DNA of 64,000 nt. It comes from Acidimicrobiales bacterium. Its GTDB lineage: Bacteria; Actinomycetota; Acidimicrobiia; Acidimicrobiales; JADJXE01. Below are positions 1 to 64,000 of this stretch, piece after piece. The notes below the pieces were generated by a model, which saw nothing but the letters and a program-made list of their open reading frames with translations, was not told the origin of the DNA and did not search any database. The DNA is taken from contig JADJXE010000001.1 in NCBI GenBank assembly GCA_016716005.1, positions 3,440,521 to 3,504,520 on the forward strand. The letters run 5' to 3'. The position numbers and the translations under genes are program-made. Within the stretch, counting starts at the first letter, position 1. Each line of letters begins with the position of its first letter.

Positions 1-1
1 C

Positions 2-217
<216 letters not shown>

Positions 218-309
218 CCCCCTGACGTGACCGGCCCCGGGGCGTCGCGCCCCGGGGCCGGTGCGCGCCGCCCAGCGACCCGCCGCCCGACCCTTCCGGA
301 GGTCCGCCC

Positions 310-1611
310 GTGACGACCACCTATGACCCGTTCCACCCGAGGTACTTCGACGAAGCCGACCTCCGGGAGGAGCTCACCCGGGTCTACGACCTCTGCCACG
401 GGTGCCGGCTCTGCTTCAAGTTCTGCTCGGCCTTCCCCACCCTGTTCGAGATGATCGACGCCATCCCCGAGCAGGACTCGGCCCGGCTCTCGCCGGCCCA
501 GCAGGACCAGGTCGTCGACGAGTGCTTCAACTGCAAGCTCTGCTACATCAACTGCCCCTACATCCCCGGTCAGCACGAGTGGGAGCTCGACTTCCCCCGG
601 CTGATGCTGCGGGCGGAAGCGGTGCGGCACCGGAACAAGGAGGTGCCGCTGCGGGAGCGGGTCACCGACGGCTTCCTGGCCCGGACCGACCTGCTGGGCA
701 GGGTGTCCGTGCCTCTCTCCGGCGTGGTCAACGCCAGCACCGGCACCCCTGGGTCGTTCTCCCGCCGGATGATGGAGAAGGTGGTCGGGGTCGCCTCGCA
801 GCGCCTCCTCCCGCCGTTCGCCAAGCAGCGGTTCAGCACCTGGTTCCGCAAGCGGGCCCGGCCCGTGCTCGGGCGCAAGCAGGCCGAGGTGGCCCTGTTC
901 CCCACGTGCCTGGTCGAGTACCAGGCGCCGTCGGTGGGCAAGGACGTGGTGCGGGTGTACGAGCGCAACGGCGTCGAGGTCGACCTGCCCGAGACGGTGT
1001 GCTGCGGCGCCCCCTGGCTCCACGCCGGCGACGTCGACAGCTTCGTGAAGCAGGGCCGCAAGAACGTCGAGGTGCTGGCCCGCGCCGTGCGGGAGGGGAA
1101 GGACGTCGTCGTCCCCCAGCCCACCTGCGGGTTCGTGCTGAAGAAGGACTACCCGGATTACGTGGGTGGCCCCGACGCCCAGCTCGTGGCCGAGCACACC
1201 TACGACGCCGCCGAGTACCTCATCAGGCTGCACAAGGGGGAGGGGACCGAGCTCGACACCGAGTTCCCCGGCACCATCCCCGAGACCATCACCTACCACG
1301 CCCCCTGCCACCTCCGGTCGCAGGGCATCGGCCTGAAGAGCCGCGACCTGATGAAGCTCACCGGCGCCAGGATCCAGATCGCGGAGGGGTGCTCGGGCAT
1401 CGACGGCACCTGGGGCTACCGGGAGAAGAACTACGAGCTGGCCAAGGACGTGGCCCGCAAGCTCGGGGCCGCGATCGACAAGCAGGCCGCCGATGTGGTG
1501 GCCGGCGACTGCCACCTGGCCAACGGGTCGATCACCGAGGAGACGGGCCGGGTGCCGATGCACCCCATCTCGGTGGTCGCGCGTGCCTACGGCATCCCCG
1601 AGGAGGCCTGA
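310..1611 (+). CDS. (Fe-S)-binding oxidoreductase, HdrD/GlpC-like (two 4Fe-4S motifs plus CCG-type Cys-rich domains)
   Basis: 433-aa ORF starting at GTG 310. Ferredoxin motifs [15 protein letters not shown] and [14 protein letters not shown]-terminal Cys-rich segments [14 protein letters not shown] and EGCSGIDG, as in heterodisulfide-reductase D / GlpC / LutA-type proteins. Confidence 0.85.
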
Positions 1612-1672
1612 TCCCTGCCCGTCCGACCCCGACCCCGGCCCGGCCCCGGCCCCACCCACGAGGAGACCCACG

Positions 1673-2275
1673 ATGGCGAAGCTCACCCTCGACGACATCG
1701 CCGACCTGCGCGCCTACGAGCGGGAGCGCGCCGAGTTCCGCCAGCGGATCATCGAGCTCAAACGGGTCCGCCGGGTGCACGTCGGCACCATCGTCACCCT
1801 GGTGTTCGAGAACCGCGACACGATCCGGTTCCAGATCCAGGAGATGGCCCGGGTCGAGAAGATCATCAGCGACGAGGGCATCGCGGCGGAGCTGCGCGCG
1901 TACAACCCGCTGATCCCCGAGCCCGGACAGCTGTCGGCCACGCTGTTCATCGAGCTCACGTCCAAGGAGCAGCTGGTGGAGTGGCTGCCGAAGCTGGTGG
2001 GCATCGAGCGCTCGGTGGAGCTGCGCCTCGGCCACGGGGCCGACGTCGACGTGGTGCGCTGCGTGCCCGAGGAGTCGCACGAGGAGCAGCTCACCCGGGA
2101 CGACATCACCGCGTCGGTGCACTACATCCGCTTCGAGCTCACGCCCCAGCAGGTCGAGCGCGTCGCCAGCGGCCCCGTGGTGCTGGCGGTCGCCCACCCG
2201 GCCTACCGCGACGAGGTCGAGCTGGGAGAGGCCACCCGGGCGTCGCTCCTGCGGGACCTCCGGGGCGAGGCGTAG
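1673..2275 (+). CDS. DUF3501-family protein
   Basis: ATG 1673 is preceded by aggaga. [38 protein letters not shown]... resembles, from memory, DUF3501 proteins that accompany rubrerythrin/HdrD-like genes. The longer 1493 start is rejected because it is PR-rich and overlaps the upstream gene. Confidence 0.7.
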
Positions 2276-2411
2276 CCGGCCGACGCCCGGTCGGTACGAG
2301 CCCAGCCTGACGAGGATCCAACTGGCCTCGGCCGGGCGGGCCCCCGTAGCATGCCCGGGTGCCGGTGGCGGAGCCGGCAGACGGCAGCCCGAAGGAAGTG
2401 ACCCCCCCGAC

Positions 2412-2645
2412 ATGACCAACTCGTGGCGTGATCAGGCCGCCTGCCGCGGGCTCGATCCCGAGGTCTTCTACCCGCAGGACGACGACGACGACGCCGGCGT
2501 CGCCAAGGAGGTGTGCGGGCTGTGCACCGTCCGCACGTCCTGCCTCGAGCACGCCCTGTCGTCTCGGGAGAAGGAGGGGGTCTGGGGTGGCGCCACGGAG
2601 CGGGAGCGGCGCCGGATCATCCGCCAGCGCCGCCGCACCGCCTGA
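2412..2645 (+). CDS. WhiB-family (Wbl) Fe-S transcription factor
   Basis: 77 aa. Four Cys in the Wbl pattern (AACRG...EVCGLCTVRTSC), a G[VI]WGG turn (GVWGG) and a basic tail RRRIIRQRRR. Confidence 0.9.
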   Translation: MTNSWRDQAACRGLDPEVFYPQDDDDDAGVAKEVCGLCTVRTSCLEHALSSREKEGVWGGATERERRRIIRQRRRTA

Positions 2646-2678
2646 GCCCGGCTCCCCGGCTCCCGGTTGGCGCACTGC

Positions 2679-3734
2679 ATGACGACCCTGGCCGAGGTGG
2701 GCGGCTGGCCGGCCGTCCTCGGGTCGCTCACCGATGGCCGTGACCTGAGCGCCGGCGAGGCCGAGGCCGCGATGGCCGACGTGCTCGACGGTGCCGCCAC
2801 CCCCGCCCAGATCGCCGCCTTCATCGTCGCCCTCCGGATGAAGGGCGAGACCGTCGAGGAGCTCAGCGGGCTCCTGCAGGCCATGCTGGCCGTGGCCGAG
2901 ACGGTGCCGGTGCGCGACCGGACCGCCCTGGTCGACACCTGTGGCACGGGTGGCGACCGCAGCCGCAGCATCAACGTCTCCACCCTGGCGGCGCTGGTGG
3001 TGGCCGGTGCCGGCGCCCGGGTGTGCAAGCACGGCAACCGGGCGGCGTCGTCGGCGTCGGGCTCGGCCGACGTCCTCGAGGCCCTCGGCCTGGTCATCGA
3101 CCTCGGTCCGGCGGGGGTCGCCCGCTGCGTCGACGAGGCCGGCTTCGGGTTCTGCTTCGCCCCCCGCTTCCACGCCTCGATGCGCCACGCGGGCCCCACC
3201 CGGCGCGAGCTCGGGATCCCGACGGTGTTCAACTTCCTCGGTCCGCTCGCCAACCCCGCCCGCGTGCGGCGGCAGGTGGTGGGCGTCAGCGACCCGTCGA
3301 TGGCCGAGCGGATGGTGCAGGTGCTGGCCACGCGGGGCGCCGAGCGGGCCCTGGTGGTCTACGGCCACGACGGTCTCGACGAGCTCACGACCACCAGCAC
3401 CTCCACGGTGTTCGACCTGTGCGCGGGCGACGTTCGCACCTACGTCGTGGACCCGGTGGCCCTCGGGCTGGCGCCGGCCACGCCCGAGCTGCTCCGGGGT
3501 GGTGACGCCCAGGCCAACGCCGAGCACGGGCGCCGGGTGCTGGCGGGGGAGCGGGGGGCGCACCGCGACGTGGTGCTGCTGAACGCGGCGGCCGGCCTGG
3601 TGGCCGCCGGCCTGGCCGTCGACCTGGTCGAGGGCCTGGAGCAGGCGGCGTCGGCCGTCGACGACGGGCGTGCCGCCGATGCCCTCGACCGGGCCGTGGC
3701 CGTCTCGGCGCGGGCCAGGGCCGAGGGCGAGTGA
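2679..3734 (+). CDS. trpD: anthranilate phosphoribosyltransferase
   Basis: The ORF opens at TTG 2667, but ATG 2679 (MTTLAEVGGW...) is preferred. Signatures DTCGTGGDRSRSINVST and KHGNRAASSASGSADVLEALG. Confidence 0.9.
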   Translation: MTTLAEVGGWPAVLGSLTDGRDLSAGEAEAAMADVLDGAATPAQIAAFIVALRMKGETVEELSGLLQAMLAVAETVPVRDRTALVDTCGTGGDRSRSINVSTLAALVVAGAGARVCKHGNRAASSASGSADVLEALGLVIDLGPAGVARCVDEAGFGFCFAPRFHASMRHAGPTRRELGIPTVFNFLGPLANPARVRRQVVGVSDPSMAERMVQVLATRGAERALVVYGHDGLDELTTTSTSTVFDLCAGDVRTYVVDPVALGLAPATPELLRGGDAQANAEHGRRVLAGERGAHRDVVLLNAAAGLVAAGLAVDLVEGLEQAASAVDDGRAADALDRAVAVSARARAEGE

Positions 3735-3791
3735 GCGCTCGGCGTGGGGCGCGCCGCGCGCCCGCTGCTCGCCCGTCCCCGCGGTGACCGG

Positions 3792-4070
3792 TCAGCCGGA
3801 GCCGATGCTCCACATGGCTTCGAGGTCGTGGCGGCTGTAGGCCTGGAAGGCGATCATCGTGCGGGTGCGCACGATCCCGTCGAGGCCCGCGATCCGCCCG
3901 GTCACCACCTCGGCCAGCTCGTCGTGCCGGCGGACGCGGACGATCACCACCAGGTCGTCGTCGCCGGCCACCGAGTACACCTCGGCCACGCCGGGCACCT
4001 CGGTGAGCTCCGAGGCCAGGTCGGCGACACGGCGGGGCTCGGCCCGGATCAGCACGAAGGCGGCGACCAC
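3792..4070 (-). CDS. stand-alone Lrp/AsnC ligand-binding (RAM) domain protein
   Basis: 92 aa: AFVLIRAEP...VPGVAEVYSVAGDDDLVVIVRVRRHDELAEVV...IVRTRTMIAF. No HTH region. Confidence 0.8.
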   Translation of the reverse strand: MVAAFVLIRAEPRRVADLASELTEVPGVAEVYSVAGDDDLVVIVRVRRHDELAEVVTGRIAGLDGIVRTRTMIAFQAYSRHDLEAMWSIGSG

Positions 4071-4084
4071 CGGGCCAGGCTAGT

Positions 4085-4726
4085 TCAGCGCCGAGGGCCG
4101 CGGCGCTCGACCGGCGACTCGGCGGCGCGCTCGGTCAGCAGCGGCAGCTCGTCGGGTGGCACGCCGCCTTCGGTCAGCTCGAGGCGGCTGAGCTCCTGCC
4201 GGGCGTCGTCGAGCAGGTCGAGGCGCTCGGCCACCCACGCCAGGCCCTGGGGCTCGCCGTGCGCCGGCGTCGCCGCCGGGGTGGGCCTGGTGGCGTCGGT
4301 GGCGGCCCGGGCCAGGCGGTCGGCCAGGCGCTCCACCTCGGCGACCGATGTGGCCAACTCGCGCAGGGCGCGCTTGCGGTGCTTCTTGGGGAGCCGGTTC
4401 ATGACGACGAGGTGGCGGTCGAGCTCGACCGCCTCGCGCTCGATGGCACCGGCCAGCTCGCGGAGGTGATCGGGCACCGCTCGGCGGTCGGCCGGGCGGG
4501 TGGCCAGGCGGACCGCCTGGGCGGCCCGCTGGAGGCCCCGGTGCATCCGGGCGGCCGGGCTGCCCGACCACAGCCAGGCCACGGGCGCGTCGGTGGGCAC
4601 CCTGGGGCTCACGCGGACTCGACGCTTGAGCCGCCACCACGACGCCGCCGCGAACGCGGCCGTGGCCGCCGCCCCGACGACGAGGAGCAGGAGGATCCAG
4701 CGGACCACCTCGCCCATGTCGCCCAC
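4085..4726 (-). CDS. hypothetical membrane-anchored protein
   Basis: 213-aa ORF with an N-terminal TM helix (VVRWILLLLVVGAAATAAFAAASWW) followed by a charged helical region. No family recognised. Confidence 0.55.
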   Translation of the reverse strand: MGDMGEVVRWILLLLVVGAAATAAFAAASWWRLKRRVRVSPRVPTDAPVAWLWSGSPAARMHRGLQRAAQAVRLATRPADRRAVPDHLRELAGAIEREAVELDRHLVVMNRLPKKHRKRALRELATSVAEVERLADRLARAATDATRPTPAATPAHGEPQGLAWVAERLDLLDDARQELSRLELTEGGVPPDELPLLTERAAESPVERRGPRR

Positions 4727-4753
4727 GGGTGCAGCGTACCGACGCCGCCCCGG

Positions 4754-6442
4754 TCAGGTGGTGTCGGCGGCTGGCCGGCGCGTCGCGAACGACGGGAGCC
4801 GGGGAAGGGTGTCGGCGAGGGCGCCGTCGGCGTGGCGCAGCGCGAGCGTGCCGGCCTCGGCGTCGAGCCAGGCCGCGATCACGGCCAGCTCGTCGGCCAG
4901 CTCACGGGGCACGGGGCCGTCGATCGCGGCCGCCCCGCCCGGCAGCTCGGGGGTGACGGTGACCTGCCCGTCGGGCCCCCACGACCGCACGAGCAGGCCG
5001 TGCTGCAGCTCGACGCCGCCGCGACCGGGCCAGTCGAGCACCACCCGTCCGGCGGCGCGCAGGCCGTCGAGCCGGCGCTGGCGGCGGAGGGCGCCGGCGA
5101 GCGCAGCAGCCCGATCGCGCACGTCGGCCGCCTCCTCGTAGCGCTCCGACCCGGCCAGGGTGCCCATGCGCTCGCGCAAGGGTGCCAGGAGCAGCTCGGG
5201 GTCGGTGGTGAGCCCGGTCACGAGCCGCTCGACGACCCCGCCGTACTCGGACGGTGAGACGCCGCCGGCGCAGGGGCAGAGGCAGGCGCCCAGCTGCGCG
5301 GCTGCGCACGGGGCGCGACGAGGGCTGCGGCCGGGCCGGCCGGTGCACCGGCGGAGGGGCGTGACCGTGTGGATGGCGTCGGCGACGAGGCGGGCCTGGG
5401 CGGCCGAGGCCAGCGGACCCAGGTAGAGACCGCCGTCGTCGCGAGGGCTGCGGACCACGGACAGGCGGGGGAAGGCCTCGCCCAGGGTGAGCTTCAGGTA
5501 GGCGTAGCGATCCCAGGTCTTGGCCTGGCGGTTGAAGCGGGGCCGCAGGCGGTGGATGAGGCGGACCTCGAGCACCGCGGCCTCCAGCGGGTGGGCGCAC
5601 ACGACGTGATCGACGCGCTCGGTCTCGCGGAGCAGCTGGGCCACCTTGCGGCGCTCGTCGCCCGAGAAGTACGAGCGCACGCGCTGGCGGAGGTTGGTGG
5701 CCTTGCCGACGTACAGGACCTCGCCCCGCCGGTCGCGGAACTGGTAGACGCCGGGGCGCCGTGGCAGCCGCGCCGTGAGCCGCAGCTTGGCGGCCTGGGG
5801 GTGCCCCCCGATCGTGGGCAGGGCGAGGAGGTCGTCGAGGCCCAGCACGCCGAGCCCGGCCGCCCGCTCGAGCAGGAGGTGCAGCAGATCTGCGGTGGCC
5901 AGCGCGTCGTCGAGGGCGCGGTGGCTGGGCCGGTGGGGGAGCCGCAAGCGGTCGGCGAGCGTGCCCAGCCGGCAGTTCGGCACCTCGTCGCGCACCAGCC
6001 GACGTGCCAGCGAGCACGTGTCGACGGCCGGGTTGGCGAGGGGCGCCCACCCGCCGCGGTCGAGCGCCGCCCGCAGGAACCCCAGGTCGAACCGGACGTT
6101 GTGGCCCACCACCACCGAGTCGCCGGCGAACTCGAGCAGGCTCGGCAGCACGGCCTCGATCCGGGGGGCAGGCAGCACCATGGCCTGGGTGATGCCGGTG
6201 AGCACGGTGATGGCCGGCGGGATGAGCGCACCGGGGTTCACCAGGGTCTGGAAGGTGCCCAGGCACTCCCCGCCCCGCACCTTGACCGCTCCGATCTCGG
6301 TGATGCCGCACGCGTCGGGCGACGTGCCGGTGGTCTCGAGGTCGAGCACGCAGAAGGTGACGTCGGCCAGGGGGGTGCCGAGGTCGTCGAAGGAGCGCTG
6401 CACGCCCGCACTGTAGGCGAACAGGTGTTCGACGACCCGCAT
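4754..6442 (-). CDS. DEDD 3'-5' exonuclease (Pol III epsilon-like) fused to a GIY-YIG/UvrC-N-like nuclease
   Basis: Starts at ATG 6442 (MRVVEHLF). Exo motifs FCVLDLETTG, VVVGHNVRFDLGFL and HRALDDALATADLL. GIY-YIG PGVYQFRDRRGEVLYVGKATNLRQRVRSYF. Also a Cys cluster and a UVR-like helix, ERYEEAADVRDRAAAL. The layout is that of mycobacterial Rv2191-type proteins, and the neighbouring trpD gives the same synteny. Confidence 0.85.
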   Translation of the reverse strand: MRVVEHLFAYSAGVQRSFDDLGTPLADVTFCVLDLETTGTSPDACGITEIGAVKVRGGECLGTFQTLVNPGALIPPAITVLTGITQAMVLPAPRIEAVLPSLLEFAGDSVVVGHNVRFDLGFLRAALDRGGWAPLANPAVDTCSLARRLVRDEVPNCRLGTLADRLRLPHRPSHRALDDALATADLLHLLLERAAGLGVLGLDDLLALPTIGGHPQAAKLRLTARLPRRPGVYQFRDRRGEVLYVGKATNLRQRVRSYFSGDERRKVAQLLRETERVDHVVCAHPLEAAVLEVRLIHRLRPRFNRQAKTWDRYAYLKLTLGEAFPRLSVVRSPRDDGGLYLGPLASAAQARLVADAIHTVTPLRRCTGRPGRSPRRAPCAAAQLGACLCPCAGGVSPSEYGGVVERLVTGLTTDPELLLAPLRERMGTLAGSERYEEAADVRDRAAALAGALRRQRRLDGLRAAGRVVLDWPGRGGVELQHGLLVRSWGPDGQVTVTPELPGGAAAIDGPVPRELADELAVIAAWLDAEAGTLALRHADGALADTLPRLPSFATRRPAADTT

Positions 6443-6475
6443 GTTGGTCGTCGAGCCACCGGTACCATCCTCGGC

Positions 6476-6694
6476 GTGCCCGCCCCCCGGTACCGCTGCA
6501 CCGCCTGCGGCAACCTCACCCGCTTCGACGTCGTGGCCACGCGGCGCACGCGCGCGTTCCACCACTACTCCCTGGGTGGCGAGCTCTCCGTCGAGGACGA
6601 GACGGTCCTCTCCGAGGCGGTCGAGAGCGTCACGTGCCGGTGGTGCGGCCCGGGCTCCGTCGTCGAGGTGCTCGAGGACGAGGTCGCACCCTGA
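6476..6694 (+). CDS. small Zn-ribbon protein (hypothetical)
   Basis: GTG 6476 in the frame of ORF 5369..6694. 72 aa with two CxxC pairs (RCTACG ... CRWCG). The start is uncertain. Confidence 0.55.
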   Translation: MPAPRYRCTACGNLTRFDVVATRRTRAFHHYSLGGELSVEDETVLSEAVESVTCRWCGPGSVVEVLEDEVAP

Positions 6695-8103
6695 GCACGC
6701 CGGCCGCCGGTGCGGCTGCCGAGGAGCTGCTGGCCCCGGCCCTCGAGCTGGCGGTGGTCGTGGCCAGGGCCGAGCAGCAGGCCGACCCACCGGTGCCGGT
6801 GCCGGTGCCGGCCGGTCTCCGCCGCTTCGTGGGGTTCGCCCACCTGCCCGCGGCCGCCCGCCGGGCCGTCCGTCGGGTCGTGGACGACGACGGAGCCTTC
6901 CGCGAGCGGGTGGCGTCCCGCGCCACCGAGGAGCTCGTCGGCCGGGCCGGTTGGCTGTGGCTGGCGCGCCCCGACGGCTGGGGCGACGAGCTGGCCGAGC
7001 TGGTGGCCGCGGCCGCCGGCCGGGCCGAGGCCGCCGCCGTCGAGCGGGAGGAGCGCAGCGCCCGCAAGCGGGCGGAGGCGGCCGAGCAGCAGCTCGAGCG
7101 GTCCCGCTCGGCCGAGGCGCGGGCCCGGCGGGACGCCGACGAGGCCAGGGCGGCGCTGGCCGAGGAGCGCCACGCCCGGCGGGCGGCCGAGGCGCTGCGG
7201 GCGGGCCTCGAGGCTCGGTCGGCCGCAGCCGAGGCGGGCCGGGCCGACGCCGACGCTCGCGCCGCCCGGGCCGAGGAGGAGGCCCGGGGCGCCGCGGCGG
7301 GCGCGGCTGGCGCCGCCCGCGAGGCCGACGCCCTGCGTGCGCGCCTGGCCGCCGCCGAGGCGCGCGCCGAGCACCTGGAGGCCGAGCGGGCCGACCTGGC
7401 GGCCGCGCTCGACCGTGCCGCCTCCGGTCCGGCGCCGCTCGCCGGTGGGTCGGTGGCGGCGGCCCTGGCCGACGCGTCCGAGGCGGTGCACCGCCTGGCC
7501 GACGCCCTCGACGTGCTGGCCGGCCGGGCCGGGCCCGAGGGGCGGCCACCGGGTCCGGGTCCGGGTCCGGGTCCGGGCGGGCGCGCGGAGGCGCCGTCGG
7601 GCCGGACGGCCCCGGGCCCGCCGCCGCGGCGCCCACCGGGGGTGTCCCGGCGCCGGCGCCGGCCGCTCGTGCTGCCCGGGGGCGTGCTCGACGACACGCG
7701 CGAGGCGGTCGAGCACCTGCTCCGGGTCGCGGGGGTGCTGCTGCTGGTCGACGGGTACAACGTGGCCAAGCTGGGCTGGCCGGACCTGCCCCTGGGCGAG
7801 CAGCGCGGGCGCCTGCTCGACGCACTCGCCGGCGTGGCCGCCCGCACGGGGTCCGAGATCCACGTCGTGTTCGACGGCGCCGACGTGCCGGCGCCGGTCA
7901 CGGAGGTGGCCCGGCCCGTCCACGTGCGGTTCTCGCCGCCGGGGGTCGAGGCCGACGACGTGCTCCTGGCGCTCGTCGACGAGGTGCCGCCGCAGCGCCC
8001 CGTCGTCGTGGCCTCCGACGACCACCGGGTGCGCGACGGGGCACGTGCCGGCGGCGCCAACACGGTGGGGGCCCGGCCCCTCCTCGACCTGCTCCGCCGC
8101 TGA
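6634..8103 (+). CDS. NYN/YacP(Rae1)-like PIN-fold nuclease domain protein with a long N-terminal coiled-coil extension
   Basis: C-terminus LLLVDGYNVAKLGW...IHVVFDGADVP...VRFSPPGVEADDVLL...VVVASDDHRVRDGA = YacP-type NYN domain. Residues ~130-290 are an A/R/E coiled coil followed by a PGPGPGPG hinge. The start is uncertain; 6634 overlaps the preceding gene by 61 nt. Confidence 0.75.
   Translation: MPVVRPGLRRRGARGRGRTLSTPAAGAAAEELLAPALELAVVVARAEQQADPPVPVPVPAGLRRFVGFAHLPAAARRAVRRVVDDDGAFRERVASRATEELVGRAGWLWLARPDGWGDELAELVAAAAGRAEAAAVEREERSARKRAEAAEQQLERSRSAEARARRDADEARAALAEERHARRAAEALRAGLEARSAAAEAGRADADARAARAEEEARGAAAGAAGAAREADALRARLAAAEARAEHLEAERADLAAALDRAASGPAPLAGGSVAAALADASEAVHRLADALDVLAGRAGPEGRPPGPGPGPGPGGRAEAPSGRTAPGPPPRRPPGVSRRRRRPLVLPGGVLDDTREAVEHLLRVAGVLLLVDGYNVAKLGWPDLPLGEQRGRLLDALAGVAARTGSEIHVVFDGADVPAPVTEVARPVHVRFSPPGVEADDVLLALVDEVPPQRPVVVASDDHRVRDGARAGGANTVGARPLLDLLRR
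7551..7574 (+). repeat. hexanucleotide microsatellite (GGGTCC)x4 encoding a PG repeat
   Basis: Direct reading: gggtcc gggtcc gggtcc gggtcc, inside the NYN-domain gene. Confidence 0.9.
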
Positions 8104-8305
8104 GCGCCCCGAGGTCGTGCGCGCACCCCGACCCCACCGGGTGCCCCCGACCCCCGACGTCGATGACACACCCCCTGCGTACGGTGCTGATCGGGTGGAG
8201 GTGACGGTGCCACGACGGTGTCGCGAGGGCGGCACGGGGGTGGCACGACGTGATCGCACCCCGGGTCGTCGAACGGCTCCGGGTGCCGGCCAGGGAGGTC
8301 CACAG

Positions 8306-8515
8306 GTGGGCGACGGGTTCCGGATCGACTGCGACGAGTGCGTCATGCAGGGCACCTCGACGTGTGGCGACTGCGTCGTCACGTTCCTCTGCAACCGGGA
8401 GCCCGACGAGGCCGTGGTGATCGACGCCGACGAGGTGCGGGCGCTGCGGCTGCTGGAGCGGGCCGGCCTGGTGCCCGGCCTCCGGCACACCCGGCGCACG
8501 GGCACGCGCGCCTGA
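8306..8515 (+). CDS. small Cys-rich protein (hypothetical)
   Basis: GTG 8306 lies 7 nt after gggagg. 69 aa: VGDGFRIDCDECVMQGTSTCGDCVVTFLC... (CxxC-x7-CxxC). Confidence 0.55.
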   Translation: MGDGFRIDCDECVMQGTSTCGDCVVTFLCNREPDEAVVIDADEVRALRLLERAGLVPGLRHTRRTGTRA

Positions 8516-8521
8516 TCGGTC

Positions 8522-9703
8522 GTGCCGGCCCGTCCGGGCGGCCGGCCCGGAGCGGCGTGCGACCATGGGCCGGTGGACGCCGCCACGCTCGCCTCCGAGG
8601 TGACCGACGCCGGCCGGGCCGCCGGGCTGGGCGCGGTCGGCATCGCGTCGGCCGAGCCCTTCACGGCGACCCGCCGCACCCTCGAGGAGCGTCGCGCCGC
8701 CGGGCTGCACGGCGGGATGGCGTTCACCTACCGCAACCCGGCCCGCGCCACCGACCCGTCGGCCACCCTGCCGGGCGCCCGGTCGCTGGTCGTCGGGGCG
8801 TGGGCTTACGACGTGCCGCTGCCGGCCCGCCCGGCCGCGGGCGGGGCCTGGGCGCGGGTGGCCCGCTACGCCTGGCACGACCACTACGGGGCCCTGCGGG
8901 GGGCGCTCGACGTGGTCGCCGGGGTGCTGCGCGGGCATGGCCACCGGGCCCGCGTGCTGGTCGACGACAACGCCCTCGTCGACCGGGCGGCCGCCCACCG
9001 GGCCGGCCTGGGCTGGTTCGGCAAGAGCGCCAACCTGCTGCTCCCGGGCCGGGGCTCGTGGTTCGTGCTCGGGTCGGTGCTGACCGATGCCGAGCTCCCC
9101 GTTGCGGCCGCGCCGGTGGCCGACGGCTGCGGGCCCTGCCGGCGGTGCCTCGACGCCTGCCCGACGGGCGCCATCGTCGCTCCCGGGGTGGTCGACGCCC
9201 GCCGGTGCCTGGCCTGGCTGCTGCAGGCCGACGGCCCCTTCCCGCGTCAGCACCGGGCGGCGCTGGGCGACCGCATCTACGGGTGCGACGACTGCCAGGA
9301 GGTGTGCCCCCCGTCGGTGCGGGCCGAGCGGGCCGGCGCGGACCGCACCCGGCCCACGGGCGTTGGGGCGGCATGGGTCGAGCTGGTCGACCTGCTCGCC
9401 GCCTCCGACGAGGAGCTGCTGGCGCGCCACGGCCGGTGGTACGTGCCGCGGCGCCAGCCCCGGTACCTGCGGCGCAACGCGCTGGTCGCCCTGGGCGCGT
9501 CGGCGGCGGGTGGCGACCCGCTGGTGGCCGGCGCGCTGCGCGCCGCGCTGGCCGACGCCGACCAGCTCGTGCGCGCCCACGCGGTGTGGGCCGCGGCCCG
9601 GCTCGGCCGCGGGGACCTGCTCCGGGCGATGGCGGCCGACCCCGACCCGGACGTGCGGGCCGAGCTCGCGGCCGCGGGCCGGGCCACCGGGGCCGCCCCG
9701 TGA
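8522..9703 (+). CDS. queG: epoxyqueuosine reductase
   Basis: GLGWFGKSANLLLPGRGSWFVLGSVLTD. Fe-S motifs CGPCRRCLDACPTGA and CDDCQEVCPP. C-terminal HEAT-like repeats. The start could be GTG 8573 instead. Confidence 0.85.
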   Translation: MPARPGGRPGAACDHGPVDAATLASEVTDAGRAAGLGAVGIASAEPFTATRRTLEERRAAGLHGGMAFTYRNPARATDPSATLPGARSLVVGAWAYDVPLPARPAAGGAWARVARYAWHDHYGALRGALDVVAGVLRGHGHRARVLVDDNALVDRAAAHRAGLGWFGKSANLLLPGRGSWFVLGSVLTDAELPVAAAPVADGCGPCRRCLDACPTGAIVAPGVVDARRCLAWLLQADGPFPRQHRAALGDRIYGCDDCQEVCPPSVRAERAGADRTRPTGVGAAWVELVDLLAASDEELLARHGRWYVPRRQPRYLRRNALVALGASAAGGDPLVAGALRAALADADQLVRAHAVWAAARLGRGDLLRAMAADPDPDVRAELAAAGRATGAAP

Positions 9704-10821
9704 GCCACCTGCTCGTCACCAACGACTTCCCGCCCAAGCACGGGGGGATCCAGAGCTACCTGTGGGAGCTCTGGCGGCGCCTGCCGTCGGGTGAGGTCAC
9801 GGTGCTCACCACGCCGTACGCCGGCGCGGCGGTGTGGGACCGCGACCAGCCCTTCGCGGTGGCGCGCACCCGCGAGCCCGTGCTCGTGCCCACCCCCGGG
9901 CTGGCCCGGCGCATCGACCGCCTCGCCGACCGGGTGGGCGCGTCGCTCGTGCTGCTCGACCCGGCCCTGCCGCTCGGGCTGGTGGGCCCGGCGCTGCGCC
10001 ACCCCTACGGCCTCGTCCTCCACGGCGCCGAGGTCACGGTGCCGCGCCGCCTGCCCGGCACCCGGCTCGTGCTGCGACACGTGTTGCGGGGGGCTCGCCT
10101 GGTGGTGGCCGCCGGCGGCTACCCCGCGGCCGAGGCCGAGCGGGCCGCCGGCTGCCCGCTGCCGGTCGTGGTGGTGCCGCCGGGGGTCGACGTCGAGCGC
10201 TTCCGCCCGCTCGACCCGGCCGAGCGGCGGGCGGCCAGGGTCGGCGCCGGCCTCCCTCCCGAGGGGCCCCTGGTGACGAGCGTGAGCCGCCTGGTGCCCC
10301 GCAAGGGCATGGACGTGCTGATCGAGGCAGCCGCCCGGTTGGGCCGAGCCCGGCCCGACCTGGTGGTCGCCATCGCGGGAGGCGGCCGGGACCGCGGGCG
10401 CCTCGAGCGGCTCGTCGCTCGCACGGGGGCGCCGGTGCGCTTCCTCGGGCGGGTCCCCGACGAGCAGCTGCCGGCCGTCTACGGCGCCGGCGACGTGTTC
10501 GCCATGCTGTGCCGCAACCGGTGGGCCGGCCTGGAGCAGGAGGGCTTCGGGATCGTGTTCCTCGAGGCCGCGGCCTGCGGCGTGCCCCAGGTCGCAGGGT
10601 CGAGCGGGGGTGCGGCCGAGGCCGTGGAGCACGGGGTCACCGGGCTGGTGGTCGACGAGCCCGGCCGCGTGGAGCGGGTGGCCGTCGCCCTCGCCTCCGT
10701 GCTCGACGACCCGGATCGGCGGGACCGCCTCGGCCGTGCCGCTCGCCTCCGGGTCGAGCGCGCCTTCTCGTACGACGGGCTGGCGCAGCGGCTGGCCGAG
10801 GCGTTGGCAGCCGTCCCCTGA
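9700..10821 (+). CDS. GT4-family glycosyltransferase (PimB-like mannosyltransferase candidate)
   Basis: GTG 9700 overlaps the queG stop (GTGA). EQEGFGIVFLEAAACGVPQVAGSSGGAAEAV is the GT4 E-x7-E region. Synteny with SRPBCC resembles the mycobacterial pimB neighbourhood. Confidence 0.8.
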   Translation: MSHLLVTNDFPPKHGGIQSYLWELWRRLPSGEVTVLTTPYAGAAVWDRDQPFAVARTREPVLVPTPGLARRIDRLADRVGASLVLLDPALPLGLVGPALRHPYGLVLHGAEVTVPRRLPGTRLVLRHVLRGARLVVAAGGYPAAEAERAAGCPLPVVVVPPGVDVERFRPLDPAERRAARVGAGLPPEGPLVTSVSRLVPRKGMDVLIEAAARLGRARPDLVVAIAGGGRDRGRLERLVARTGAPVRFLGRVPDEQLPAVYGAGDVFAMLCRNRWAGLEQEGFGIVFLEAAACGVPQVAGSSGGAAEAVEHGVTGLVVDEPGRVERVAVALASVLDDPDRRDRLGRAARLRVERAFSYDGLAQRLAEALAAVP

Positions 10822-10874
10822 CCGGCGCCGACCTTCCCGGCCCGGCTTCCACCGGCGGCCCGCCGGCTGAGAAG

Positions 10875-11405
10875 ATGGGTCCCGTGGCCCTGGCCGATCC
10901 CCATCCGAGCGCCGCGCCGCCCGGCCGCCCGCCGCTGGCCGCGCTGGCGGGCCGCGGCCGCGGCATCGTGCGCGCATCCTGGGCCGGGACGGCCGTGTTC
11001 ACGCTCACGGCGGTGGCGGCTGCCATCGCCCCGGGGGCCCTCACCGCCGTCGCCGTCGCCGTCGCCCTGGCCCTCTTCGCGGCCGGCTGCGTGGTCTTCC
11101 TGTGGGCCTACGCCATCGCGGTGGGTCGGAGCCGCACCGACGCCATCGGCATCGGTGGCCTCTTCTTCCTGGCCGGCAGCGCACCCCGGGCGGCGCAGCT
11201 GCACCTGATGGGCTCGTTCGGCGTCGAGGTGGTGGTGGCCCTGACCACCGCCGCACTGCGCCCCTTCACGGGCCTGGCCTTCGGCACCCTCGTCCCGGTC
11301 TTCGGTCTCGGTCTGGCCGGGCTCTGGGGGGCACGCCACGGCACGTTCGGGCCCCGCGCCGCGCCGGCGCAGGTGCCGGCGCCGGCCTCGGCCGAGGACG
11401 GCTGA
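10875..11405 (+). CDS. hypothetical integral membrane protein
   Basis: ATG 10875. 176 aa with about four hydrophobic helices (AVFTLTAVAAAIAPGAL..., GIGGLFFLAG..., FGTLVPVFGLGLAGLWG). Confidence 0.6.
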   Translation: MGPVALADPHPSAAPPGRPPLAALAGRGRGIVRASWAGTAVFTLTAVAAAIAPGALTAVAVAVALALFAAGCVVFLWAYAIAVGRSRTDAIGIGGLFFLAGSAPRAAQLHLMGSFGVEVVVALTTAALRPFTGLAFGTLVPVFGLGLAGLWGARHGTFGPRAAPAQVPAPASAEDG

Positions 11406-11486
11406 GCCGGTGGTGCGACGCAGGGTGCCGCGAACGCGCGCACAATCTCTCCGGCCCGGACCCCACCGGCCGAGGGAGAGGTCCCG

Positions 11487-11930
11487 ATGACCGACCAGGC
11501 GACCCTGCGCACCACGATCGACGCCGCGCCCGAGCGCTGCTTCGCGGTCGCCGTCGACCTGGAGCGCTACCCGACGTGGGCGCGCGACGTGAAGCAGGTC
11601 GCGGTGCTGGCCCGGGACGAGGCCGGCCGCCCGCTCGACGTCGAGTTCCGGGCGGCCGCCATGGGGCGGAGCACGCGGTACGTGCTGCGGTACGACTACG
11701 CCGAGGCGCCCCGCCGCCTGAGCTGGCGGCTCCTCGAGGGCGACATCATGGGCCGCCTCGACGGCACGTACCAGTTCGACCCGGCCGCGGGCCGGCCCGA
11801 CGCCACCGACGTCACCTACCACCTGGTGGTCGAGCTCGTCACCCCCCTGCCGGCGTTCGTGAAGCGCCGGGCCGAGGCCCGGATCGTGAACACCGCGCTG
11901 CGCGAGCTCAGGGCGCAGGCGGAGGCCTGA
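11487..11930 (+). CDS. SRPBCC (START/cyclase-dehydrase) family protein
   Basis: 147 aa: IDAAPERCFAVAVDLERYPTWARDVK...RYVLRYDY...LDGTYQFD. This is the typical polyketide_cyc2-like layout. Confidence 0.8.
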   Translation: MTDQATLRTTIDAAPERCFAVAVDLERYPTWARDVKQVAVLARDEAGRPLDVEFRAAAMGRSTRYVLRYDYAEAPRRLSWRLLEGDIMGRLDGTYQFDPAAGRPDATDVTYHLVVELVTPLPAFVKRRAEARIVNTALRELRAQAEA

Positions 11931-11933
11931 CCC

Positions 11934-12266
11934 GTGACCACTCCCGGCACCGACGAGCCCGGTGACCGGCCGGGGGCCGCCGTCGCCCAGTGGGTGGCGA
12001 TGGAGGTCATCGCCGCGGCCCGCGGCGTGCTCGACGCGGCCGAGCAGCTGGTGCGCGACCCGGAGCAGGCGGCCCGCCTGGCCGCGGTGCTCCCCGACCT
12101 GGTGCGCTCGGGCATGCAGGTGATCGCCGGGATGGCGGCCCCTCCTGCGTCGCCGGCCGCCGCTGGGGCTCAACCTTCCGCCCAGCCGGCCGACGGGACC
12201 GGGGAGGTCGACGGCCCACCGGACGCGCCACCCGGGGGTGCCGGCGCACCCTCGGCCGCGGGCTGA
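11934..12266 (+). CDS. hypothetical protein
   Basis: GTG 11934 lies 3 nt after the SRPBCC stop, suggesting coupling. 110 aa, with a helical N-terminal half and a P/A/G-rich tail. Confidence 0.5.
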   Translation: MTTPGTDEPGDRPGAAVAQWVAMEVIAAARGVLDAAEQLVRDPEQAARLAAVLPDLVRSGMQVIAGMAAPPASPAAAGAQPSAQPADGTGEVDGPPDAPPGGAGAPSAAG

Positions 12267-12343
12267 CCGGCCCCGGTCTCGGCTGCGGGCAGGCGGTACC
12301 CTGCGGGGGCCGGCCCGGCCCCGGTGGCGACGAGGTCGATGAC

Positions 12344-14710
12344 ATGAGGCTGCTCGAACTGCGTGCACCCGGCGACCCGCCGCTCCTCGTGCCGCTCCAC
12401 CCCCGTGTCACCGTGGTGACCGGGCTCACGCCAGCCGAGCGCGCTCGGCTGGTGGACGCCCTCGACACCCTGCGCACGACCCGTGGGGCGGGGCTGGGCG
12501 GGGTGGTCGAGGCCCACGGTGTGCTGTTCGACCTGGCGCCCGTCACGCTCGACCTGCTCGACGTCCCCGCCGACCTCGACCTGGTCGTGCGGGCCGGCGA
12601 GCTGCCCGGAGCGGTCGACGCCGAGCGCGACCGGGCCCGCGCCGCGCTCGAGCGGGAGGTGGCCGAGGCCGTCGCCCGCCAGGAGCGGGCCCGGGGTGCG
12701 CTGGACGAGGCGGGCGAGGCCCGTCGCGCCGCCGAGGCCGCAGCAGCCGCCCCCCCACCGTCCCCGGGAGCCACGGGTCGGGCCGCCGAGGCGGCCTCGG
12801 CGGCGCTGGCGGGTCTGCGCGCCCAGCTCGAGCGCTGCCGGGCCGATCGGGCCAGGGCCGAGGCCTCCCTGCTGGGTGCCGAGCCCCCCGCCGACGATCC
12901 CGCCGCCGCCCGCGCCGCCCTCGTGCAGGCCGAGGCCGACGTCACCAGGCTCGAGGCGGAGCTGGCCGAGGCCCGCCGCGAGCTGGCCGCGCACGACGAC
13001 GCCGCGCTCGCCGCGCCCGGGCCCGGGCCCGGCCCCGGTGAGCCGGCGGCCGCGACCGGGGCCGAGCTGGAGACCGAGCGCGGCGCCGTCGCCGCGGAGC
13101 TCGAGCGGGCCCGCTCCGCCGAGGCCGCGTCCGGGCCGGTCCGCGAGGCCCTCGACGCGGTGCTGGGCGCGCGGAGCGGCCCCGACCCGGTGGCGGTCGC
13201 GGAGCTGGCCGAGGAGTGGCGGCAGCTGCTCGAGGCGGGCGATGGCGAAGCCGCCGATGTCGATCCGTCGGCCAGGCTCGAGGCGGCCCGGGCCCGTGCG
13301 GCCACGGCCGCCGGCGACGTGGCCGCCCTGGAGGGCGAGGTCCGCCCGGCCCGCATGACCGTTGAGGAGCGAGCCGCCCTCGACCAGGCCCACGAGGCCG
13401 TCATCGTCGCCCAGGAGCGGGTCGACCGCAGCCTGGTGAAGGGTCGTCCCCGGCGCGAGCTGGAGGAGGTCCGGCGCGTCGAGCAGGAGCTGCTGTCGCG
13501 GTTCGGCTTCGGGTCGTACAGCGACTACCTGCTCAGCGGGTCCATGGTGCAGACCGATCCCGCCGCCGAGTTCCGCCTGGCGACGGCCAAGGGCGAGCTG
13601 GCCTCGGCCCAGGAGGAGCTGGACGCCCTGCTGGCCGGGCCGGCGCCGGGCGGCGAGCTCGCCCGGTGGCGGGCCGACCTCGAGGCCCGGACCGCGGCGC
13701 TGCTCGGTCACGACCCCGGCCCGGATCCCCTGGCAGCGCTGACCGACACCCGCCGGTCGCTCGAGCAGCACGAGGCCGAGCTGGCCGACACGCTCCGCCG
13801 GGCCGGCGCCGGCCCGTCCGACGGCGACCCGGTGGCTGCGGCCAGGCTCTGGCTGGGCGAGCGTGACGCGGCCCGCTCCGTGACAGAGCTCGAGGCCGAG
13901 CTGGCGGCCCTCGACCGGCGGGCCGCAGCGCCCCCACCCGCGCCCGTGGCCGGCCCTTCGCCCGACGAGCAGGCGCGGGCCGCCCTGGTCACCCGGATCG
14001 CCGCCCTCGAGGTCTCGCTGGACGAGCAAGAGGCGGTGCGGCGCGAGCTGGCGGCGCGCGTCGGCCGGCCCGACCGGTCGGGCTGGGGCCCGAACGTGGT
14101 GCCGGGCCCGTGGGTGACGGGTGGGCCACCCGGGCCCCCGCCCGCAGAGCCGGCGGCAGCCGACGAGCGGATCGCCGCGCTCCAGGCTGCGGTGGCCGCC
14201 GAGGCCGAGGCGACGGCCACGCTGCGCGCCGCCGAAGCCGATCTGGCGCCCCTCGCCGGAGCAGCTGCCGCCGGCTCGCCCGGCCGGGCGGCGGGCGAGC
14301 GGTCCGATCCCGCAGCCGAGCTGGCGGCGGCGCTGGCGGCCGAGGCCGGTGCGGCGCGGGTGCTGGCCGATGTCGCAGCCGTGCGCCGGGCGGTGGAGGC
14401 GCAGCTGGAGGAGCTGCGCTCGCTCCCCGCGGAGGTCGAGCCGGTCGAGGCGGAGGACATCGAGTACTACCTGCTGACGCGCCTCGCAGGGCAGCGGGGG
14501 GTGTCGTACGCCGGCTCCGCCCCGCTGGTGATCGACGACATCCTCGGCGTGCTCGACGCCGTGGACGTGGTTCGGGTGCTCGACCGGCTCGAGCGGATGG
14601 CCGACTCGGTGCAGCTCGTCCTGCTGAGCGACCGCCCCGAGCTGGTGGGATGGGCCAAGCGGCTCCCGGCCGACCGGGCCGCGCTGGTCGCGGTGCGGGC
14701 GGCGGCCTAG
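12344..14710 (+). CDS. SMC/RecF-like coiled-coil protein with a degenerate ATPase head
   Basis: Starts at ATG 12344. The N-terminus MRLLELRAPG...RVTVVTGLTPAERARLVDAL is an SMC-type head start without a P-loop. About 600 aa of A/E/R/L coiled coil follow. The C-terminus ...APLVIDDILGVLDAVDVVRVLDRLERMADSVQLVLLSD is Walker-B-like. Confidence 0.7.
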   Translation: MRLLELRAPGDPPLLVPLHPRVTVVTGLTPAERARLVDALDTLRTTRGAGLGGVVEAHGVLFDLAPVTLDLLDVPADLDLVVRAGELPGAVDAERDRARAALEREVAEAVARQERARGALDEAGEARRAAEAAAAAPPPSPGATGRAAEAASAALAGLRAQLERCRADRARAEASLLGAEPPADDPAAARAALVQAEADVTRLEAELAEARRELAAHDDAALAAPGPGPGPGEPAAATGAELETERGAVAAELERARSAEAASGPVREALDAVLGARSGPDPVAVAELAEEWRQLLEAGDGEAADVDPSARLEAARARAATAAGDVAALEGEVRPARMTVEERAALDQAHEAVIVAQERVDRSLVKGRPRRELEEVRRVEQELLSRFGFGSYSDYLLSGSMVQTDPAAEFRLATAKGELASAQEELDALLAGPAPGGELARWRADLEARTAALLGHDPGPDPLAALTDTRRSLEQHEAELADTLRRAGAGPSDGDPVAAARLWLGERDAARSVTELEAELAALDRRAAAPPPAPVAGPSPDEQARAALVTRIAALEVSLDEQEAVRRELAARVGRPDRSGWGPNVVPGPWVTGGPPGPPPAEPAAADERIAALQAAVAAEAEATATLRAAEADLAPLAGAAAAGSPGRAAGERSDPAAELAAALAAEAGAARVLADVAAVRRAVEAQLEELRSLPAEVEPVEAEDIEYYLLTRLAGQRGVSYAGSAPLVIDDILGVLDAVDVVRVLDRLERMADSVQLVLLSDRPELVGWAKRLPADRAALVAVRAAA

Positions 14711-15408
14711 TGCTCCCGCTCGAGGTGCGGGCCAGCGCCGACGCCGCATCGTTGGCCGCCGCCGCCGCCCACCTGCTGGCCGTCGAGCTCCGCGGTGCCG
14801 TGGCTGCGCGCGGGCAGGCGACGATGGCCGTGAGCGGCGGCACCACGCCCTGGGCGATGCTGGCCGAGCTGGTCCGGTGCGAGGTGCCCTGGGAGGCCGT
14901 CCACCTGTTCCAGGTCGACGAGCGCGTCGCCCCCGACGGCGACGCCGATCGGAACCTGACCGCCCTGCAGTCGGCGCTGCTCGACCGGGCGCCGATCCCG
15001 CCCGAGCACGTGCACCCCATGCCCGTCACCAGCCCCGATCTGCGGGCCGCGGCGGCGGCCTACGCCGACGAGCTCGCCGCCGTGTGTGGCGAGGGCGGCG
15101 CGCTCGACGTCGTCCACCTCGGCCTGGGCGACGACGGGCACACCGCGTCGTGGCCTCCCGGCGATCCCGTGATCGACGTGACCGACGCCGACGTCGCCGT
15201 CGTCGGGCCCTACCGGGGTCACCTGCGCCTCACCCTCACGCTGCCGGTGGTGAATCGGGCCGTCCGGGTGCTCTGGCTGGTGAGCGGGGCGGCCAAGGTG
15301 CCCGCCCTGCGGGGGCTGCTCGACGGCGACCTCGCCCTGCCGGCCGCGCACGTGCGGCGGGCCGCCGCCGTCGTGCTCGCCGATCGTGACGCGCTGGGCG
15401 AGCCCTGA
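14710..15408 (+). CDS. pgl: 6-phosphogluconolactonase
   Basis: GTG 14710 overlaps the previous TAG. MAVSGGTTP, FQVDERV and LGLGDDGHTASWPPGD are Pgl/DevB signatures. Confidence 0.85.
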   Translation: MLPLEVRASADAASLAAAAAHLLAVELRGAVAARGQATMAVSGGTTPWAMLAELVRCEVPWEAVHLFQVDERVAPDGDADRNLTALQSALLDRAPIPPEHVHPMPVTSPDLRAAAAAYADELAAVCGEGGALDVVHLGLGDDGHTASWPPGDPVIDVTDADVAVVGPYRGHLRLTLTLPVVNRAVRVLWLVSGAAKVPALRGLLDGDLALPAAHVRRAAAVVLADRDALGEP

Positions 15409-15537
15409 GCGGACGCGAGATCACGGTCGAGCGATCGGGGCGTCAGGCGTACGATGCAATCGGGGCCCGGGGACCCACCGGTCGCCGATCCCCGTCGAGG
15501 GCTCCGGGCCGCGCCGCCCGGGGCGGAGGAGGGAGCC

Positions 15538-16659
15538 ATGCCCGTGATCAGCGAGGATGCGGTCCGCGAGCTCGCCTCTCTGAAGGGGGAGAACGGGCCG
15601 GTCACGTCGTGCTACCTCGACGTGGACGGCAGCCGGTACCTCGGGCACCACGACTACCAGCGTCAGCTCGACCTGATGCTGCGTCGGGTCCGCTCGAAGC
15701 CCGGTCTGGGGTCGGCGGTCGCCGCCGATCTCGACCGCATCGAGGCCCACGTCCGGCGCGGCGTCGAGCGGGCGCACGTGCGGGGGCTCGCGATCTTCGC
15801 CTGCTCGGCCGACGGGCTGTGGCGGGTGTTCGAGCTCCCCGTCCCCGTCTACAGCCAGATCGTGGTCAACCACAGCCCCTACGTGCGTCAGCTCGAGCTG
15901 CTCGTCGACGAGTACGAGCGCTTCGGGCTGCTGCTGGCCGACAAGCAGCGGGCGCGGATGTTCGTGTTCGAGCTGGGCGAGCTGATCGACCGCAGCGAGC
16001 TGCTCGACGAGCTGCCCCGCGAGTTCGACGACAACCGGGGGCACTTCTGGAAGACCCACCAGCAGAGCCAGCTCGACGAGGCGACCCTCCAGCACCTGCG
16101 GCACGCGGCCGCGGTGGCGTTCCACGTCTTCCAGGGGAACGGCGGGTTCGATCGCTTCCTGCTCGGCGGCACGCCAGAGGTCACCGGCGACCTCGAGCGC
16201 CTGCTCCACCCGTACCTCCGGGAGCGGCTCGTCGACCACGTGCAGGTGCCGGTGAACGCCTCCCTCGACCAGATCCGCAGGGCCGCCCACGAGGCCGAGG
16301 AGCGGGTCGAGCGCCGGCGGGAGGCGGAGCTCGTAGCTCGCCTGCGTGACGCCGCGGGAGCCGGCCGCAAGGGCGTCGCCGGCCTCGATGCCACGCTCAA
16401 GGCGCTGGTGCAGCGCCGTGTCGAGTACCTGCTCGTGTCGCAGGGCTTCACCGCTCCGGGCTGGCGCTGCGAGGCGTGCGGCCATCTCGGGATGTTGGGC
16501 CGCGCCTGCCCGGGCTGCGGCGAGCAGATGGCCCACGTGGAGGACGTGGTCGAGGAGGCCGTCGAGGAGGCGCTGGCCCAGCACTGCAAGCTCGAGATCT
16601 GCGTGGGCAACGCCGACCTCGACGTGCTCGGGCGCATCGGCGCCCTCCTGCGCTTCTAG
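15538..16659 (+). CDS. bacterial eRF1/Pelota/Vms1-like (baeRF) protein with a C-terminal Zn-ribbon insert
   Basis: ATG 15538 follows ggaggaggga. The N-terminal ...GPVTSCYLDVDG and the ~370-aa three-domain layout look like baeRF-type proteins, from memory. Contains CxxC-x9-CxxC (CEACGHLGMLGRACPGCG). Confidence 0.65.
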   Translation: MPVISEDAVRELASLKGENGPVTSCYLDVDGSRYLGHHDYQRQLDLMLRRVRSKPGLGSAVAADLDRIEAHVRRGVERAHVRGLAIFACSADGLWRVFELPVPVYSQIVVNHSPYVRQLELLVDEYERFGLLLADKQRARMFVFELGELIDRSELLDELPREFDDNRGHFWKTHQQSQLDEATLQHLRHAAAVAFHVFQGNGGFDRFLLGGTPEVTGDLERLLHPYLRERLVDHVQVPVNASLDQIRRAAHEAEERVERRREAELVARLRDAAGAGRKGVAGLDATLKALVQRRVEYLLVSQGFTAPGWRCEACGHLGMLGRACPGCGEQMAHVEDVVEEAVEEALAQHCKLEICVGNADLDVLGRIGALLRF

Positions 16660-16670
16660 CCAGCCACCCC

Positions 16671-17630
16671 GTGCCTGCGCGGGCGGTCCCCACCGCCGGG
16701 CTCGACGTCGGCGGCACGAAGTGCCTGGGCGTCCTGCTGGACGCGGACGACCGGGTGCTGGTCGAGCGCCGGGTCCCCACACCCCCCGGCATCGACGCGC
16801 TCCTCGATGCCCTCGCCGAGCTGGTGGAGGCCCTCACCGCCGGGGGCGGCCCGGCCGGCGCGGTGGGGGTCGGCCTGCCCGGCCTGGTCGACGGGTCGGG
16901 CTGCCTGCGGTTCGCCGCGCACCTGCCCGGCGTGGTCGACGTGCCGTTCACAGCGCTGCTCGGCCAGCGGCTAGGCGTGCCCGTGGTCACCGAGAACGAC
17001 GCCACCTGCGCCACGGCCGCCGAGTGGCGACTCGGCGCCGGCCGGGGCGTCGACGACCTCGTGCTCGTCACGCTGGGCACCGGGATCGGGGCCGGCCTCG
17101 TGGCCGGCGGCGCGGTGCAGATCGGCGCGCACGGGTTCGCCGGCGAGCCCGGCCACATGGTCGTCCAGGCCGACGGCCCCCCGTGCGACTGCGGGGGCCG
17201 CGGGCACTGGGAGGTGTTCGCCTCGGGTCGCGGCCTCGGCCGCCTGGGCCGCGACGCCGCCGAGGCCGGCCGGGCCGACGCGGTGCTGGCCGCGGCGGGC
17301 GGGGAGCCGGACGCGATCCGCGGCGAGCACGTGGTGGCCGCGGCCCGCGCCGGCGACGCCGGGGCGGCTGCGGTCATCGACCGCTTCAGCTGGTGGATCG
17401 CGCTGGGGCTGGCGAACCTGGCGGACGTGCTCGACCCCGCCCTCTTCGTGCTGGGCGGCGGGCTGGTGGCCGACGCCGATCTCCTGCTCGACCCCGTCCG
17501 CGCTCACTTCCACGGGCACGTGATGGCCCAGACGCACCGACCCGAGGCCCCCATCGTGGCCGCGACGCTCGGGGAGCGGGCCGGGGCGATCGGCGCGGCG
17601 ACGGAGGCCCGGCGGGCCCTGTCGCCCTAG
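16671..17630 (+). CDS. glk: ROK-family glucokinase
   Basis: GTG 16671. GLDVGGTKCLGV, ENDATCA, LGTGIGAG and the ROK Zn motif GHMVVQADGPPCDCGGRGHWE. Confidence 0.85.
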   Translation: MPARAVPTAGLDVGGTKCLGVLLDADDRVLVERRVPTPPGIDALLDALAELVEALTAGGGPAGAVGVGLPGLVDGSGCLRFAAHLPGVVDVPFTALLGQRLGVPVVTENDATCATAAEWRLGAGRGVDDLVLVTLGTGIGAGLVAGGAVQIGAHGFAGEPGHMVVQADGPPCDCGGRGHWEVFASGRGLGRLGRDAAEAGRADAVLAAAGGEPDAIRGEHVVAAARAGDAGAAAVIDRFSWWIALGLANLADVLDPALFVLGGGLVADADLLLDPVRAHFHGHVMAQTHRPEAPIVAATLGERAGAIGAATEARRALSP

Positions 17631-18127
17631 CCCGGGTAGCGGGCGCGGGCGGCCCGGATCTCGCGCCAGGCCGCCTCGCGACCCTCGTAGCCAGCGGTCG
17701 ACGACGTCTTGTCGTGCTCGAGCATCTTGTAGACGTCGAAGAAGTGCTTGATCTCCTCGAGCAGCTGGGGCGAGAGGCCGCTGAGGTCGTCGATCCCGCT
17801 CCAGCGGGGCTCGCTGGGTGGGACGCAGATGACCTTGGCGTCCGGTCCGGCCTCGTCCTCCATCCAGAGCACGCCCACCGGGCGGGCCTCGACCCAGCAG
17901 CCCGGGAACGTCGGGTCCTCGAGCAGGACCAGGGCGTCGAGCGGGTCGCCGTCCTCGCCGAGCGTGTCGGGCACGAAGCCGTAGTCGGCCGGGTAGACGG
18001 TTGCGGTGAACAGGCGCCGGTCGAGCCGGAGCACGTGGCGCTCGTGGTCGTACTCGTACTTGTTGCGGCTCCCCCGGGGGATCTCGATCACGACGTCGAT
18101 GGTCTCGTCTTCCACGACCGTGATCAT
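17627..18127 (-). CDS. ppa: inorganic pyrophosphatase (family I)
   Basis: Starts at ATG 18127 (MITVVEDE...). IEIPRGSRNKYEYD, YPADYGFVPDTLGEDGDPLDALVL. Its stop overlaps the glk stop in the palindrome CTAG. Confidence 0.9.
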   Translation of the reverse strand: MITVVEDETIDVVIEIPRGSRNKYEYDHERHVLRLDRRLFTATVYPADYGFVPDTLGEDGDPLDALVLLEDPTFPGCWVEARPVGVLWMEDEAGPDAKVICVPPSEPRWSGIDDLSGLSPQLLEEIKHFFDVYKMLEHDKTSSTAGYEGREAAWREIRAARARYPG

Positions 18128-18189
18128 GCCGCCTGCCCGAGGGTGGGACCGCACCGGCGCCGCGGTGACCGCCGGGTAACCTCGACCAC

Positions 18190-19374
18190 ATGGAGTTCCG
18201 CCGCATCACGGGCCTGCCGCCGTACGTGTTCTCGATCATCAACAACCTGAAGATCGAGGCACGCCGAGCGGGCGCCGACGTGATCGACCTGGGGTTCGGC
18301 AACCCCGACATCCCCTCGCCCGAGATCGCCGTCGAGAAGCTCGCCGAGGCGGCCCGCAACCCTCGCAACCACCGCTACTCGATGAGCAAGGGCATCCCCA
18401 AGCTCCGCGAGGCCCTCGGCAACCTGTACCTGCGCAAGTGGGGCGTCGAGCTCGACACCGAGACGGAGATCTCCAACACGATCGGCGCCAAGGAGGGCCT
18501 CTCGCACCTCATGTGGGTGCTGCTCGGCCCCGGCGACGCCGCGGTGGTGCCCAGCCCCAGCTACCCGATCCACATCTACGCGCCCCTGTTCGCCGGCGCC
18601 GACGTGCGAGAGGTGCCGATGGGCACCGGTGGCGACTTCTTCGAGCGCCTGCTCGAGGCGTGGCAGCGGGGCTGGCCGCGGCCCCGGGTGATCGTGCTGT
18701 CGTTCCCGCACAACCCCACCACCGAGTGCGTCGACCTCTCGTTCATGCAGCGGGTCGTCGACTTCGCCCGCGAGCACGAGGTGATCCTCGTCCACGACTT
18801 CGCGTACGCCGACCTGGGTTTCGACGGCTACCAGCCGCCGTCGATCCTGCAGGCCGAGGGGGCCAAGGACGTGGCCGTCGAGCTGTACTCGATGACCAAG
18901 AGCTTCTCCATGGCCGGGTGGCGGGTGGCCTTCATGTCCGGCAACGCCGAGGTGATCGCCGCGCTGGCCAAGCTGAAGAGCTACCTCGACTACGGCACCT
19001 TCCAGCCCATCCAGATCGCGGCGACGGTCACCATGAACGAGGCGCCCGACTTCCCGAAGCTCGTCAACGAGGTCTACCAGAGCCGCCGCAACGTGCTCTG
19101 CGACGGGCTCAACCGCATCGGCTGGGAGATCGAGCGCCCCCAGGGCACCATGTTCGTGTGGGCGCAGATCCCCGAGCCCTACCGAGGCATGGGATCGCTC
19201 GAGTTCGCGTCGTACCTGGTGCGCGAGGCCGAGGTGGCGACCTCGCCCGGCATGGGCTTCGGCCCCGGCGGCGAGGGCTACGTGCGGTTCGCGCTGATCG
19301 AGAACGAGCAGCGCACCGGCCAGGCGGTGCGCAACCTCAGGCGGGTCCTCACCGAGCTCACCCCCCCGGCGTAG
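18190..19374 (+). CDS. class I PLP-dependent aminotransferase (AlaC/DapL-like)
   Basis: 394 aa. GFGNPD, SFPHNPT and the PLP-Lys motif YSMTKSFSMAGWR. Substrate not assignable. Confidence 0.85.
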   Translation: MEFRRITGLPPYVFSIINNLKIEARRAGADVIDLGFGNPDIPSPEIAVEKLAEAARNPRNHRYSMSKGIPKLREALGNLYLRKWGVELDTETEISNTIGAKEGLSHLMWVLLGPGDAAVVPSPSYPIHIYAPLFAGADVREVPMGTGGDFFERLLEAWQRGWPRPRVIVLSFPHNPTTECVDLSFMQRVVDFAREHEVILVHDFAYADLGFDGYQPPSILQAEGAKDVAVELYSMTKSFSMAGWRVAFMSGNAEVIAALAKLKSYLDYGTFQPIQIAATVTMNEAPDFPKLVNEVYQSRRNVLCDGLNRIGWEIERPQGTMFVWAQIPEPYRGMGSLEFASYLVREAEVATSPGMGFGPGGEGYVRFALIENEQRTGQAVRNLRRVLTELTPPA

Positions 19375-19978
19375 CCGCTCCCGGCGCAGGTCGGGTGCCG
19401 AGCAGGCCCTCGAGGCAGAAGGCGACGGCGCTGTCGGCGACCTCGTCGGCGGGCTCGCCCCGCTCGTGGAGGAACACCCGGGCCAGCTGGGCCGTGACGC
19501 CCAGCACCGCGTGGGCCAGCACCGCCGGGTCGTCGTCGCGGATGCGCCCCTCGACGATGCCCTCCTTGATGTGGCGCACGGCATCGCTCACCGCGACGTC
19601 CTGGCCCCGGCGCACGGCCGGGGCGAAGCGCTCCTCGGTCGCCGCGAACTGGAACAGGGTGACCAGCTGGCGGTGCTCGGCCCACCACGCCAGCGACGCC
19701 CGGATGCCCCGCTCGATCCGCACCACAGGGTCGGGCTCGTCGCCGATCGCCCGCTGCTGGCGCCGCCGGAGGTCGTGCTGCGCCTCCTTCAGCACCGCCA
19801 GGAGGAGGTCGTCCTTGCTCTGGAAGTACCAGTAGAAGACGCCCTTGCCGACGCCGAGGCCCTCCACGATCTCGGCCACCGACGTCGGGTGGTAGCCGCT
19901 CTCGGCGAAGCGCGCCGCCGCGTAGTCCATGAGCTGGCGCCGGCGCGCCTCGCCCCGAGCGGTGAGGCGGCGCTCCAT
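19358..19978 (-). CDS. TetR-family transcriptional regulator
   Basis: Starts at ATG 19978 (MERRLTARGEARRRQL...). HTH TSVAEIVEGLGVGKGVFYWYFQSKDDLL. Confidence 0.85.
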   Translation of the reverse strand: MERRLTARGEARRRQLMDYAAARFAESGYHPTSVAEIVEGLGVGKGVFYWYFQSKDDLLLAVLKEAQHDLRRRQQRAIGDEPDPVVRIERGIRASLAWWAEHRQLVTLFQFAATEERFAPAVRRGQDVAVSDAVRHIKEGIVEGRIRDDDPAVLAHAVLGVTAQLARVFLHERGEPADEVADSAVAFCLEGLLGTRPAPGAATPGG

Positions 19979-19985
19979 CGAGGGA

Positions 19986-20015
19986 ACCGTAGGCAGGCTT
20001 GACCGCGCGGTCAAG
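19986..20015 (-). promoter_or_regulatory. TetR promoter (-35 TTGACC, 17-nt spacer, -10 TACGGT; near-leaderless) overlapped by a perfect 18-bp palindrome operator
   Basis: CTTGACCGCGCGGTCAAG at 19998-20015 is a perfect palindrome. On the minus strand TTGACC (20014-20009) is followed after 17 nt by TACGGT (19991-19986), which lies 7 nt before ATG 19978. Confidence 0.55.
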
Positions 20016-20069
20016 AACCGGATCGGGGCCTCGGGGCGCGAAACCGCCTGTTCACACCGGCCGTCTACC

Positions 20070-20723
20070 GTGCACGGCGTGGAGCTGTTCGTGGTCCGGC
20101 TCTGGCTGCCCGACCGGCCCGGGGCCCTCGGGGCGGTCGCGAGCCGGATCGGCGCGGTGCGCGGCGACGTGGTCGGCATCGACATCCTCGAGCGGGGCGC
20201 GGGACGGGCCATCGACGAGCTGGTCGTCGGCCTGCCCGACCCGTCGCTGGTCGACCTGCTGGTCGCCGAGATCGGCCAGGTGGACGGGGTGGACGTCGAG
20301 GACGTGCGGCCCCAGGCCGGGCCCCTCCGGGATCACCGGCTCGAGGCGCTCGAGAGCGCGGCCCGGCTCGTCGAGACCAGCGATCCGCCCGACCTGCTCC
20401 AGTCCCTCTGCGCCGAGGTCCGCCGCGACTACGACGCCGACTGGACCGCCGTGGTCGAGGCCGGCGCCGAGCAGGTCCGCCAGTCCGCGGGCGATGCGCC
20501 GTCGGCGGCCTGGCTGGGCGCCTTCGTGCACGGGAGCCGCTCGTCGGAGGTCGTCGCGTCCGGCCAGGCCGGCCCCGAGGACGTCGTCTTCGCCGGGCTC
20601 CCGCGAGCGGGCCTCGAGCTCGTGGTCGGCCGCGACGGCCGGCCGTTCCGGGCCCGCGAGCGCCGCGAGGTGGCTGCGCTGGCGCGCATCGCCGACCGGC
20701 GCTGGGCCGAGCTGACCGGGTGA
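20070..20723 (+). CDS. ACT-domain-containing protein
   Basis: GTG 20070. FVVRLWLPDRPGALGAVASRIGAVRGDVVGIDIL is an ACT-like beta-alpha-beta start. The C-terminal ~140 aa are unassigned. Confidence 0.6.
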   Translation: MHGVELFVVRLWLPDRPGALGAVASRIGAVRGDVVGIDILERGAGRAIDELVVGLPDPSLVDLLVAEIGQVDGVDVEDVRPQAGPLRDHRLEALESAARLVETSDPPDLLQSLCAEVRRDYDADWTAVVEAGAEQVRQSAGDAPSAAWLGAFVHGSRSSEVVASGQAGPEDVVFAGLPRAGLELVVGRDGRPFRARERREVAALARIADRRWAELTG

Positions 20724-20750
20724 CGGCCCCGGCTGCGGGCCGGGCCGAGC

Positions 20751-20798
20751 GGGTGACGGGCCGACCGGGTGACGGGCCGACCGGGTGACGGGCCGGTG
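20751..20798. repeat. 16-bp tandem repeat x3 (GGGTGACGGGCCGACC)
   Basis: Units at 20751, 20767 and 20783 (the third is 14/16). The unit echoes the gene-end context ccgggtgacgg at 20716-20726. Confidence 0.85.
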
Positions 20799-20803
20799 GC
20801 GGG

Positions 20804-22303
20804 TCATCCCTCCCAGGGCTCGCTGCCGGCCGGCTCCCAGCCGCGGGCCCGCTCGACGGCTCGGGCCCACCCGGCGTGCCGGGCGTCGGCCACCGCGGCC
20901 GGCACCGCCGGCGACACCTCCACGTCGAGCCGCCAGTTGGCGGCCACGTCGTCGAGCGAGCCCCACACGCCCTCGGCCAGGCCGGCGAGGTACGCCGCTC
21001 CCAGCGCCGTGGTCTCCTGCACCACCGGGCGGGCCACGGGGACCTGCAGCTGGTCGGCCTGGAGCTGCAGCAGGAGGTCCATCACCGAGGCGCCGCCGTC
21101 GACCCGCAGGGAGGAGATCGGGTGGCCGCCGGCGGCCGCCATGGCCTCGACCACGTCGCGCGTCTGGTACACCATCGCCTCGACCACGGCCCGGGCCAGG
21201 TGGGCACGCCCCACCCCCCGGGTCAGCCCCACGATCGTGCCGCGGGCGTAGGGATCCCACCAGGGGCTCCCGAGGCCGGTGAACGCCGGGACCAGGTAGA
21301 CGCCCTCGGTGTCCGCGCAGCTGGCGGCCAGCGGCCCGATCTCGGCGGCCTCGCCGATGATGCCGAGCCCGTCGCGGAGCCACTGGACGGCGGCACCGGT
21401 GACGAAGATCGCTCCTTCGAGCGCGTACGTGGCACCCGGCACGCCGTCCAGGGTCCAGGCCACCGTGGTGAGCAGGCCCTCCACCGGCGGTGGGCACCGA
21501 TCGCCCACGTTCATCAGCACGAACGAGCCGGTCCCGTAGGTGTTCTTGGTGGCGCCGGGTGCGAAGCAGGCCTGGCCGAACAGCGCGGCCTGCTGGTCGC
21601 CGGCGATGCCGCTCACCGGGATCCCCGGGGGGAGGCCGCACCCCTCGACGGTCACGCCGAAGCGTCCGCTCGAGGCTCGCACCTCGGGCAGGCAGGCCGG
21701 CGGCACGCCGAACCGCTCGCACAGCTCCGGGTCCCATGCCCGCTCCCGGATGTCGTAGAGCAGGGTGCGGCTGGCGTTGGAGGGGTCGGTGGCGTGGACC
21801 GCTCCCCCGGTGAGGTGCCACAGCACCCACGAGTCGACGGTGCCGAACGCCAGGTGCGGCCCGGCCTCCACGCCCCCCTCGCCGAGGAGCCACTCCAGCT
21901 TGGTGGCCGAGAAGTACGGGTCGAGCACCAGCCCGGTGCGCTCGCGGACGAGGGGGAGGAGGCCCTGCTCGCGCAGCTCGTCGCACCGACCCGCCGTACG
22001 GCGGTCCTGCCACACGATGGCCCGGTGCCGCGGCCGGCCGGTGCGGCGGTCCCACACCACGGTCGTCTCGCGCTGGTCGGTGACGCCGACGGCCGCGATC
22101 GGCTGGTCGAGCCCCGAGGCCAGCTCGCCGAGCGTGGTGCGCACCGCGGCCAGGATGTCGTCGGGATCGTGCTCCACCCAACCGGGCCGAGGGAAGTGCT
22201 GGGGGAACTCGCGGTAGGACCGGCCGACGACGGCGCCGGCCTCGTCGACCGCGAGCGACCGGACGCCGGTCGTCCCGGCGTCGATGGCGATGACCACGGG
22301 CAT
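20804..22303 (-). CDS. glpK: glycerol kinase
   Basis: 499 aa. AIDAGTTGVRS, QRETTVVWD, FGTVDSWVLWHLTGG, GDQQAALFGQ. Confidence 0.95.
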   Translation of the reverse strand: MPVVIAIDAGTTGVRSLAVDEAGAVVGRSYREFPQHFPRPGWVEHDPDDILAAVRTTLGELASGLDQPIAAVGVTDQRETTVVWDRRTGRPRHRAIVWQDRRTAGRCDELREQGLLPLVRERTGLVLDPYFSATKLEWLLGEGGVEAGPHLAFGTVDSWVLWHLTGGAVHATDPSNASRTLLYDIRERAWDPELCERFGVPPACLPEVRASSGRFGVTVEGCGLPPGIPVSGIAGDQQAALFGQACFAPGATKNTYGTGSFVLMNVGDRCPPPVEGLLTTVAWTLDGVPGATYALEGAIFVTGAAVQWLRDGLGIIGEAAEIGPLAASCADTEGVYLVPAFTGLGSPWWDPYARGTIVGLTRGVGRAHLARAVVEAMVYQTRDVVEAMAAAGGHPISSLRVDGGASVMDLLLQLQADQLQVPVARPVVQETTALGAAYLAGLAEGVWGSLDDVAANWRLDVEVSPAVPAAVADARHAGWARAVERARGWEPAGSEPWEG

Positions 22304-22358
22304 GGGTACACGGTAGGCCCCTCGTCGCCAGCGCTGTTCACGGTGCGTTCACACCGGC

Positions 22359-22391
22359 CCTGGCTAGGGTGAACGCCGTTCCCTAGCCAGG
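22359..22391 (+). promoter_or_regulatory. 11-bp perfect inverted repeat in the pfk leader / glpK-pfk divergent region
   Basis: cctggctaggg (22359-22369), an 11-nt spacer, then ccctagccagg (22381-22391). It ends 2 nt before the pfk RBS ggaggtgg. Confidence 0.4.
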
Positions 22392-22404
22392 TGGAGGTGG
22401 CCCC

Positions 22405-23436
22405 ATGCGGGTCGGCATGCTCACGGGTGGCGGCGACTGCCCCGGTCTCAACGCCGTGATCCGAGCGATCGTCCGCAAGGGCGTGGGCGAGTACGGCGAC
22501 GAGCTGGTCGGGTTCCTCGACGGGTGGAGGGGGCTGATCGAGAACCGTGCCGAGCCCCTCACCGTGGAGCGCATGCGCGGCACGCTCCCGCGGGGCGGCA
22601 CCATCATCGGGACGTCGCGCACCAACCCGTACAAGGTCGACGGCGGGGTCGAGGCCTGCCGGGCAACCCTGGCGGCCCAGGGCGTCGATGCGCTGATCGC
22701 CATCGGTGGGGAGGACACGCTGGGGGTGGCCAACAAGCTGCACGCCGAGGGCGTGCAGGTGGTCGGGGTCCCCAAGACCATCGACAACGACCTGTCGGCC
22801 ACCGAGGTCACGTTCGGCTTCCACACGGCGGTGCAGATCGCAACCGACGCCATCGATCGGCTGCACACCACGGCGGAGTCGCACGATCGCGTGATGGTCG
22901 TCGAGGTGATGGGCCGCCACGCCGGCTGGATCGCCACCTACGCCGGCATCGCCGGTGGCGCCACCGAGATCCTCATCCCCGAGGAGGAGTTCGACATCGA
23001 GGTGGTGTGCGAGAAGATCCGTCAGCGGCACGCGGCCGGCCGCTACGCCTCGATCGTGGTCGTGGCCGAGGGCGCGCAGCCCAAGGCCGGCACCCTCGTG
23101 ACCCAGTCGGGTGAGCTCGACGCCTTCGGCCACGTCCGCCTGGGTGGTATCGCCAACGCGATCGCCCAGGAGATCGAGGGCCGCACCGGCTTCGAGACCC
23201 GGGTGACGATCCTCGGCCACATCCAGCGGGGTGGCACCCCCACCGCCTACGACCGCGTGCTGTCGACCCGCTTCGGCATCGGCGCCATCGACGCCGTGCA
23301 CGACGGGGCCTTCGGGCAGATGGTGGCCCTCCGGTGCGACGAGATCGTGCGCGTCCCGCTGTCCGAGGCGGTCGGCACGCTCAAGACCGTCGATCCGCAC
23401 CTGTACCACGGGGTCGCCGAGGTCTTCTTCGGGTGA
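22405..23436 (+). CDS. pfkA: 6-phosphofructokinase (phosphoryl donor undetermined)
   Basis: 343 aa. GGGDCPGLNAVIRA, IGGEDTLG, PKTIDNDL, MGRHAGW. Confidence 0.9.
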   Translation: MRVGMLTGGGDCPGLNAVIRAIVRKGVGEYGDELVGFLDGWRGLIENRAEPLTVERMRGTLPRGGTIIGTSRTNPYKVDGGVEACRATLAAQGVDALIAIGGEDTLGVANKLHAEGVQVVGVPKTIDNDLSATEVTFGFHTAVQIATDAIDRLHTTAESHDRVMVVEVMGRHAGWIATYAGIAGGATEILIPEEEFDIEVVCEKIRQRHAAGRYASIVVVAEGAQPKAGTLVTQSGELDAFGHVRLGGIANAIAQEIEGRTGFETRVTILGHIQRGGTPTAYDRVLSTRFGIGAIDAVHDGAFGQMVALRCDEIVRVPLSEAVGTLKTVDPHLYHGVAEVFFG

Positions 23437-23480
23437 GCGTCGGCGCCGCCCTGGGCAGCGGCCGCCGGTAGCCTCCCCCC

Positions 23481-24821
23481 GTGCGCGTCGTGGTCGTCGG
23501 GGCCGGCGAGGTCGGCTCGTTCGTCGCCGAGCGCCTGAGCCGTGAAGGCCACGACGTTGCGGTGGTCGAGCGCGACCGGGGCCGTCTGCGCCAGCTGGAG
23601 GACACGCTCGACGTCCTCGCCGTGGCCGGCGAGGGGACGAGCCCCGCGGCGTTGCAGCGGGCCGGGTTGGCCAGGGCCGACCTGCTGGTGGCCGTCACGA
23701 GCAGCGACGACACCAACCTGGTGGCGTGCCTGCTCGCCGCGCAGGCGGGGGTGGCCCGCCGCGTCGCTCGGATCGAGTCGGCCGAGCTCCGCGGCCCCCA
23801 GGCCCGGCGCCTGCACGAGGCGGTCGGCGCCGATCTCGTGCTCGACCCCGACCTCGAGGCCGCAGAGGAGATCCTCGACCTGCTCGAGCTGCCGGGCGCG
23901 ACCGACGTCGCCGATCTGGCCGGGGGCGAGGTGCTCGTCGTCGGGGCGCGGCTGGCGGCCGGCGCCCCCGTCGTCGGGCGCACCCTCTCCGAGCTCGCGG
24001 CCGAGCGCGAGCCCGAGTGGGACCTGCTGTTCGGTGCCGTCGGCCGCGAGGGCCGGACGATCATCCCGAGGGGCGATCTCCGCCTCGAAGCCGGTGACCT
24101 CGTGCGGGTGCTGTGCACCCGCCGGGCCCGGGCCGACCTCGCCCGTCTGCTCGGGCTCCAGCGGTCGGCGGCGCGACGGGTGATGGTGCTGGGCGGGGGC
24201 CGCACCGGCGAGCACCTGGCCCGGCGACTCGAGCAGCGGGGCGCCTCGGTCGTGGTCGTGGAGCACGACGCAGCCCGGGCCGAGGAGCTGGCCGAGCGGC
24301 TGCCCCGCACCCTGGTGTTGCAGGGGGACGTCACCGACGCCGACCTCCTCGCCGAGGAGCAGGTGGAGCAGGCCGACGCCGTGGTGGCCCTCACCGGCGA
24401 GGACGACGCCAACGTGCTCGCCTGCCTGTACGCCCGCTCGGTCGGCGTCCCGGAGACGGTGGCGATGGTGCACCGCCTCACCTTCCTCCCGCTCCTGGCT
24501 CAGGCCGGCATCCACGCGCTCACGTCGCGCACGGCGTTCGCCAACGCGGTGCTCCGGTCCGTGCGGGGGGACGTCGCCGCGGTGGCGACCTTCCTCGAGG
24601 GGGAGGCCGAGGTCCTCGAGCTCGAGGTGCGGCAGGGCAGCGCGGCCGACGGGGCGGCCATCGCGGGGCTCGGGTTGCCCGGCGACGTGCTCATCGGTGC
24701 GGTGGTGCGCGACGGGAAGGCGCGGATCGGCCGCGGACGGACGGTGCTCCGAGCCCGGGACCACGTCGTGGTGTTCGCCCGGGTGGAGGCCGTCCCCGCC
24801 GTGCGCCGGGCCTTCGAGTGA
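23481..24821 (+). CDS. trkA: Trk potassium-uptake system NAD-binding subunit
   Basis: 446 aa with two RCK halves, each carrying GxGxxG (VVGAGEVGSF; VLGGGRTGEH). Confidence 0.9.
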   Translation: MRVVVVGAGEVGSFVAERLSREGHDVAVVERDRGRLRQLEDTLDVLAVAGEGTSPAALQRAGLARADLLVAVTSSDDTNLVACLLAAQAGVARRVARIESAELRGPQARRLHEAVGADLVLDPDLEAAEEILDLLELPGATDVADLAGGEVLVVGARLAAGAPVVGRTLSELAAEREPEWDLLFGAVGREGRTIIPRGDLRLEAGDLVRVLCTRRARADLARLLGLQRSAARRVMVLGGGRTGEHLARRLEQRGASVVVVEHDAARAEELAERLPRTLVLQGDVTDADLLAEEQVEQADAVVALTGEDDANVLACLYARSVGVPETVAMVHRLTFLPLLAQAGIHALTSRTAFANAVLRSVRGDVAAVATFLEGEAEVLELEVRQGSAADGAAIAGLGLPGDVLIGAVVRDGKARIGRGRTVLRARDHVVVFARVEAVPAVRRAFE

Positions 24822-26308
24822 CCCGGGCGGCCGCGCCGGCCCGGTGGGCCGCCGGCGCGGCGCTGGTCGCGGCCGGCGCCGGCTCTGCGCTGGGCGCGGT
24901 GGCGGACCGGGTGACGGGTGGCCCGCACGCCTCGGCCCTGGGCCTCTCGGCCCTGGGGCTGGCGCTCCCCGGCCTGGCGCTGCTCGCGCGGTCGCGGCTG
25001 CCGGACCGGGCGGGGCTCTCGAGCGTGCTCACCGCGGTGCTGGCCGGCTGGGTGGTGCTGGCCCTGGCCGCAGCCGTGCCCTACCTGGCCACCGGAACCT
25101 TCGACCGCCCGTCGGACGCGGTGTTCGAGGCGGTCTCGGGTGTGACCACCACCGGGATGACGGTGCTCCGGGCCCCGGAGCAGGCATCCAGGGGGGTGCT
25201 GCTGTGGCGGGCCGCCACCCAGTGGATCGGTGGCCTCGCGGTGCTCGTGCTCGTCGGTGCGGTCCTGCCGAGCCTGGGTGCGGGTGGTGCCAACCCGGCC
25301 GGGGCCGGCGGTGTCCACGGCGGGCGGAACCTGTCGGGCCGGGTGCGGGCCACGGTGCGGCGGCTCGGGCCGGTGTACGTGGGCTTCACGGCGGTGGTGG
25401 CCGCCGCGTACCTCGTCGCCGGCATGGGTGCGTTCGACGCGGTGGCCCATGCCCTCACCACCGCGTCCACCGGCGGGTTCTCCACGCACCGGCTGTCGAT
25501 CGCGGCGTTCGGCTCCGCCGCCGTCGAGTGGGTCGCGTGCGCCGCCATGGTCCTCGCCGGCCTCAGCCTGCCGTTCATCTGGCGAGCGCTCACGGGGCGA
25601 CCGGGGCGGCTGGTCGGGTCGGTCGAGGTGCGGTGGTACCTGGGTGGCCTGCTCGCCTTCGGCGTGGTCGCGGCGGTGTGGAACTCGTCGTCCGGTGGGC
25701 TCAGCCACGAGGAGATCCGCCACTCGCTGTTCACGGTGGCGTCGGCCGGGTCGACCACCGGCTACTGGGTGACGGGCATCGGCGGCTGGCTGTCGCCGGC
25801 CCAGGCGCTGCTGCTGCTCGCCATGGCGATCGGACCGTGCTCCGGCTCGCTCGGTGGCGGGCTGAAGGTGGAGCGCGTGCTCGCGCTGTCGAGCTGGGTC
25901 CGCCGCGACCTGCTCGTGCAGCGGCACCCGAGCGCCGTGCGGCCCGTGCGGGTCGGGCGGGAGCCGGTGGCCGAGGAGGCCGCCCGGCGCATGGTGGGCT
26001 ACTTCACGGTCACCTTCCTGCTCGCCATGGCGGCCATGGTGTTCGTGGCCACGCTGGGAGCCGACCTGCTCACGGCGGTGTCAGCGGTGGTGAGCGCGCT
26101 GGCCAACGTGGGGCCGGCGCTGGGTCGGCTGGCGCCTCCTCAGACGGCCGCCGATCTGGGCCCGGGTGCCCGGGCCGTGCTCGCGGTGGTGATGCTGGTG
26201 GGGCGCCTCGAGGTGTTCCCGGTGCTCGTCGGGCTGGGGGCCGCGCTGCACGGCGCGCGGGTGGCGGGACACCGGGTGCGGGCGCGGGCCCGGGGGATGG
26301 GCCGGTGA
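24818..26308 (+). CDS. TrkH-family cation transporter (divergent paralogue 1)
   Basis: GTG 24818 overlaps the trkA stop (GTGA). Pore-loop-like motifs SGVTTTGMT, TASTGGFST, SAGSTTGY and CSGSLGGGLK. Confidence 0.8.
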   Translation: MTRAAAPARWAAGAALVAAGAGSALGAVADRVTGGPHASALGLSALGLALPGLALLARSRLPDRAGLSSVLTAVLAGWVVLALAAAVPYLATGTFDRPSDAVFEAVSGVTTTGMTVLRAPEQASRGVLLWRAATQWIGGLAVLVLVGAVLPSLGAGGANPAGAGGVHGGRNLSGRVRATVRRLGPVYVGFTAVVAAAYLVAGMGAFDAVAHALTTASTGGFSTHRLSIAAFGSAAVEWVACAAMVLAGLSLPFIWRALTGRPGRLVGSVEVRWYLGGLLAFGVVAAVWNSSSGGLSHEEIRHSLFTVASAGSTTGYWVTGIGGWLSPAQALLLLAMAIGPCSGSLGGGLKVERVLALSSWVRRDLLVQRHPSAVRPVRVGREPVAEEAARRMVGYFTVTFLLAMAAMVFVATLGADLLTAVSAVVSALANVGPALGRLAPPQTAADLGPGARAVLAVVMLVGRLEVFPVLVGLGAALHGARVAGHRVRARARGMGR

Positions 26309-27816
26309 CGGCGGCGCCGCCGGCGACCGCCCCCTCGCGCCGCCTGGCGAGCGCGTCCCTGCACCTGTCGGGCGTGGCGCTGCTGTTCGTGGCCGCCGGC
26401 GTCGTGGTGTCGGCGGGGGTGGCCGCGATCGACGGCGGCCCCGACACCCCCGGCCTGCTCTGGGCGGCCGCCGTGATCGGCGCGGCCGGTGCCCTGCTCC
26501 GTCGGTTCACGGTGGTGCCACCCCGGGTGTCCCGCACCGGCTCGTTCGTGGCGGTCACCGTCGCCTGGCTGGTGGTCTGCGGCGCCGGGGCCCTGCCCTA
26601 CCTGCTCGTCGGCACGTTCACGCGAATCGACGACGCCCTGTTCGAGTCGGTCTCCGGGTTCACCACCACCGGTGCCTCGGTCCTGCCGGCCGTCGAGGGG
26701 AACCCGGCCGGGGTCCTCTTCTGGCGACAGATGACCCACTGGCTGGGCGGCATGGGGATGATCGTGCTCGCCGTCGCCGTGCTCCCGTTCCTCGGGGTGG
26801 GTGGTCTCGAGCTGATCGCGGCCGAGGCGCCCGGGCCGTCCACCGACCGGCTGGCCCCCCGGATCAACCAGACGGCCCGGCGGCTGTGGGGCATCTACGT
26901 GGCGCTCACCGGTGTGGGGGTGCTGCTCCTGCTGGCGGCCGGCCTCAGCCTCTACGACGCCGTCGGCCACAGCTTCGCCACCATCGCGACGGGTGGCTTC
27001 TCCACGTACAACCTGGGCGCCCGCCACTTCGACTCGGTCGGCGTCGACATGGTGCTGGTCTTCGGCATGCTGGCGGGAGGGACGAGCTTCACCCTCCACT
27101 GGCGCGCCCTCCGGAGCGGGCCGAGGGCCTACCTGGCCGACGGCGAGTTCCGCGTGTTCGTGGGGATCCTCGCCGTCGCGGGCGCCGCCGTGGTCTGGCT
27201 GCTGATGGCCGATGGCGCGGCCGCGGGCACCGCGGCGCGAAACGGGCTCTTCAACGTGGTGTCCATCATGACCACGACCGGCTTCACCCACACCGACTTC
27301 ACCGTGTGGGTGGCCGCGGCCCAGCTGGTGCTGCTGCTGCTCATGCTCGTCGGCGGGATGACGGGCTCCACGTCGGGCGGCATGAAGGTGCTGCGGGTCG
27401 ACGTCATCGGCCGGTTCGCGGTGCGGGAGGTCCGCCGGGTGCGCCACCCGCGCGCCGTGATCCCGCTGCGGGTGGGGTCCTCGCCCGTGCCCGAGGCGAC
27501 CGCGTACCGGGTGGTCGGGTTCGTGCTCCTCTACCTCGCGGTGGGGCTGATCGCGATCGTGCTGGTGGCGGCCACGGGGGCGTCGCTGCTCGACGCGGCC
27601 GGGGGAGTCGCGTCCACCATGGGGAGCATCGGCCCCGGCCTGGGGCCCGCAGGGCCGCTCGGCAACTTCCTTGTGTTCGACCCACCGGCGCGCTGGCTCC
27701 TCACGGTGCTGATGCTCCTCGGCCGCCTGGAGATCGTCCCGCTGCTGCTCACGGTGGGCGCGCTGGCCCGCCTCGCCGACGGCTCCCGTGTGCGGCGCTG
27801 GCGCCGGTCGCGCTGA
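26305..27816 (+). CDS. trkH: TrkH-family potassium transporter (paralogue 2)
   Basis: GTG 26305 overlaps the upstream stop (GTGA). SGFTTTGAS, IATGGFST, IMTTTGFT and GSTSGGMKV. Confidence 0.85.
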   Translation: MTAAPPATAPSRRLASASLHLSGVALLFVAAGVVVSAGVAAIDGGPDTPGLLWAAAVIGAAGALLRRFTVVPPRVSRTGSFVAVTVAWLVVCGAGALPYLLVGTFTRIDDALFESVSGFTTTGASVLPAVEGNPAGVLFWRQMTHWLGGMGMIVLAVAVLPFLGVGGLELIAAEAPGPSTDRLAPRINQTARRLWGIYVALTGVGVLLLLAAGLSLYDAVGHSFATIATGGFSTYNLGARHFDSVGVDMVLVFGMLAGGTSFTLHWRALRSGPRAYLADGEFRVFVGILAVAGAAVVWLLMADGAAAGTAARNGLFNVVSIMTTTGFTHTDFTVWVAAAQLVLLLLMLVGGMTGSTSGGMKVLRVDVIGRFAVREVRRVRHPRAVIPLRVGSSPVPEATAYRVVGFVLLYLAVGLIAIVLVAATGASLLDAAGGVASTMGSIGPGLGPAGPLGNFLVFDPPARWLLTVLMLLGRLEIVPLLLTVGALARLADGSRVRRWRRSR

Positions 27817-27860
27817 GCGTCGGACGAGCCGGGGGCGGCGCTGCTCGCTACCGTTGGCGC

Positions 27861-28676
27861 ATGGCCGACACCGTGCTCACCACCGGCGCCAACAGCGGTC
27901 TCGGGCTCGCCATCGTGCTGGAGCTGGCCCGGCGGGGCTACCGCTCCGTCGGCTCCGTCCGCTCGGACGCCAAGGCCGCCGTGGTCCACGAGGCAGCGAC
28001 GGCCGCCGGCGTGGAGGTCGAGACGGTGCTGCTCGACGTGACCGACGAGGCCGCCTGCGCGCGCGTGCTCGCCGACCTCGACCTGTACGGGCTGGTCAAC
28101 AACGCGGGGTTCGGCCAGACGGGGGCAGTCGAGGACGTCGACGACGCCGAGGTCCGCGAGATCCTCGAGACGATGGTCGTGGCACCGATGCGGCTGGCCC
28201 GTCTGGCCCTGCCGGCCATGCGGGCCGCCGGCCGTGGCCGGATCGTGAACGTGTCATCGGTGTACGGCCGGACGACCACGCCGCTCACCGGCTGGTACCA
28301 GGGCGCCAAGCACGCGCTGGAGGCGGTGTCGGACGCACTTCGCGTGGAGGTGGCGGGCGCAGGCGTGCGGGTGATCCTGGTCCAGCCGGGTGCGTTCCGG
28401 ACGGCGATCTTCGACGACGTCGGCCGCGACGCCGAGAAGCGCGCCGGGTCGCGGTTCGACACCGCCTACAAGCGCACCCAGCAGCTGGTCCGGCTGGCCG
28501 GCCCGCTCATGGGCGAGCCCCAGCAGGTGGCCAGGGTGGTGGCGGGAGCGCTGTCGTCGCCGTTCCCACGGGCCCGGTACCTGGTCGGGTTCGACGCCCC
28601 CTTCATCGCCGCCGCAGGTGCGCTCACCCCGACACCGCTGAAGGATCTCGTCACCCGCTTCACGCTCGGGCTGTAG
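27861..28676 (+). CDS. SDR-family oxidoreductase
   Basis: ATG 27861. TGANSGLGLA (TGxxxGxG), NNAG and the catalytic YQGAK (YxxxK). Confidence 0.85.
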   Translation: MADTVLTTGANSGLGLAIVLELARRGYRSVGSVRSDAKAAVVHEAATAAGVEVETVLLDVTDEAACARVLADLDLYGLVNNAGFGQTGAVEDVDDAEVREILETMVVAPMRLARLALPAMRAAGRGRIVNVSSVYGRTTTPLTGWYQGAKHALEAVSDALRVEVAGAGVRVILVQPGAFRTAIFDDVGRDAEKRAGSRFDTAYKRTQQLVRLAGPLMGEPQQVARVVAGALSSPFPRARYLVGFDAPFIAAAGALTPTPLKDLVTRFTLGL

Positions 28677-28689
28677 GGGGTTCGGCGCG

Positions 28690-29304
28690 TCAGCTGCGCG
28701 GTGCCAGCGAGGGGTACGAGCGCCGGGTCAGCGGCTCGGCCGACAGGCTGCCATCGTCCACCGGCACCTGCACCGGCTCGCCCTCGATCTCGAACAGCAC
28801 CGCTTCGACGCCGTCGGCCGACGTGGACGTGAACACCAGCTGCGCCATGGCGATCTTCTGTTCGGCGCCCTGGACGGTGAGCAGGTCCTCGGAGAGGTCG
28901 AGGGTGAGCACGCCGTCGGCCAGCTCGGTGTCGAGCAGCAGGGTGCCGGCCGGGATCGCAGTGCGAAGCCCGGCGGTGGCCTCGGCGTCGGTCACGCCGG
29001 CCAGCAGGGCGTCGACGCGGTCGCCGGCGCGCACCGGCACGGCCACCTCCCGCGGGCTCGGTGCCAGACGGTCGGTGCCCACGAGGTAGACGTCGATCAG
29101 GCGGCTCGTCGGGCCGGGCTCGGTGGTCGGCGGGGTGGTGTTGCTCGGGGCGAGCAGGTCGAAGGGGACGTCGTCGGGGTTGACGTCACGGGGCAGCCGG
29201 TCGGACGACACGCCGCAGGCGGCGACGGTGGCGACGGCGGCGACGACGAGCAGCAGGGCAGCCAGCCGGTGCCGGTGCCGGTGCCGGTGCCGGTGCCGGG
29301 TCAT
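28690..29304 (-). CDS. GerMN-domain lipoprotein (short LpqB-like, downstream of mtrB)
   Basis: ATG 29304 overlaps the mtrB stop (ATGA). Signal peptide MTRHRHRHRHRHRLAALLLVVAAVATVAAC with a lipobox Cys. ...LLDTELADGVLTLDLSEDL... is GerMN-like. Confidence 0.7.
   Translation of the reverse strand: MTRHRHRHRHRHRLAALLLVVAAVATVAACGVSSDRLPRDVNPDDVPFDLLAPSNTTPPTTEPGPTSRLIDVYLVGTDRLAPSPREVAVPVRAGDRVDALLAGVTDAEATAGLRTAIPAGTLLLDTELADGVLTLDLSEDLLTVQGAEQKIAMAQLVFTSTSADGVEAVLFEIEGEPVQVPVDDGSLSAEPLTRRSYPSLAPRS
29267..29296 (-). repeat. perfect hexanucleotide repeat (CGGTGC)x5 encoding (HR)5 in the signal-peptide n-region
   Basis: Direct reading of cggtgc x5 on the plus strand, translated on the minus strand as RHRHRHRHRHR. 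Confidence 0.95.
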
Positions 29305-30716
29305 CCGACCATCTCGATCGTTCGGACCGCGAGCGGGAGCTCCACCACGAAGTGCGCGCCGGGGCGCCCGTCGGGCCGGTCGTCCACCCACACCTGGCCC
29401 CCGAGGAGCCGGACGTGCTCGCGCACCAGGGCGAGCCCCAGGCCGACCCCCTCGCCGCTGCCGCGGCGGCCGGCGCCGCCGCCGCGGGCGAAGCGCTCGA
29501 AGATGAGCTGGCGCTCGTCGATCGCGACGCCCGGACCGGCATCGTCGACGGCGATCTGCACCCGATCCTCCACCACCCGCACCGAGACCCGTTCCACGCC
29601 GGCCCCGTGCATCCGGGCGTTGTCGAGCAGGTTGGCGAGCACCCGGACGAGGCGCCGCTTGTCCGCCAGCACGATCGCGTCGGCCGCGGCCGGCTCCACG
29701 TCGACCGGCACCTCCGGGTCGCCGCCCATGCCGGCGGCGTGCAGCACCAGGTCGACCAGGCGCACCTCCTCCAGGTCGAGGCGCACCGCGCCGGCGTCGA
29801 AGCGCGAGATCTCGAGGAGGTCCTCCACCAGGTTCTGGAACCGGGCGACGTCGGCGACGAGCAGGTCGAGGGCCGTAGCCGCCCGCTCGGGCATCTCGTC
29901 GCGCCGAGACTGGAGCACCTCGATGGACGCCGAGAGGGTCATCAGGGGCGAGCGCAGCTCGTGGCTGACGTCGGACGCGAAGCGGCTGTCGCGCTCGATG
30001 CGGGACTGGAGAGCCTGTGCCATCTCGTTGAAGGACGACACCAGTCCCCGCAGGTCGGGGTCGTCGACCGGGTCCAGCCGCGTGTCGAGGGCGCCCCCCG
30101 CGATGGCCTCCGACGCCTTGGCGGCGTCACGCAGCGGGCGGAGGGCGGCTCTCGCGGCCCAGGCCCCGAGCGCCGCGCCGGCCAGGGTGGTGACCGCAGC
30201 GGCCCCCAGCAGCGACACGCCGATCGCCCGCAGAGTGCTCTCGACCTCGGCCAGGGACACGATCTCGTAGTACGCGGCGCCGGCGGCGGGGATGGGGACC
30301 CCGACGGCCAGCACGGGCTCGCCGTCGAGCTCGTAGCGCATCCGGGCCGGGCTCCCGTCGGTGACCCGTTCGCGCAGTGCCTCGGGCAGGGCGTCCCGCC
30401 CGTACTCGAGGGTCGAGGCGTACCAACGGTCGTCGAGCTCGAGGACGGGGCGGGAGCCGGCGCTGATCTGCAGCGAGTCGAGGAGGCGGGGCACGTCGGG
30501 GTCGGAGGTGCGGAGCGCGTCCCGCAGCAGGCGGGCGTTCACGTACGTCCGGTCGAGGGCGGTGCGCTCACGCTGGCGGACGAGGCTCTCGCGGACGATG
30601 GCGTACGTGGTGCCGGCGAGCACCAGCGAGAGCAGCAGGGCACCCAGCGCGAAGGCGAGGGTGATCCTGGCCCGCAGCCCGAGGCGCGCCAGCCGCCAGC
30701 GAGAGGAAGCGGCCAC
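29301..30716 (-). CDS. mtrB: sensor histidine kinase, MtrB-like
   Basis: 471 aa. Two TM segments, HAMP (FNEMAQAL), H-box SHELRSPL, N/G boxes DNARMHG, DDAGPGV and GLGLALV. Gene order is RR-HK-lipoprotein. Confidence 0.85.
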   Translation of the reverse strand: MAASSRWRLARLGLRARITLAFALGALLLSLVLAGTTYAIVRESLVRQRERTALDRTYVNARLLRDALRTSDPDVPRLLDSLQISAGSRPVLELDDRWYASTLEYGRDALPEALRERVTDGSPARMRYELDGEPVLAVGVPIPAAGAAYYEIVSLAEVESTLRAIGVSLLGAAAVTTLAGAALGAWAARAALRPLRDAAKASEAIAGGALDTRLDPVDDPDLRGLVSSFNEMAQALQSRIERDSRFASDVSHELRSPLMTLSASIEVLQSRRDEMPERAATALDLLVADVARFQNLVEDLLEISRFDAGAVRLDLEEVRLVDLVLHAAGMGGDPEVPVDVEPAAADAIVLADKRRLVRVLANLLDNARMHGAGVERVSVRVVEDRVQIAVDDAGPGVAIDERQLIFERFARGGGAGRRGSGEGVGLGLALVREHVRLLGGQVWVDDRPDGRPGAHFVVELPLAVRTIEMVG

Positions 30717-30722
30717 CCGGGC

Positions 30723-31409
30723 TCAGGGCTGGAGGCGGTAGCCGAGGCCGCGGACCGTGACGACGTGGCGCGGGTTGGCGGGGTCGGCCTCGACCTTGGT
30801 GCGGAGGCGCCGCACGTGCACGTCGACCAGCCGGCCGTCACCCCGGAGGTAGTCGTAGCCCCACACCCGCTCGAGCAGCGCCTCGCGGCTGAAGACGCGG
30901 CCGGGGTTGTTCCCCAGCTCGCAGAGGAGCCGGAACTCGGTCTTGGTGAGGTGCACCTCGCGCTCGCCCCGGCGGACGACGCCCTCGTCGGGGCGGATCT
31001 CGAGGTCGCCGAACCGCAGGACGTGGGCGGGCCCGGGAGCGGCGGGCCGAGCCCGGCGGAGCAGGGCCCGGATCCGGGCGGAGAGCTCCTTCGGGGCGAA
31101 GGGCTTGGTGAGGTAGTCGTCGGCGCCCGCCTCCAGGCCGGCCACGACGTCGTGGGTGTCGGCCCGGGCCGTGACCATCACGATGGGCACGTCGCTCGAC
31201 CGACGGATCGACCGGCACACCTCGAAGCCGTCGATGCCGGGGAGCATGAGGTCGATGAGCACGACGTCGGCCGGATCCTCGGCGAACGAGGTCAGGGCGT
31301 CCTCGCCGCTCCCCGCCTCGGCCACGACCCACCCCTCGTCCTCGAGGGCCATGCGCAGCGCCGTGCGGATCCGCTCGTCGTCTTCCACCGTGAGGATGCG
31401 CGTACCCAT
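30723..31409 (-). CDS. mtrA: OmpR-family response regulator, MtrA-like
   Basis: Starts at ATG 31409 (MGTRILTVEDDERIR). Receiver DVVLIDLMLPGIDG. Winged helix LTKTEFRLLCEL...VDVHVRRLRTKV. Confidence 0.9.
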   Translation of the reverse strand: MGTRILTVEDDERIRTALRMALEDEGWVVAEAGSGEDALTSFAEDPADVVLIDLMLPGIDGFEVCRSIRRSSDVPIVMVTARADTHDVVAGLEAGADDYLTKPFAPKELSARIRALLRRARPAAPGPAHVLRFGDLEIRPDEGVVRRGEREVHLTKTEFRLLCELGNNPGRVFSREALLERVWGYDYLRGDGRLVDVHVRRLRTKVEADPANPRHVVTVRGLGYRLQP

Positions 31410-31466
31410 GGCCCGCCCATGGTGCACCATCCCGACCCCACCGCGCGGCATGCGGGGGCCGGTTCG

Positions 31467-32306
31467 TCAGGCGTGGGCCGCTCCGGCGGCGGTCAGGAGG
31501 GCCTGCAGGGGGTCGAACAGCCCGGGGCGGGCGGCGAGGACGAAGGCCGACGACGCCGGCCCGCCGGCCAGGTCGCCGGTGCGGGCGCCGGCCTCCTCGG
31601 CGATCAGGACGCCGGCCGCGTGGTCCCAGGCCTGGAGGCCCTTCTCGTAGTAGGCGTCCACCCGGCCGCAGGCGACCCAGCACAGATCGACGGAGGCCGC
31701 GCCGCCGCGGCGGATGTCGCGCACCGCCGGCAGCACCCGCGTGAGCACCTCCGCCTGGCGAGCCCGGCGGTCGGCCGCGTAGGAGAACCCGGTGGCGACC
31801 AGCGCGGTCGCCAGCTCCGGTCCGGGGCCGAGGGAGAGCCGGTGATCGTTTCGCCACGAACCCCGCCCGCGCGCCGCGGTGAACACGTCGCCGTGGAGCG
31901 GGTCGTGCACCACGCCGACGACCGTGCGACCGCTCACCTGCGCCGCGAGGGAGACGCTGAACCCCGGCAGCCCGTACACGTAGTTCGTGGTCCCGTCGAT
32001 CGGGTCGACGAGCCAGCGCACCCCCGACGAGCCGCCCCGGTCGGCGCCCTCCTCGCCCACCACGGTGTCGTCCGGTCGAGCGTCGAGCAGGCCGTCGACC
32101 ACCAGGCGCTCGGCGGCCCGGTCCATCTCGGTCACCAGGTCGGTGGCGGTCGACTTGGTCGACACGTCGCGGCGGTCGTGCCCGAGGCCGTCGACCAGGA
32201 GGCGGGCCGCCCTCGCCGCCAGCGAGACCGCGAGCGCCAGCAGCTCCTCGAGGTCGGCGCCCGCGGGTTGGGGCTCGCCGGTTGCGGTGGAGGTCGGCTC
32301 AGCCAT
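31467..32306 (-). CDS. inositol monophosphatase family protein (ImpA/SuhB/HisN-like)
   Basis: 279 aa. VGEEG, WLVDPIDGTTNYV and WDHAAG motifs. Confidence 0.85.
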   Translation of the reverse strand: MAEPTSTATGEPQPAGADLEELLALAVSLAARAARLLVDGLGHDRRDVSTKSTATDLVTEMDRAAERLVVDGLLDARPDDTVVGEEGADRGGSSGVRWLVDPIDGTTNYVYGLPGFSVSLAAQVSGRTVVGVVHDPLHGDVFTAARGRGSWRNDHRLSLGPGPELATALVATGFSYAADRRARQAEVLTRVLPAVRDIRRGGAASVDLCWVACGRVDAYYEKGLQAWDHAAGVLIAEEAGARTGDLAGGPASSAFVLAARPGLFDPLQALLTAAGAAHA

Positions 32307-32607
32307 CGGCGCCGGGCCGGTCGGGCAGCTGGATGGCGCGCCACTCGCCCATGGCCCGGAGCACGAGCACGGCGATCACGGCGACCCCAGCGGCCGCGAG
32401 CACCGCCCCCAGAAGGCCGCCGATGGCGGCCGGCACCGCGGAGTCGCCGCTCACCTGGAGGTCGACGAAGGCGTAGCCGATGAGCCCGCCGGCGAGCCCG
32501 CCCACGCAGATGGCCGCGAAGGCCAGCACGCGGGCGCCGGTGGAGGGGAGCGCGGAGGGGGCCTGGCGAGGCGCGTCGGGCACCCCTCCAGCGTACGTGG
32601 GCCGCAC
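32299..32607 (-). CDS. small hypothetical membrane protein
   Basis: C-terminal part of ORF 32299..32940, with two hydrophobic helices (VLAFAAICVGGLAGGLIGYAF; AAIGGLLGAVLAAAGVAVIAVLVL). Its stop overlaps the IMPase start. The start is uncertain (GTG 32607 or 32583). Confidence 0.45.
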   Translation of the reverse strand: MRPTYAGGVPDAPRQAPSALPSTGARVLAFAAICVGGLAGGLIGYAFVDLQVSGDSAVPAAIGGLLGAVLAAAGVAVIAVLVLRAMGEWRAIQLPDRPGADG

Positions 32608-32707
32608 CGCAGACCGAACCGCGGCGCACGAGGGGCGTGCGCGCTGGTCGCTCGTCGGCGTCACGGGATGGCCGGGGGCCGTGCCCGCCGACCGTAGGCT
32701 GCGGCCG

Positions 32708-33439
32708 ATGCGGACGCTGGTGGTGCTCCCCACCTTCGACGAGGCGGAGAACATCGCCGACGTCCTGCGCCTGCTGCGCGCCGTGGCGCCCGCGGCCGAG
32801 ATCCTGGTGGTCGACGACAACAGCCCCGACGGCACCGCCGACGTCGCCGAGCGGGTCGGTCGGGAGCTGGGCGGCATCCGGGTGCTCCGGAGGCCCGCGA
32901 AGGCGGGGCTGGGGTCGGCGTACCGTGCCGGCTTCCGCACGGGCCTGTCCGAGGGGTTCGAGCTGCTGGTGGAGATGGACTCCGACCTCTCCCACGACCC
33001 GGCTGCCCTCCCGACGCTGCTCGCGGCGGTGGCCGACGGCGCGGACCTGGCCGTCGGCTCGCGCTACGTGTCCGGTGGGTCGATCCCCGACTGGAGCCTG
33101 CACCGGCGGCTGCTCTCCCGATGGGGCAACCGCTACGCGGCCGCGGTCCTCGGCATCCACGTGCACGACGCCACCGCCGGGTACCGCGCCTACCGGGCCG
33201 ACGTGCTGAGCCGGATCGATCTCGACACCGTGCGGGCCGAGGGCTACGGCTTCCAGATCGAGATGGCGTACCGAGTCGCCCGGCTCGGTGGTCGGATCGA
33301 CGAGGTGCCGATCTCGTTCACCGACCGCGTGCGGGGCACCTCCAAGATGTCCGGGCGGATCATCCTGGAGGCGGTCGTGCTGGTCACCTGGTGGGCGCTG
33401 CGCGACCGCGTGTTCGGTCGCTTCCGCCGTCGGCGCTAG
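32708..33439 (+). CDS. ppm1: polyprenol-phosphate mannosyltransferase (GT2, Ppm1/Dpm1-like)
   Basis: ATG 32708. VVLPTFDEAENI, VVDDNSPDGT, MDSDLSHDP. Confidence 0.85.
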   Translation: MRTLVVLPTFDEAENIADVLRLLRAVAPAAEILVVDDNSPDGTADVAERVGRELGGIRVLRRPAKAGLGSAYRAGFRTGLSEGFELLVEMDSDLSHDPAALPTLLAAVADGADLAVGSRYVSGGSIPDWSLHRRLLSRWGNRYAAAVLGIHVHDATAGYRAYRADVLSRIDLDTVRAEGYGFQIEMAYRVARLGGRIDEVPISFTDRVRGTSKMSGRIILEAVVLVTWWALRDRVFGRFRRRR

Positions 33440-33562
33440 CCGACGCTCGGCACCGGCAGGGGCGAAGACCCGGATCACGAGCCCGGTCGACCAGGCCCGG
33501 CCGCCGTCGTGCCCAGCGGTCGTCGCCACCGGCGCCGGGCCGTCGGATGCGACAATGCCGGG

Positions 33563-34048
33563 ATGCGGCACTGGCTGGTGGCGGGGGGCATCGTGGAGGG
33601 GCCCGACGGGCTGCTCCTCGTGAAGAACCTCCGTCGCGACGGCTCGTTCGACTGGTCGACGCCCGGGGGGGTCATCGAGGAGGGCGAGTCGCTCGTGGAC
33701 GGCCTCACGCGCGAGGTGGCCGAGGAGACCGGGATCGTCGTGAGCGACTGGCACGGCCCGGTGTACGAGGTGCAGGTGACGGCCACCGGCCTCGGCTGGC
33801 ACCTCCGGGTCGAGGTCTACCGGGCGCTGGCGTACTCGGGCGACCTGTCCCCGGCCGACCCCGACGGCATCGTGGTCGATGCCCGCTTCGTGCCGCCGGC
33901 GCTGCTCGACGACCACGTCGCGGCGTGCCCGCAGTGGGTGCGGGAGCCGCTCGTCGAGTGGCTCGCCGGACCCCCCGAGCAACCGCCCCGCTTCGGCTAC
34001 CTGCTGGCCGGGAGCGACCGTTCATCGTTCGTCGTCACCCGGACCTGA
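33563..34048 (+). CDS. NUDIX hydrolase
   Basis: ATG 33563. Nudix box GGVIEEGESLVDGLTREVAEETG. Confidence 0.8.
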   Translation: MRHWLVAGGIVEGPDGLLLVKNLRRDGSFDWSTPGGVIEEGESLVDGLTREVAEETGIVVSDWHGPVYEVQVTATGLGWHLRVEVYRALAYSGDLSPADPDGIVVDARFVPPALLDDHVAACPQWVREPLVEWLAGPPEQPPRFGYLLAGSDRSSFVVTRT

Positions 34049-34053
34049 CCGTC

Positions 34054-35304
34054 GTGGCCGGGCCACGCACCCTCCTCCACGTCGACATGGACGCCTTCTA
34101 CGTCGCCGTCGAGCTGCGACGGCGACCCGAGCTGCGGGGCCGTCCGGTCGTGGTCGGGGGGAGCGGCCCCCGCGGCGTGGTCGCGGCGGCGTCGTACGAG
34201 GCGAGGGCTGCGGGTGTGTTCTCGGCGATGCCGGGCTTCCGGGCCAGGCGGCTCTGCCCGACCGCCGTGTTCCTGCCCGGCGATCACCGCCTGTACGCCG
34301 AGGTGAGCGGCCAGGTCCACGGGATCTTCCGGTCGTTCACGCCCCTGGTCGAGGGCATCGCGCTCGACGAGGCGTTCCTCGACGTCACCGGTGCCCGCCG
34401 CCTGCTCGGCGACGGGCCGACGATCGCGGCCGCGCTGCGGGCCCGGGTGACCCAGGAGCTGGGTCTCACCTGCTCGGTCGGCGTGGCCACCTCCAAGCTG
34501 CTGGCCAAGCTCGCATCCGAGGCGGCCAAGCCCCGCCCCTCGCCCCGGGGGCCCCTCCCGGGCAAGGGCGTCGTGGTGGTGGCGCCGGGGGAGGAGCGGG
34601 CCTTCCTCCACCCCCTCCCGGTGGAGGCCGTGTGGGGTGTGGGCCCGGCCACCCTCGCCCGCCTGCGCCGGCTGGGCGTGCGCACCGTGGGCGACCTGGC
34701 CTCGCTGCCCGAGTCAGCGGTGGTGGCCTCGCTGGGAGAGGCGGCGGGTCACCACCTGTGGAGCCTGGCCCAGGCCGACGACCCCCGCCCCGTGGTGCCC
34801 GACCGACCCCCGAAGTCGGTGGGCCACGAGGAGACCTTCGCCCGCGACGTGTTCGGCGTGGACGCGCTCGGCCGGGAGGTGGTGCGGCTCGCCGACGCGG
34901 TGGCCGGCCGGCTGCGGGCCCACGGCCTGGCCGGTCGCACCGTGACGGTGAAGGTGCGCTTCGGCGACTTCCGAACCATCACCCGCTCGGCCACGCTCGC
35001 CGAACCGCTCACCACCGGGCCCGAGCTGGCCCGCTCGGCCAGGGCCCTGCTCGAGCGCGTCGACCTCTCGCCGGGGGTGCGCCTGCTCGGGGTGAGCGTG
35101 AGCGGGCTCACCGACGCCCCGGCCCGACAGCTCGTGCTCGGGGGCGACGGCGCCGAGCAGTGGGTCGACGCCAGCCGTGCCGTCGACCGGATCCGGGGAC
35201 GGTTCGGACCCGACGCGATCCGGCCGGCAACGCTCGCCCACCCCGTGGCGCAGTCGCGTCCCGGCGAGCGCCCATGGGGCCCCGAGGGTCCCGCCGGGCC
35301 CTAG
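34054..35304 (+). CDS. dinB: DNA polymerase IV
   Basis: GTG 34054. HVDMDAFYVAVE, SYEARAAGV, SVGVATSKLLAKLAS and the little-finger region. Confidence 0.9.
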   Translation: MAGPRTLLHVDMDAFYVAVELRRRPELRGRPVVVGGSGPRGVVAAASYEARAAGVFSAMPGFRARRLCPTAVFLPGDHRLYAEVSGQVHGIFRSFTPLVEGIALDEAFLDVTGARRLLGDGPTIAAALRARVTQELGLTCSVGVATSKLLAKLASEAAKPRPSPRGPLPGKGVVVVAPGEERAFLHPLPVEAVWGVGPATLARLRRLGVRTVGDLASLPESAVVASLGEAAGHHLWSLAQADDPRPVVPDRPPKSVGHEETFARDVFGVDALGREVVRLADAVAGRLRAHGLAGRTVTVKVRFGDFRTITRSATLAEPLTTGPELARSARALLERVDLSPGVRLLGVSVSGLTDAPARQLVLGGDGAEQWVDASRAVDRIRGRFGPDAIRPATLAHPVAQSRPGERPWGPEGPAGP

Positions 35305-36700
35305 ACACCCCACGGCTGGAAGGGGTCAAGCGGCGACGGGGAGGTGGTGGCCCCAGGCGAGGTGCTCCTCGTAGAGCTCGTTGCGTTCGAGGCAGGTGTG
35401 GAGGATGCCGACCCAGCGGTTGGCGAGCTGGCGGAGCGCTTGGCGGTGCGTCTTGTTCCGGGCTCTGAGCTGGTCGTGGTAGCGGCGGGCCCCAGGTGAG
35501 TGGGTGAGGAGCAGAAGGCCCACTGGTCGAGCGCGTCGGCCAAGCGGCGGGGTCGGGCGTGGCGTGCCAGCACGACGTGGGATCGGCCGGACGCCTTGGT
35601 GATGGGTGCGCTGCCGGCGAAGTTCTTGCGACACTTGGCGGTGGCGAAACGGGTTCGGTCATCACCGAACTCGCCCAGCACCCGGGCGCCGAGAACCGTC
35701 CTCAGTCCTGGCAGGGATCGGACGATCTTGGCGTCCGGGTGCTCGTCGAACCCCTCGCCGAGGGCCTCCTCCAGCGCGGCGATCTCCCGGGTCTGCGACA
35801 CGATCACGGCCACCGTGGAGCGGGCCACGACGCCGTAGGCGGCGCTGAGCCGGCCGGGAGCAGCGAGCTGCTCGGACCGCAACGCCGCCTGGATCTCGGC
35901 GGCTCGAGCGTCGACGTTGCGTTGCCGGCCGCCGCGGCGCAACGCCGACGCGATCTTGGACCGGGACAGCAGGCGGCCCTGCTCGGGTGTCGGGGGCGAT
36001 GGCGAGCACCGACGTGGCGTCGCTGCTGGCCAGGTCGGTGCCGAACGCGATCAGCGCAGCCGGGTAGTACTCCCGCAACGCCGACCGGAGGCTGTTCAGA
36101 TGACGTTGCCGGGACCAGATCGCCGACTGGTGGGCCCGGGCCACCACCTTCACCGCTTCCACCAGCTCAGAGTCACCGGCAATGCGGCGATGGTCGTGCC
36201 GGTCGGTGCGGACCAGATCGGCCAGCACCTTGGCGTCGCCCCGGTCCGACTCAGCACCCGACACCCCGTGGCGTTCCCGATAGCGGGCTGACGCCATCGG
36301 GTTCACCGCGTAGACCTCGTAGCCCACCGTGACCAGCGCCCCGACCAGCAGGCCACGGTCCAGTTCGATCCCGACCGCTACGTCACTGGGGTCCTCGGCG
36401 TGTTCAGCCAGCAGCGCGTGCAGCTCCGCGACACCGGCGACACCGTCGCTCACCCGGCGGCGGCCCAGCACAGCGCCCTGGTCGTCGAGCACGCAGACGT
36501 CGTGATGGGCCTCGGCCCAGTCGACGCCAACGAAGATCATCGGACCCCTCCTCTGCTCGATGGGTTGTTGAGCCTCGAGGAGTTCCGCAGCGACCTAATG
36601 GATCAGTGCTCAACGGCACGCCACCCCACAAGCTGTCGACCTCCTCACCGACCAGCAGGGGCACGATCTAGAACTAGAGCTCAAGGCTCGGGCCGAAACA
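35305..36700 (-). mobile_element. IS110-family insertion sequence remnant (boundaries approximate)
   Basis: Carries a DEDD-type IS110 transposase gene. The GC-poorer non-coding end 36541-~36700 contrasts with its surroundings. It sits between the dinB stop and the esterase gene. The 8-mer caccccac occurs at 35306-35313 and 36622-36629 and may mark junctions. Confidence 0.7.
35326..36540 (-). pseudogene. IS110-family transposase disrupted by two compensating frameshifts
   Basis: The N-terminus MIFVGVDWAEAHHDVCVLDD...LAIAP is in frame A. The middle PPTPEQGRLLSRSKIASALRRGGRQRNVDARAAEIQAAL...LPGLRTVLGARVLGEFGDD...DQWAFCS is in frame B. The C-terminus LTHSPGARRYHDQLRARNKTHRQALRQLANRWVGILH is back in frame A. 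The switches lie near 35992-35996 (G5 run) and ~35503-35512. Confidence 0.8.
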
Positions 36701-36796
36701 GTGCTGCCCTGCTGGCGGCTCGGTGACCAGCCTGCCCGAAGGCCGAACCGATCGGACCCCATTAGGCCGAACGCGCCCCGCGATACGGTCCAGGCC

Positions 36797-37876
36797 ATGG
36801 TGATGGCAGACCGACCCGAGGTGGAGACGGCCTCGGCGCCGATCGCGGCCCTCGACCTGCTCGGGCTCGGTCAGCAGATCCTGGGCGCGCTGGCCCGCGT
36901 GCCGTTCCGCCGGCCTTGGGCGGGGCCGTCGACGCTGCCCGCGAACATGGGCGCCGCCGTCACCCGCGAGGTGCTGCGGACGTTCATGGGCTACGCGTCG
37001 TCGCTGCGCATCGAGGAGTTCCGGTCGGTCGAGCTCGTGCTCGACGAGCTGTGCCGGGTGGTGATGCCGCCGGTGGTGGCCTTGAAGGACGTCGCGACGT
37101 TCTCCGGCACGGTGGGCGGCGTGCCCGGCATCTGGTACCGGCCCAAGCAGGGCGAGGCGGTCGGCACCATCCTGTACCTCCACGGCGGCGGCTACATCGG
37201 CACGTCGCCGAACATGTACGCGTTCTTCTCGGCCGCGCTGGCGCGAGAGACCGAGTGCGAGATCTTCGTGGCCGACTACCGGCTCGCCCCGGAGTTCCCG
37301 TTCCCGGCACCGCTCGACGACGCCGTGGCCGTGCTCACCGCCCTCGAGCGGGAGGGCCGGGACCCGGCCAGCCTCTTCGTGGCCGGCGACTCCGGCGGTG
37401 GTGGGCTGGCCAGCTCGCTCGTGCTCACCACCGAGTACAACCACCTGCCCACGCCGGCCGGGGTGATCCTGTTCTCGCCCGAGGTCGACCTCCGGCTGGA
37501 CGAGCCCTCGGTGACCGAGAACGCCAGGTACGACATCCTGCCGTGGAACATCCCCACCTCGTCGTACCTGCACGGCCAGGACGCCAGCAGCCAGTTCGTG
37601 TCGCCGGTCGACGCCGAGGACCTGTCGCGGTACCCGCCGACCCTCGTGGCGTTCGGCGACGAGGAGATGTTCCGCGACCCGATCCGGCGCTTCGTCGAGC
37701 GGCTCGACGCAGCCGGGGTGCCGACCGTGGACCTCGAGGAGCCCGGCATGTTCCACGTGTTCCCCATCCTGATGCCGTGGTCCGACGCTGCCCGCCGGGT
37801 CCACCGGGCGGTGCGCACCTTCGTCCACGAACGTGTCCGCGAGGCCGGGCGGGCCCCGGGCGATGACGTCGGCTGA
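36797..37876 (+). CDS. alpha/beta hydrolase, hormone-sensitive-lipase-type esterase
   Basis: ATG 36797. Oxyanion motif LHGGGY, nucleophile elbow GDSGGG and a C-terminal His region. Confidence 0.85.
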   Translation: MVMADRPEVETASAPIAALDLLGLGQQILGALARVPFRRPWAGPSTLPANMGAAVTREVLRTFMGYASSLRIEEFRSVELVLDELCRVVMPPVVALKDVATFSGTVGGVPGIWYRPKQGEAVGTILYLHGGGYIGTSPNMYAFFSAALARETECEIFVADYRLAPEFPFPAPLDDAVAVLTALEREGRDPASLFVAGDSGGGGLASSLVLTTEYNHLPTPAGVILFSPEVDLRLDEPSVTENARYDILPWNIPTSSYLHGQDASSQFVSPVDAEDLSRYPPTLVAFGDEEMFRDPIRRFVERLDAAGVPTVDLEEPGMFHVFPILMPWSDAARRVHRAVRTFVHERVREAGRAPGDDVG

Positions 37877-38012
37877 CGGCCGGCGGCTCTCGCGCCAGGC
37901 CGACCACGTCGCCCTGACTCCCGCCGGGGGTGACCGCACGCGTTGTTGAGCCGCGGACCGTGTGCGAAGATGGCGTGTGGGGAGGTTCCCACACGGGCGC
38001 AAGGGGTACGGC

Positions 38013-38387
38013 GTGCCGCTTTCTGAAGACGAGCAGCGCATCCTCCAGCAGATCGAGCAGCAGTTCTACGAGAGCGACCCCGAGTTCGCCCGCGAGGTCA
38101 GCTCGACCACGCTGTACCGGCACGCGTTCCGCAACCTGAAGTGGGCGACCCTCGGGTTCGTCGGGGGCGTGGTCGTGCTGATCGCGACGCTGTCGGTCTC
38201 GGTGCTGCTCGCCTTCGGTGGGTTCCTGATCATGCTGGCCTGCGCCTTCGTGTTCGAGCGCAACGCCCGCAAGATGGGTCGGGCCGGGCTGCAGCAGGTC
38301 ACCCAGTCACCCAAGGCCAGCGGCCTGCGGGACGCCTTCGGTAGCGCCGGCAAGCGCATGCGCGACCGCTTCCGCCGCGACGAGTAG
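38013..38387 (+). CDS. DUF3040-domain membrane protein
   Basis: GTG 38013 follows aagggg. PLSEDEQRILQQIEQQFYESDPEFA plus two TM helices. This family typically lies upstream of actinobacterial dcw clusters. Confidence 0.75.
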   Translation: MPLSEDEQRILQQIEQQFYESDPEFAREVSSTTLYRHAFRNLKWATLGFVGGVVVLIATLSVSVLLAFGGFLIMLACAFVFERNARKMGRAGLQQVTQSPKASGLRDAFGSAGKRMRDRFRRDE

Positions 38388-38425
38388 CGGCCCCGGCCGG
38401 CCTCCCGTCACGCTCGTCGGCCGGC

Positions 38426-40786
38426 TCAGCCCCGCCAGGTTCCGTGGGCGGCCTCGGCCACGCTTCGCCGTCGTGCCCGCCGGCTCACCAGGTCGCGGGG
38501 GTCGAGGGCCGCGCGCAGGCGCGTGCGTGGGGGCACGGTAGCGGCGACGGTGGCACGGATGTGGGCCGCGTCCTCCTCGGCCCGGCGGACGACGGCGGCG
38601 GGCAGGTCGGCCTGTCCATAGTCGGCGGCGGCCGCGGCGTCGGCGAGGCGTCGGGCCGCGTCGGCCGCCGGGGGCAGGAGGGCGCCGGCCCGGCGCGCCA
38701 GCTCGTGTCGCGTCTCGGCCGGACGAGGTGCCAAGCCGGCCACCCGCAGGGCGTCGAGCGCCTCCGACCACGCCAGCACGACCCGCGCCGCTCCGGTGTC
38801 GGCGCGCGCCCGGTGCCGGGCCCGGACCGCGGCCCGGAGGCCGGGCACCATGAGCGCCCACAGCCCGGCCACGCCGAGGAGGACCAGCAGCACCGTGAGG
38901 AACCGGCCCGGCCAGGGTGAGCCCGCATCCGCACCACCGGCGGCGCCGGCGGCGCCGCTGTCCTCGGGCACCAGGCCCCCGAGGGCGTCCAGCTCGTCCT
39001 GGCTCAGCGTGGTGCCGGGACCGCCGGGGGCGACGGTGGTCGACGTCGTCGTGGTGGTCGTCGCCTGCCCCGGGCCCGGCTCGGCGATGCCCGTGTAGCC
39101 CTCGGCCCCTGGCGCCGACCGCCCGGGCGTCGGTTCGAAGGGCACCCACCCCACCCCGGCGAGCCACACCTCGGGCCAGGCGTGCGCATGCTCGCCCCGG
39201 ACCAGGTACGTACCGGGCGCGACCAGCTCGCCGGGGGTGAAGCCGACCGCCACCCGGGCCGGGAGTCCCACGGCCCGCGCCATCGCCGCGAACGTGCCCG
39301 CGAACTGCTCGCAGTAGCCGCGGCGGTCGGTGAGGAACGAGAGGATCGCGTCCTCGTCGTGGCCGGGCCGGACGTCGGTGTCGTACACGAACCCGGACCG
39401 GAAGAAGTCCTGGAGCGCGAGCGCCTGCTCGTAGGGGGTGGCCGCGGTGGCGGTGAGCTGGAGGGCCAGGTCGCGCACCTCCACCGGCAGGTCGTCGGGC
39501 AGCTCGAGGTAGCGCGAGGTGATCGACTCGGGCGCCCCCGGCGGTGCGTCGATCACGGCGGTGGGGTCGAGCACCGGGATGGCCGACGTCACCTCGTACG
39601 TCTGGCCGTCCGAGGTCTCCTGGCCGGTCACCAGGCTGGCCGACTCCGGGTCGAAGCGGACGTCGGTGCCGCCCTCGACGTGGATCGGGGCGAAGGCGGC
39701 GGGCAGCCAGATGCTGGCCAGCTCGGCGATCGTGAACCGCTGGGTCACCGGCAGGGTCCGCTGTCGGGGCTGGGGCAGCGTGGGGACGGGCAGGTTGCCG
39801 GCGGCATCGCGGTACGTGCCCTCGGACGACCACACCTCGCCGTCGAAGACGTCGAGCGAGGTGAGCCGCCAGTAGGACGAGACCGCCGACTCCACGGTGA
39901 ACGCCTCGACCGACGACTGCTGGACCAGGCGACCCCGGACGTCGACGAGCGGGCTCACGGTGATCCGGGTGCCCCGTCCGCCGCTCTTCCAGTCGACGAG
40001 GGGGGGCTCGCCCGCGCCGGGCAGGGCCGGGCCGACGAGCAGCCCGAGGGCGATCGCGCCCAGCGCCACCACACCGCCCGCCCGCAGGAGGGAGCCGGCG
40101 ACCGCCGGCCGCCGGCTGCCGGCGAGCCACCCCGGTCCGGTCGCCTGGCGCTGGGCCCGGTACGCGAGGACGAACAGCAGGCACGAGCCGAGGTAGAGCG
40201 CGCTGAGCGGGAGCCGGTACTGGTCGGCGCTCAGCATCGAGGCGAACACGAACAGCACCCCGGACGGCACGAGGGCCTCGAAACCGCCGCGGAGCCGGAA
40301 GGCGAGGGTGTCGGCCGCGATCGCCGCAGCCCACGCCCCGAAGGCGCCGGCGACGATCCAGCCCGTCTCGGCGCGCACCGGTGCGACGACGGTGGGGAAC
40401 TGACGCCATGCATCGCGGAGGTCGGCGGCCATGGCGTCCCACACCGCCGGGCGCGGCAGGCCGAACGAGCCCACCTCGCGGTAGCGCAGCAGGCCCAGCA
40501 CCACCAGGGCGACGCCTGCCGAAGCCAGCACCGGCACCATCACCGGCCAGCGGAGCCTGCGGCCGGCGACGGCCACGGCGTGGGTGACCAGGGCCACGAT
40601 GGCCAGCGGACCCAGGAAGGACCAGCCCACGAACAGGCGACCGAAGCCGGCCAGCGCGCTGAGCGTCACCAGGGTGAGGGCCAGCTCGGCCGCATCGGGC
40701 ATCCTGCCGTGCCAGCCGCCACCGGGGGGGTGCGGGGCCGCCGGGTCCGGCCGGCGGGTTGCCGGCGGTGACGCCACCGAGGTCAT
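38426..40786 (-). CDS. transglutaminase-like membrane protein (DUF3488 / TGase core / DUF4129-like)
   Basis: Starts at ATG 40786. N-terminal multi-TM region. Cys-His-Asp core RRGYCEQFAGTFAAMARAVGLPARVAVGF...GEHAHAWPEVWLAGVGWVPFEPT. Thr-rich linker, then a C-terminal TM plus a helical tail. Confidence 0.85.
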   Translation of the reverse strand: MTSVASPPATRRPDPAAPHPPGGGWHGRMPDAAELALTLVTLSALAGFGRLFVGWSFLGPLAIVALVTHAVAVAGRRLRWPVMVPVLASAGVALVVLGLLRYREVGSFGLPRPAVWDAMAADLRDAWRQFPTVVAPVRAETGWIVAGAFGAWAAAIAADTLAFRLRGGFEALVPSGVLFVFASMLSADQYRLPLSALYLGSCLLFVLAYRAQRQATGPGWLAGSRRPAVAGSLLRAGGVVALGAIALGLLVGPALPGAGEPPLVDWKSGGRGTRITVSPLVDVRGRLVQQSSVEAFTVESAVSSYWRLTSLDVFDGEVWSSEGTYRDAAGNLPVPTLPQPRQRTLPVTQRFTIAELASIWLPAAFAPIHVEGGTDVRFDPESASLVTGQETSDGQTYEVTSAIPVLDPTAVIDAPPGAPESITSRYLELPDDLPVEVRDLALQLTATAATPYEQALALQDFFRSGFVYDTDVRPGHDEDAILSFLTDRRGYCEQFAGTFAAMARAVGLPARVAVGFTPGELVAPGTYLVRGEHAHAWPEVWLAGVGWVPFEPTPGRSAPGAEGYTGIAEPGPGQATTTTTTSTTVAPGGPGTTLSQDELDALGGLVPEDSGAAGAAGGADAGSPWPGRFLTVLLVLLGVAGLWALMVPGLRAAVRARHRARADTGAARVVLAWSEALDALRVAGLAPRPAETRHELARRAGALLPPAADAARRLADAAAAADYGQADLPAAVVRRAEEDAAHIRATVAATVPPRTRLRAALDPRDLVSRRARRRSVAEAAHGTWRG

Positions 40787-40796
40787 GGTCGCACCC

Positions 40797-42011
40797 TCAT
40801 CGCACGGCCCCGACGGCGGCCGGGCGAGCCCGCAGGACGGAGGCCCGCCACGCGTCCGGGAAGGGCCGGCCGGCCCGCACCCGGATCTCGTCGGCTCCGG
40901 GGGCCGGGCGGGGGGCGGGCTCGCGCGCCGTCGGGTCCCACGACGTGGGTTCGAACACCACCGTCGAGACCGAGCCGTAGCCGCTGCGCAGGCGGGCGAT
41001 GGCGTCGAGGTCGCTGGCCGGCGCCCGGGCCACGATCGCCACGAGCGCCCCGCCGTGAGCCGATCGGGCCAGCACCCCCAGGGTGGCGCGCAGGTTGCTG
41101 GCGTCGGAGGCCTGCAGGGTGGCGAGGTGCTCGACGATGGCGTCGACGTGGCGTTGCCCCTCGGCGAAGCCCACGTCGACACCATCGGTCGCCACGAACC
41201 GCACCAGGTCGCGGCGTCGCCAGCAGGCCGCCACCACGCTGGCCGCCGCAGACACCGCCAGCTCGAGCGATGCGGGGGTGTGCGCCGCCCGGCGGACGTC
41301 GAGCAGCACGGTGGTGCGCGCCTGCCAGGGGAGCTCGTCCTGGCGGACGAGCAGCTCGTCGTGGTGGGCCGTCGACCGCCAGTGCACGCGGCGCAGGTCG
41401 TCGCCCACCACGTAGGGGCGGAGGGCGTAGAAGTCGTCGCCGGCGCGCCCGCTGGCCTTGGGGTGCACCGAACCGGCGTGCGGGTCGAGGGCGCGGGTCT
41501 CGGGCAGGGGCGGGATCTGGTCGACGTGGGGGAGCACCGTGAGCTCCGTGCGGCTGCCCGCGCCGGCCGCGGCGGCGCGCACGCTGGCCAGCCCGAACGG
41601 GTCGACGATCTCCACGCCGAGCGGGCCGAGCTCGATCACCCCCCGATGCGAGGTCGGCAGCCGGTACGAGGCCGCCGCGCTCGCTCCCGATGCCAGCGGT
41701 GCGAGCTGCAGGGTGGCGCCGCCGGTGCCCGACACCGGGTCGCGCAGCCGCAGCACCGGCGTGCGTCGCCGGCCCAGGTTCGTGGCCCGCACCTCCACGC
41801 GTGCGGCGGCGCCGGCGTGGACCCGGGCCGGGTGGACCTCGCGGGCGACCTCGAGGCGCAGCCGGGAGAGGTGCACGAGCAGCAGGGACACCCCGACCAG
41901 CGCCAGCACGCCGGCACCCAGCACGAACAGCTCGAGGAGGCCGAGGAGCCGGCCGGCGACGATGAGCGCCGCGCCCCCGGCCAGTGCGAGCCAGCCCGCT
42001 CGCGTCAGCAC
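40797..42011 (-). CDS. DUF58-domain protein
   Basis: GTG 42011. Two N-terminal TM helices. DDFYALRPYVVGDDLRRVHWRSTAHHDELLVRQ is the DUF58 signature. Confidence 0.85.
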   Translation of the reverse strand: MLTRAGWLALAGGAALIVAGRLLGLLELFVLGAGVLALVGVSLLLVHLSRLRLEVAREVHPARVHAGAAARVEVRATNLGRRRTPVLRLRDPVSGTGGATLQLAPLASGASAAASYRLPTSHRGVIELGPLGVEIVDPFGLASVRAAAAGAGSRTELTVLPHVDQIPPLPETRALDPHAGSVHPKASGRAGDDFYALRPYVVGDDLRRVHWRSTAHHDELLVRQDELPWQARTTVLLDVRRAAHTPASLELAVSAAASVVAACWRRRDLVRFVATDGVDVGFAEGQRHVDAIVEHLATLQASDASNLRATLGVLARSAHGGALVAIVARAPASDLDAIARLRSGYGSVSTVVFEPTSWDPTAREPAPRPAPGADEIRVRAGRPFPDAWRASVLRARPAAVGAVR

Positions 42012-42025
42012 CGCGGCGGCCCCGC

Positions 42026-42997
42026 CTACACCCGCCCGGTGGGCACCGCGACCGTGCGGAGCAGGTCGTCGACCACCCCTGACGCGTCGATCCCCTGGAG
42101 CTGGGCCTCGGGGGTGAGCACCAGGCGGTGGGCGAGCACCGGTCCGGCCAGGGCCTTCACGTCGTCGGGTACCACGTAGGCGCGCCCCGAGGCCGCCGCC
42201 CGGGAGCGGGCGGCCCGCAGCAGGCTGAGCGTGGCGCGGGGCGACATGCCGAGCGTGAGGGCGGCATGTCGCCGGCTGGTGTCGGCCAGGTCGACGAGGT
42301 ACGACTTGATGGCCGGCGCCACGTGGATCGTCCGAACGGCGCGGACCATGGCGAGCACGTCGTCGGCGCGCAGCACGGGGCGCACGTCGGGCACGGCGCT
42401 GCGGTCGCCGTGCGTGTCGAGGATCTCCAGCTCGGCGGCTCGGTGCGGGTAGCCCACCGACACGCGCATGAGGAAGCGGTCGAGCTGGCTCTCGGGCAGC
42501 GGGTACGTGCCCTCGTGGTCGATCGGGTTCTGGGTGGCGAGCACCATGAAGGGCGCGTCGAGCGGATAGGTGGTGCCGTCGACGGTCACCTGGCGCTCCT
42601 CCATCACCTCGAGGAGCGCCGACTGGGTCTTCGGCGAGGCCCGGTTGATCTCGTCGCCCAGGACCACGTTGGCGAAGATCGGGCCCTGTCGGAACTCGAA
42701 GGCTCCCGTGGCCCGGTTCCAGATCGTGACCCCGACCACGTCGGAGGGGAGGAGGTCGGGTGTGAACTGCACGCGACCCCACGTGCCCTCGATCGAGGCC
42801 GCCAGCGCCTTGGCCAGGCTGGTCTTGCCCACGCCGGGGACGTCCTCCACGAGCAGGTGGCCCTCCGAGACCAGGCACACCAGCGCCATCTCGATCACGT
42901 CGCGCTTGCCCCGGATGACCTGCTCGATGTTGGTGGCCAGCGCCTCGAACAGCTCGGCGAAGGTGCCCGTAGGGGCGGGCGCGTGCGGCAGTGCCAC
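42026..42997 (-). CDS. moxR: MoxR-family AAA+ ATPase
   Basis: GTG 42997 lies 8 nt after gaggag. Walker A DVPGVGKT, Walker B VVLGDEINR, and ATQNP. Confidence 0.9.
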   Translation of the reverse strand: MALPHAPAPTGTFAELFEALATNIEQVIRGKRDVIEMALVCLVSEGHLLVEDVPGVGKTSLAKALAASIEGTWGRVQFTPDLLPSDVVGVTIWNRATGAFEFRQGPIFANVVLGDEINRASPKTQSALLEVMEERQVTVDGTTYPLDAPFMVLATQNPIDHEGTYPLPESQLDRFLMRVSVGYPHRAAELEILDTHGDRSAVPDVRPVLRADDVLAMVRAVRTIHVAPAIKSYLVDLADTSRRHAALTLGMSPRATLSLLRAARSRAAASGRAYVVPDDVKALAGPVLAHRLVLTPEAQLQGIDASGVVDDLLRTVAVPTGRV

Positions 42998-43148
42998 CGT
43001 GGTCGCTCCTCGGCTCGGCGCGGGTGAGAGGGGTCGGTGAGGCCAGCGTACGCGCCCGAGCGGGCAACGCCGCCTCACCGGAGGGCTCCGGCGCCGGGTC
43101 GTCGGGCGCCGCGAGAGGACCGGCGGCGCGGCGCGTACCCTTCGCCCC

Positions 43149-44051
43149 GTGCCGTGGGCGCTCGCCGTCGACATCGGGGGGACCAAGCTGGCTGCCGGCC
43201 TGGTCGACCACGAGGGCTCCATCGCCGTCGAGGAGCGGGTGCCCACTGGTGAGCCGTCCCGGCCGGACGAGCTGTGGGCGTCCGTGCTGGCGGTCGTCGA
43301 CGCGGTGCTGGCGGCCGCTCCGGAACCGCCGGTGGTGTGCGGCGTCGGCTGCGGGGGGCCCATGAGCCCCGGTGGTGCCGACGTGTCGCCCCTCAACATC
43401 CCGGCCTGGCGGGCGTTCCCCCTGCGCTCGCGCCTCGGTTCGCGCACGGGCCTGCCCACCTTCGTGGACAACGACGCCAAGGCGTTGGCGCTGGCCGAGG
43501 GCTGGCTGGGCGCGGCCCGGGGGACCGGCGACTACGTCGCGATGGTCGTGTCGACCGGCGTGGGGGGTGGCGTCGTGGTCGACGGGCGGCTGCTCGACGG
43601 AGCCACCGGCAACGCCGGCCACATCGGCCACGTGATCGTGGAGCCCGACGGCCGGCGGTGCGGTTGCGGGGCCCGAGGCTGCCTCGAGGCCGAAGCCTCC
43701 GGCCTGGCCATCCAGGCGGTCACGGGCCGGCCGCCGGCCGACGCGGGCCCCGAGGTGATCCGGCGCACGGGCCGGCTCGTGGGCCGGGCCGTGGCGTCGG
43801 TCGTCTCGCTGCTCGACCTGCGCCTGGCCGTGGTGGCGGGTTCGGTGGCCCTCGGCTTCGGCACCCCGTTCTTCGATGCGGCCCAGGCCGAGCTCGAGGC
43901 CCGGGCCCGCATCTCCTACGCCGCCGGCGCCCGGATCCGGCCCGCCGGGCTGGGAGGGGAGGGGCCGCTGGTGGGAGCCGCAGCGGTGGGCTGGCGGGGG
44001 TACGGGCTCGACCTCCACCTGGGGTCCGATCGGGGCCCGGTGGCCCGGTGA
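43149..44051 (+). CDS. ROK-family protein (sugar kinase or regulator-like, no HTH)
   Basis: 300 aa. AVDIGGTKLAAG, DNDAKALA and the Zn motif GHIGHVIVEPDGRRCGCGARGCLE. Confidence 0.8.
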   Translation: MPWALAVDIGGTKLAAGLVDHEGSIAVEERVPTGEPSRPDELWASVLAVVDAVLAAAPEPPVVCGVGCGGPMSPGGADVSPLNIPAWRAFPLRSRLGSRTGLPTFVDNDAKALALAEGWLGAARGTGDYVAMVVSTGVGGGVVVDGRLLDGATGNAGHIGHVIVEPDGRRCGCGARGCLEAEASGLAIQAVTGRPPADAGPEVIRRTGRLVGRAVASVVSLLDLRLAVVAGSVALGFGTPFFDAAQAELEARARISYAAGARIRPAGLGGEGPLVGAAAVGWRGYGLDLHLGSDRGPVAR

Positions 44052-44071
44052 CCGCGCGGTAACCTCGCCGC

Positions 44072-45328
44072 ATGGATCCCACCTACTCGGCCGAAGCCGA
44101 GGCGTATCGCCAGCAGGTCCGCGCCTTCCTCGCCGCGAACCTCCCTGCGGACTGGAAGGGCATCGGCGCCCTCGAGGGTGAGGAGGTGCACCAGTTCGAG
44201 AAGGCCTGGCGCCAGACCCTCTACGACAACCACCTGCTCGCGGTGAACTGGCCGAAGGAGTACGGCGGCGCCGGGTTCACCCCGTTGGAGCAGGTGGTGC
44301 TGTCCGAGGAGTTCACCCGGGCGGGCGCGCCCCTGGGGGTCGCCAACGACGTCTTCAGCATCCAGATGGTCGGCAACACCATCATCGAGTGGGGCACCGA
44401 GGAGCAGAAGCACCACTACCTGCCCCGGATCCTCTCGGGCGACGACGTGTGGTGCCAGGGCTACTCCGAGCCCAACGCCGGCTCCGACCTGGCCAACCTG
44501 GGTTGCCGGGCGGTGCTCGACGGCGACGAGTGGGTGCTCAACGGCCAGAAGATCTGGACGTCGGCCGGCCACCTGGCCAACTGGATCTTCGTGCTGGCCC
44601 GCACCGATCCCGACGCGCCGAAGCACAAGGGGATCAGCTTCCTGCTCGTGCCGATGGACCAGCCCGGTGTCGAGGTCCGGCCGATCAAGATGATCTCCGG
44701 CGAGTCGGAGTTCAACGAGGTGTTCTTCACCGACGCCCGCTGCCCGAAGGACAACGTCCTCGGTGGCGTCGGCAGCGGCTGGGGCGTGGCCATGACGCTG
44801 CTCGGCTACGAGCGCGGCGAGGCCGCTGCGACCCTCCCGATCCGGTTCCGCACCGAGCTCGACCGCCTGCTCGAGCTGGCCCGCGAGACCGGCAGGGCCG
44901 ACGACCCGCTGGTGCGCCAGCGGCTGGCCTGGTGCCACACCAAGGTCGAGATCATGCGGTACAACGGCATGCGCGCCCTCACCCGCTTCATCGCCGGCCA
45001 GCACCCGGGGCCCGACGCGGCCATCTCCAAGCTGTACTGGAGCGAGTACCACCGCCAGGTCACCGAGCTCGCCGTCGACATCCTGGGCCTCGACGCCCTC
45101 GTGCCCTCGGGCCGGAGGCCGTCCAGCGCGTTCCAGACCGACGACCCGGGTGCGCCCAACTCGACGGCGTCGTGGAGCACCGTGTTCCTCAACGCCCGAG
45201 CCGGCACCATCTACGCCGGCACCAGCCAGGTGCAGCGCAACATCATCGGTGAGATGGTCCTCGGTCTCCCCAAGGAGCCGAAGGCCGACAGCGGTCCGTG
45301 GAAGGACCTGCAGAAGGCCAGGGTCTAG
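44072..45328 (+). CDS. acyl-CoA dehydrogenase family protein
   Basis: 418 aa. WCQGYSEPNAGSDL, LNGQKIWTS and a C-terminal ...GTSQVQRNIIGE. Confidence 0.9.
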   Translation: MDPTYSAEAEAYRQQVRAFLAANLPADWKGIGALEGEEVHQFEKAWRQTLYDNHLLAVNWPKEYGGAGFTPLEQVVLSEEFTRAGAPLGVANDVFSIQMVGNTIIEWGTEEQKHHYLPRILSGDDVWCQGYSEPNAGSDLANLGCRAVLDGDEWVLNGQKIWTSAGHLANWIFVLARTDPDAPKHKGISFLLVPMDQPGVEVRPIKMISGESEFNEVFFTDARCPKDNVLGGVGSGWGVAMTLLGYERGEAAATLPIRFRTELDRLLELARETGRADDPLVRQRLAWCHTKVEIMRYNGMRALTRFIAGQHPGPDAAISKLYWSEYHRQVTELAVDILGLDALVPSGRRPSSAFQTDDPGAPNSTASWSTVFLNARAGTIYAGTSQVQRNIIGEMVLGLPKEPKADSGPWKDLQKARV

Positions 45329-45334
45329 CCGGCG

Positions 45335-45631
45335 GTGGTGACCGGTCCGACCGAAGGCGCCGGGTCGCCGGCACCGCCGGCCCGGGCATGGGTCGGGCCG
45401 GCGGTCGTGGCCGTCCTGGCCCGGCCCCGGCTCTGGGGCACCGCCGTCGTCGAGCTGGCACGGCTCGCGCCACGGGGCTGGTGGCGCCGAACCCCCCACC
45501 TCCCCCTGCCCGACCCGGCCTACCTGGCGTTCCGCATGCAGACCGCCTACGGGTCGACCGGCCGTCCTCCCCGTCCCGCCGACGTCGTGACCTGGCTCGG
45601 CTGGTGCCGCCAGCTGCGCGACCTGGACTGA
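45335..45631 (+). CDS. hypothetical protein
   Basis: GTG 45335 lies 6 nt after the upstream stop. 98 aa. No family recognised; supported only by position and non-repetitive sequence. Confidence 0.4.
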
Positions 45632-45650
45632 GCGCGAGGGTTCCGGCGAG

Positions 45651-46175
45651 GTGACCACCGGCCGGGCGCTCGTCCTCAACGCCACCTTCGAGGCGCTGAG
45701 CATCGTGTCGAGCCGCCGCGCCGTGTGCCTGGTCCTCGACGACAAGGCCGAGGTCCTCCATGCCTCCGACCGCCTGGTGCGCTCGGAGCGGCTGGCGATG
45801 GCGGTGCCGTCCGTGGTGCGCCTCCGCTCCTACGTGCGCGTGCCCTTCGAGCGGCGCGCCACCTTGAACCGCCGTGCGGTCTTCGCCCGCGACGGGCACC
45901 GCTGCCAGTACTGCGGGGGACCGGCCGAGAGCATCGACCACGTGGTGCCCCGGAGCCGGGGTGGCGGCCACGTCTGGGAGAACGTGGTCGCGGCCTGCCG
46001 GCCCTGCAACCTGCACAAGCGTGACCGCTCGCCCGAGGAGAGCGGGATGCGGCTGCGACGCCCACCGGCGGCCCCCCGCGGGGCGGCCTGGGTCGCGGCG
46101 GCCGTCGGCCGGGTGCCCGACCTGTGGACCCCCTACCTGGGCGCGCCGGTCGCGGGGCTCGAGCCGGTGCCGTGA
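45651..46175 (+). CDS. HNH endonuclease
   Basis: 174 aa. DGHRCQYCG...[11 protein letters not shown]...[15 protein letters not shown]. Confidence 0.85.
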
Positions 46176-46876
46176 CGCCTCCGGTCGTCGCGCGGGCCGG
46201 CGCGTGGCCGGTGGAGCGGGCTGCCGGGAGCGCGGCCGCCTTCCACGACCGACCCCTCCCGGATCCGCCGGCCCGAGCGGTCTGGGTGCTCGACGTCGAC
46301 GGTCCGGCACTCGTCCTCGGCAGCGGCCAGGACCCGGCGGTCGTCGACGCGGACGCGGCGCGTCGGGGCGGCGTGACGGTGGTGCGCCGGCGCAGCGGGG
46401 GCGGGGCCGTCCTGCTCGAACCTGGTGAGGCCCTGTGGGTCGACGTCGTGGTTCCCCCGGGTGATCCCTGCTGGGACGACGACGTCGGCCGGGCCTTCCA
46501 TTGGTTGGGCGACGCCTGGGCCGCCGCCCTCGCCGGCCTGGGGGTGGCGGCGACGGTGCACCGTGGCCCCCTGGTGCGGACCGGCTGGTCGTCGACGGTC
46601 TGCTTCGCCGGTCTGGGTTCCGGGGAGGTCACGGTCGACGGCCGCAAGCTCGTGGGGATGTCGCAGCGCCGGACGCGCCGCGGGGCCCGGTTCCAGTGCG
46701 TCGTGCCGCGGCGTTGGCGACCCGAGCGCCTCCTCGCCCTGCTGGTCGGCCCCGGCCCGGCCGGCCGGCCCGCCGAGGGGCTCCGGGCCGCCGCCGTCGG
46801 GCTCGACGATCTGCAGGGGTCGCCCACGCTGGCCGCCCTCCGGGAGGCCGTGCTCGTCGAGCTGGCCAAGCGCTGA
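46172..46876 (+). CDS. biotin/lipoate A/B protein ligase family protein (LplA/LipB-like)
   Basis: GTG 46172 overlaps the HNH stop (GTGA). [17 protein letters not shown] and [11 protein letters not shown] (candidate catalytic Lys). Confidence 0.7.
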
Positions 46877-46902
46877 CGCGGCGGGCCCCGCCCGCTCGCT
46901 CC

Positions 46903-47131
46903 GTCGGTCTTCGTCGCGCTGGCGACGTGTGGGGTGGGTCGGGCGCGCGTCGGAGGGTGGCCCGTCGGTCTTCGTCGCGCTGGCGACGTGTGGGGTGGGT
47001 CGGGCGCGCGTCGGAGGGTGGCCCGTCGGTCTTCGTCGCGCTGGCGACGTGTGGGGTGGGTCGGGCGCGCGTCGGAGGGTGGCCGGTCGGTCTTCGTCGC
47101 GCTGGCGACGTGTGGGGTGGGTCGGGCGCGA
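46903..47131. repeat. 61-bp direct tandem repeat, ~3.7 copies
   Basis: Unit gtcggtcttcgtcgcgctggcgacgtgtggggtgggtcgggcgcgcgtcggagggtggccc at 46903, 46964 (identical), 47025 (1 mismatch) and 47086 (first ~45 nt). Confidence 0.95.
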
Positions 47132-47165
47132 CGGTGGGGGTCGGTGGTGGGTCCGGGGGGAGAAA

Positions 47166-47211
47166 GTGGTTGACAGTGGGGGTATCCACCCATAGGGTGG
47201 GGCGAAGTGGG
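47166..47211 (+). promoter_or_regulatory. predicted Pmra promoter (-35 TTGACA 47170-75, -10 TAGGGT 47193-98) with flanking GTGG(G) MraZ-box-like direct repeats
   Basis: Perfect TTGACA, a 17-nt spacer, then TAGGGT (TAnnnT). GTGG(G) occurs at 47166, 47176, 47197 and 47207 (spacing 10/21/10). It lies ~70 nt upstream of the mraZ start. Confidence 0.6.
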
Positions 47212-47276
47212 GAACCGGACGGCCGGGTCGCCACGGGGTGCAGGCGAGTCCGAGGGGCTCGGGAGAGGCGTACGGG

Positions 47277-47693
47277 GTGTTCGTCGGGACCTTCGAGCAC
47301 GCGCTCGACGGCAAGGGGCGTGTGGTCCTACCGGCATCGTTCCGCGCCCGACTCGAGCACGGCGGGTACGTCACCAAGCGCCTCGATGGCTGCCTGGCGG
47401 TGTGGACGCCCGACGAGTTCGAGCGGGAGGCGCAGGAGATGCTCGAGAAGGAGAGGCGAGGTGAGATCGCCCGCAACGTCGTGCGGTCATTCTCCGCCGG
47501 CGCCGCCCCCATCCGCCCCGACGCCCAGGGCCGCATCGCCCTCCCGCAGAACCTCCGGGAGTTCGCCGGCCTCGAGCGCGACGTGGCCGTGATCGGCCAC
47601 TTCACCAGCATCGAGATCTGGGATGCCTCTCGCTGGCGCGAGGTCGACCAGGAGGGCGAGGCCCTGCTGGCCGGTGGCGCGCCGGCGGTATGA
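47277..47693 (+). CDS. mraZ: transcriptional regulator MraZ
   Basis: GTG 47277 lies 8 nt after gggagagg. VFVGTFEHALDGKGRVVLP and PDAQGRIALP are the two MraZ/SpoVT-AbrB repeats (DxxGR). Confidence 0.9.
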   Translation: MFVGTFEHALDGKGRVVLPASFRARLEHGGYVTKRLDGCLAVWTPDEFEREAQEMLEKERRGEIARNVVRSFSAGAAPIRPDAQGRIALPQNLREFAGLERDVAVIGHFTSIEIWDASRWREVDQEGEALLAGGAPAV

Positions 47694-47784
47694 GGCCACG
47701 ACGGTCGAGACCCGGAAGGAGGACGAGCAGGTCGAGCCCGAAGAGCTAGTGCCCTGGGTGCAGGGCGTCGCTCATCCGCAGTCT

Positions 47785-47871
47785 CCCGGTCGGCAAGATG
47801 GAATGCCCCTACTCCGCCCGCTTCCGTCTCGCACGATCGGGGAGAAATCCCGACGGCACCTGCCGACCGGG
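47785..47871 (+). promoter_or_regulatory. structured RNA candidate in the mraZ-rsmH spacer (possible mraW-motif-like leader)
   Basis: An 11-bp perfect stem pairs cccggtcggca (47785-95) with tgccgaccggg (47861-71). It encloses the hairpin tcgggg-agaaa-tcccga (47837-53). The 225-bp spacer is unusually long for this otherwise overlapping operon. Confidence 0.35.
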
Positions 47872-47918
47872 GGACTGCCGGTGAGCGACGCCGCACGCAC
47901 CCGGTCGCCGGGGGCACC

Positions 47919-48923
47919 GTGAGCCAGGACCTGGCTGGCGACGCCTTCTTGCACCGGCCCGTCATGGTCGAGCGAGTGGTCGAGCTGCTCGCTGCGGTGC
48001 CACCGGGCGTCGTGGTCGATGCCACCGTGGGTGGCGGGGGCCACGCCCTCGCCCTGCTCACCGCTCACCCTCACCTCCGGGTGGTGGGGCTCGACCGGGA
48101 CCCCGACGCCCTCGCGGCGGCACGGGCGACGCTCGCCCCCTTCGGTGAACGGGTCACGCTCCGCCACACCCGGTTCGACCGCCTCGGCGCAACCATGCAC
48201 GATCTCGGCGTCGACTCCCTCTCCGGTGCGCTGTTCGACCTGGGTGTCAGCTCACCGCAGCTCGACCGACCCGAGCGGGGCTTCAGCTACCGGGTCGACG
48301 GTCCGCTCGACATGCGGATGGATCCGGGGCAGCGGTTCACGGCGGCCGAGCTCGTGAACGGGGCGCCCGTGGCCGAGCTCGCCCGCATCCTTCGGACGTA
48401 CGGCGACGAGCGCTTCGGGGCCAGGATCGCCCGGGCCATCGTGGCCGCTCGCCCGCTGCACACCACCACCGAGCTGGCCCGGGTGGTGGTGGACGCCATC
48501 CCGGCGCCGGCCCGGCGGCGCGGCGGCCACCCGGCCACGCGCACCTTCCAGGCGCTGCGGATCGCCGTCAACGAGGAGCTCGACGTGCTGCCGGCGGCGC
48601 TCGACCAGGCCCTCGACCTGCTCGGTCCCGGCGGGCGATGCCTCGTTCTCGCCTACCACTCGGGTGAGGACCGCATCGTGAAGGAGAGGTTCCGGCGGGC
48701 GGCCACGGGGGGATGCGCCTGCCCGCCCCGCCTGCCGTGTAGGTGTGGTGCGGTGCCGACGGTCCGCTTGCTGCGTGCCGGGGCGTGGCGGCCCTCGCCC
48801 GAGGAGCTGGCCGCCAACCCCCGTGCGTCGAGCGCGCGCCTCCGCGCCGTCGAGCGTCTGCGGCCGGTTCCGGGGCCGGGGCCCGGGCCGGGGCCCGGCC
48901 CACAGGGCGACGAGGCGGCATGA
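47919..48923 (+). CDS. rsmH: 16S rRNA (cytosine1402-N4)-methyltransferase
   Basis: 334 aa. HRPVM, DATVGGGGHA, DLGVSSPQLD and SGEDRIVK. The C-terminal tail has a PGPGPGPGPGP run. Confidence 0.95.
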   Translation: MSQDLAGDAFLHRPVMVERVVELLAAVPPGVVVDATVGGGGHALALLTAHPHLRVVGLDRDPDALAAARATLAPFGERVTLRHTRFDRLGATMHDLGVDSLSGALFDLGVSSPQLDRPERGFSYRVDGPLDMRMDPGQRFTAAELVNGAPVAELARILRTYGDERFGARIARAIVAARPLHTTTELARVVVDAIPAPARRRGGHPATRTFQALRIAVNEELDVLPAALDQALDLLGPGGRCLVLAYHSGEDRIVKERFRRAATGGCACPPRLPCRCGAVPTVRLLRAGAWRPSPEELAANPRASSARLRAVERLRPVPGPGPGPGPGPQGDEAA

Positions 48924-49420
48924 GCCCCCCCGCGGTGGCCCCCACGGGTCGAGCCGGCCGGGTCGCTCCGGAGCACGCGCCGCGCCGCCGTCCCCCCCTC
49001 CGGGTGGTCGAGCGCCCCGAGCGCTCGCCGCGCGCTCGTCGGCGCCGCGCCGCTGCGGTGGGCGTGTTGGCCGCCCTGCTGGTGTTCGGGGCGCTGTTCG
49101 GCATGACGGTGTTCCAGACGATCCTCGTGCAGGGCCAGGCCCGCCTCGACCGGCTCGATCAACGCATCGCCGCCGAGCAGCAGCGCCTCGAGGGGCTCCG
49201 CGTGGACGTCGCGGCCCTCGAAGCGCCGGAGCGGATCGTGGCCGAGGCCGAGCGGCGCCTTGGCATGGTGCCGCCGGACGAGGTCGTCTACGTGTCGCCG
49301 CCCGCCGAGCTGGCCGCCGAGCTGGGGGTCGACCCGGCAGGTCGCGCCCTGTCGAGCGGGACCGGCGAGCAGGTGGACGAGTGGAGCCAGGTGAAGCCCT
49401 ACCTCGGCTCGCGGCCGTGA
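48920..49420 (+). CDS. ftsL: cell division protein FtsL-like
   Basis: ATG 48920 overlaps the rsmH stop (ATGA). A basic N-terminus, a single TM segment (AVGVLAALLVFGALFGMTVF), then a coiled coil. It sits in the canonical position between rsmH and ftsI. Confidence 0.7.
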   Translation: MSPPAVAPTGRAGRVAPEHAPRRRPPLRVVERPERSPRARRRRAAAVGVLAALLVFGALFGMTVFQTILVQGQARLDRLDQRIAAEQQRLEGLRVDVAALEAPERIVAEAERRLGMVPPDEVVYVSPPAELAAELGVDPAGRALSSGTGEQVDEWSQVKPYLGSRP

Positions 49421-51309
49421 CCACCCTCGCCCCGCCCCGGCCGCCCTCCCGGCGCGTCGCCGACCGCTCGACCCATCCCTCCGCCCGCACCCGCAGCGTC
49501 GTCGCCCCACCGCCCTCCCGGCCCTCGCCCCGGGCCCCGAGGGCCGGCAACCCCCGCCGGCGGCTCGGCGTGCTCCTGTTGGGCACGTGCCTCGCGTTCG
49601 CGGCGGTGGCCGCCCGCCTCGTCGTGGTCCAGGGGGTCGAGGGTGAGCGCTACGCCGCCTTCGGCGCGTCGCAGCGCATCCGGGCGGTGGAGCTCCCGGC
49701 CGAACGCGGCTCGATCTTCGATCGCAACGGCGTCGAGCTGGCCATGACGGTCAGCCGTCGCACGGTCTGGGCCGACCCGCGGCTCGTCGAGGATCCCCAG
49801 GGCACGGCCGCGGCCCTGGCACCGGTGCTCGGGATGCTGCCGGTCGAGCTCCTCGAGCCGCTCACCCGGGACGCCGAGTTCGTGTATCTGGCCCGCAAGG
49901 TCGACGACGCCGTGGCCGAGCAGGTCGACGACCTCGACCTCCCGGGCGTGTCGCTGCTCGACGAGTCGGCGCGCGACTACCCGGCCGGAGACCTGGCCCG
50001 GTCGGTGCTCGGTGCCGTCGACGTGGACAACATCGGGATCTCCGGGCTCGAGCTGGCCGAGGACGAGGGTCTCACCGGGACCCCCGGGCAGCTCGTACGC
50101 GAGCGCGATCCGCAGGGCCGGACGATCCCCTCCGGCCGCCAGCAGATCGAGCCCGCGGTGCGGGGGGACGATCTGGTTCTCACCCTCGATCGGTCGCTCC
50201 AGTACGAGGCGGAGCGCGCGCTGGCCGCGCAGGTCACGGCCACCGGCGCGAGGGGCGGGCTCGCCGTCGTGATGCGGCCCTCCACCGGCGAGGTGCTCGC
50301 GCTGGCCACGATCGCCACGCCGGACGACGGTGAGGGCCCACCCGTGCGCACGGCGGCGAACACCGCCGTCACCAGCGTGTTCGAGCCCGGCTCCGTGAAC
50401 AAGGTGATCACGGTGGCCGGCGCCCTCGAGGAGGGGCTCGTCCGGCCGGACACCTTCTTCTACGTGCCCTCCTTCCTCCAGGTGGCGGACGAGGAGTTCA
50501 CCGACAACGAGGCCCACGGCGCCGAGTCGTGGTCGGTCCGCGACATCCTGGTCCGCTCGTCCAACATCGGCACGATCCTCATCGCCCAGCAGCTGGGCCG
50601 CGAACGGATCGATCGGTACCTGCGCGACTTCGGGCTCGGGAGCCAGACCGCGCTGGCCTTCCCGGGGGAGTCGGCTGGCATCATGCTCCGCCCCGAGGAC
50701 TGGTCGGGTACGTCGATCGGCACCGTGCCCATCGGGCAGGGCATCTCCGTGACCGCGCTGCAGATGCTCACGGCCTTCAACGTCATCGCCAACGGCGGCG
50801 TGTACGTGCCGCCGCGCCTCGTGCTGGCGACCGTGGACGGCCAGGGCGTCGAGCACCGGGTCCCCGCCGACGCCGGGCGGCGGGTCGTGTCCGAGGCCAC
50901 CGCCGAGGCCGTGACGTCGATGATGGCCGGCGTCGTGGGCTCCGAGGAGGGCACGGGCCGCCGCGCCGCGATCGACGGCTACGCCGTCGCGGGAAAGACG
51001 GGGACGGCGCGCAAGCCCATCGAGGGCGGCGTCGGGTACCGGGTGGGCGCGTACATGTCGGTCTTCGCCGGCTTCGTGCCGGCAGGCGACCCGCAGGTGT
51101 CGATCATCGTCGTCGTCGACGAGCCGCAGACGTCGATCTACGGCGGCGTCGTGGCCGCGCCCGTGTTCGCCGACCTCGGGCGCTACGCCCTCCGGCTGCT
51201 CCGGGTGCCGCCCGCGGAAGCGTCGAGCCCGTCGCAGGGCGATCCCGTCGCCGGCACGGGCACGGTGGCCCAGCCGTCGTCCCCCGCATCGTCGGCTCCG
51301 CCCGACTGA
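49417..51309 (+). CDS. ftsI: class B penicillin-binding protein (FtsI/PbpB)
   Basis: GTG 49417 overlaps the ftsL stop. TM anchor. Transpeptidase motifs SVNK (SxxK), SSN and KTGTA. Confidence 0.9.
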   Translation: MTTLAPPRPPSRRVADRSTHPSARTRSVVAPPPSRPSPRAPRAGNPRRRLGVLLLGTCLAFAAVAARLVVVQGVEGERYAAFGASQRIRAVELPAERGSIFDRNGVELAMTVSRRTVWADPRLVEDPQGTAAALAPVLGMLPVELLEPLTRDAEFVYLARKVDDAVAEQVDDLDLPGVSLLDESARDYPAGDLARSVLGAVDVDNIGISGLELAEDEGLTGTPGQLVRERDPQGRTIPSGRQQIEPAVRGDDLVLTLDRSLQYEAERALAAQVTATGARGGLAVVMRPSTGEVLALATIATPDDGEGPPVRTAANTAVTSVFEPGSVNKVITVAGALEEGLVRPDTFFYVPSFLQVADEEFTDNEAHGAESWSVRDILVRSSNIGTILIAQQLGRERIDRYLRDFGLGSQTALAFPGESAGIMLRPEDWSGTSIGTVPIGQGISVTALQMLTAFNVIANGGVYVPPRLVLATVDGQGVEHRVPADAGRRVVSEATAEAVTSMMAGVVGSEEGTGRRAAIDGYAVAGKTGTARKPIEGGVGYRVGAYMSVFAGFVPAGDPQVSIIVVVDEPQTSIYGGVVAAPVFADLGRYALRLLRVPPAEASSPSQGDPVAGTGTVAQPSSPASSAPPD

Positions 51310-52716
51310 GTGCCGGTGCGCCTCCGCGACCTGCTGGCCGGCGTCGACGCCCGGGTGGAGGGCGATGCCGACGTCGACGTGGCCGGGGTGACCCACGATT
51401 CCCGGGCCGTCGGCCCCGGGGACCTGTTCTGCTGCCTCCCGGGGGAGCACCACGACGGGCACGACTTCGCCCCGGCGGCGCTGGAGCGGGGAGCGGTGGC
51501 CCTCCTCTGCGAGCGGCACCTGGCCCTCGACGTGACCCAGGTGATCGCCGCGTCGGCGCGGGAGTCGATGGCGCCGATCGCGGCCACGCTGCACGGCGAC
51601 CCGTCGCGCTCGCTCACGGTCGTGGGTGTGACGGGCACGAACGGCAAGACCACCACGACGCACCTGCTGGCGGCCGTCCTCGAGGCCAACGGCTGGCCGA
51701 CGGCCGTGCTGGGCACGCTCTCCGGCGCGCGCACCACCCCGGAGGCCACCGAGCTGCAGGCCCTGCTGGCCGACATGCGCGACGGGGGCCGGCGGGCCGT
51801 GGCCATGGAGGTCAGCTCGCACGCCCTGGCCCTGCACCGGGTGGACGCGACCTGGTTCGAGGCGGCCGTGTTCACCAACCTGGGGCGGGACCACCTCGAC
51901 TTCCACGGCAACGTCGAGCGCTACTTCGCGGCCAAGGCCAGCCTGTTCGAGCCCGAGCGGACCGCCGTCGGCGTGGTGAACCTCGACGACCCCTACGGGC
52001 GGCTGCTGCTCGACGCGGCCCGGGTGCCCACGGTCGGGTACGCACTGGCGGACGCGGGCGACGTCGTGGTGCACGCGTCGGAGAACGTGTTCACCTGGTC
52101 CGGTCGGCGGCTGCACGTGCCGCTCGGCGGGCGGTTCAACCTGCACAACGCCCTCGCCGCGGCCACGACCGCCCGAGAGCTGGGGGTGGGTCTCGACGCC
52201 ATCGAGGCGGGCCTGGCCGCGGTCACGCCGGTGCCGGGGCGCTTCGAGCCCGTCGATGCCGGTCAGCCGTTCCGCGTGATCGTCGACTACGCCCACACGC
52301 CCGACGGCATGGAGGGGTTGCTCCGGTCGGCCCGTGAAGTTGCCGCCGGCGGCCGGGTGCTGGTGGTCTTCGGGTGTGGTGGCGACCGGGATCGGGAGAA
52401 GCGGCCGGCCATGGGGGCCGTGGCCGAGCGGTTCGCCGACCTGGTCGTGCTCACCAGCGACAACCCGAGGAGCGAGGAACCCGCAGCCATCATCGAGGCC
52501 GTGCGAGCCGGCATGGACCGGCGCCAGCGGGCCCTCGTCGAGCCCGACCGGAGGGCCGCCATCTCCCTGGCCGTGCGCGCCGCCCGACCCGGGGACGTGG
52601 TGGTGATCGCGGGCAAGGGCCACGAGAGCACGCAGGTCACCGGCGACGTGGTGGCGCCCTTCGACGACCGGGTCGTGGCTCGGCAGGCGATCGCGGCTCT
52701 GGAGTCGCCGGCGTGA
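51310..52716 (+). CDS. murE: UDP-MurNAc-L-Ala-D-Glu:meso-DAP ligase
   Basis: 468 aa. GVTGTNGKTTT, plus the DNPR motif (TSDNPRSEEP) associated with meso-DAP specificity. Confidence 0.95.
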   Translation: MPVRLRDLLAGVDARVEGDADVDVAGVTHDSRAVGPGDLFCCLPGEHHDGHDFAPAALERGAVALLCERHLALDVTQVIAASARESMAPIAATLHGDPSRSLTVVGVTGTNGKTTTTHLLAAVLEANGWPTAVLGTLSGARTTPEATELQALLADMRDGGRRAVAMEVSSHALALHRVDATWFEAAVFTNLGRDHLDFHGNVERYFAAKASLFEPERTAVGVVNLDDPYGRLLLDAARVPTVGYALADAGDVVVHASENVFTWSGRRLHVPLGGRFNLHNALAAATTARELGVGLDAIEAGLAAVTPVPGRFEPVDAGQPFRVIVDYAHTPDGMEGLLRSAREVAAGGRVLVVFGCGGDRDREKRPAMGAVAERFADLVVLTSDNPRSEEPAAIIEAVRAGMDRRQRALVEPDRRAAISLAVRAARPGDVVVIAGKGHESTQVTGDVVAPFDDRVVARQAIAALESPA

Positions 52717-53756
52717 TCGCGCTGCTCCTGGCCGGCGGCATCTCCCTGCTGGTGTCGCTGTTCGGCACCAGGTTCCTGATCGACTGGCTGCGGGCCCGCC
52801 GGGTCGGCCAGCCGATCATGCCCGAGAAGGAGGGCGGTCCGGTCGGGCACGACATCAAGGCCGGCACCCCCACGATGGGCGGCGTCGCCATCGTCGTCGC
52901 CGCGGGGGTCGGCTACGTGCTCGGTCACGTGCCCACCGGGGTCGTGTTCACCACCACGGGGCTGTGCGTGATCCTCGCGGTGGTGGGTGCGGGCGCGGTC
53001 GGCTTCCTCGACGACTGGATCAAGATCGCCAACGCCCGCAACCTCGGCCTCACCAAGAGCACGAAGGTGCTGGGCCTGCTGGCCGTGGCCACCGGGTTCG
53101 CGGTGCTGGCCCTCAGCTGGGGCGACGTCCACACGACCCTGTCGTTCACGCGCTACGACTCGCCCGGCTTGGAGCTGGGCAACGTGGGCTGGGCCCTCTG
53201 GGCGGTGCTGCTCGTGCTCGGCTCGGCCAACGCCGTGAACCTCACCGACGGGCTCGACGGCCTGGCCGCGGGGTCGTCGGCGCTCGCTTTCGCGGCCTTC
53301 GTCGTCATCGCGTTCTGGGCGTTCCGGCACCCCAGCATCTACGACGTGCGGCACGGGCTCGACCTGGCCGTGGTGGCGGCCGCCATGGTGGGCGCCCTGG
53401 CCGGGTTCCTCTGGTGGAACGCCTCGCCGGCGCAGATCTTCATGGGAGATACCGGCGCGCTCGCCATCGGCGCCGGGCTGGCCGCGCTGGCCCTCTCCGT
53501 GAACACCCAGCTGCTGCTGCCGATCATCGGCGGGCTGTTCGTGCTCGAGACCCTCTCGGTGATGCTCCAGGTCGCGAGCTACCGGGTGTTCCACCGACGC
53601 ATCTTCCGCATGGCCCCGTTCCATCACCACTTCGAGGTCGGGGGCTGGCCGGAGACCACGGTGATCGTGCGGTTCTGGATCCTCGCCGGCCTCTTCACGG
53701 GGTTGGCGCTGGCGATCTTCTACGCCGACTTCATCTCGACGGGAGCGCTGGACTAG
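52713..53756 (+). CDS. mraY: phospho-N-acetylmuramoyl-pentapeptide transferase
   Basis: GTG 52713 overlaps the murE stop (GTGA). LDDWIKI, NAVNLTDGLDGLA, MGDTGALAIG, APFHHHFE. Confidence 0.95.
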   Translation: MIALLLAGGISLLVSLFGTRFLIDWLRARRVGQPIMPEKEGGPVGHDIKAGTPTMGGVAIVVAAGVGYVLGHVPTGVVFTTTGLCVILAVVGAGAVGFLDDWIKIANARNLGLTKSTKVLGLLAVATGFAVLALSWGDVHTTLSFTRYDSPGLELGNVGWALWAVLLVLGSANAVNLTDGLDGLAAGSSALAFAAFVVIAFWAFRHPSIYDVRHGLDLAVVAAAMVGALAGFLWWNASPAQIFMGDTGALAIGAGLAALALSVNTQLLLPIIGGLFVLETLSVMLQVASYRVFHRRIFRMAPFHHHFEVGGWPETTVIVRFWILAGLFTGLALAIFYADFISTGALD

Positions 53757-55105
53757 TGGTCGAGGACGCCGTGCGCGGTCCGGCGCTGGTGTTCGGCCTG
53801 GGTGTCACCGGCCAGGCTGTCGCCCGCACCCTCGCCGGACGCGGGGTCGAGGTCGTGCTGGCCGACGACATGCCGTCCCCAGCCGCCAGCGACCTCGCCC
53901 GGGAGCTCGGCGTGCCGCTGCACGCCGCCCCCTCGCTGCACGGGCTGCGTGCGCTGGTCACGTCGTCGGAGATCGTCGTCCCGAGCCCGGGCGTGCCGGA
54001 AGGCCACCCGGTCATCCAGGAGGCACTGGCGCTGGGCGTGCCGGTGCGGAGCGAGTTCGACCTGGCGACGGCCTGGGAGGATCGCCGGCCCTTCGTGGCG
54101 ATCACCGGCACCGACGGCAAGACCACCGTCACCACGATGGTCACGGCCATGCTCGAGGCGTCGGGCATCTCGGCGGTGGCGTGCGGCAACACCGAGGTGC
54201 CCCTCGTGACCGCACTCGACCTGCCCGTCGACGTGTTCGTGGTCGAGGCCTCGAGCTTCCGCCTGCGCTTCGCCGAGGCGTTCCACCCGAGGGTGGGCAC
54301 CTGGCTCAACTTCGCCGATGACCATCTCGACTGGCATCCCTCGATCGAGGCGTACGCCGCGGCCAAGGCCCACATCTGGGCGGTGCTGGGGCCCGACGAC
54401 GTGGCCATCGCCAACGCCGACGACGCGGTGGTGGCCGGGCACCTCGCCGAGGTCCGCGCCCGCCGCGTCACCTTCGGCACCGCCGACCGCGGCGAGGCCG
54501 ACTGGCACCTGGCCGGGTCCACCCTCGTCGGACCCGGCGGCGCCATAGTGACCACGGTGGAGCGCCTGACCCGCTCGTTGCCGCACGACATCGCGAATGC
54601 GCTGGCGGCGGCGGCCACCGCGGTCGAGGCCGGCGCCTCCCTCGATGCCGTGCGATCCACGCTCGAGACGTTCCGAGGGCTCCCGCACCGGGTGACCCTC
54701 GTCGCCGACGTGGGAGGCGTGGCCTGGTACGACGATTCGAAGGCCACGGCGCCCCACGCCACTCTGGCGGCGGTGCGAGGCTTCCCGTCGGTCGTGCTGA
54801 TCGCCGGCGGGCGGAACAAGGGCCTCGACCTCTCCGAGCTCGCGGCGGCCGCTCCCCACGTGCGCGCCGTCGTCGCCATCGGTGAGGCCGCCGCTGACGT
54901 CGTGGAGGCGTTCCGGGGTCTGCGGCCGGTGCTCGTGGCGGGGTCGATGGCCGAGGCCGTGGCGGAGGCCGCCCGGCTGGCCCGGCCCGGCGACGCCGTG
55001 TTGCTCTCCCCCGGGTGCGCGTCGTTCGACTGGTACCGCTCGTACGCCGAGCGGGGCGACGACTTCAGCCGAGCGGTCCGGGTGCTCACCGGGGTGGGGG
55101 CGTGA
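53756..55105 (+). CDS. murD: UDP-MurNAc-L-Ala:D-Glu ligase
   Basis: GTG 53756 overlaps the mraY TAG. GLGVTGQAVA, ITGTDGKTT, DDSKATAPHA. Confidence 0.95.
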   Translation: MVEDAVRGPALVFGLGVTGQAVARTLAGRGVEVVLADDMPSPAASDLARELGVPLHAAPSLHGLRALVTSSEIVVPSPGVPEGHPVIQEALALGVPVRSEFDLATAWEDRRPFVAITGTDGKTTVTTMVTAMLEASGISAVACGNTEVPLVTALDLPVDVFVVEASSFRLRFAEAFHPRVGTWLNFADDHLDWHPSIEAYAAAKAHIWAVLGPDDVAIANADDAVVAGHLAEVRARRVTFGTADRGEADWHLAGSTLVGPGGAIVTTVERLTRSLPHDIANALAAAATAVEAGASLDAVRSTLETFRGLPHRVTLVADVGGVAWYDDSKATAPHATLAAVRGFPSVVLIAGGRNKGLDLSELAAAAPHVRAVVAIGEAAADVVEAFRGLRPVLVAGSMAEAVAEAARLARPGDAVLLSPGCASFDWYRSYAERGDDFSRAVRVLTGVGA

Positions 55106-56268
55106 CGCCGCCGCGCGCCACGGCGACGCGCCACGGCGCGGCCGGCCGCACCCACGGCACGCGGGCACCGTCCGTCCCGGGGCGCTTCGTCCTCCTCGCC
55201 TCGCTCGTCGTGGTCCTCAACCTCATCGGGCTGGTGATGGTGCTCTCGTCGTCGTCGGTGCAGGCGCTGCACGACTACGGCTCCTCCTGGCGCTACTTCA
55301 ACCGCCAGGTGGTCTGGGTGAGCCTCGGGGCGTTGGTGCTGGTGGGCGCGCTCCGGGTCGACTACCGCCAGTGGCGTCGGATCACGGTCCCGCTGCTCCT
55401 GCTGTCGTATGCGCTGCTGGTGCTCGTGCTCGTGCCCGGCCTGGGCGTGACGGTCAACGGCTCCACCAGCTGGCTCGGCATGGGCGAGCTGCGCTTCCAG
55501 CCGGCCGAGCTGGTGAAGCTGGCCCTGCTGCTCTACGCATGCGATCTGCTCACCCGGCGCTCGCACCGGGTGGACGACGTCCGCTACACCGTGGGGCCGG
55601 TGGTGCTGGTGCTCTCGGGCGCCGTCTTCCTGATGATGTTGCAGCCCGACCTCGGCACCGCCCTGGTCACGGTGGCCGTCGTGTTCTCGGTGCTGTTCGT
55701 GGCGGGCACGCCCCTCCTGCCGCTCGCGGGGCTGCTGCTCGTGGGGACGGGCGCCGCCGTGGCCCTGTCGTTCAGCGCCGGCTACCGGCGGGCGCGGCTG
55801 CTGGCTTTCGTCGACCCGTGGAAGGACCCGCTGAACACCGGGTACCAGACCGTGCAGTCGCTGGTGGGCTTGGCCTCGGGCGGCATCAGCGGGGTGGGGC
55901 TCGGCGCCAGCCGGGCCAAGTGGGGCTTCCTGCCCCACGCCCACACCGATTTCATCTTCGCCATCATCGGCGAGGAGCTGGGCCTGGTGGGCGCCCTCAT
56001 CGTCGTGGCCCTGTTCGTGGCGTTCGGCGTGGTCGGCGTGGGCGTGGCCATGGCTGCACCCGATCGCTTCGGCATGTTGCTCGCGGCCGGCATCACGGCG
56101 TGGATCCTCGTGCAGGCCTTCGTGAACATGGGGGCGGTGGTCGGCGTCCTGCCGATCACCGGTCTGACGCTCCCGTTCGTCTCGTTCGGGGGATCGTCGG
56201 TGCTGGTGTCGATGGCGGCGGCGGGGATGCTGCTCAACGTGGCCCGGCGGGGCCGGGCGAGGCGGTGA
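55102..56268 (+). CDS. ftsW: SEDS-family peptidoglycan polymerase FtsW
   Basis: GTG 55102 overlaps the murD stop. QPAELVKLAL, HTDFIFAIIGEELG and ten-TM-like hydrophobicity. Confidence 0.95.
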   Translation: MTPPRATATRHGAAGRTHGTRAPSVPGRFVLLASLVVVLNLIGLVMVLSSSSVQALHDYGSSWRYFNRQVVWVSLGALVLVGALRVDYRQWRRITVPLLLLSYALLVLVLVPGLGVTVNGSTSWLGMGELRFQPAELVKLALLLYACDLLTRRSHRVDDVRYTVGPVVLVLSGAVFLMMLQPDLGTALVTVAVVFSVLFVAGTPLLPLAGLLLVGTGAAVALSFSAGYRRARLLAFVDPWKDPLNTGYQTVQSLVGLASGGISGVGLGASRAKWGFLPHAHTDFIFAIIGEELGLVGALIVVALFVAFGVVGVGVAMAAPDRFGMLLAAGITAWILVQAFVNMGAVVGVLPITGLTLPFVSFGGSSVLVSMAAAGMLLNVARRGRARR

Positions 56269-57401
56269 CCGGCTTCCCCGCCCCGCCGTCGCCCGATCCG
56301 GACCGGGCCTGGGCCGTGCTGGCCGGTGGTGGCACGGCCGGCCACGTGCTGCCGGGGCTCGCCATCGCCCGCGCCCTGTCCGCTCGCGGGCGGGGCCCGC
56401 TGCACCTGGTCGGGAGCCGTCGGGGGGTGGAGGTCGGCCTGGTCCCCGAGGCCGGGTACGCGCTCACCGTCCTGCCCGGTCGTGGGATCCAGCGGCGCCT
56501 CACCGTCGCCAACGCGAGTGCGGTGGCCGGCCTGCTCGCCGCGGCGGTCCAGGCGCTGGTGCTGATCCGGCGGCTCCGCCCGGCCGTGGTCGTGTCGCTC
56601 GGCGGCTACGCCAGCGTGCCCTGCGCGCTGGCCGCCGTCTTCTGGCGGGTCCCGATCGTCGTCGCCGAGCAGAACGCGGTGCCGGGTGCGGCCAACCGGC
56701 TCGTCGCCCGGTTCGCCCGCGTGTCGGCCGTCTCGTTCCCGGGCACCGCGCTCCCGCGGGCGGTCGTCACCGGCAACCCGGTCCGGGCCGAGGTGCTGGC
56801 CGTCGACCGGTCGGCCCAGCGCGCCGATGCCCGGCGCTGGCTCGGGCTGCCCGACGACCGCGTCGTCGTGCTCGCCTTCGGCGGGTCGCTCGGCGCTGGT
56901 CGCATCAACGAGGCCGTCGTCGCTCTGTGCGGCAGGTGGCTCGGGCGACATGACGTGGCCGTGCGGCACGTGACCGGGGCGCGCAACTGGCCTCCCGCCG
57001 GGCCGCGGCCCGATCCACCACCCGGTGGCCTCGTGTACCAGGCCGTGCCCTACGAGGACGACATGGCGCGGGCGTACGCGGCCGCCGACCTGGTGGTGGC
57101 CCGGGCCGGCGCCACCACGGTGGCAGAGCTCGCGGTCGTCGGGATGCCGGCCGTGCTGGTGCCGCTCCCAGGTGCGCCGGGTGACCACCAGACCGCGAAC
57201 GCCCGCTGGCTCGAGCGGGCCGGTGCGGCCGTGGTCGTGCCCGACGACGCCTGCTCGGGCGCCCGGCTGGCCGAGGAGCTCGAGGCGGTGCTCGCCCGGC
57301 CCGGCCACCTGGCCGCCATGGCCGCGTCGGCTGGGGCCGTTGCCCGCCCCGACGCGGCCGAGCGGGTGGCCGACCTGGTGGAGGCGGCTGCCCGTGGCTG
57401 A
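56265..57401 (+). CDS. murG: UDP-GlcNAc:lipid I GlcNAc transferase
   Basis: GTG 56265 overlaps the ftsW stop. LAGGGTAGHVLPGLAIA, ...GDHQTANA. Confidence 0.95.
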   Translation: MTGFPAPPSPDPDRAWAVLAGGGTAGHVLPGLAIARALSARGRGPLHLVGSRRGVEVGLVPEAGYALTVLPGRGIQRRLTVANASAVAGLLAAAVQALVLIRRLRPAVVVSLGGYASVPCALAAVFWRVPIVVAEQNAVPGAANRLVARFARVSAVSFPGTALPRAVVTGNPVRAEVLAVDRSAQRADARRWLGLPDDRVVVLAFGGSLGAGRINEAVVALCGRWLGRHDVAVRHVTGARNWPPAGPRPDPPPGGLVYQAVPYEDDMARAYAAADLVVARAGATTVAELAVVGMPAVLVPLPGAPGDHQTANARWLERAGAAVVVPDDACSGARLAEELEAVLARPGHLAAMAASAGAVARPDAAERVADLVEAAARG

Positions 57402-58794
57402 GGCGGCGTCGACGGCTCTCCCGCTCGACCTCCGGCGGCGGCGCACCGTGCACCTGGTCGGCGTGGGCGGTGCCGGCATGAGCGGTCTGGCCGAGCTCCT
57501 CGCGGCCGGCGGTCACCGCGTCTCCGGAAGCGACGAGGTCGACTCGCCCGTGCTCGACCAGCTCCGGGACCGGGGCGTCGACGTCTGGGTGGGGCACCGG
57601 CCCGGCGGCGTCGGGGAGGTGGACGCCCTGGCGGCGTCGACGGCGGTGCCGCCGGACGACCCGGAGGTGCTGGCCGCCCGTGCGGCCGGGGTGCCGGTGC
57701 TCACCCGGGCCCAGCTCCTGCGGTCGCTGGCTGCCCTGCGGCGCGTGGCCGCCATCTCGGGTACCCACGGCAAGACCACGACCACGGCGATGGTGTCGAG
57801 GATCCTGGAGGCCGCCGGCTCCCGTCCCTCCTACCTGGTCGGCGGGCAGCTGCCGGGGCAGGGCGTCGGGGCGCGCTGGGACGACGGCGAGTGGTTCGTC
57901 GTCGAGGCCGACGAGAGCGACGGCACGTTCCTCGAGCTGGGGGCCGAGTCGGTCCTCGTCACGAACGTGGAGCCGGACCACCTGGACCACTGGGGGACCG
58001 AGGCGGCGCTGCGGCACGCCTTCGAGCGCTTCGTGGCAGGGGCGGGCGGACGCCGCCTGGTCTGTGCCGACGACCCCGGTGCGTCGGCCCTGGCCGCGCT
58101 CCCTGGTGTGACCACGTACGGGGAGTCGGGAGGGGCCACCTTCCGGGTGGTCGGGTTGGAGCCGGTGCCCGGTGGGAGTCGCTTCGAGGTCTGGCGAGAG
58201 GCGGAGCTGCTCGCCGACGTGCGCCTCGCGATCCCTGGCCGGCACCTGGCCTTGAACGCCGCGGGCGCGCTGGCACTCACGGTGCTGCTGGGGTCGCCAC
58301 CCGAGGCTGCCCGGCGGGCCCTGGCCGTGTTCGCCGGCGTGGGTCGGCGCTTCGAGCGCCGCGGCGAGGCCGGCGGCATCACGTTCGTGGACGACTACGC
58401 GCACCTGCCCACCGAGGTGGCGGCCAACGTGCGGGCTGCCCGCGAGGGGGGGTGGCGGCGCGTGGTCTGCGTGTTCCAGCCCCACCGCTACAGCCGCACC
58501 GAGGCTCTCGCCGAGGCGTTCGGCCCTTCGTTCGAGGGGGCCGACCTGGTGGTCGTCACCGACGTGTACGGCGCAGGTGAGGCGCCCCAGCCGGGTGTCA
58601 CCGGCCGGCTGGTGGCCGAGGCGGTCGGCGCGTCGTTGCCGGCGGTGCCGGTGCGCTACGCCCCGGGGCGCGACGAGCTGGTGGCGGTGCTGCTCGACGA
58701 GCTCCGGGAGGGCGACGTGTGCCTCACGCTCGGCGCCGGCGACCTCACGACCCTTCCCGACGAGCTGCTGGGCCGCCTGCGGGGCGAAGCGTGA
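57394..58794 (+). CDS. murC: UDP-N-acetylmuramate:L-alanine ligase
   Basis: GTG 57394 overlaps the murG 3' end by 8 nt. VGVGGAGMSGLA, SGTHGKTTTT, EADESDG. Confidence 0.95.
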   Translation: MAEAASTALPLDLRRRRTVHLVGVGGAGMSGLAELLAAGGHRVSGSDEVDSPVLDQLRDRGVDVWVGHRPGGVGEVDALAASTAVPPDDPEVLAARAAGVPVLTRAQLLRSLAALRRVAAISGTHGKTTTTAMVSRILEAAGSRPSYLVGGQLPGQGVGARWDDGEWFVVEADESDGTFLELGAESVLVTNVEPDHLDHWGTEAALRHAFERFVAGAGGRRLVCADDPGASALAALPGVTTYGESGGATFRVVGLEPVPGGSRFEVWREAELLADVRLAIPGRHLALNAAGALALTVLLGSPPEAARRALAVFAGVGRRFERRGEAGGITFVDDYAHLPTEVAANVRAAREGGWRRVVCVFQPHRYSRTEALAEAFGPSFEGADLVVVTDVYGAGEAPQPGVTGRLVAEAVGASLPAVPVRYAPGRDELVAVLLDELREGDVCLTLGAGDLTTLPDELLGRLRGEA

Positions 58795-59732
58795 GCCGCA
58801 CCACCGCCGATCCGGGCCGGGTGGCGCGGGCCGTGGGCGAGCTGGAGGGCCTCGCCCTCGTCGACGAGCCGCTCGGGCCCAGGACCACGTACCGGGTGGG
58901 GGGCGCCGCGGCCGTCCTCGTCGAAGCGGGCGGTGACGACGACCTGCGACGGGTGCGAGCCGCCCGGCGGGCGAGCGGCCTGCCGACGCTGGTGCTGGGT
59001 CGGGGCTCCAACGTGCTGGTGGCCGACGCCGGCTTTCCCGGCATCGTCGTTCTGCTGGGCCCGGCCTTCGCCGACGTGGTCGTCAGCGGCGACCAGGTCA
59101 GGGCCGGCGGGGCGGTGAGCCTGCCCGTGCTCGCTCGCCGCACGGTGGCGGCCGGGCTCACGGGGCTGGAGTGGGCCGTGGGCGTGCCGGGGTCCGTCGG
59201 CGGAGCGGTGCGCATGAACGCCGGCGGCCACGGCTCGGACCTGCGGGCCACGTTGCTGCGGGTCCGCGTCGTCGACCTCGCCGGGGACGAGGATGGAGAG
59301 GTGAGTGTCGACCAGCTCGGCCTGGGCTACCGATCGTCGGCACTGCGTGACGACCAGGTCGTCGTCTGGGCCGAGTTCGCCCTGGCGCGCGGGAGCGTCG
59401 CGGCCGGCGAGGCAGAGCTGGCCGAGATCGTGCGCTGGCGGCGGGAGCACCAGCCCGGCGGCCAGAACGCCGGTTCGGTCTTCGCGAACCCGCCGGGTGA
59501 CGCCGCCGGGCGGCTGATCGACGCCGCCGGGCTGCGGGGCCTGCGCTGGGGGAGCGCGCAGGTGTCGGAGAAGCACGCCAACTTCATCCAGGCCGACGAG
59601 GGCGGGTCGGCCGACGATGTCCGCACCCTGATCCTCGAGGTGCAGGATCGGGTCGCCCGTCAGTTCGGCGTGCGCCTGCAGCCCGAGCTGCGGCTCGTCG
59701 GCTTCGAGCCCGTGACCGAGGAGCCGGTGTGA
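58791..59732 (+). CDS. murB: UDP-N-acetylenolpyruvoylglucosamine reductase
   Basis: GTG 58791 overlaps the murC stop. TYRVGGAA, LGRGSNVLV, GVPGSVGGAVRMNAG, AGSVFANP. Confidence 0.9.
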   Translation: MSRTTADPGRVARAVGELEGLALVDEPLGPRTTYRVGGAAAVLVEAGGDDDLRRVRAARRASGLPTLVLGRGSNVLVADAGFPGIVVLLGPAFADVVVSGDQVRAGGAVSLPVLARRTVAAGLTGLEWAVGVPGSVGGAVRMNAGGHGSDLRATLLRVRVVDLAGDEDGEVSVDQLGLGYRSSALRDDQVVVWAEFALARGSVAAGEAELAEIVRWRREHQPGGQNAGSVFANPPGDAAGRLIDAAGLRGLRWGSAQVSEKHANFIQADEGGSADDVRTLILEVQDRVARQFGVRLQPELRLVGFEPVTEEPV

Positions 59733-60520
59733 CCACCTCGGCGACGGCTCGGACCGCTCCCCGGCCACGGGTCGATCCCCGGCTGCGGGCCCGCCGGATC
59801 TCCGTGCGCCGGGCCGAGGGTCGCCGTCGGCTCCACCGGCTGGCCCTCCTCGCGTTGGTGATCGGTCTGGCCGCGGCCGCCTGGGGGGTGACGCGGTCGC
59901 CGGTCCTCGACATCGACCGGATCCAGGTCCGGGGGGCCGGCCGCACCGCGGTGGCCACGGTGCTCGCCACCTCGGGCATCGAGCGGGGGAGCGCCCTCAC
60001 CGAGCTCGACCCCGGGGCGGTGGAAGCCAGGCTGGAGCGCCTCCCGTGGGTGGCGCGGGCCGAGGTCGAGCGTCGGTGGCCCGGCTCGGTCGAGGTGACC
60101 GTGCACGAGCGGGTGCCGGTGGCGTTGGTGACCGACCAGGCCGGCGGACGATTCCTGGTCGACGGGGCCGGGCGGGTGCTGGCCGGCGTCGTGTCGGCCT
60201 CGGCCGATCTGCCCCGGGTCGACGGGGTGGCGCCGGTGGGGGCGCCGGGTACGGACGTGGAGGCCACGACCCTCGATGCCGTGCGGCTCGCTCGACTCCT
60301 CCCCGGTCGGCTCCGGCCGGAGGTCGACGCGGTGCGAGTCGACGGCGACGACCTGGTGCTGGAGCTGGTCGGCGGGGGCCGGGTGCTGGTGGGCGACGGC
60401 CGCGATCTGGGCACCAAGCTGCTCGCCACCGGGGCGGTTCTGGCCCGGGTGGGGGAGCTCAGCGGCACGCTGGATGTGCGCGTTCCTGCCTCTCCGGTCT
60501 TGACCGGAGGCCCCCAGTGA
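59729..60520 (+). CDS. ftsQ: cell division protein FtsQ (POTRA domain)
   Basis: GTG 59729 overlaps the murB stop. A basic N-terminus, a TM segment, then the POTRA-like IDRIQVRGAGRTAVATVLATSGIERGSAL. Confidence 0.85.
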   Translation: MTTSATARTAPRPRVDPRLRARRISVRRAEGRRRLHRLALLALVIGLAAAAWGVTRSPVLDIDRIQVRGAGRTAVATVLATSGIERGSALTELDPGAVEARLERLPWVARAEVERRWPGSVEVTVHERVPVALVTDQAGGRFLVDGAGRVLAGVVSASADLPRVDGVAPVGAPGTDVEATTLDAVRLARLLPGRLRPEVDAVRVDGDDLVLELVGGGRVLVGDGRDLGTKLLATGAVLARVGELSGTLDVRVPASPVLTGGPQ

Positions 60521-60542
60521 CGATATACGTTCGAGCAGGAGT

Positions 60543-60568
60543 TGAGGTTGACATAACTATCAACCTCA
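60543..60568. promoter_or_regulatory. 9-bp perfect inverted repeat containing a TTGACA hexamer, in the AT-rich ftsQ-ftsZ spacer
   Basis: tgaggttga (60543-51), an 8-nt loop cataacta, then tcaacctca (60560-68). TTGACA lies at 60548-53. Additional GGTCAAC/GGTCAAG half-sites lie at 60569 and 60600. Confidence 0.4.
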
Positions 60569-60692
60569 GGTCAACGTCGAGAGTGTGGACATCGTCGCAG
60601 GTCAAGGGCCCTGTTCGCCCGTCTCGGTCGCCCAACCGCCCCACCACGTTGCGCGGCGTCGCCGCTCGACCCATCCCCGGAGGTACCCCAAC

Positions 60693-61766
60693 ATGGCCGG
60701 CAACCCGCAGAACTACCTCGCGGTGATCAAGGTCGTCGGCATCGGCGGCGGCGGGGTGAACGCTGTCAACCGGATGATCGATGCCGGCCTCAAGGGCGTG
60801 GAGTTCATCGCCGTCAACACCGACGCCCAGGCCCTGCTCATGAGCGACGCGGACGTGAAGCTCGACATCGGGCGGGAGCTCACCCGCGGCCTGGGGGCGG
60901 GCAGCGACCCGGAGGTCGGCCGACAGGCCGCCGACGCCCACCGCCAGGAGATCGAGGAGGTGCTGAAGGGGGCCGACATGGTGTTCATCACGGCCGGCAA
61001 GGGCGGTGGCACCGGCACCGGGGCGGCCCCGGTCGTCGCGGAGGTCTCCAAGAGCCTCGGCGCTCTCACCATCGGCGTGGTGACGAGGCCGTTCGCCTTC
61101 GAGGGGCGCCGGCGGGCCGTCCAGGCCGAGTCCGGCATCCAGAAGCTGAAGGAGAAGGTCGACACGCTGATCGTCATCCCCAACGACCGGCTGCTGACCG
61201 TCTCGAACGAGAAGACGTCGGTGCTCAACGCCTTCAAGATGGCCGACGAGGTCCTCCTCCAGGGCGTCCAGGGCATCACCGACCTCATCACGACGCCCGG
61301 TCTCATCAACACCGACTTCGCCGACGTGAAGATGATCATGAGCAACGCCGGGTCGGCCCTGATGGGGATCGGCCACGGTGCCGGCGAGGGGCGGGCCCAG
61401 GCCGCGGCCCGTGCCGCCATCTCGAGCCCGCTGCTCGAGGCCTCGATCGACGGCGCCCGGGGGATCCTGCTGTCGATCGCCGGCGGCTCCGACCTCGGGC
61501 TGTTCGAGGTGAACGAGGCGGCCGAGATCATCCACGGCGTCGCCCACCCCGACGCCAACATCATCTTCGGGGCCATCATCGACGACGCCATGGGTGACGA
61601 GGTCCGGGTGACCGTGATCGCGGCCGGCTTCGACCGCTGGGACGGCGGGCGCGAGAAGGAGGAGCCGGCCGAGCGCGGCTTCGGCGGCGATCTGTTCGGA
61701 CCGGAGGACGACGACCTCGACCTCGGGCGTGACGACGACTTCGACGTCCCGTCATTCCTCAAGTAG
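60693..61766 (+). CDS. ftsZ: cell division GTPase FtsZ
   Basis: ATG 60693 follows ccggaggt. [13 protein letters not shown], the tubulin signature [13 protein letters not shown], and the C-terminal peptide DFDVPSFLK. Confidence 0.97.
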
Positions 61767-61770
61767 CGCG

Positions 61771-62487
61771 GTGACGCCCTCCGCCCTCCGGGCGGCGTGG
61801 ACGGCCGCCGTGGCCGGCGGCGTGGTGCGGGTGCGCTTCACCGGGCGGGCCGAGGGGGATCTGGCGGTGACGGGCCCCGAGGCGGCCCTGCGCGAGCGCA
61901 GGGCCGCCGTCGTCGACGTGCCCTGGACCTGGCTCCGGCAGGTGCACGGGGCCGCGGTCGTCGTGGTCGACGTGCCCGGTGCCCACGCCGGCGCGACCGC
62001 CGACGCGGCGGTGACGACGGTGCCCGGAGCGGCCCTCGCCGTCCACACGGCCGATTGCGCGCCCATCGCCCTGGTGTCGGCGGACGGGGTGATCGCAGCG
62101 GTGCACGCCGGCTGGCGGGGCCTCGAGGCGGGGGTGGTCGCTGCGGCAGCGGGAGCGATGCGGGGCCTGGGGGCGGGACGGATCGAGGCGCTCGTCGGCC
62201 CGTGCATCGGCCCCGAGTGCTACGAGTTCGGCGCCGGTGAGCTCGACCGGCTCGCGGCGCGGTTCGGCCCGACCGTGCGGGCCCGCACCACTGCCGGCAG
62301 GCCCGCGCTCGACCTGCCTGCCGCCGTGCGGGTCGCGCTGGCCGAGGTCGACGTGGTGGTGCGGGGCCAGGCGGGGCAGGCCCCCGCCTGCACCGCGTGC
62401 CGGGCCGACGAGTGCTTCTCCCACCGGGCCCGGGGTGAGGGAGAGCGCCAGGCGCTCGTGATGTGGCTGGAGGCGTCGGACCGGTGA
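61771..62487 (+). CDS. pgeF: peptidoglycan editing factor PgeF (YfiH/laccase-domain protein)
   Basis: GTG 61771. HTADCAPI, HAGWRG and a C-terminal C..C..FSHR. Confidence 0.85.
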   Translation: MTPSALRAAWTAAVAGGVVRVRFTGRAEGDLAVTGPEAALRERRAAVVDVPWTWLRQVHGAAVVVVDVPGAHAGATADAAVTTVPGAALAVHTADCAPIALVSADGVIAAVHAGWRGLEAGVVAAAAGAMRGLGAGRIEALVGPCIGPECYEFGAGELDRLAARFGPTVRARTTAGRPALDLPAAVRVALAEVDVVVRGQAGQAPACTACRADECFSHRARGEGERQALVMWLEASDR

Positions 62488-63185
62488 GCGTCCCCACGGG
62501 TCTGGCGCCCGCGGCCGTGGGGAGACGGCTCGCCGTGCTCCGCGAGCGGATCGCGGGAGCCGGCGGCGACCCCGAGCGGGTTCGCATCGTTGCGGTCACC
62601 AAGGGCTTCGGGGTCGAGGCGGCCCGGGTGGCGCTGGCCCTCGGGTTGGTGGACCTGGGCGAGAACTACGCCCAGGAGCTCCTCGCGAAGGCGGCCGGCT
62701 TGGCGGCCGGGGTGGACCAGGGTGGCCCGCGCCCGCGCTGGCACTTCATCGGCCGGTTGCAGGGAAACAAGGTGAAGGGGCTGGCCCCGTTCGTCGCCCT
62801 GTGGCAGACGGTCGACCGGCCGTCGCTCGTGACCGAGCTTGCCCGGCGGGCGCCGGGCTCGGCCGTGCTCGTGCAGGTGAACGTGAGCGGCGAGCCCCGG
62901 AAGGGTGGGTGCGCGCCCGACGACGCACCCGGGCTGGTGGCGGCGCTGCGAGACCAAGGCCTTGCGGTCCGGGGGCTCATGGCCGTGGGGCGAACCGGCC
63001 CGCCCGAGCTCGCCCGGCCCGGGTTCGCGGCGCTGGCCGCTCTGGCCGACCGGCTCGGCCTGCCCGAGCGATCGATGGGCATGTCCGCTGACCTCGAGGC
63101 GGCGGTGTGCGAAGGGGCGACGATCATCCGCGTCGGCGAGGCGCTGTTCGGCCCCCGTCCCGCAGCCGCGGTGGCGCGGCACTAA
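62484..63185 (+). CDS. yggS: YggS-family PLP-binding protein (YlmE)
   Basis: GTG 62484 overlaps the pgeF stop. PLP-Lys motif IVAVTKG, HFIGRLQGNK, SMGMSADLE. Confidence 0.9.
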   Translation: MSVPTGLAPAAVGRRLAVLRERIAGAGGDPERVRIVAVTKGFGVEAARVALALGLVDLGENYAQELLAKAAGLAAGVDQGGPRPRWHFIGRLQGNKVKGLAPFVALWQTVDRPSLVTELARRAPGSAVLVQVNVSGEPRKGGCAPDDAPGLVAALRDQGLAVRGLMAVGRTGPPELARPGFAALAALADRLGLPERSMGMSADLEAAVCEGATIIRVGEALFGPRPAAAVARH

Positions 63186-63206
63186 CCTGACGGCGGAGGA
63201 ACCGGC

Positions 63207-63749
63207 ATGGCATCCATGTGGCGCAAGGCCATGATCTATCTCGGACTCGGTCCGGACGACGAGTACGACGACTTCGAAGAGGCCCAGCCGCGCGCCCAGC
63301 CGCCCAGGCGCCAGCCCGCCGCGGTCCGCGCCGAGGCGGGGCCCGAGCCGGTCGAGTCGGGGGGGTCGGTCCGCACGATCACGCCCGTGCCGGTGGCGGC
63401 GTCGCCGGTCGAGCGATCGACCGTCACCGCTCGGCCGACGCCCGGCCCCGTGGTGCGGCCCATCGCCCCGCAGGTCTCGGCCCGGCCGCAGGTCCTGTCG
63501 CCGACCTCGTTCAACCAGGCCCAGGAGATCGCCGACCGCTTCAAGGAGGGGCTGCCGGTCATCGTCAACATGCAGAGCCTCGACCGCGACCTGGCCCGGA
63601 GGCTGATCGACTTCGCCAGCGGGCTCTGCTACGGCCTCAGCGGGCACATGGAGCGGGTGGCCCAGAGCGTGTACCTGCTCACCCCGTCCAACGTCGAGGT
63701 CTCCGCCGAGGAGAAGCGCCGCCTGCAGGAGCGCGGGCTGCACGACTGA
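63207..63749 (+). CDS. sepF: cell division protein SepF
   Basis: 180 aa. N-terminal amphipathic MWRKAMIYLGL, a disordered linker, and the C-terminal core FNQAQEIADRFKEGLPVIVNM...LIDFASG. Confidence 0.9.
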   Translation: MASMWRKAMIYLGLGPDDEYDDFEEAQPRAQPPRRQPAAVRAEAGPEPVESGGSVRTITPVPVAASPVERSTVTARPTPGPVVRPIAPQVSARPQVLSPTSFNQAQEIADRFKEGLPVIVNMQSLDRDLARRLIDFASGLCYGLSGHMERVAQSVYLLTPSNVEVSAEEKRRLQERGLHD

Positions 63750-63764
63750 GCCCGTCCCCGGTTC

Positions 63765-64000
63765 GTGGCCATCCTCTGTCAGATCGTCGTCGTCTACACG
63801 TACGCGATCTTCGCCCGCATCATCCTGAGCTGGTTCCCGGTGTCCGGCCAGGGCGTGTTCGCGAGCGTCTACCAGTTCCTGGTCACCATCACCGAGCCGC
63901 TCCTGGGGCCGATCCGGCGCGTCCTGCCGCCGATCGGGATCGGTGGGATGGGCCTCGACCTGTCGCCGATCATCGCGGTCCTGCTGCTGCAGCTCGTGGT
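63765..64000 (+). CDS. yggT: YggT-family membrane protein (3' end outside window)
   Basis: GTG 63765. ...YTYAIFARIILSWFP...ITEPLLGPIRRVLPPIGIGGMGLDLSPII is typical YggT, in the canonical post-sepF position. Confidence 0.8.
   Translation, partial: MAILCQIVVVYTYAIFARIILSWFPVSGQGVFASVYQFLVTITEPLLGPIRRVLPPIGIGGMGLDLSPIIAVLLLQLV

Follow-up and report, generated by a model that had tools for sequence, protein, structure and literature searches.

The question raised by this locus is whether a long coiled-coil protein, in which an earlier note recognised an SMC-like head without its P-loop, is a genuine conserved member of the SMC class, and what such a protein could do without nucleotide. In the window (the whole 64,000-nucleotide stretch of Acidimicrobiales DNA that was analysed), the gene (herein referred to as BIG) lies at the position and with the spacing given in the earlier note, with a 110-aa gene ending 77 nt before it and an SRPBCC gene a further 3 nt upstream of that one:

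11487..11930, + strand: SRPBCC (Polyketide_cyc2) gene, 147 aa (Pfam PF10604, E 5.8e-13)
11934..12266, + strand: small helical protein ORF, 110 aa (alignment, HMM search of all loci, GC3 0.89)
12344..14710, + strand: BIG, most likely a 788-aa SMC-class pseudo-ATPase, whole gene including the stop
15454..16659, + strand: downstream neighbour, aeRF1-like protein (baeRF_family10, Balon-like; Pfam PF18854, E 2.6e-23)

A conserved gene family of Acidimicrobiales

BIG is a genuine gene, conserved in Acidimicrobiales. Its reading frame runs from an ATG at 12344 (N-terminus MRLLELRAPG..RVTVVTGLTPAERARLVDAL), with GAGG ~9 nt upstream, to a stop codon at 14708-14710. In this frame, GC content at the three codon positions is 0.89/0.57/0.93 across the full ORF; no such pattern is seen in the upstream extension (11990-12343) of the mechanical ORF, in favour of a start at ATG 12344. 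Homologues of similar length (~670-890 aa) were recovered in every search (21 in the first) and occur in 59 species-representative genomes across Acidimicrobiales; translation of the frame, which the earlier note had left to codon and conservation analysis, is hence backed by both. One cultured carrier is Aquihabitans sp. McL0605. The family comprises 1,702, 1,021 and 520 representatives at E<=1e-3, 1e-10 and 1e-30, respectively, that is, at least 520 clusters at 50% identity under the strictest threshold (E<=1e-30). BIG is a single-copy gene that is inherited vertically, and no Pfam, NCBIfam or PADLOC model covers the family or reaches threshold. On the structural models described below, these proteins are predicted to form a previously undescribed, Acidimicrobiales-wide family that by structure falls within the SMC/Rad50/RecN class of ABC proteins, and BIG is most likely a nucleotide-dead member of this class whose function we infer from context.

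Predicted architecture and the former ATP site

The predicted architecture is a split head, two arms and a central apex:

12344..12616, + strand: N-terminal half of the predicted ABC-type head, aa 1-91 (predicted secondary structure, conservation, hhalign)
12422..12445, + strand: degenerate Walker A, aa 27-34, GLTPAERA (column counts, alignment to RecN GETGAGKS)
12617..13348, + strand: arm 1, aa 92-335, Ala/Glu/Arg-rich helices (model, composition, length co-variation)
13016..13039, + strand: PGPGPGPG break in arm 1, aa 225-232 (sequence; predicted disordered)
13349..13558, + strand: central apex block, aa 336-405 (conservation)
13559..14422, + strand: arm 2, aa 406-693, returning helices (model, composition, length co-variation)
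14423..14707, + strand: C-terminal half of the predicted ABC-type head, aa 694-788 (models, column counts, profile hits)
14453..14470, + strand: ABC signature position, aa 704-709, EDIEYY (column counts; placed from the helix that follows)
14522..14539, + strand: Walker-B-like strand, aa 727-732, PLVIDD (column counts, Rad50/UvrA/RecN alignments)
14609..14635, + strand: H-loop equivalent, aa 756-764, VQLVLLSDR (column counts, alignments)

The ~90 N-terminal and ~95 C-terminal residues are predicted to pack as one compact ABC-type head (full-length AF2 model, pLDDT 82; head-only model, pLDDT 85, pTM 0.74), the AlphaFold models of both head fold and arm pairing having been built from 22 sequences. 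The N-terminal half is modelled as three beta strands, a loop, a helix (residues 30-44), a beta hairpin and a short helix, with H19, G53, H58-G59 and L87-P88 conserved; the C-terminal half follows an alpha-beta-alpha-beta-alpha-beta order, with R713, A715, R718, G724 and P727 invariant in 63/63 sequences and Q757 and W770 present in 62/63. In Foldseek searches with the head-only model, the best 50 PDB matches are all ABC ATPases (probability >=0.92, and 1.00 for the top ones), led by SMC, RecN, AriA and Rad50 heads (Smc head 5xns_A, 1.4e-5; RecN head 4aby_A, 1.8e-5; Rad50 3auy_A, TMq 0.49), with moderate TM-scores of 0.35-0.49. Since these matches include transporter NBDs without coiled coil, it is the alpha/beta core that matches. 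The full-length model retrieves Rad50 7zr1_C (4e-7), Smc6, Smc4, MukB and JetC as its best PDB matches.

At the sequence level, support for an ABC head is weak but appears in the correct register. The C-terminal profile finds Rad50/UvrA Walker B to H-loop segments as its best PDB matches (E ~0.03), and Pfam SMC_N picks up 5 of 22 members, all below threshold; its score is 11 bits, where the cutoff is 40. hhalign places both head halves on Escherichia coli RecN without gaps at the P-loop and at the Walker B/H-loop (BIG aa 16-48 on RecN residues 18-50; the C-terminal half on RecN 456-496 and SbcC 980-1013), with probabilities of 3-15% and scores (RecN N half 27.4, C half 21.7; SbcC 24.7) above those of reversed, shuffled and unrelated controls (controls <=16.8, shuffles <=19.3). 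The SMC/RecF/RecN-type head proposed in the earlier note from the termini thus finds its support in the fold searches, with a weak match in sequence.

Ala makes up 24-32% of residues 92-693, which are also rich in E, R and L and predicted to be helical with several Pro/Gly breaks; together with a hydrophobic periodicity of ~3.5 residues in both arms, this agrees with the ~600-aa coiled coil described previously, including its PGPGPGPG interruption. Helix breaks fall at ~aa 136-142, 179-185, 224-235, 278-281 and 305-307 in arm 1 (pLDDT <50 at aa 226-237), and arm 2 has Pro/Gly-rich breaks and low-confidence loops at aa 530-537, 575-600 and 645-652. The lengths of the two arms co-vary across 185 homologues (r = 0.90, slope 0.88), a correlation inflated by shared ancestry, and the models suggest an antiparallel coiled coil of an outgoing and a returning arm, each with ~250-300 residues of interrupted helix. 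Mean pairwise identity is 0.26-0.29 in the arms (arm 1, 0.26) and 0.41-0.48 in the heads and apex (apex, 0.41). The apex block (consensus LExAHAxVLxAxDRAxxRFGGARA...LDRLGFxSYSDYxMG) is helical and family-specific, has no relative in PDB or Pfam and is presumed to be a turn-around or dimerisation module.

In the alignments, each ABC motif for nucleotide binding or hydrolysis is replaced family-wide. GLTPAERA retains the length of GxxGxGKS, and its second and third glycines and Ser/Thr are gone, as the earlier note had recognised for the window sequence; indeed, none of ~215 family members carries a GxxxxGK[ST] Walker A in the head. The family consensus at this position is G-L-D-x-x-x-R-x (G27 in 53, D29 in 40 and R33 in 56 of 63 sequences), in which R33 aligns without gaps with the Walker A lysine of RecN GETGAGKS; among 143 further members this residue is R in 120, H in 9 and K in 6. 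In the models a helix begins at residue 30, and residues 30-33 are thus helical rather than loop. The model places the signature motif at aa 704-709, where the consensus is E-E-x-E-W-Y (E707 53/63, W708 53/63, Y709 50/63) and S-G-G is absent. The Walker-B-like APLVIDD is present at aa 726-732, its PLVIDD strand aligning with 'ILDEP' of Rad50 and UvrA and 'IFDE' of RecN; D731 is kept in 60/63 and followed by an acidic residue in 55/63, and the position of the catalytic Glu is held by Asp, by Gly, Arg or Asn in some members, and by Glu in 1/63. The H-loop equivalent (consensus V-Q-V-I-V-V-S-D-D) aligns with Rad50 'QVILVSHD' and RecN 'TQVMCVTH', with Gln in 62/63 and Asp or Glu at the His position in 59/63. 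The P-loop loss claimed previously therefore stands, but its extent had been understated, in that the signature, the Walker B Glu and the H-loop His are also replaced. Since these replacements are themselves conserved, the site has been remodelled and is not decaying.

Gene neighbourhood and the small protein

The order SRPBCC, Get3/ArsA-like ATPase with an HSP20-like domain, small protein with an IxV tail, BIG, Balon-like factor and ROK kinase recurs in ~50 loci. The SRPBCC gene, which the earlier note had taken as an operon partner, is indeed adjacent in the window and lies upstream of the module in most loci having upstream flank; however, it is probably not the partner that matters, as the ArsA-like ATPase intervenes between SRPBCC and the small gene in 47 of the 51 loci with enough upstream flank and has been lost from the window, where no such gene occurs in the entire 64 kb. 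SRPBCC is a conserved upstream neighbour, and its functional tie to BIG is putative. The ATPase is a true member of the Get3/ArsA/TRC40 family (TIGR00345; Pfam ArsA_ATPase and ArsA_HSP20) with an intact GKGGVGKT, and has been lost at least two times independently.

The small protein is the window's version of a 70-126-aa 'adaptor' encoded directly upstream of BIG (median spacing 12 nt, the tightest pair of the module). It has the conserved core Q..A....AAR..LD.AE....P, matches no Pfam, NCBIfam or PADLOC family and lacks, in the window, the C-terminal acidic run and V-Q-R-I-x-V-S tail of its family. The IxV tail is found in 47 of 49 ArsA-containing loci; among ArsA-less loci, the tail is missing in the window and the entire small gene in three others. 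We infer the links of the small protein to BIG and to ArsA from gene order, spacing and this tail co-variation. BIG itself is kept in four lineages without adjacent ArsA, three of them also without the small gene, indicating that its core function is not strictly dependent on either in cis.

Directly 3' of BIG, in most loci with downstream flank, lies the Balon-like gene, whose product has a weak, sub-cutoff match to the MSMEG_1130/Rv2629 ribosome hibernation factor families of NCBIfam; it is a conserved neighbour and a putative member of the module. PADLOC matched no family at the module.

Candidate function and relation to known systems

We hypothesize, with moderate confidence, that BIG is a nucleotide-dead SMC-class scaffold whose nucleotide switch is supplied by a partner. 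Such a protein would be unable to drive an ATP-dependent cycle of head engagement and would act as a nucleotide-independent scaffold or tether with long arms. Selection may have turned its former ATP pocket into a fixed interface, possibly through an R33-E707/D732 salt-bridge network that could keep the heads closed or engaged, or bind a partner. BIG would cooperate with the small helical protein of the preceding gene, often translationally coupled to it, and in most lineages also with the Get3/ArsA-type ATPase bearing the HSP20-like domain. Tails of small heat-shock proteins bind alpha-crystallin domains; on this model, the extreme C-terminal IxV tail of the small protein would probably dock on the HSP20-like domain of ArsA, and the nucleotide switch would come in trans. 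In the window's lineage, where the ATPase gene is gone from the locus and the small protein has no tail, the scaffold may either do without this switch or rely on an ATPase from another locus. A neighbourhood of housekeeping type, passed on vertically and next to a Balon-like factor, favours a cell-biological or stress/dormancy role over one in defence.

BIG could instead be an active, non-canonical NTPase that cycles as SMC does with unusual motifs, using Arg33 for the Walker A lysine, Asp731-Asp732 for Mg2+ and water, and Gln757, Arg713 and Arg718 for phosphate. The conservation of all these positions and the canonical length of the P-loop-equivalent segment would suit such an enzyme, but the phosphate-wrapping glycines and Mg2+-binding Ser/Thr are missing in all members, residues 30-33 are modelled as helix, the signature motif and H-loop His are gone too, and we know of no ABC ATPase that functions without a Gly-rich P-loop; we consider this quite unlikely. 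We find it highly improbable that the ABC-head likeness is convergent or a modelling artefact, with BIG a generic cytoskeletal-type coiled coil flanked by unrelated small alpha/beta ends. The marginal sequence scores, the lack of any Pfam or NCBIfam match at threshold and head TM-scores <0.5 are what one would expect of an artefact, yet the uniform ABC identity of the best 50 head matches, ungapped RecN alignments that beat their controls, the ABC strand/helix order of both halves and their confident packing all argue against it.

That BIG is a nucleotide-independent DNA organiser or repair protein, derived from RecN/Rad50 and bridging DNA passively via its heads or apex, is unlikely. Its nearest folds (Smc, RecN, Rad50, MukB) all handle DNA, its best sequence register is that of RecN, and it is a vertically inherited single-copy gene; against this, acidity extends to all of its regions, the two head halves among them (the window protein has a pI of 4.65 and a net charge of -48; the family median charge is -73), Zn hook and SMC hinge are absent, and the conserved neighbourhood holds no Mre11/SbcD nuclease, kleisin or other DNA-metabolism gene but a Get3-like ATPase, an SRPBCC protein, a Balon-like factor and a sugar kinase. 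Rather improbable, too, is a regulator that modulates a canonical SMC, RecN, Rad50 or other ABC ATPase by pairing its own dead head with the live one. SMCL-1 offers a precedent (PMC5373644), and a head-head interface could be built from D29, R33, E707 and W708, which are conserved on what was the ATP-sandwich surface; however, the retention of full arms and apex, with co-varying arm lengths, is more in line with a self-contained rod than with an inhibitor made of a head only, and no canonical SMC-class gene is linked to BIG at any locus.

Among known systems, RecN shares with BIG an ABC head split across the N- and C-termini and an antiparallel coiled coil without a globular SMC hinge. It is the second-best head fold match (4aby, E 1.8e-5) with the top sequence identity (17-18%), and E. 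coli RecN shares two stretches flanking the P-loop, 'H-x-x-x-T-V-h-x-G' on its N-terminal side and 'h-D-A-L' on its C-terminal side. RecN (553 aa, against ~670-890 aa) differs in being an ATPase on DNA with a canonical Walker A (GETGAGKS), signature, Walker B DE and H-loop His, none of which BIG has, whereas BIG has a conserved family-specific apex, is strongly acidic and neighbours a Get3-like ATPase instead of a DNA-repair context. With SMC, Rad50-SbcC, MukB and JetC, BIG shares a head, a long folded-back arm and an apex, and with SMC also discontinuities in the arms; relative to these proteins it lacks an SMC hinge domain, a Zn hook CxxC (BIG has a single Cys) and a nearby kleisin or Mre11/SbcD partner, and its head is smaller (~185 aa against ~300 in the SMC class) and has lost all nucleotide motifs. 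The Get3/ArsA/TRC40 ATPase with its C-terminal HSP20-like domain is a partner gene of the module and not a relative of BIG. Caenorhabditis elegans SMCL-1, an SMC-like protein that lacks the hydrolysis residues in its ATPase domain and acts as a condensin-binding negative regulator of condensin (PMC5373644), provides a precedent for an SMC-derived, non-enzymatic binder or regulator with an inactive ATPase domain. SMCL-1 is a recent SMC-4 duplicate without coils or hinge, found in few Caenorhabditis species, whereas BIG is bacterial and order-wide, retains full arms and apex and has lost the P-loop itself as well.

The BIG gene and its family

The 788-residue SMC-like protein encoded in the window and its homologues (herein referred to as BIG) constitute a conserved Acidimicrobiales family that, as our computations show, combines SMC-class architecture with a conserved, family-wide replacement of all nucleotide motifs. 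The coordinates of BIG and the two genes before it, together with the 3- and 77-nt spacings between them, were confirmed as an earlier note on the sequence had placed them, and BIG contains every string quoted there: its N-terminal sequence, the PGPGPGPG of aa 225-232 and, at aa 726-732, APLVIDD. The genes of the region are:

11487..11930, SRPBCC gene (Pfam Polyketide_cyc2, E 5.8e-13)
11934..12266, small gene, a 110-aa ORF that follows the SRPBCC gene after a 3-nt gap
12344..14710 (+), BIG, a 788-aa ORF that opens with the ATG at 12344, ends with the stop at 14710 and is separated from the small gene by 77 nt
~14749-15408 (+), Glucosamine_iso gene (Pfam Glucosamine_iso, E 6.9e-54)
15454-16659 (+), baeRF10 gene (Pfam baeRF_family10, E 2.6e-23)

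Whether BIG is translated had been left to codon and conservation analysis, and both favor a real gene: in a window of 70-80% GC, codon positions 1/2/3 have GC contents of 0.89/0.57/0.93 along the entire ORF, and homologues exist. The 5' extension of the mechanically called ORF lacks this codon-position pattern, and the start was therefore placed at 12344, with GAGG ~9 nt upstream. A protein search also returned an exact match to the window protein in an Acidimicrobiales MAG. We rejected the possibility of a pseudogene, the family being clearly constrained. Two antisense ORFs of 859 and 465 aa (12170..14749 (-) and 12007..13404 (-)) overlap BIG; very long antisense ORFs are typical at ~80% GC, and neither was accepted as a gene, because they are expected at this composition and the region is accounted for by the homologues together with the GC3 pattern of the plus frame. 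A scan for promoters around BIG found none and is uninformative at 78% GC. The single terminator-like hairpin in 10800-15500 (window 11142-11159 (+)) lies inside an upstream membrane-protein ORF of ~170 aa and is probably a chance match.

A word-indexed search returned 21 BIG homologues of 670-890 aa, all unnamed and none with a Pfam domain, and an exhaustive search with a BIG profile returned 1,702, 1,021 and 520 representatives (one per 50%-identity cluster) at E<=1e-3, 1e-10 and 1e-30, respectively. Scanning species-representative genomes with two narrow peptide patterns, built on a nine-sequence C-terminal alignment, located 59 BIG loci, nearly all of them in Acidimicrobiales (Microthrixaceae, Ca. 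Microthrix, Iamiaceae, Ilumatobacteraceae, Acidimicrobiaceae, Rhabdothermincola and Aquihabitans). These carriers include environmentally and industrially important groups (Ca. Microthrix and Microthrixaceae in activated sludge, Iamiaceae, Ilumatobacteraceae) as well as a cultured organism with a complete genome, Aquihabitans sp. McL0605, which makes experiments feasible. Complete Acidimicrobiales-type modules with full synteny also occur on contigs labelled as Acidobacteria bacterium (QEUP01000029.1; locus L032) and Thermoleophilaceae bacterium (JBBJOH010000078.1; locus L064); these are probably mis-binned or mislabelled MAG contigs and not transfers. Searches of Pfam, NCBIfam, PADLOC and PDB sequences with the single BIG protein gave no meaningful match, and none of Pfam, NCBIfam and PADLOC has a model for the family: Lzipper-MIP1 (16.5 bits, where the cutoff is 32) and SH3_and_anchor were sub-threshold noise, and the chlorophyll a/b-binding proteins matched by full-length BIG in the PDB (phmmer) were spurious, low-complexity hits.

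Architecture and the nucleotide site

Conservation in the BIG alignment is concentrated in three blocks, with little-conserved Ala/Glu/Arg-rich stretches between them: an N-terminal block of ~90 aa (MRLLQL..LHPxVTVVxGLDxxxRxxLxDA..EAHGVLFDL..DLPG), a central (apex) block of ~70 aa (LExAHAxVLxAxDRAxxRFGGARA..LDRLGFxSYSDYxMG) that has no relative in the PDB or Pfam, and a C-terminal block of ~90 aa (EExEWYLLARLAAQRxVSxAGSLPLVLDDALxGL..LERMAxAVQVIVVSDDP..WA). Pairwise identity averages 0.41 in the N-head, 0.26 in arm 1, 0.41 in the apex, 0.29 in arm 2 and 0.48 in the C-head. A full-length AlphaFold2 model built from the family alignment (mean pLDDT 82) predicts, in order, strand, strand, strand, loop, helix, hairpin and short helix at the N-terminus, helices over aa 92-693 with several Pro/Gly breaks including the PG repeat, and helix, strand, helix, strand, helix and strand at the C-terminus. 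The ~600 aa of coiled coil that the earlier note had read between the termini is thus also what the modelled helices suggest, together with a hydrophobic periodicity of ~3.5 residues (3.4-3.6) in arms 1 and 2 and the co-variation of arm lengths. Across 185 family proteins, the lengths of the N-arm (104-409 aa) and C-arm (148-448 aa) correlate with a Pearson r of 0.90 and a slope of 0.88, values inflated by shared ancestry, as would be expected if the arms pair antiparallel as in SMC proteins. BIG is acidic in every region, heads included (window pI 4.65, net charge -48; family median -73), which argues weakly against direct DNA binding.

We modelled the head separately, from a query that fused window aa 1-118 to aa 668-788 with exact full-length homologues as the other alignment rows. 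All of the 50 best Foldseek PDB matches of the resulting AF2 model (pLDDT 85, pTM 0.74) are ABC ATPases, led by Smc (5xns_A, E 1.4e-5) and RecN (4aby_A, E 1.8e-5, 17-18% identity) and including PARIS AriA, cohesin SMC1A and Rad50 (3auy_A, TMq 0.49); the earlier proposal that the termini mirror an SMC/RecF/RecN head is thereby supported at the level of predicted structure. The matches extend to nucleotide-binding domains of transporters (NrtD, MetN, FtsE, LptB, MacB), which lack a coiled coil, so that the match concerns the alpha/beta core. Searched with the full-length model, the PDB gave only SMC-class proteins as best matches (Rad50 7zr1_C, E 4e-7; Smc6, Smc4, MukB and JetC); their TM-scores are low, owing to the length and flexibility of the arms. 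As a prediction by computation, the assignment of an ABC ATPase fold to the BIG head, formed by the two ends of a single chain, is solid.

Sequence comparisons give weak but consistent signs of a relationship with SMC and RecN. The 17 best PDB matches of a C-terminal profile are Rad50 and UvrA at Walker B, D-loop and H-loop (E 0.025-0.2), and Pfam SMC_N is the commonest sub-threshold match (5 of 22 members). Ungapped hhalign comparisons with single E. coli proteins score 27.4 (N, residues 18-50) and 21.7 (C, residues 456-496) for RecN and 24.7 (C, residues 980-1013) for SbcC, against at most 16.8 for unrelated and reversed controls and at most 19.3 for 30 shuffles; the RecN registers score best in the expected position, but with probabilities of only 3-15%. 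N-terminal profile matches in the PDB (designed armadillo-repeat and cytochrome-trimer proteins) had seemingly good E-values but were discarded as artefacts, being sums of many weak repeats, each with a domain i-Evalue of ~100. Convergence or a modelling artefact is a very unlikely source of the likeness to an ABC head, although hhalign probabilities of this order are compatible with either; the uniformity of the structural matches and the hhalign scores above all controls favor the ABC fold.

The motif correspondences below were taken from RecN and Rad50 alignments.

Replacement of ABC nucleotide motifs in BIG (window residue numbers; column counts over 63 sequences)
Walker A, GxxGxGK[ST]: G27-L-D-x-x-x-R33-x; G27 53/63, D29 40/63, R33 56/63 (His in 5)
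Signature, LSGGQ: E-E-x-E707-W708-Y709; E707 53/63, W708 53/63, Y709 50/63
Walker B, hhhhDE: P-L-V-L-D731-D732; D731 60/63, D732 54/63 (Glu once)
H-loop, QhhhhSH: V-Q757-V-I-V-V-S-D763; Q757 62/63, Asp/Glu at 763 in 59/63 (His never)

The earlier observation that GLTPAERA stands in place of GxxGxGKS in the window protein extends to the whole family: [AG]xxxxGK[ST] is absent from the heads of all ~215 family proteins examined, and in 143 further members the equivalent of the Walker A Lys is R in 120, H in 9 and K in 6. A helix begins at residue 30 in both BIG models, so that the P-loop would be largely absorbed into it. No S-G-G was found at the signature position before the conserved helix YLLARLAAQR, where E-E-x-E-W-Y stands instead. 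Regarding the Walker-B-like APLVIDD, which the earlier note took as kept, the strand and its Asp are indeed retained, but the catalytic Glu is mostly Asp and otherwise Gly, Arg or Asn. The H-loop position, V-Q-V-I-V-V-[STG]-[DE], aligns with QVILVSH of Rad50 and TQVMCVTH of RecN. Additionally, five residues (R713, A715, R718, G724, P727) never vary, and Q757 and W770 hardly do.

Because the replacement residues are themselves conserved, the nucleotide site looks remodelled under selection rather than decayed. We infer that the former site may now serve as an intramolecular salt-bridge plug or as a nucleotide-free head-head or partner interface, and the state of the motifs predicts no ATP binding, ATP-dependent head engagement or hydrolysis by BIG. 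A non-canonical NTPase that uses Arg33 and the Asp-Asp pair would likewise account for the conservation of these residues but is unlikely; the replaced signature, the absence of the H-loop His and the predicted absorption of the P-loop into a helix speak for a remodelled, nucleotide-free site. One family member, P0016, has a Walker-A-like string (ASRIGGKS, aa 311-318), which we rejected as a P-loop and attribute to chance, since it lies in the apex R-F-G-G-A-R-A stretch, not in the head, and is shared by no other member.

Gene neighbourhood and candidate partners

The usual gene order, found in ~50 loci, is QueG, GT4 glycosyltransferase, a ~150-aa membrane protein, SRPBCC, ArsA-like ATPase, small protein, BIG, baeRF_family10 and ROK kinase. 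Of the SRPBCC/small/BIG operon suggested from the window alone, the pairing of the small gene with BIG recurs: the small protein is homologous across loci and encoded directly 5' of BIG (median gap 12 nt; <=15 nt in 26 of 48 loci), but in 47 of the 51 homologous loci with an upstream flank a gene for an ArsA-like ATPase of ~390 aa (such as 6506-7675 in locus L001 and 3700-4881 in locus L005) lies between SRPBCC and the small gene. Its TIGR00345 score (252 bits against a cutoff of 135), intact GKGGVGKT and C-terminal ArsA_HSP20 domain mark this neighbour as a genuine Get3/ArsA/TRC40 member. The 64-kb window contains no ArsA-like sequence anywhere, and its SRPBCC and small genes are 3 nt apart (11930-11934).

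The small protein closes with an acidic run, then [VI]-[QEHR]-[RH]-I-x-V-[SD] and the stop, in 47 of the 49 loci that contain ArsA (for example, L001 7672-7911). Four loci from MFD long-read MAGs (L017, L026, L038, L065) have ArsA, QueG, GT4, ROK or baeRF10 matches split in two, which suggests assembly frameshift errors, and on this account the two exceptions to the IxV tail (L037, L065) would be only apparent. In the window, the C-terminal third of the small protein (window 12140-12266) is a Pro/Ala/Gly-rich tail and the IxV tail is lost. Neither ArsA nor the small gene is present in three loci (L039, L045, L060), which form one clade in a neighbor-joining tree; the window lies elsewhere, beside the family member P0002, which keeps both ArsA and a tailed small protein. 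The tree thus indicates at least two independent losses of ArsA from the locus, and the loci that have neither gene show that BIG can be maintained with no such partner in cis. IxV-type tails bind the beta4/beta8 groove of alpha-crystallin/HSP20 domains in small heat-shock proteins, and by analogy the tail of the small protein is a candidate for binding the HSP20-like domain of the adjacent ATPase, a link that the co-variation of tail and ArsA supports. At locus L007, the small gene and BIG are separated by a gene of opposite orientation (960-3335 (-)) that encodes a Wzy_C (O-antigen ligase-like) protein of 791 aa, which shows that the two need not be adjacent.

Downstream, baeRF10 lies directly 3' of BIG and 5' of the ROK kinase in most homologous loci with a downstream flank. 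This aeRF1-like gene shows a weak, sub-cutoff NCBIfam likeness to the Rv2629/MSMEG_1130 ribosome-hibernation-factor families (Balon-like), and Balon-type genes are reported to occur typically in stress-response operons, often beside Hsp20 (PMC10901736). The Glucosamine_iso gene between BIG and baeRF10 (6-phosphogluconolactonase/glucosamine-6-P-isomerase family) occurs in the window only among the loci examined and seems to have been inserted, in this lineage, into a gene order that is fixed elsewhere. Throughout Acidimicrobiales the BIG locus keeps its synteny and has the character of a stable housekeeping block, and no DNA-metabolism genes are linked to BIG across the loci examined. From this setting, a cellular role in housekeeping or stress seems more probable than one in DNA repair or defence.

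A possible mechanism and comparison with known systems

We hypothesize that BIG would be a nucleotide-independent scaffold or tether that acts together with the small protein and that, in most lineages, would be coupled via the IxV tail to the Get3/ArsA-HSP20 ATPase, which would supply the nucleotide switch in trans. A more specific version, which we advance tentatively and consider rather unlikely to hold in full, casts BIG as the core of a new SMC-like machine that has given up its own nucleotide cycle and is operated in trans by a SIMIBI-class Get3/ArsA ATPase via the small adaptor, its IxV tail plugged into the HSP20-like domain; this order-wide three-part module beside a Balon-like factor would organize a cellular structure or client, for example in stress or dormancy. 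The conserved pairing with this ATPase through an IxV adaptor offers the directly testable idea that one ATPase class may have replaced another.

Two further explanations are less likely. BIG might be a dead-head regulator of a canonical SMC or RecN, by analogy with C. elegans SMCL-1, a head-only dead SMC-like protein (PMC5373644); the loss of all nucleotide motifs fits this parallel, and the long arms and conserved apex of BIG go beyond a head-only protein. A passive DNA bridge would suit the likeness to the folds of DNA-handling proteins; the acidity of BIG and the lack of linked DNA-metabolism genes make this explanation less attractive than a scaffold or tether acting with the small protein.

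With the SMC/Rad50/RecN class BIG shares, in the models, an ABC head built from the two chain ends and a long antiparallel coiled-coil insertion, whereas Walker A, the LSGGQ signature, the catalytic Glu of Walker B and the H-loop His are all missing. SMC proteins proper (Smc/ScpAB, condensin, cohesin, MukBEF, JetABC) dimerize through a globular hinge or the MukB-type hinge, and BIG has no SMC_hinge match in Pfam; their heads are bridged by a kleisin (ScpA/MukF/JetA), usually encoded nearby in SMC-like operons, and no recognizable kleisin was found in ~50 BIG neighbourhoods, where the small helical protein, of no known family, could take a head- or neck-binding role. Rad50/SbcC carries a zinc-hook CxxC at its apex; BIG has no CxxC, the conserved apex block contains no Cys and the single Cys of the window protein lies in QLERCRAD of arm 1. 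No Mre11/SbcD nuclease is encoded in the window region or in the ~50 homologous loci. RecN, which has no hinge and dimerizes through its coiled-coil apex, is the second-best head fold match, with the highest identity and the best hhalign scores in the expected register, although with weak statistics; its ATPase motifs are absent in BIG, the context of BIG is not DNA repair and the protein is strongly acidic. The defence SMC-like and ABC systems (such as Lamassu, Wadjet, PARIS AriA and Gabija) differ in that BIG has neither a PADLOC-type match nor an effector or nuclease neighbour in a variable island; PADLOC returned nothing for BIG, for the small protein or for the product of baeRF10, and given this and the stable synteny we rejected a defence role.

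The baeRF paper (PMC6514570) and the literature on Rv2184c and on Rv3679/Rv3680/Get3 contain nothing on the BIG protein, and the databases and literature searched describe no full-length family of the SMC class in which all nucleotide motifs have been lost across an order and which is linked to an ATPase of the Get3 type. Degenerate ABC sites are already known, and ATP-driven engagement of the heads is the mechanism by which the SMC class is defined. Set against that definition, an order-wide family under purifying selection that has the SMC architecture of head fold, paired arms and apex but no motor would show what the architecture alone can do, and how an ATP site converts into something else.

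Follow-up and report, generated by a model that had tools for sequence, protein, structure and literature searches.

A Balon-type protein of baeRF family 10 with a predicted zinc ribbon, encoded beside a ROK-family kinase gene in an Acidimicrobiales bacterium

The window analysed here, a stretch of 64,000 nucleotides of DNA from an Acidimicrobiales bacterium, carries on its + strand a gene (15538..16659, stop codon included) for a 373-aa protein. Judged from the ORF translation, Pfam and PDB searches, an AF2 model and Foldseek, this is a three-domain bacterial aeRF1-like member of Pfam baeRF family 10, of the Balon type, and thus an ordinary member of a family that is already known. On sequence, model and analogy we favour, with moderate confidence, its reading as a Balon-type A-site factor without hydrolytic activity, which would act in reversible ribosome silencing, or hibernation.

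Family membership and fold

The translation of the ORF starts with MPVISEDAVRELASLKGENGPVTSCYLDVDG. A Shine-Dalgarno-like sequence, GGAGGAGGGAG (15525..15535, + strand), could be read directly upstream, with the end of its GGAGG 8 nt 5' of the ATG, and GGAGG also precedes the start codon in most orthologous loci; the coordinates, the translation and the strong ribosome-binding site given by the initial annotation were therefore confirmed. A second in-frame start at 15454 gives a longer ORF, while the orthologues begin at the position of 15538. This is high-GC DNA, with long ORFs in every frame. More than 2,000 homologues were retrieved at E <= 1e-5, with orthologues 57–66% identical, and by this sequence evidence the gene is genuine.

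The initial annotation had described an eRF1/Pelota-like baeRF protein of three domains and had proposed an HMM search and an AlphaFold comparison, both of which bore the description out. The Pfam model PF18854 (baeRF_family10) was matched over its whole length by residues 114–255, at 83.5 bits against a cut-off of 27.1 (E 2.2e-23). A PDB search with the single sequence returned Msmeg1130, a Balon, as the sole significant match, over the full length and at E 2.7e-11, and a profile search recovered it at E 2.4e-21. Msmeg1130 itself belongs to family 10, with 124.7 bits for this Pfam model; since its structure has been solved on the ribosome, the earlier remark that no actinobacterial member is characterised does not hold. 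The statement that such proteins are predicted only computationally has likewise become outdated, as in 2024 Balon was found to occupy the A site of ribosomes during dormancy (Helena-Bueno et al., PMC10901736), and A-site occupancy by Balon homologues has been observed in Psychrobacter, on M. smegmatis ribosomes (Msmeg1130, Rv2629) and in Synechocystis.

The AF2 model has a mean pLDDT of 86.9. Its top Foldseek match was ribosome-bound Msmeg1130 (8v9l_z; TM 0.79, E 2e-26, ~22% identity); there were 48 PDB matches at E <= 1e-3, and the best-ranked 48 entries were all Balon, aRF1, eRF1 or Pelota/Dom34, which places the protein in the aeRF1-type fold and not in an unrelated one. Model and matches together give the three-domain form of aeRF1, all on the + strand. 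The N-terminal domain (residues ~1–116, 15538..15885), delimited from the model secondary structure, contains in the orthologue alignment the near-invariant segments VTSCYLDVDG and NHxP, in which Y26, L27, D30, G31 and P114 are invariant; Msmeg1130 has the same S-x-Y-[LF]-[DN]-x-D pattern and the Pro. The middle RNase-H-fold domain (15877..16302) holds the Pfam match and aligns by profile to the eRF1 middle domain. The C-terminal Pelota/eRF1_3-like domain (16303..16656), recognised in the model and by Foldseek matches to eRF1/aRF1 C-terminal domains, ends with a conserved ADLDVLGRIGALLR[FY].

The best NCBIfam matches were the three 'ribosome hibernation factor' (Balon) models, aligned near full length and all below their cut-offs: NF052288 (MSMEG_1130) with 73.5 against 480 bits, NF052289 (Rv2629) with 36.2 against 320 and NF052287 (AOC03_06830) with 33.7 against 330. 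By these sequence scores the window protein is a homologue, not an equivalog, of MSMEG_1130, Rv2629 and AOC03_06830. With Msmeg1130 (M. smegmatis; PDB 8v9j/8v9l; PMC10901736) it shares the Pfam family, the full-length alignment and the fold, the site of an insertion within the C-terminal domain and an actinobacterial host; neither has NIKS or GGQ, and the absence of both from the 373-aa sequence is characteristic of the Balon family. Msmeg1130 differs in that its insertion lacks cysteines, that residues near-universal across most of family 10, His186 for instance, are absent from it, and that it lies in hypoxia/stress loci, whereas the window gene lies in a kinase-containing housekeeping block. 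The P. urativorans Balon (PDB 8rd8/8rdv/8rdw) and Rv2629 (8v9k) were both matched by Foldseek at TM 0.67, with E from 1e-18 to 3e-16, in addition to the weak full-length matches to their NCBIfam models; however, identity is 14–19% and the sequence profile misses both at E <= 0.01.

The likeness to aRF1/eRF1 is that of a homologous three-domain architecture (Foldseek E 2e-20 to 1e-14, TM ~0.5), with a middle domain alignable by profile to eRF1. Unlike these, the window protein has neither GGQ nor NIKS, and TIGR03676 (aRF1) gave 25 bits against a cut-off of 234.7, so that the marks of a classical release factor were not found. Bacterial termination uses RF1 and RF2, and the window protein is therefore not the primary release factor.

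A Pelota/Dom34-type factor, non-catalytic and active in rescue or recycling, would also bind the A site, of stalled or vacant ribosomes, but would do so with a GTPase or ATPase partner and serve subunit splitting or reactivation instead of storage. The superfamily and the fold are the same, Pelota structures being matched by Foldseek at E 1e-8 to 1e-11, and the middle-domain loop is Gln-less in both. Sequence conservation is strong, and in 370 species genomes the locus is fixed and of a housekeeping character, which suits constitutive quality control no less well than a role in stress; an ArsA/Get3-like ATPase gene is a conserved upstream neighbour in the relatives. However, the structural match is far weaker (TM 0.26–0.41 for Pelota, 0.79 for Balon), the N-terminal domain is of another type, and no loop A of Pelota/Dom34 was identified in the window protein. 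The partners differ as well, Pelota/Dom34 having Hbs1 and ABCE1, and we know of no bacterial equivalent of either. Finally, translation is inhibited by the characterised member of family 10, which stays passive in the A site (PMC10901736). We consider this alternative rather improbable.

The GGQ-equivalent loop and the zinc ribbon

The initial annotation had noted a Gln-rich loop where eRF1 has GGQ. The Gln-rich stretch, FWKTHQQSQLDE (residues 170–181, 16045..16080, + strand), is indeed there, but it begins a predicted helix (170–200) after the GGQ-equivalent loop, and it is not conserved. The equivalent of the GGQ loop, located by AF2, profile alignment and hhalign, is DELPREFDDNRGH (residues 157–169, 16006..16044, + strand), with no Gln at the catalytic position. 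In the model residues 157–169 form a disordered loop, with pLDDT <50 at 161–166, and the profile alignment places the eRF1 GGQ (GRGGQ) at about residues 167–169.

The comparison was refined by a sister clade from other Actinomycetota MAGs (e.g., P0148), aligned by hhalign with a probability of 100% and 39% identity over 374 columns, whose QGGWsQ pairs with R167-G-H-F-W-K172. Lys172 thus occupies the position of the Gln in the sister clade's HDQGGW[SA]Q, the candidate catalytic Gln of the family, and 106 of 119 orthologues have K or R in its column. The three Gln of the stretch fare no better: Val is commonest in the column of Q175 (51/119), Gln occurs in 40/119 at Q176, and at Q178 His is found in 105/119 and Gln in 7/119. 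Neither GGQ nor GGx[SA]Q was found in any of the 119 orthologues. Non-conservation of the Gln loop was one half of what the initial annotation had said would speak against its proposal, and this is what the orthologues show. We conclude from alignments and model that the Gln-rich stretch is neither a GGQ analogue nor a conserved catalytic motif.

These data bear on the possibility that the protein is an active ribosome-rescue peptidyl-tRNA hydrolase, which would enter the A site of stalled ribosomes and in which a Gln from the Gln-rich segment would position the water that frees the nascent chain, as in aRF1 or Vms1. Burroughs and Aravind set family 10 apart for its conserved Gln and its possible catalytic activity (PMC6514570); GGx[SAGT]Q occurs in 28 of 124 diverse family-10 representatives, the sister clade retains HDQGGW[SA]Q in the same synteny, and among the three Gln at 175–178 of the window protein Q176 aligns by hhalign with the second conserved Gln (xQRH) of that clade. 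By contrast, the window Gln residues are unconserved and lie in a predicted helix, and the conserved Gln of a GxuQ/GGxSQ loop of constrained length, by which Vms1/VLRF1-type hydrolases are recognised, is replaced by K172. The acVLRF1 (Pfam, NCBIfam) and eRF1_2 Pfam models were not matched by the window protein, although the sister clade matches both Pfam models, and the TIGR03676 score was low. Since the stretch is not conserved and the candidate catalytic position is Lys, a hydrolase role is unlikely on sequence grounds, and we give very little credence to its being the true function. PGAP names the sister-clade proteins, P0148 among them, 'Vms1/Ankzf1 family peptidyl-tRNA hydrolase'.

In a crude NJ tree the window clade is monophyletic and Gln-less, a topology which alone cannot separate loss of the motif from gain. 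Relic HDQGG and DDGGxW sequences are present within the window clade, and the family-10 loop matches the eRF1 GGQ loop without gaps when the aligned sequences are read by eye; from these two observations we infer that GGW[SA]Q was lost in the window clade.

The CxxC-x9-CxxC pattern reported in the C-terminal domain was found as described, at C311-x2-C314-x9-C324-x2-C327 (CEACGHLGMLGRACPGC, 16468..16518, + strand), and represents a predicted zinc ribbon inserted in that domain. All four Cys are kept in 111 of 119 orthologues, which answers the question of conservation posed by the initial annotation, and in 99 of the 124 diverse representatives; the model shows short strands with pLDDT ~90, so that the two CxxC knuckles, the short predicted beta-hairpins and the conservation in homologues expected of a Cys4 ribbon are all there. 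The ribbon segment gave weak matches to bL32, PriA and rubredoxin-type ribbons. When the C-terminal 97 residues alone were searched against the PDB, aRF1 was not recovered, and the only matches, at E >= 0.15, were to zinc ribbons of a generic kind (PriA, bL32, RNA polymerase, rubredoxin). Insertion of such a ribbon into the Pelota-like domain has been described as frequent in the aeRF-1 C-terminal domain (PMC6514570). In the alignment the insertion spans residues ~305–334 here and 306–333 in Msmeg1130, and the ribbon falls on a Cys-less Msmeg1130 stretch, YVGTVGADGSLYADGEIAPHSH, at the position of Balon's EF-Tu-binding beta-hairpin. This agrees with Burroughs and Aravind, who regard the insert of two strands that baeRF-1 proteins carry at this site as a zinc ribbon that has degenerated (PMC6514570). 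By analogy, the ribbon of the window protein may contact EF-Tu. The sister clade carries the same ribbon.

Gene neighbourhood and upstream region

A ROK-family sugar kinase gene, probably for a glucokinase (16671..17630, + strand), follows with a GTG start 11 nt past the stop codon, as the initial annotation had it; the public gene call concurs on the GTG at 16671. The product matches Pfam ROK at E 3.4e-65, and its best NCBIfam match, 'ROK family glucokinase' (ROK_glcA_fam), scores 210.6 bits, under the cut-off of 260. The kinase gene is probably co-transcribed with the baeRF gene.

The pairing is conserved, as the neighbourhood survey that had been suggested made evident. Of the 75 assessable Acidimicrobiia species loci, 69 have a ROK kinase gene as the next gene downstream, on the same strand and usually at a spacing of 4–130 nt, and the same order is kept in the sister clade, whose proteins are only 35–39% identical. 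Six loci keep the baeRF gene without ROK directly downstream, and in four of these the block around it is retained and the aminotransferase gene follows; family-10 genes that are more distant have no ROK gene beside them. The pair lies within a larger syntenic block of GT4, SRPBCC, ArsA-like, kinase, aminotransferase and PFK genes, the order in the sister clade being GT4, SRPBCC, ArsA-like, small ORF, baeRF, ROK. Because the whole block is conserved, descent can explain the adjacency of baeRF and ROK. PFK and pyrophosphatase genes occur nearby.

The central-carbon context of the initial annotation stood as regards the kinase, but not as regards pgl. The gene for 6-phosphogluconolactonase (14710..15408, + strand; TIGR01198 165 bits, cut-off 124) is the upstream neighbour in the window and in L001, which is the same organism, and in none of the other 87 related loci examined (L002–L089). 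We therefore rejected pgl as part of the conserved unit.

That the protein might have left the ribosome to join the ROK kinase in a role in carbon signalling or sugar metabolism, perhaps as a regulatory partner bearing a zinc ribbon, is scarcely credible to us in spite of the same-strand adjacency in Acidimicrobiia and in the sister clade and of the PFK and pyrophosphatase genes close by, because the block is conserved as a whole, six loci dispense with ROK directly downstream and more distant family-10 genes do not adjoin it, because none of five oversized or extended representatives tested was a baeRF-ROK fusion and the sole one among them with an identified metabolic or ribosomal partner was fused to HPF, and because all three ribosome-factor domains are intact and conserved.

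Upstream of the gene, comparison of orthologous upstream regions, which was the only source of this element, revealed a -10-like TAnnnT hexamer, TACGAT (15450..15455, + strand), 82 nt 5' of the ATG. It belongs to a degenerate copy of an 11-mer, CCTAC[CG]ATCGG, conserved upstream of the orthologues; the 11-mer was matched at >=10 of 11 positions upstream in 26 of 79 Acidimicrobiia loci, with 0.0006 matches expected per 170 nt elsewhere in the same loci. A promoter-type function seems plausible from this conservation. A simple scan of 14600–18300 for sigma-70 promoters and intrinsic terminators found none. Across the window the 11-mer was not enriched (4 one-mismatch matches, 1.8 expected), so there is no sign of a regulon there, and a permissive Rfam scan of 14500–18300 gave zero RNA families, hence no riboswitch or leader. 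In many sister-clade loci the small upstream ORF abuts or overlaps the baeRF start, whereas the window has a 129-nt spacer with the -10-like element.

The Balon-type reading and its meaning

According to the Balon-type reading, a tRNA-shaped three-domain protein would occupy the ribosomal A site without peptidyl-tRNA hydrolysis. [quoted passage not shown] Ribosomes would thereby be silenced reversibly and protected, i.e., they would hibernate. Judged by homology, a ribosome-binding role is likely, and the replaced Gln suggests a lack of hydrolase activity. One family-10 representative that has the zinc ribbon but lacks the Gln (P0226) is joined in a fusion to a long HPF (domains S30AE and S30AE_C), and Hsp20 genes adjoin some homologues, as is likewise the case for Balon genes (PMC10901736).

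Several observations stand against the Balon-type reading. Identity to Msmeg1130 is ~22% and all three NCBIfam Balon cut-offs were missed widely; the gene lies in a housekeeping block and not in a stress operon; and the nearest outside relatives keep GGW[SA]Q and are named peptidyl-tRNA hydrolases by PGAP, so that the ancestral activity of this orthologous locus may have been catalytic. Neither an HPF gene nor a second baeRF copy was found in the 64-kb window. Balon is characterised by an HP motif at the decoding centre, a lasso loop around A2602 and a bL27 trap (PMC10901736). The text of the paper and of its preprint gives no residue numbers for these, and they could not be located in the window protein, which has N-H-x-P at 111–114 and the disordered loop 157–169. 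No Acidimicrobiia taxa appear in those supplementary files of the Balon paper that were searched (PMC10901736).

A more specific proposal, which we put forward as a speculation with the chances against it, is that the clade descends from a Vms1-like Gln-bearing hydrolase orthologue, recently 'de-catalysed' and turned into a zinc-dependent hibernation factor of the Balon type, its long-conserved co-transcription with a glucokinase gene tying silencing to carbon or energy supply. If this were true, one orthologous locus would hold both catalytic and non-catalytic states, and the zinc ribbon would represent the metal-dependent ancestral state of the hairpin with which Balon docks EF-Tu.

The gene, annotated as 'hypothetical protein', should be renamed 'Balon-type (baeRF family 10) ribosome-associated factor'. 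As for the family, Pfam family 10 turns out to be heterogeneous and comprises Msmeg1130, a proven hibernation factor without the Gln or the Cys, GGW[SA]Q clades that may be hydrolases and, as far as sequences indicate, the window clade, in which the Gln was apparently lost and the predicted zinc ribbon kept. The Gln-bearing sister clade in the same gene order offers a clean comparison of hydrolysis with A-site blocking within family 10, and lets the zinc ribbon be probed as an EF-Tu binder. Co-transcription with the kinase may have a regulatory meaning, and the conserved ROK pairing gives a modest lead on a possible coupling of hibernation to carbon status in a class of Actinomycetota that has been little studied.

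The family 10 gene and its characterised relatives

The ORF at 15538-16659 on the + strand encodes a 373-aa protein with the N-terminus MPVISEDAVRELASLKGENGPVTSCYLDVDG and is preceded, directly 5' of the ATG, by the ribosome-binding element GGAGGAGGGAG, in which GGAGG lies 8 nt from the start. The product carries a Gln-rich stretch, FWKTHQQSQLDE, at residues 170-181 and a cysteine motif, C311-x2-C314-x9-C324-x2-C327; reading the sequence, we found all these elements, and both neighbouring genes, as the initial annotation had described them. In the high-GC DNA of the window, each of the six frames contains long ORFs. Judging from sequence comparison, this one is a real gene, since its product is 100% identical to the Acidimicrobiales MAG protein IPM45_16780 and its homologues at E ≤ 1e-5 number over 2,000, including orthologues of about 371 aa that are 57-66% identical.

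The proposed assignment to the baeRF proteins was confirmed by a Pfam HMM search, which placed residues 114-255 in baeRF_family10 (83.5 bits, cut-off 27.1). The best NCBIfam matches were the 'ribosome hibernation factor' models MSMEG_1130, Rv2629 and AOC03_06830, with near full-length alignments but scores far below the equivalog cut-offs of all three. In a sequence search of the PDB the only significant match, aligned end to end, was Msmeg1130, entered as 'Ribosome hibernation factor Balon', whether the query was the single sequence (E 2.7e-11) or a profile of 30 sequences (2.4e-21). Msmeg1130 is itself a family 10 member (124.7 bits in a Pfam scan of its sequence as rebuilt from printed alignments). 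An AF2 model built on the alignment profile of that search showed three domains with a mean pLDDT of 86.9. In the structural comparison that the initial annotation had suggested, Foldseek ranked ribosome-bound Msmeg1130 first (TM 0.79, E 2e-26); TM was 0.67 for both P. urativorans Balon and Rv2629, about 0.5 for aRF1 and eRF1, and 0.26-0.41 for Pelota/Dom34.

The baeRF-1 families were defined by Burroughs & Aravind 2019 (PMC6514570), who linked them to HPF through gene neighbourhoods and suggested that they block the A site without catalysis, and who picked out family 10 for its conserved Gln, hence as possibly catalytic. Balon was discovered on Psychrobacter ribosomes by Helena-Bueno et al. 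2024 (PMC10901736); it lacks both NIKS and GGQ, and a β-hairpin insertion in its C-terminal domain contacts EF-Tu(GDP). In the same study, Msmeg1130 and Rv2629 were shown to inhibit translation and to bind M. smegmatis ribosomes at the A site. In Synechocystis, too, hibernating ribosomes carry a Balon homologue, according to a preprint of 2026. The earlier statements that such proteins had been predicted only computationally, and that no actinobacterial member had been characterised, are therefore outdated.

Family, fold and this experimental precedent, together with the loss of the Gln and a predicted HPF fusion within the family, lead us to favour the view that the window protein would act as a non-hydrolytic factor of the ribosomal A site, of the Balon type. 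A Pelota-like, non-catalytic role in rescue or recycling, which would fit the housekeeping locus and the strong conservation, appears unlikely, if likelier than the alternatives discussed below; a small share of the probability is kept for further readings.

The GGQ-equivalent loop and the sister clade

The Gln-rich stretch had been taken as the counterpart of GGQ, a view that did not survive comparison with 119 orthologues. Position Q175 is not conserved (most often Val, 51/119), Q176 is Gln in 40, and neither GGQ nor GGx[SA]Q was found in any of the 119. Part of the Gln-richness is an uncommon substitution at a conserved position, since Q178 (nt 16069-16071) is Gln in 7 orthologues and His in 105. 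In the AF2 model the stretch opens the helix 170-200, the flexible loop being residues 157-169; by profile alignment, GRGGQ of eRF1 falls on about residues 165-169.

Wider sampling of family 10, with one representative per 50%-identity cluster (4,884 clusters exist at E ≤ 1e-3), revealed several loop types: HDQGGW[SA]QxR[YF]QRH, of the same kind as the GGxSQ loop of VLRF-1 proteins; a GGW type that is longer and lacks Gln; a short VDTxxELG type; and LPRxxDDxGxx[WY]x[KR]D, the type of the window clade. In hhalign the window clade matched the GGW[SA]Q clade with 100% probability and 39% identity, pairing QGGWsQ with R167-G-H-F-W-K172, so that Lys172 (Lys or Arg in 106/119 orthologues) takes the place of the family's candidate catalytic Gln. 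Relics of the loop, HDQGG or DDGGxW, persist in some window-clade members, which suggests that the motif decayed within this lineage; in a crude NJ tree, which does not polarise the direction of change, the window clade is monophyletic and Gln-less. A hydrolase, as originally proposed, is contradicted by this motif loss and is improbable.

Scanning metagenomes with the GGW[SA]Q clade, we recovered a sister clade (loci L090-L129; proteins P0148, P0280-P0398) from Actinomycetota MAGs, 35-39% identical to the window protein. Its HDQGG-W-[SA]-Q loop is intact, and the zinc ribbon is kept too; PGAP names these proteins 'Vms1/Ankzf1 family peptidyl-tRNA hydrolase'. The gene order is that of the window clade's relatives (SRPBCC, ArsA-like, small ORF, baeRF, ROK), and the small ORF upstream has, in many cases, a stop that abuts or overlaps the baeRF start. 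At the position of Q178 the sister clade, too, shows a conserved His (xQRH).

Gene neighbourhood

A ROK-family sugar kinase gene (Pfam ROK, E 3e-65) follows on the same strand, its GTG at 16671 lying 11 nt past the baeRF stop; a public assembly of this organism has the gene starting at the same place, and among NCBIfam models the best match, 'ROK family glucokinase', fell just short of its cut-off. Upstream lies pgl (14710-15408; TIGR01198, 165 bits, above cut-off). When one genome per species was scanned, 370 genomes proved to hold a relative; the best 80 loci are nearly all labelled Acidimicrobiia/Acidimicrobiales, Iamiaceae, Microthrixaceae, Rhabdothermincola or unclassified Actinomycetota, the exceptions being two labelled Acidobacteria and one labelled 'bacterium'. 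With neighbours marked by tblastn, 69 of the 75 loci with enough downstream sequence have ROK directly 3' of baeRF on the same strand. The pairing is thus old and real, while the adjacency of pgl, also noted initially, is confined to this organism among the loci examined. Here pgl and a 788-aa protein (12344-14707, + strand; low-complexity, rich in Ala/Arg/Glu/Pro, possibly coiled-coil, with no Pfam or NCBIfam match) stand in place of the relatives' ArsA-like ATPase gene and small ORF (about 99 aa).

The conserved block comprises a GT4 glycosyltransferase, SRPBCC, an ArsA-like ATPase with an HSP20-like domain, the small ORF, baeRF and ROK, then sometimes a pyrophosphatase on the opposite strand, and aminotransferase, TetR, ACT and PFK. 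Since the ROK gene is part of a block inherited whole, its adjacency is a weak argument that the two genes are tied in function, and an off-ribosome role with the kinase, for which gene order is the sole support, is very improbable.

Sugar-phosphate and energy genes cluster around the baeRF gene (16671-20723 and beyond in the window; L004, L006 and other loci), among them an inorganic pyrophosphatase (17627-18154, opposite strand) and a class I/II aminotransferase (18190-19374), with PFK further on; their order is conserved across Acidimicrobiia. Distant family 10 genes do not adjoin ROK, and three adjoin Hsp20. Hsp20 genes, absent next to the window gene, adjoin some family 10 genes (upstream and divergent in L009 and L058; also L134, L146, L150), as reported for Balon genes.

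An 11-mer, CCTAC[CG]ATCGG, is conserved 5-130 nt upstream of orthologous baeRF starts (loci L010-L089), matching at at least 10 of 11 positions in 26/79 loci, the expectation from the rest of those loci being 0.0006 per 170 nt. Its core, TAnnnT, resembles an actinobacterial -10 box, and the window has a degenerate copy at 15447-15457 (TACGAT at 15450-15455); the element could serve as a promoter for the gene itself or as a site for a regulator.

Zinc ribbon, fusions and significance

The proposed zinc ribbon proved well conserved, with all four Cys in 111/119 orthologues (C311 and C324 in 119/119) and in 99/124 diverse family representatives. In the AF2 model the segment forms short strands with a pLDDT of about 90, and it is weakly similar to bL32, PriA and rubredoxin-type ribbons. 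It aligns with a cysteine-free stretch of Msmeg1130, YVGTVGADGSLYADGEIAPHSH, which going by the published description is the EF-Tu-binding hairpin. From this alignment we infer that the ribbon is an ancestral feature of the superfamily, retained in the window clade and degenerate in the characterised Balons; by analogy, the window protein's ribbon may dock EF-Tu(GDP).

Among five oversized or extended family representatives we observed no kinase fusion. One of them, P0226 (751 aa), is a predicted fusion of a Gln-less, zinc-ribbon family 10 baeRF (residues 2-369) with a long HPF (Ribosomal_S30AE and S30AE_C domains), and this single case would be a 'Rosetta stone' link between family 10 and ribosome hibernation. 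Two others, P0230 and P0214, with the GGWSQ loop, bear an N-terminal zf-HC2, a zinc finger typical of anti-sigma factors, which suggests that some family 10 members are wired to sigma-factor control.

The window protein belongs to a known, recently characterised kind of protein. Three features, none of which amounts to a new principle, are of note: the zinc ribbon retained where Balon has its EF-Tu site, the pairing of clades with and without the Gln at a single syntenic locus, and the conserved kinase neighbour.

What the first reader, a model, noticed from the sequence alone, without database searches (positions are those of the whole stretch)
46903..47131. Near-perfect 61-bp tandem repeat (~3.7 copies) abutting the dcw (mraZ) promoter
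The 61-bp unit starts at 46903, 46964, 47025 and 47086. Copies 1 and 2 are identical, copy 3 differs at one base, and copy 4 is truncated after ~45 nt. That level of identity in a non-coding tract implies recent expansion or active maintenance.

The array fills the gap between the LplA-like gene stop (46876) and the predicted Pmra promoter (47170). Each unit carries G-tracts (GTGGGG, GTGGG, GGTGG) resembling the GTGGG-type direct repeats that MraZ binds at its own promoter in E. coli.

Hypothesis: this is an amplified operator or decoy array, or a copy-number-variable spacer, that tunes expression of the whole division/cell-wall operon. I know of no description of such an array upstream of mraZ.
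Basis: partly seen in the sequence, partly recalled or inferred. Interest (0 to 1): 0.6.

Follow-up and report, generated by a model that had tools for sequence, protein, structure and literature searches.

The report
Young tandem duplication upstream of mraZ promoter
A 61-base stretch just upstream of the cell-division (mraZ/dcw) promoter of an uncultured Acidimicrobiales bacterium has recently been copied head-to-tail to almost four copies; it is real, but it looks like an ordinary local minisatellite made from native promoter-upstream DNA, not a purpose-built regulator-binding array.

Summary
Window 46901-47130 holds three identical 61-bp units plus a 47-nt fourth copy with one C>G change at 47085. 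An independent k=31 assembly breaks exactly 30 nt into each side of the array, so a unit-to-unit junction exists in the reads.

The window is an Acidimicrobiales MAG with 75% GC. The array lies between an LplA-like gene (stop 46876) and a conserved promoter: TTGACA 47170-75, N17, TAGGGT 47193-98.

In 66 of 84 Acidimicrobiia loci this promoter is embedded in GTGG boxes spaced 10, 20 or 30 bp apart, the canonical MraZ operator. In the window that phased operator is 47134-47212, just outside the array. Inside the units the GTGG motifs sit 5, 23 and 33 bp apart, and there is no GTGG-N6-GTGG pair.

The sister species (86% MraZ identity) has a single-copy region colinear with one unit-equivalent. 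The array is therefore an in-situ gain of three units, not an inserted or dispersed element. Other Acidimicrobiia carry unrelated tandem arrays upstream of mraZ, mostly without GTGG.

Best reading: a young, probably near-neutral VNTR that happens to multiply isolated MraZ-like motifs. An auxiliary operator or decoy role remains possible (about 0.15-0.2) and untested.

The parts
46172..46876 (+). LplA/LipB-like lipoate-protein ligase family gene. The start is probably the GTG at 46172, overlapping the HNH gene's stop codon.
   Evidence: Pfam LplA-B_cat E=4.8e-16. The 234-aa product starting at 46172 is the one on record in Logan contig L088. HNH - LplA-like - mraZ synteny is seen in L002, L006 and L007.
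46901..46961 (.). Tandem unit 1 (61 bp): CCGTCGGTCTTCGTCGCGCTGGCGACGTGTGGGGTGGGTCGGGCGCGCGTCGGAGGGTGGC
46962..47022 (.). Tandem unit 2, identical to unit 1
47023..47083 (.). Tandem unit 3, identical to unit 1
47084..47130 (.). Unit 4: the first 47 nt of the unit, with C>G at 47085. This is the copy that corresponds to the ancestral single-copy sequence of the sister species. The next ~14 nt (47131-47144) look like a diverged unit tail.
47134..47212 (+). Phased GTGG-box zone, the predicted MraZ operator. Boxes lie at 47134, 47144, (47147), 47166, 47176, 47197 and 47207, which is a 10-11-bp register across the -35 and -10 elements.
   Evidence: Three GTGG-N6-GTGG pairs occur here. The clade-wide footprint has GTGG-GTGG distance peaks at 10, 20 and 30 bp.
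47170..47198 (+). Predicted dcw promoter Pmra: -35 TTGACA (47170-75), 17-nt spacer, -10 TAGGGT (47193-98)
   Evidence: TTGAC-N16-19-TAnnnT is found in the same place in 66 of 84 Acidimicrobiia loci, and is nearly identical in the sister species L002. It was not detected by the E. coli-type scan.
47277..47693 (+). mraZ (138 aa, GTG start, RBS GGGAGAGG), with DNA-contact residues K13, R15 and R86 conserved
   Evidence: Pfam MraZ E=3.7e-31. The exact product is on record. Invariant columns are shown.

Best explanation
The array is a young, lineage-specific minisatellite (VNTR-type tandem duplication). A 61-bp piece of the native G-rich DNA just upstream of the MraZ operator and dcw promoter was amplified in place. 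This added three extra units (183 bp) to what was a single-copy sequence in the common ancestor with the sister species.

Shown here: the copies are head-to-tail and three are identical. The region is non-coding. One copy-equivalent is ancestral. The unit is not found anywhere else that could be searched.

Inferred: the mechanism is replication slippage or unequal recombination between copies, with homogenisation of the inner copies and decay of the outer edge. Copy number probably varies between strains.

The GTGGG motifs are in the unit because the amplified segment came from the box-rich operator-distal zone. They are not arranged as a canonical operator. The most likely effect on dcw expression is small: it pushes upstream DNA 183 bp away and adds 9 isolated low-affinity GTGG sites.
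For: (1) TRF gives period 61, 3.8 copies, 99%, with 3 exact copies and 0 expected by chance.
(2) The region is non-coding. The period is 61 = 1 mod 3, and codon-position GC periodicity is absent over 46898-47240 while neighbouring genes have GC3 of 0.89-0.96.
(3) The sister species L002 (86% MraZ identity) has a single-copy region. It is colinear and equal in length (109 vs 110 nt) with the window's intergenic region once the array is collapsed to one copy-equivalent. The alignment score is +16, against -56 with zero copies and -70 with two. Identity over the copy is 31/47 columns, including a shared GTGTGGGG.
(4) No other copy exists in the 64-kb window or in 88 related loci. There is no match in plasmids or phages or in the genome and metagenome collections.
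(5) The canonical box phasing is absent from the units but present right next to them.
(6) Unrelated tandem arrays occur upstream of mraZ in roughly 10 other Acidimicrobiia loci. L046's unit includes the upstream gene's stop-codon region. A second small array (16 nt, 20714-20795) that also starts at a gene's stop codon lies in this same window. Local tandem duplication of arbitrary intergenic DNA is therefore common in these genomes.
(7) There is no RNA-family hit and no folding signal on the + strand (z=-0.01).
Against: The unit multiplies the very motif MraZ recognises, in the operator's orientation, 39 nt from the -35 element. This makes the locus the densest GTGGG region of the window, with 12 in 300 nt, all on one strand. 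The 61-bp period is close to 6 x 10 bp. A crude test suggested about 3-fold more tandem arrays upstream of mraZ than in other non-coding-like DNA of the same loci (p=0.006), which could hint at selection. That test has an unreliable non-coding mask, includes the ascertained window, and includes related genomes. Neutrality itself was not tested. Copy-number variation could not be examined because only one genome and one read set carry this sequence.
Confidence: 0.6

Rival explanations
1. The array is an auxiliary MraZ-binding array, acting as an amplified distal operator or as a decoy/sink. The 11 GTGG motifs within the array recruit MraZ oligomers next to the core operator. This would either strengthen cooperative repression of Pmra or titrate MraZ, and array copy number would tune dcw expression.
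For: All GTGGG motifs are on the operator strand, and the motif density is the highest in the window. The unit is homologous to a stretch that in the sister species carries an in-phase box pair at -67/-57 relative to the -35 element. Many Acidimicrobiia extend the box series upstream of the -35 element. MraZ K13, R15 and R86 are conserved. MraZ octamers can engage a single box and still bind boxes with longer spacers at high concentration (PMC12957436).
Against: No GTGG-N6-GTGG pair or triple occurs inside the units. Spacings are 5, 23 and 33 bp, whereas the clade's operators peak sharply at 10, 20 and 30 bp. GTGG alone is common, with 1121 sites in the 64-kb window. Analogous arrays in other lineages lack GTGG. 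Perfect identity points to recency, not conservation. The sister species lacks the array.
Confidence: 0.18
2. The unit is a dispersed repetitive element (REP/BIME- or MIRU-like) that occurs at many loci of this genome and here happens to be in tandem.
For: Each unit has a small palindrome, CGTCGC-GCTG-GCGACG. MIRU-type elements in Actinobacteria are 40-100-bp intergenic tandem repeats (own knowledge). Only 64 kb of a 3.63-Mb genome could be inspected.
Against: No second locus exists in the window or the related loci, and the collections give nothing. One copy-equivalent is ancestral at this site in the sister species. The hairpin is weak and folding is not better than shuffles.
Confidence: 0.07
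3. The array is a structure-forming DNA or RNA element. It could be tandem G-quadruplex-prone units on the non-template strand that modulate transcription into or around Pmra, or a repeated palindromic site for another regulator.
For: Each unit has four G-tracts (GGGG-T-GGG-TC-GGG-N11-GGG) with a G4Hunter score of about 1.5. A G4 in the S. aureus mraZ promoter has been reported to affect expression (PMC11796246). The minus-strand RNA fold has z=-2.6.
Against: The motif needs an 11-nt loop, so it fails the canonical definition with loops of 7 nt or fewer. The window has 114 regions with |G4Hunter| of 1.5 or more, so this is unexceptional at 75% GC. The palindrome is absent from the sister species and is not enriched elsewhere.
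Confidence: 0.05
4. The array is an assembly artefact and the true locus has a single copy.
For: Tandem repeats are error-prone in assemblies. The copy number rests on one MAG.
Against: Independent k=31 Logan contigs break exactly k-1 nt into both edges of the array. That requires the unit-to-unit junction k-mers to be present in the reads. The source contig is 3.63 Mb, which suggests long reads (inference).
Confidence: 0.03

Closest known systems
Bacterial intergenic VNTR / minisatellite loci (e.g. MIRU-VNTR loci of Mycobacterium tuberculosis)
   Same: It consists of head-to-tail copies of a 40-100-bp unit in an intergenic region of an actinobacterium. Inner copies are near-identical and the edge copy is degenerate. 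Presumably it is generated and resized by slippage or unequal recombination.
   Different: There is no evidence that the unit is interspersed at other loci. No small ORFs or stop/start overlaps of the MIRU type are present. The unit is demonstrably derived from the local ancestral sequence. Copy-number polymorphism has not been shown.
MraZ operator (MraZ boxes / MraZ-binding repeats) of E. coli, B. subtilis and Mycoplasma
   Same: It uses the same core motif GTG(G/T), in the same orientation, immediately upstream of mraZ. The genuine phased operator lies directly beside the array at 47134-47212.
   Different: Known operators are 3-4 boxes at a strict 10-bp period overlapping the promoter or TSS (PMC12957436; bioRxiv 10.1101/2022.02.09.479790). 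The array's boxes are 5, 23 and 33 bp apart, and the array ends 39 bp upstream of the -35 element and spans 230 bp.
Promoter-proximal tandem repeats that tune expression by copy number (phase-variable or contingency-locus promoters, e.g. in Neisseria and Haemophilus)
   Same: It is a tandem repeat tract adjacent to a promoter whose length could in principle alter regulator binding or spacing.
   Different: Those tracts are usually 1-10-bp units located between or overlapping the -35 and -10 elements. Here the units are 61 bp and lie wholly upstream of the promoter, and no variation or phenotype is known.

Membership tests
Intergenic VNTR / minisatellite | Head-to-tail copies of a 10-100-bp unit with high identity | tested here: met
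   Period 61, 3.8 copies, 99%; 3 exact copies
Intergenic VNTR / minisatellite | Non-coding location | tested here: met
   The array lies between the stop codon at 46876 and the mraZ start at 47277. The period is not a multiple of 3, and there is no codon-position GC periodicity over 46898-47240.
Intergenic VNTR / minisatellite | Copy number differs between related genomes | tested here: inconclusive
   The sister species has one copy-equivalent, so copies were gained. No second strain of the same species was available.
MraZ operator (MraZ boxes) | Three or more direct GTG(G/T) boxes at a 10-bp period (6-nt spacers) | tested here: not met
   There is no GTGG-N6-GTGG inside 46901-47130, while three such pairs lie at 47134-47210. 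Spacings within the units are 5, 23 and 33 bp, against clade peaks at 10, 20 and 30 bp.
MraZ operator (MraZ boxes) | Overlaps the dcw promoter or TSS | tested here: not met
   The array ends at 47130 and the -35 element starts at 47170.
MraZ operator (MraZ boxes) | Bound by MraZ | not testable with these tools
   This needs EMSA or ChIP. MraZ DNA-contact residues K13, R15 and R86 are conserved.
Dispersed repeats (REP/BIME, MIRU) | Many copies at unrelated loci of the genome | tested here: inconclusive
   None were found in the 64-kb window or in 88 loci. The source genome is absent from the searchable collections, so the other 3.57 Mb are untested.
Dispersed repeats (REP/BIME, MIRU) | Stable imperfect palindrome or hairpin | tested here: not met
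   There is only a 6-bp stem. Unit DNA folds give z=-0.7 and -1.5, and the + strand RNA fold of the array gives z=-0.01.
CRISPR array | Short repeats separated by unique spacers | tested here: not met
   The whole 61-bp period is identical and there are no spacers.
Promoter G-quadruplex element | Four G3+ tracts with loops of 7 nt or fewer, or an outstanding G4Hunter score | tested here: not met
   The canonical motif is absent and an 11-nt loop is needed. The G4Hunter score of about 1.5 is shared by 114 regions of the window.
Known RNA families (Rfam 15) | Covariance-model match | tested here: not met
   There is no relevant hit at E<=1 in 45500-48500.

The most novel reading that the evidence does not exclude
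The amplified units act as a copy-number-tunable auxiliary MraZ landing pad or sink beside the core operator. Expansion and contraction of a 61-bp minisatellite would then set the repression level of the whole division/cell-wall operon. The recurrent but sequence-unrelated arrays upstream of mraZ in other Acidimicrobiia would reflect selection for variable spacing or occupancy at this promoter.
Probability: 0.12. Interest if true: 0.6.

Novelty: new member of a known kind. Interest (0 to 1): 0.27.

Why it matters
If it is neutral, the array is just a handy strain-typing marker next to a conserved operon, and an example of how intergenic minisatellites arise from local sequence in high-GC Actinobacteria.

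If the units do bind MraZ, it would be the first case of operator-motif amplification by a VNTR at the master promoter of cell division. That would give heritable but reversible tuning of dcw expression.

A by-product of this check has some independent value. The MraZ operator of Acidimicrobiia is footprinted across 66 genomes as GTGG boxes at a 10-bp period wrapped around a TTGAC-N17-TAnnnT promoter.

Tried and rejected
- Exact 22-mer of the unit in genome contigs and metagenome contigs: 0 hits, so the source genome is not in these collections.
- A clade-specific promoter pattern in metagenome contigs, intended to fetch closer relatives: 0 hits.
- blastn of the intergenic region against plasmids and phages: no match.
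- Rfam at E<=1: only a spurious miRNA hit elsewhere.
- The E. coli-type promoter/terminator scan found nothing. The promoter was instead defined by clade conservation.
- RNA and DNA folding of the array and unit: not better than shuffles on the + strand, and weak on the - strand.
- Coding reading: rejected, because the 61-nt period rotates the frame in every unit and there is no GC3 signal.
- CRISPR and iteron readings: rejected on anatomy.
- The first greedy ORF caller for a non-coding control was too crude, giving 67% coding, and was replaced by a GC-phase mask. The resulting enrichment (3x, p=0.006) is not trusted. The mask over-calls non-coding DNA in lower-GC genomes, the window is ascertained, and L064, L067 and L074 are related.
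- The unit alone against the L002 upstream region is not significant (p about 0.18-0.2). Homology rests on the colinear, equal-length context.

Full report
**Observation**

Reading 46500-47700 and running Tandem Repeats Finder on the whole window confirm an array at 46901-47130. It has period 61, 3.8 copies, 99% matches and score 453, far above any other array in the 64 kb. The 61-mer CCGTCGGTCTTCGTCGCGCTGGCGACGTGTGGGGTGGGTCGGGCGCGCGTCGGAGGGTGGC matches exactly at 46901, 46962 and 47023, with 0 matches in 100 shuffles. The fourth copy (47084-47130) is 47 nt long with a single C>G change at 47085.

**Context**

The window is 75% GC. Its MraZ is identical to a protein from an NCBI 'MAG: Acidimicrobiales bacterium' on a 3.63-Mb contig.

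Gene order is as follows:
- HNH endonuclease, 45651-46175
- LplA/LipB-like gene, 46172-46876
- the array
- mraZ, 47277-47693 (GTG start)
- rsmH, 47919-48923
- the rest of the dcw cluster

**Is it an artefact?**

Two Logan contigs from run SRR11674018 are identical to the window. L088 comes in from the left and stops after the first 30 nt of unit 1. L001 starts 30 nt before the first base that follows the partial fourth copy. In a k=31 de Bruijn graph that is what happens when the repeat-internal 30-mers have two predecessors or successors, meaning the unit-to-unit junction is in the reads. At least two copies are therefore real. The exact number rests on the MAG assembly.

**The promoter and the true operator**

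I collected 80 Acidimicrobiia mraZ loci from GTDB representative genomes, plus L002, L006 and L007 from protein look-ups. In 66 of 84 loci a TTGAC-N16-19-TAnnnT promoter lies about 70-230 nt upstream of mraZ, embedded in GTGG motifs. Across these loci the GTGG-to-GTGG distances peak sharply at 10 (113 pairs), 20 (81) and 30 (69), against a background of about 5.

This is the architecture established experimentally for MraZ:
- GTG(G/T) boxes with 6-nt spacers, four boxes bound cooperatively through K13, R15 and R86 (PMC12957436).
- Three GTGG[A/T]G repeats with 4-nt spacers in B. subtilis (bioRxiv 10.1101/2022.02.09.479790).

The window's MraZ keeps K13, R15 and R86.

In the window the promoter is TTGACA (47170-75), N17, TAGGGT (47193-98). 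The phased boxes are at 47134, 47144, 47166, 47176, 47197 and 47207. All three GTGG-N6-GTGG pairs of this neighbourhood lie in 47134-47210. The operator therefore starts 4 nt after the array ends.

**Do the units look like operators?**

They carry the right motif on the right strand, with GTGGGG, GTGGG and GTGG at unit positions 29, 34 and 57. This makes the locus the densest GTGGG region of the window, with 12 in 300 nt and none on the other strand. The spacings, however, are 5, 23, 28, 33 and 38 bp. No 10-bp pair or triple occurs inside the array. GTGG alone occurs 1121 times in the window. The defining architecture of an MraZ operator is thus tested and not met for the array.

**Where did the unit come from?**

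The closest relative (MraZ 86% identical; L002-L005) has a nearly identical promoter and a G-rich upstream region, with boxes at -67, -57, -36, -26, -4, +6, +27 and +37 relative to the -35 element. It has no 61-bp array.

Aligning its upstream region with versions of the window's intergenic region gives the following:

| Window version | Alignment score |
|---|---|
| Array collapsed to the 47-nt copy | +16 |
| All copies removed | -56 |
| One extra unit kept | -70 |

- In the collapsed version the lengths are 110 vs 109 nt.
- Identity over the copy is 31/47, including a shared GTGTGGGG.

One copy-equivalent is therefore ancestral, and the window's lineage gained three units (183 bp) in place. 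The unit's 14-nt tail and the sequence that follows the fourth copy both align to the same L002 stretch. The 'truncated' copy is thus better described as the original copy whose outer end has diverged.

No other copy of the unit exists in the window or in 88 related loci, by blastn with word size 7 and by nhmmer. Nothing similar is in the plasmid or phage collections. The rest of the source genome could not be searched.

**Other readings**

- Rfam gives nothing.
- The + strand RNA folds no better than shuffles (z=-0.01), the - strand weakly better (z=-2.6), and unit DNA hairpins are unremarkable.
- A G-quadruplex motif exists only with an 11-nt loop. Its G4Hunter score of about 1.5 is shared by 114 regions of this GC-rich window. 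A G4 at the S. aureus mraZ promoter has been reported (PMC11796246).
- The small palindrome in each unit is not found elsewhere and is absent from the sister species.
- Coding is excluded by the 61-nt period and the lack of GC3 periodicity.

**Tandem arrays upstream of mraZ in other lineages**

TRF on the related loci shows unrelated arrays within 600 nt upstream of mraZ:
- L046: 55 nt x 4.3
- L082: 56 nt x 3.3
- L080: 89 nt x 2.1
- L063: 64 nt x 2.0, downstream of the promoter
- L054: 11 nt x 10.6
- L064, L067, L074: 17-20 nt units
- L087: 18 nt x 3
- L075: 24 nt x 2.0
- L006: about 73 nt x 2, seen by eye

Apart from L046 they lack GTGG. L046's unit contains the last ~25 nt and the stop codon of the upstream gene, so it is a plain local duplication. 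The same is true of a second small array in this very window (16-nt unit, 20714-20795), which begins at a gene's stop codon.

A rough comparison gave 11 arrays in 31 kb upstream of mraZ against 11 in 101 kb of other non-coding-like DNA (p=0.006). The mask is crude, the window itself is ascertained, and some genomes are related, so I do not regard enrichment as established.

**Conclusion**

The feature is real and young. It is best explained as a VNTR-type in-situ amplification of native DNA from the distal edge of the MraZ-box zone. It multiplies isolated MraZ-like motifs but does not reproduce operator architecture, and comparable arrays of unrelated sequence arise at this position in other lineages. 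A modulatory role through MraZ occupancy, spacing or DNA structure is not excluded and would need binding and reporter assays. The finding is a new member of a known kind, with modest interest.

Noticed in passing
window 47134-47212; loci L002, L006-L087 around the TTGAC promoter: Across 66 of 84 Acidimicrobiia genomes the dcw promoter (TTGAC-N16-19-TAnnnT) is wrapped in 4-8 GTGG boxes at a strict 10-bp period. A typical form is GTGG-TTGACn-GTGGGGGA-GTGGGGCGTAnn-GTGGCGCGAA-GTGG. Some lineages (L034-36, L040, L056, L059, L002) extend the series 3-5 boxes upstream of the -35 element. This is a clean phylogenetic footprint of the MraZ operator in an uncultured class.
   Followed up: partly
L006 5715-5845 (GCA_004366205.1, SIRW01000103.1): Between the LplA-like gene and mraZ there are two copies, about 73 nt apart, of an element with a long inverted repeat (CTTTCCGGA...CGTATGCGACGTCGACGG TCCGGAAAG). 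It is unrelated to the window's unit and its nature is unknown.
   Followed up: no
L046 1937-2171: A 55-nt x 4.3 tandem array upstream of mraZ whose unit includes the final ~25 nt and TGA stop codon of the upstream gene. The gene's 3' end and stop codon are therefore reiterated downstream.
   Followed up: partly
window 20714-20795: A second non-coding tandem array in the window has a 16-nt unit GACCGGGTGACGGGCC in about 5 copies, the last three exact. It starts at the stop codon of the gene ending at 20723 and lies between convergent ORFs.
   Followed up: partly
window 45651-46876; L002, L006, L007: An HNH-endonuclease gene overlapping an LplA/LipB-like gene is conserved upstream of mraZ in several Acidimicrobiia. 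The space between this pair and mraZ is a variable slot: empty in the window and L006, an MFS transporter plus a 402-aa unknown protein in L002, and sigma/anti-sigma plus CopC/CopD genes in L007.
   Followed up: no
window 47694-47918: The mraZ-rsmH spacer is an unusually long 225 nt and is also about 225-250 nt in relatives (L001, L002, L006, L007). L007 and L013 have short tandem repeats there. There is no Rfam hit.
   Followed up: no
L063 2324-2453: A 64-nt x 2.0 (98%) tandem duplication lies downstream of the predicted promoter, inside the mraZ 5' leader of another Acidimicrobiia MAG.
   Followed up: no
window 48862-48898: A GGCCGG/GGCCGGGGCCCG repeat at the 3' end of rsmH encodes a (PG)n tail (…PVPGPGPGPGPGPQ…).
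   Followed up: no
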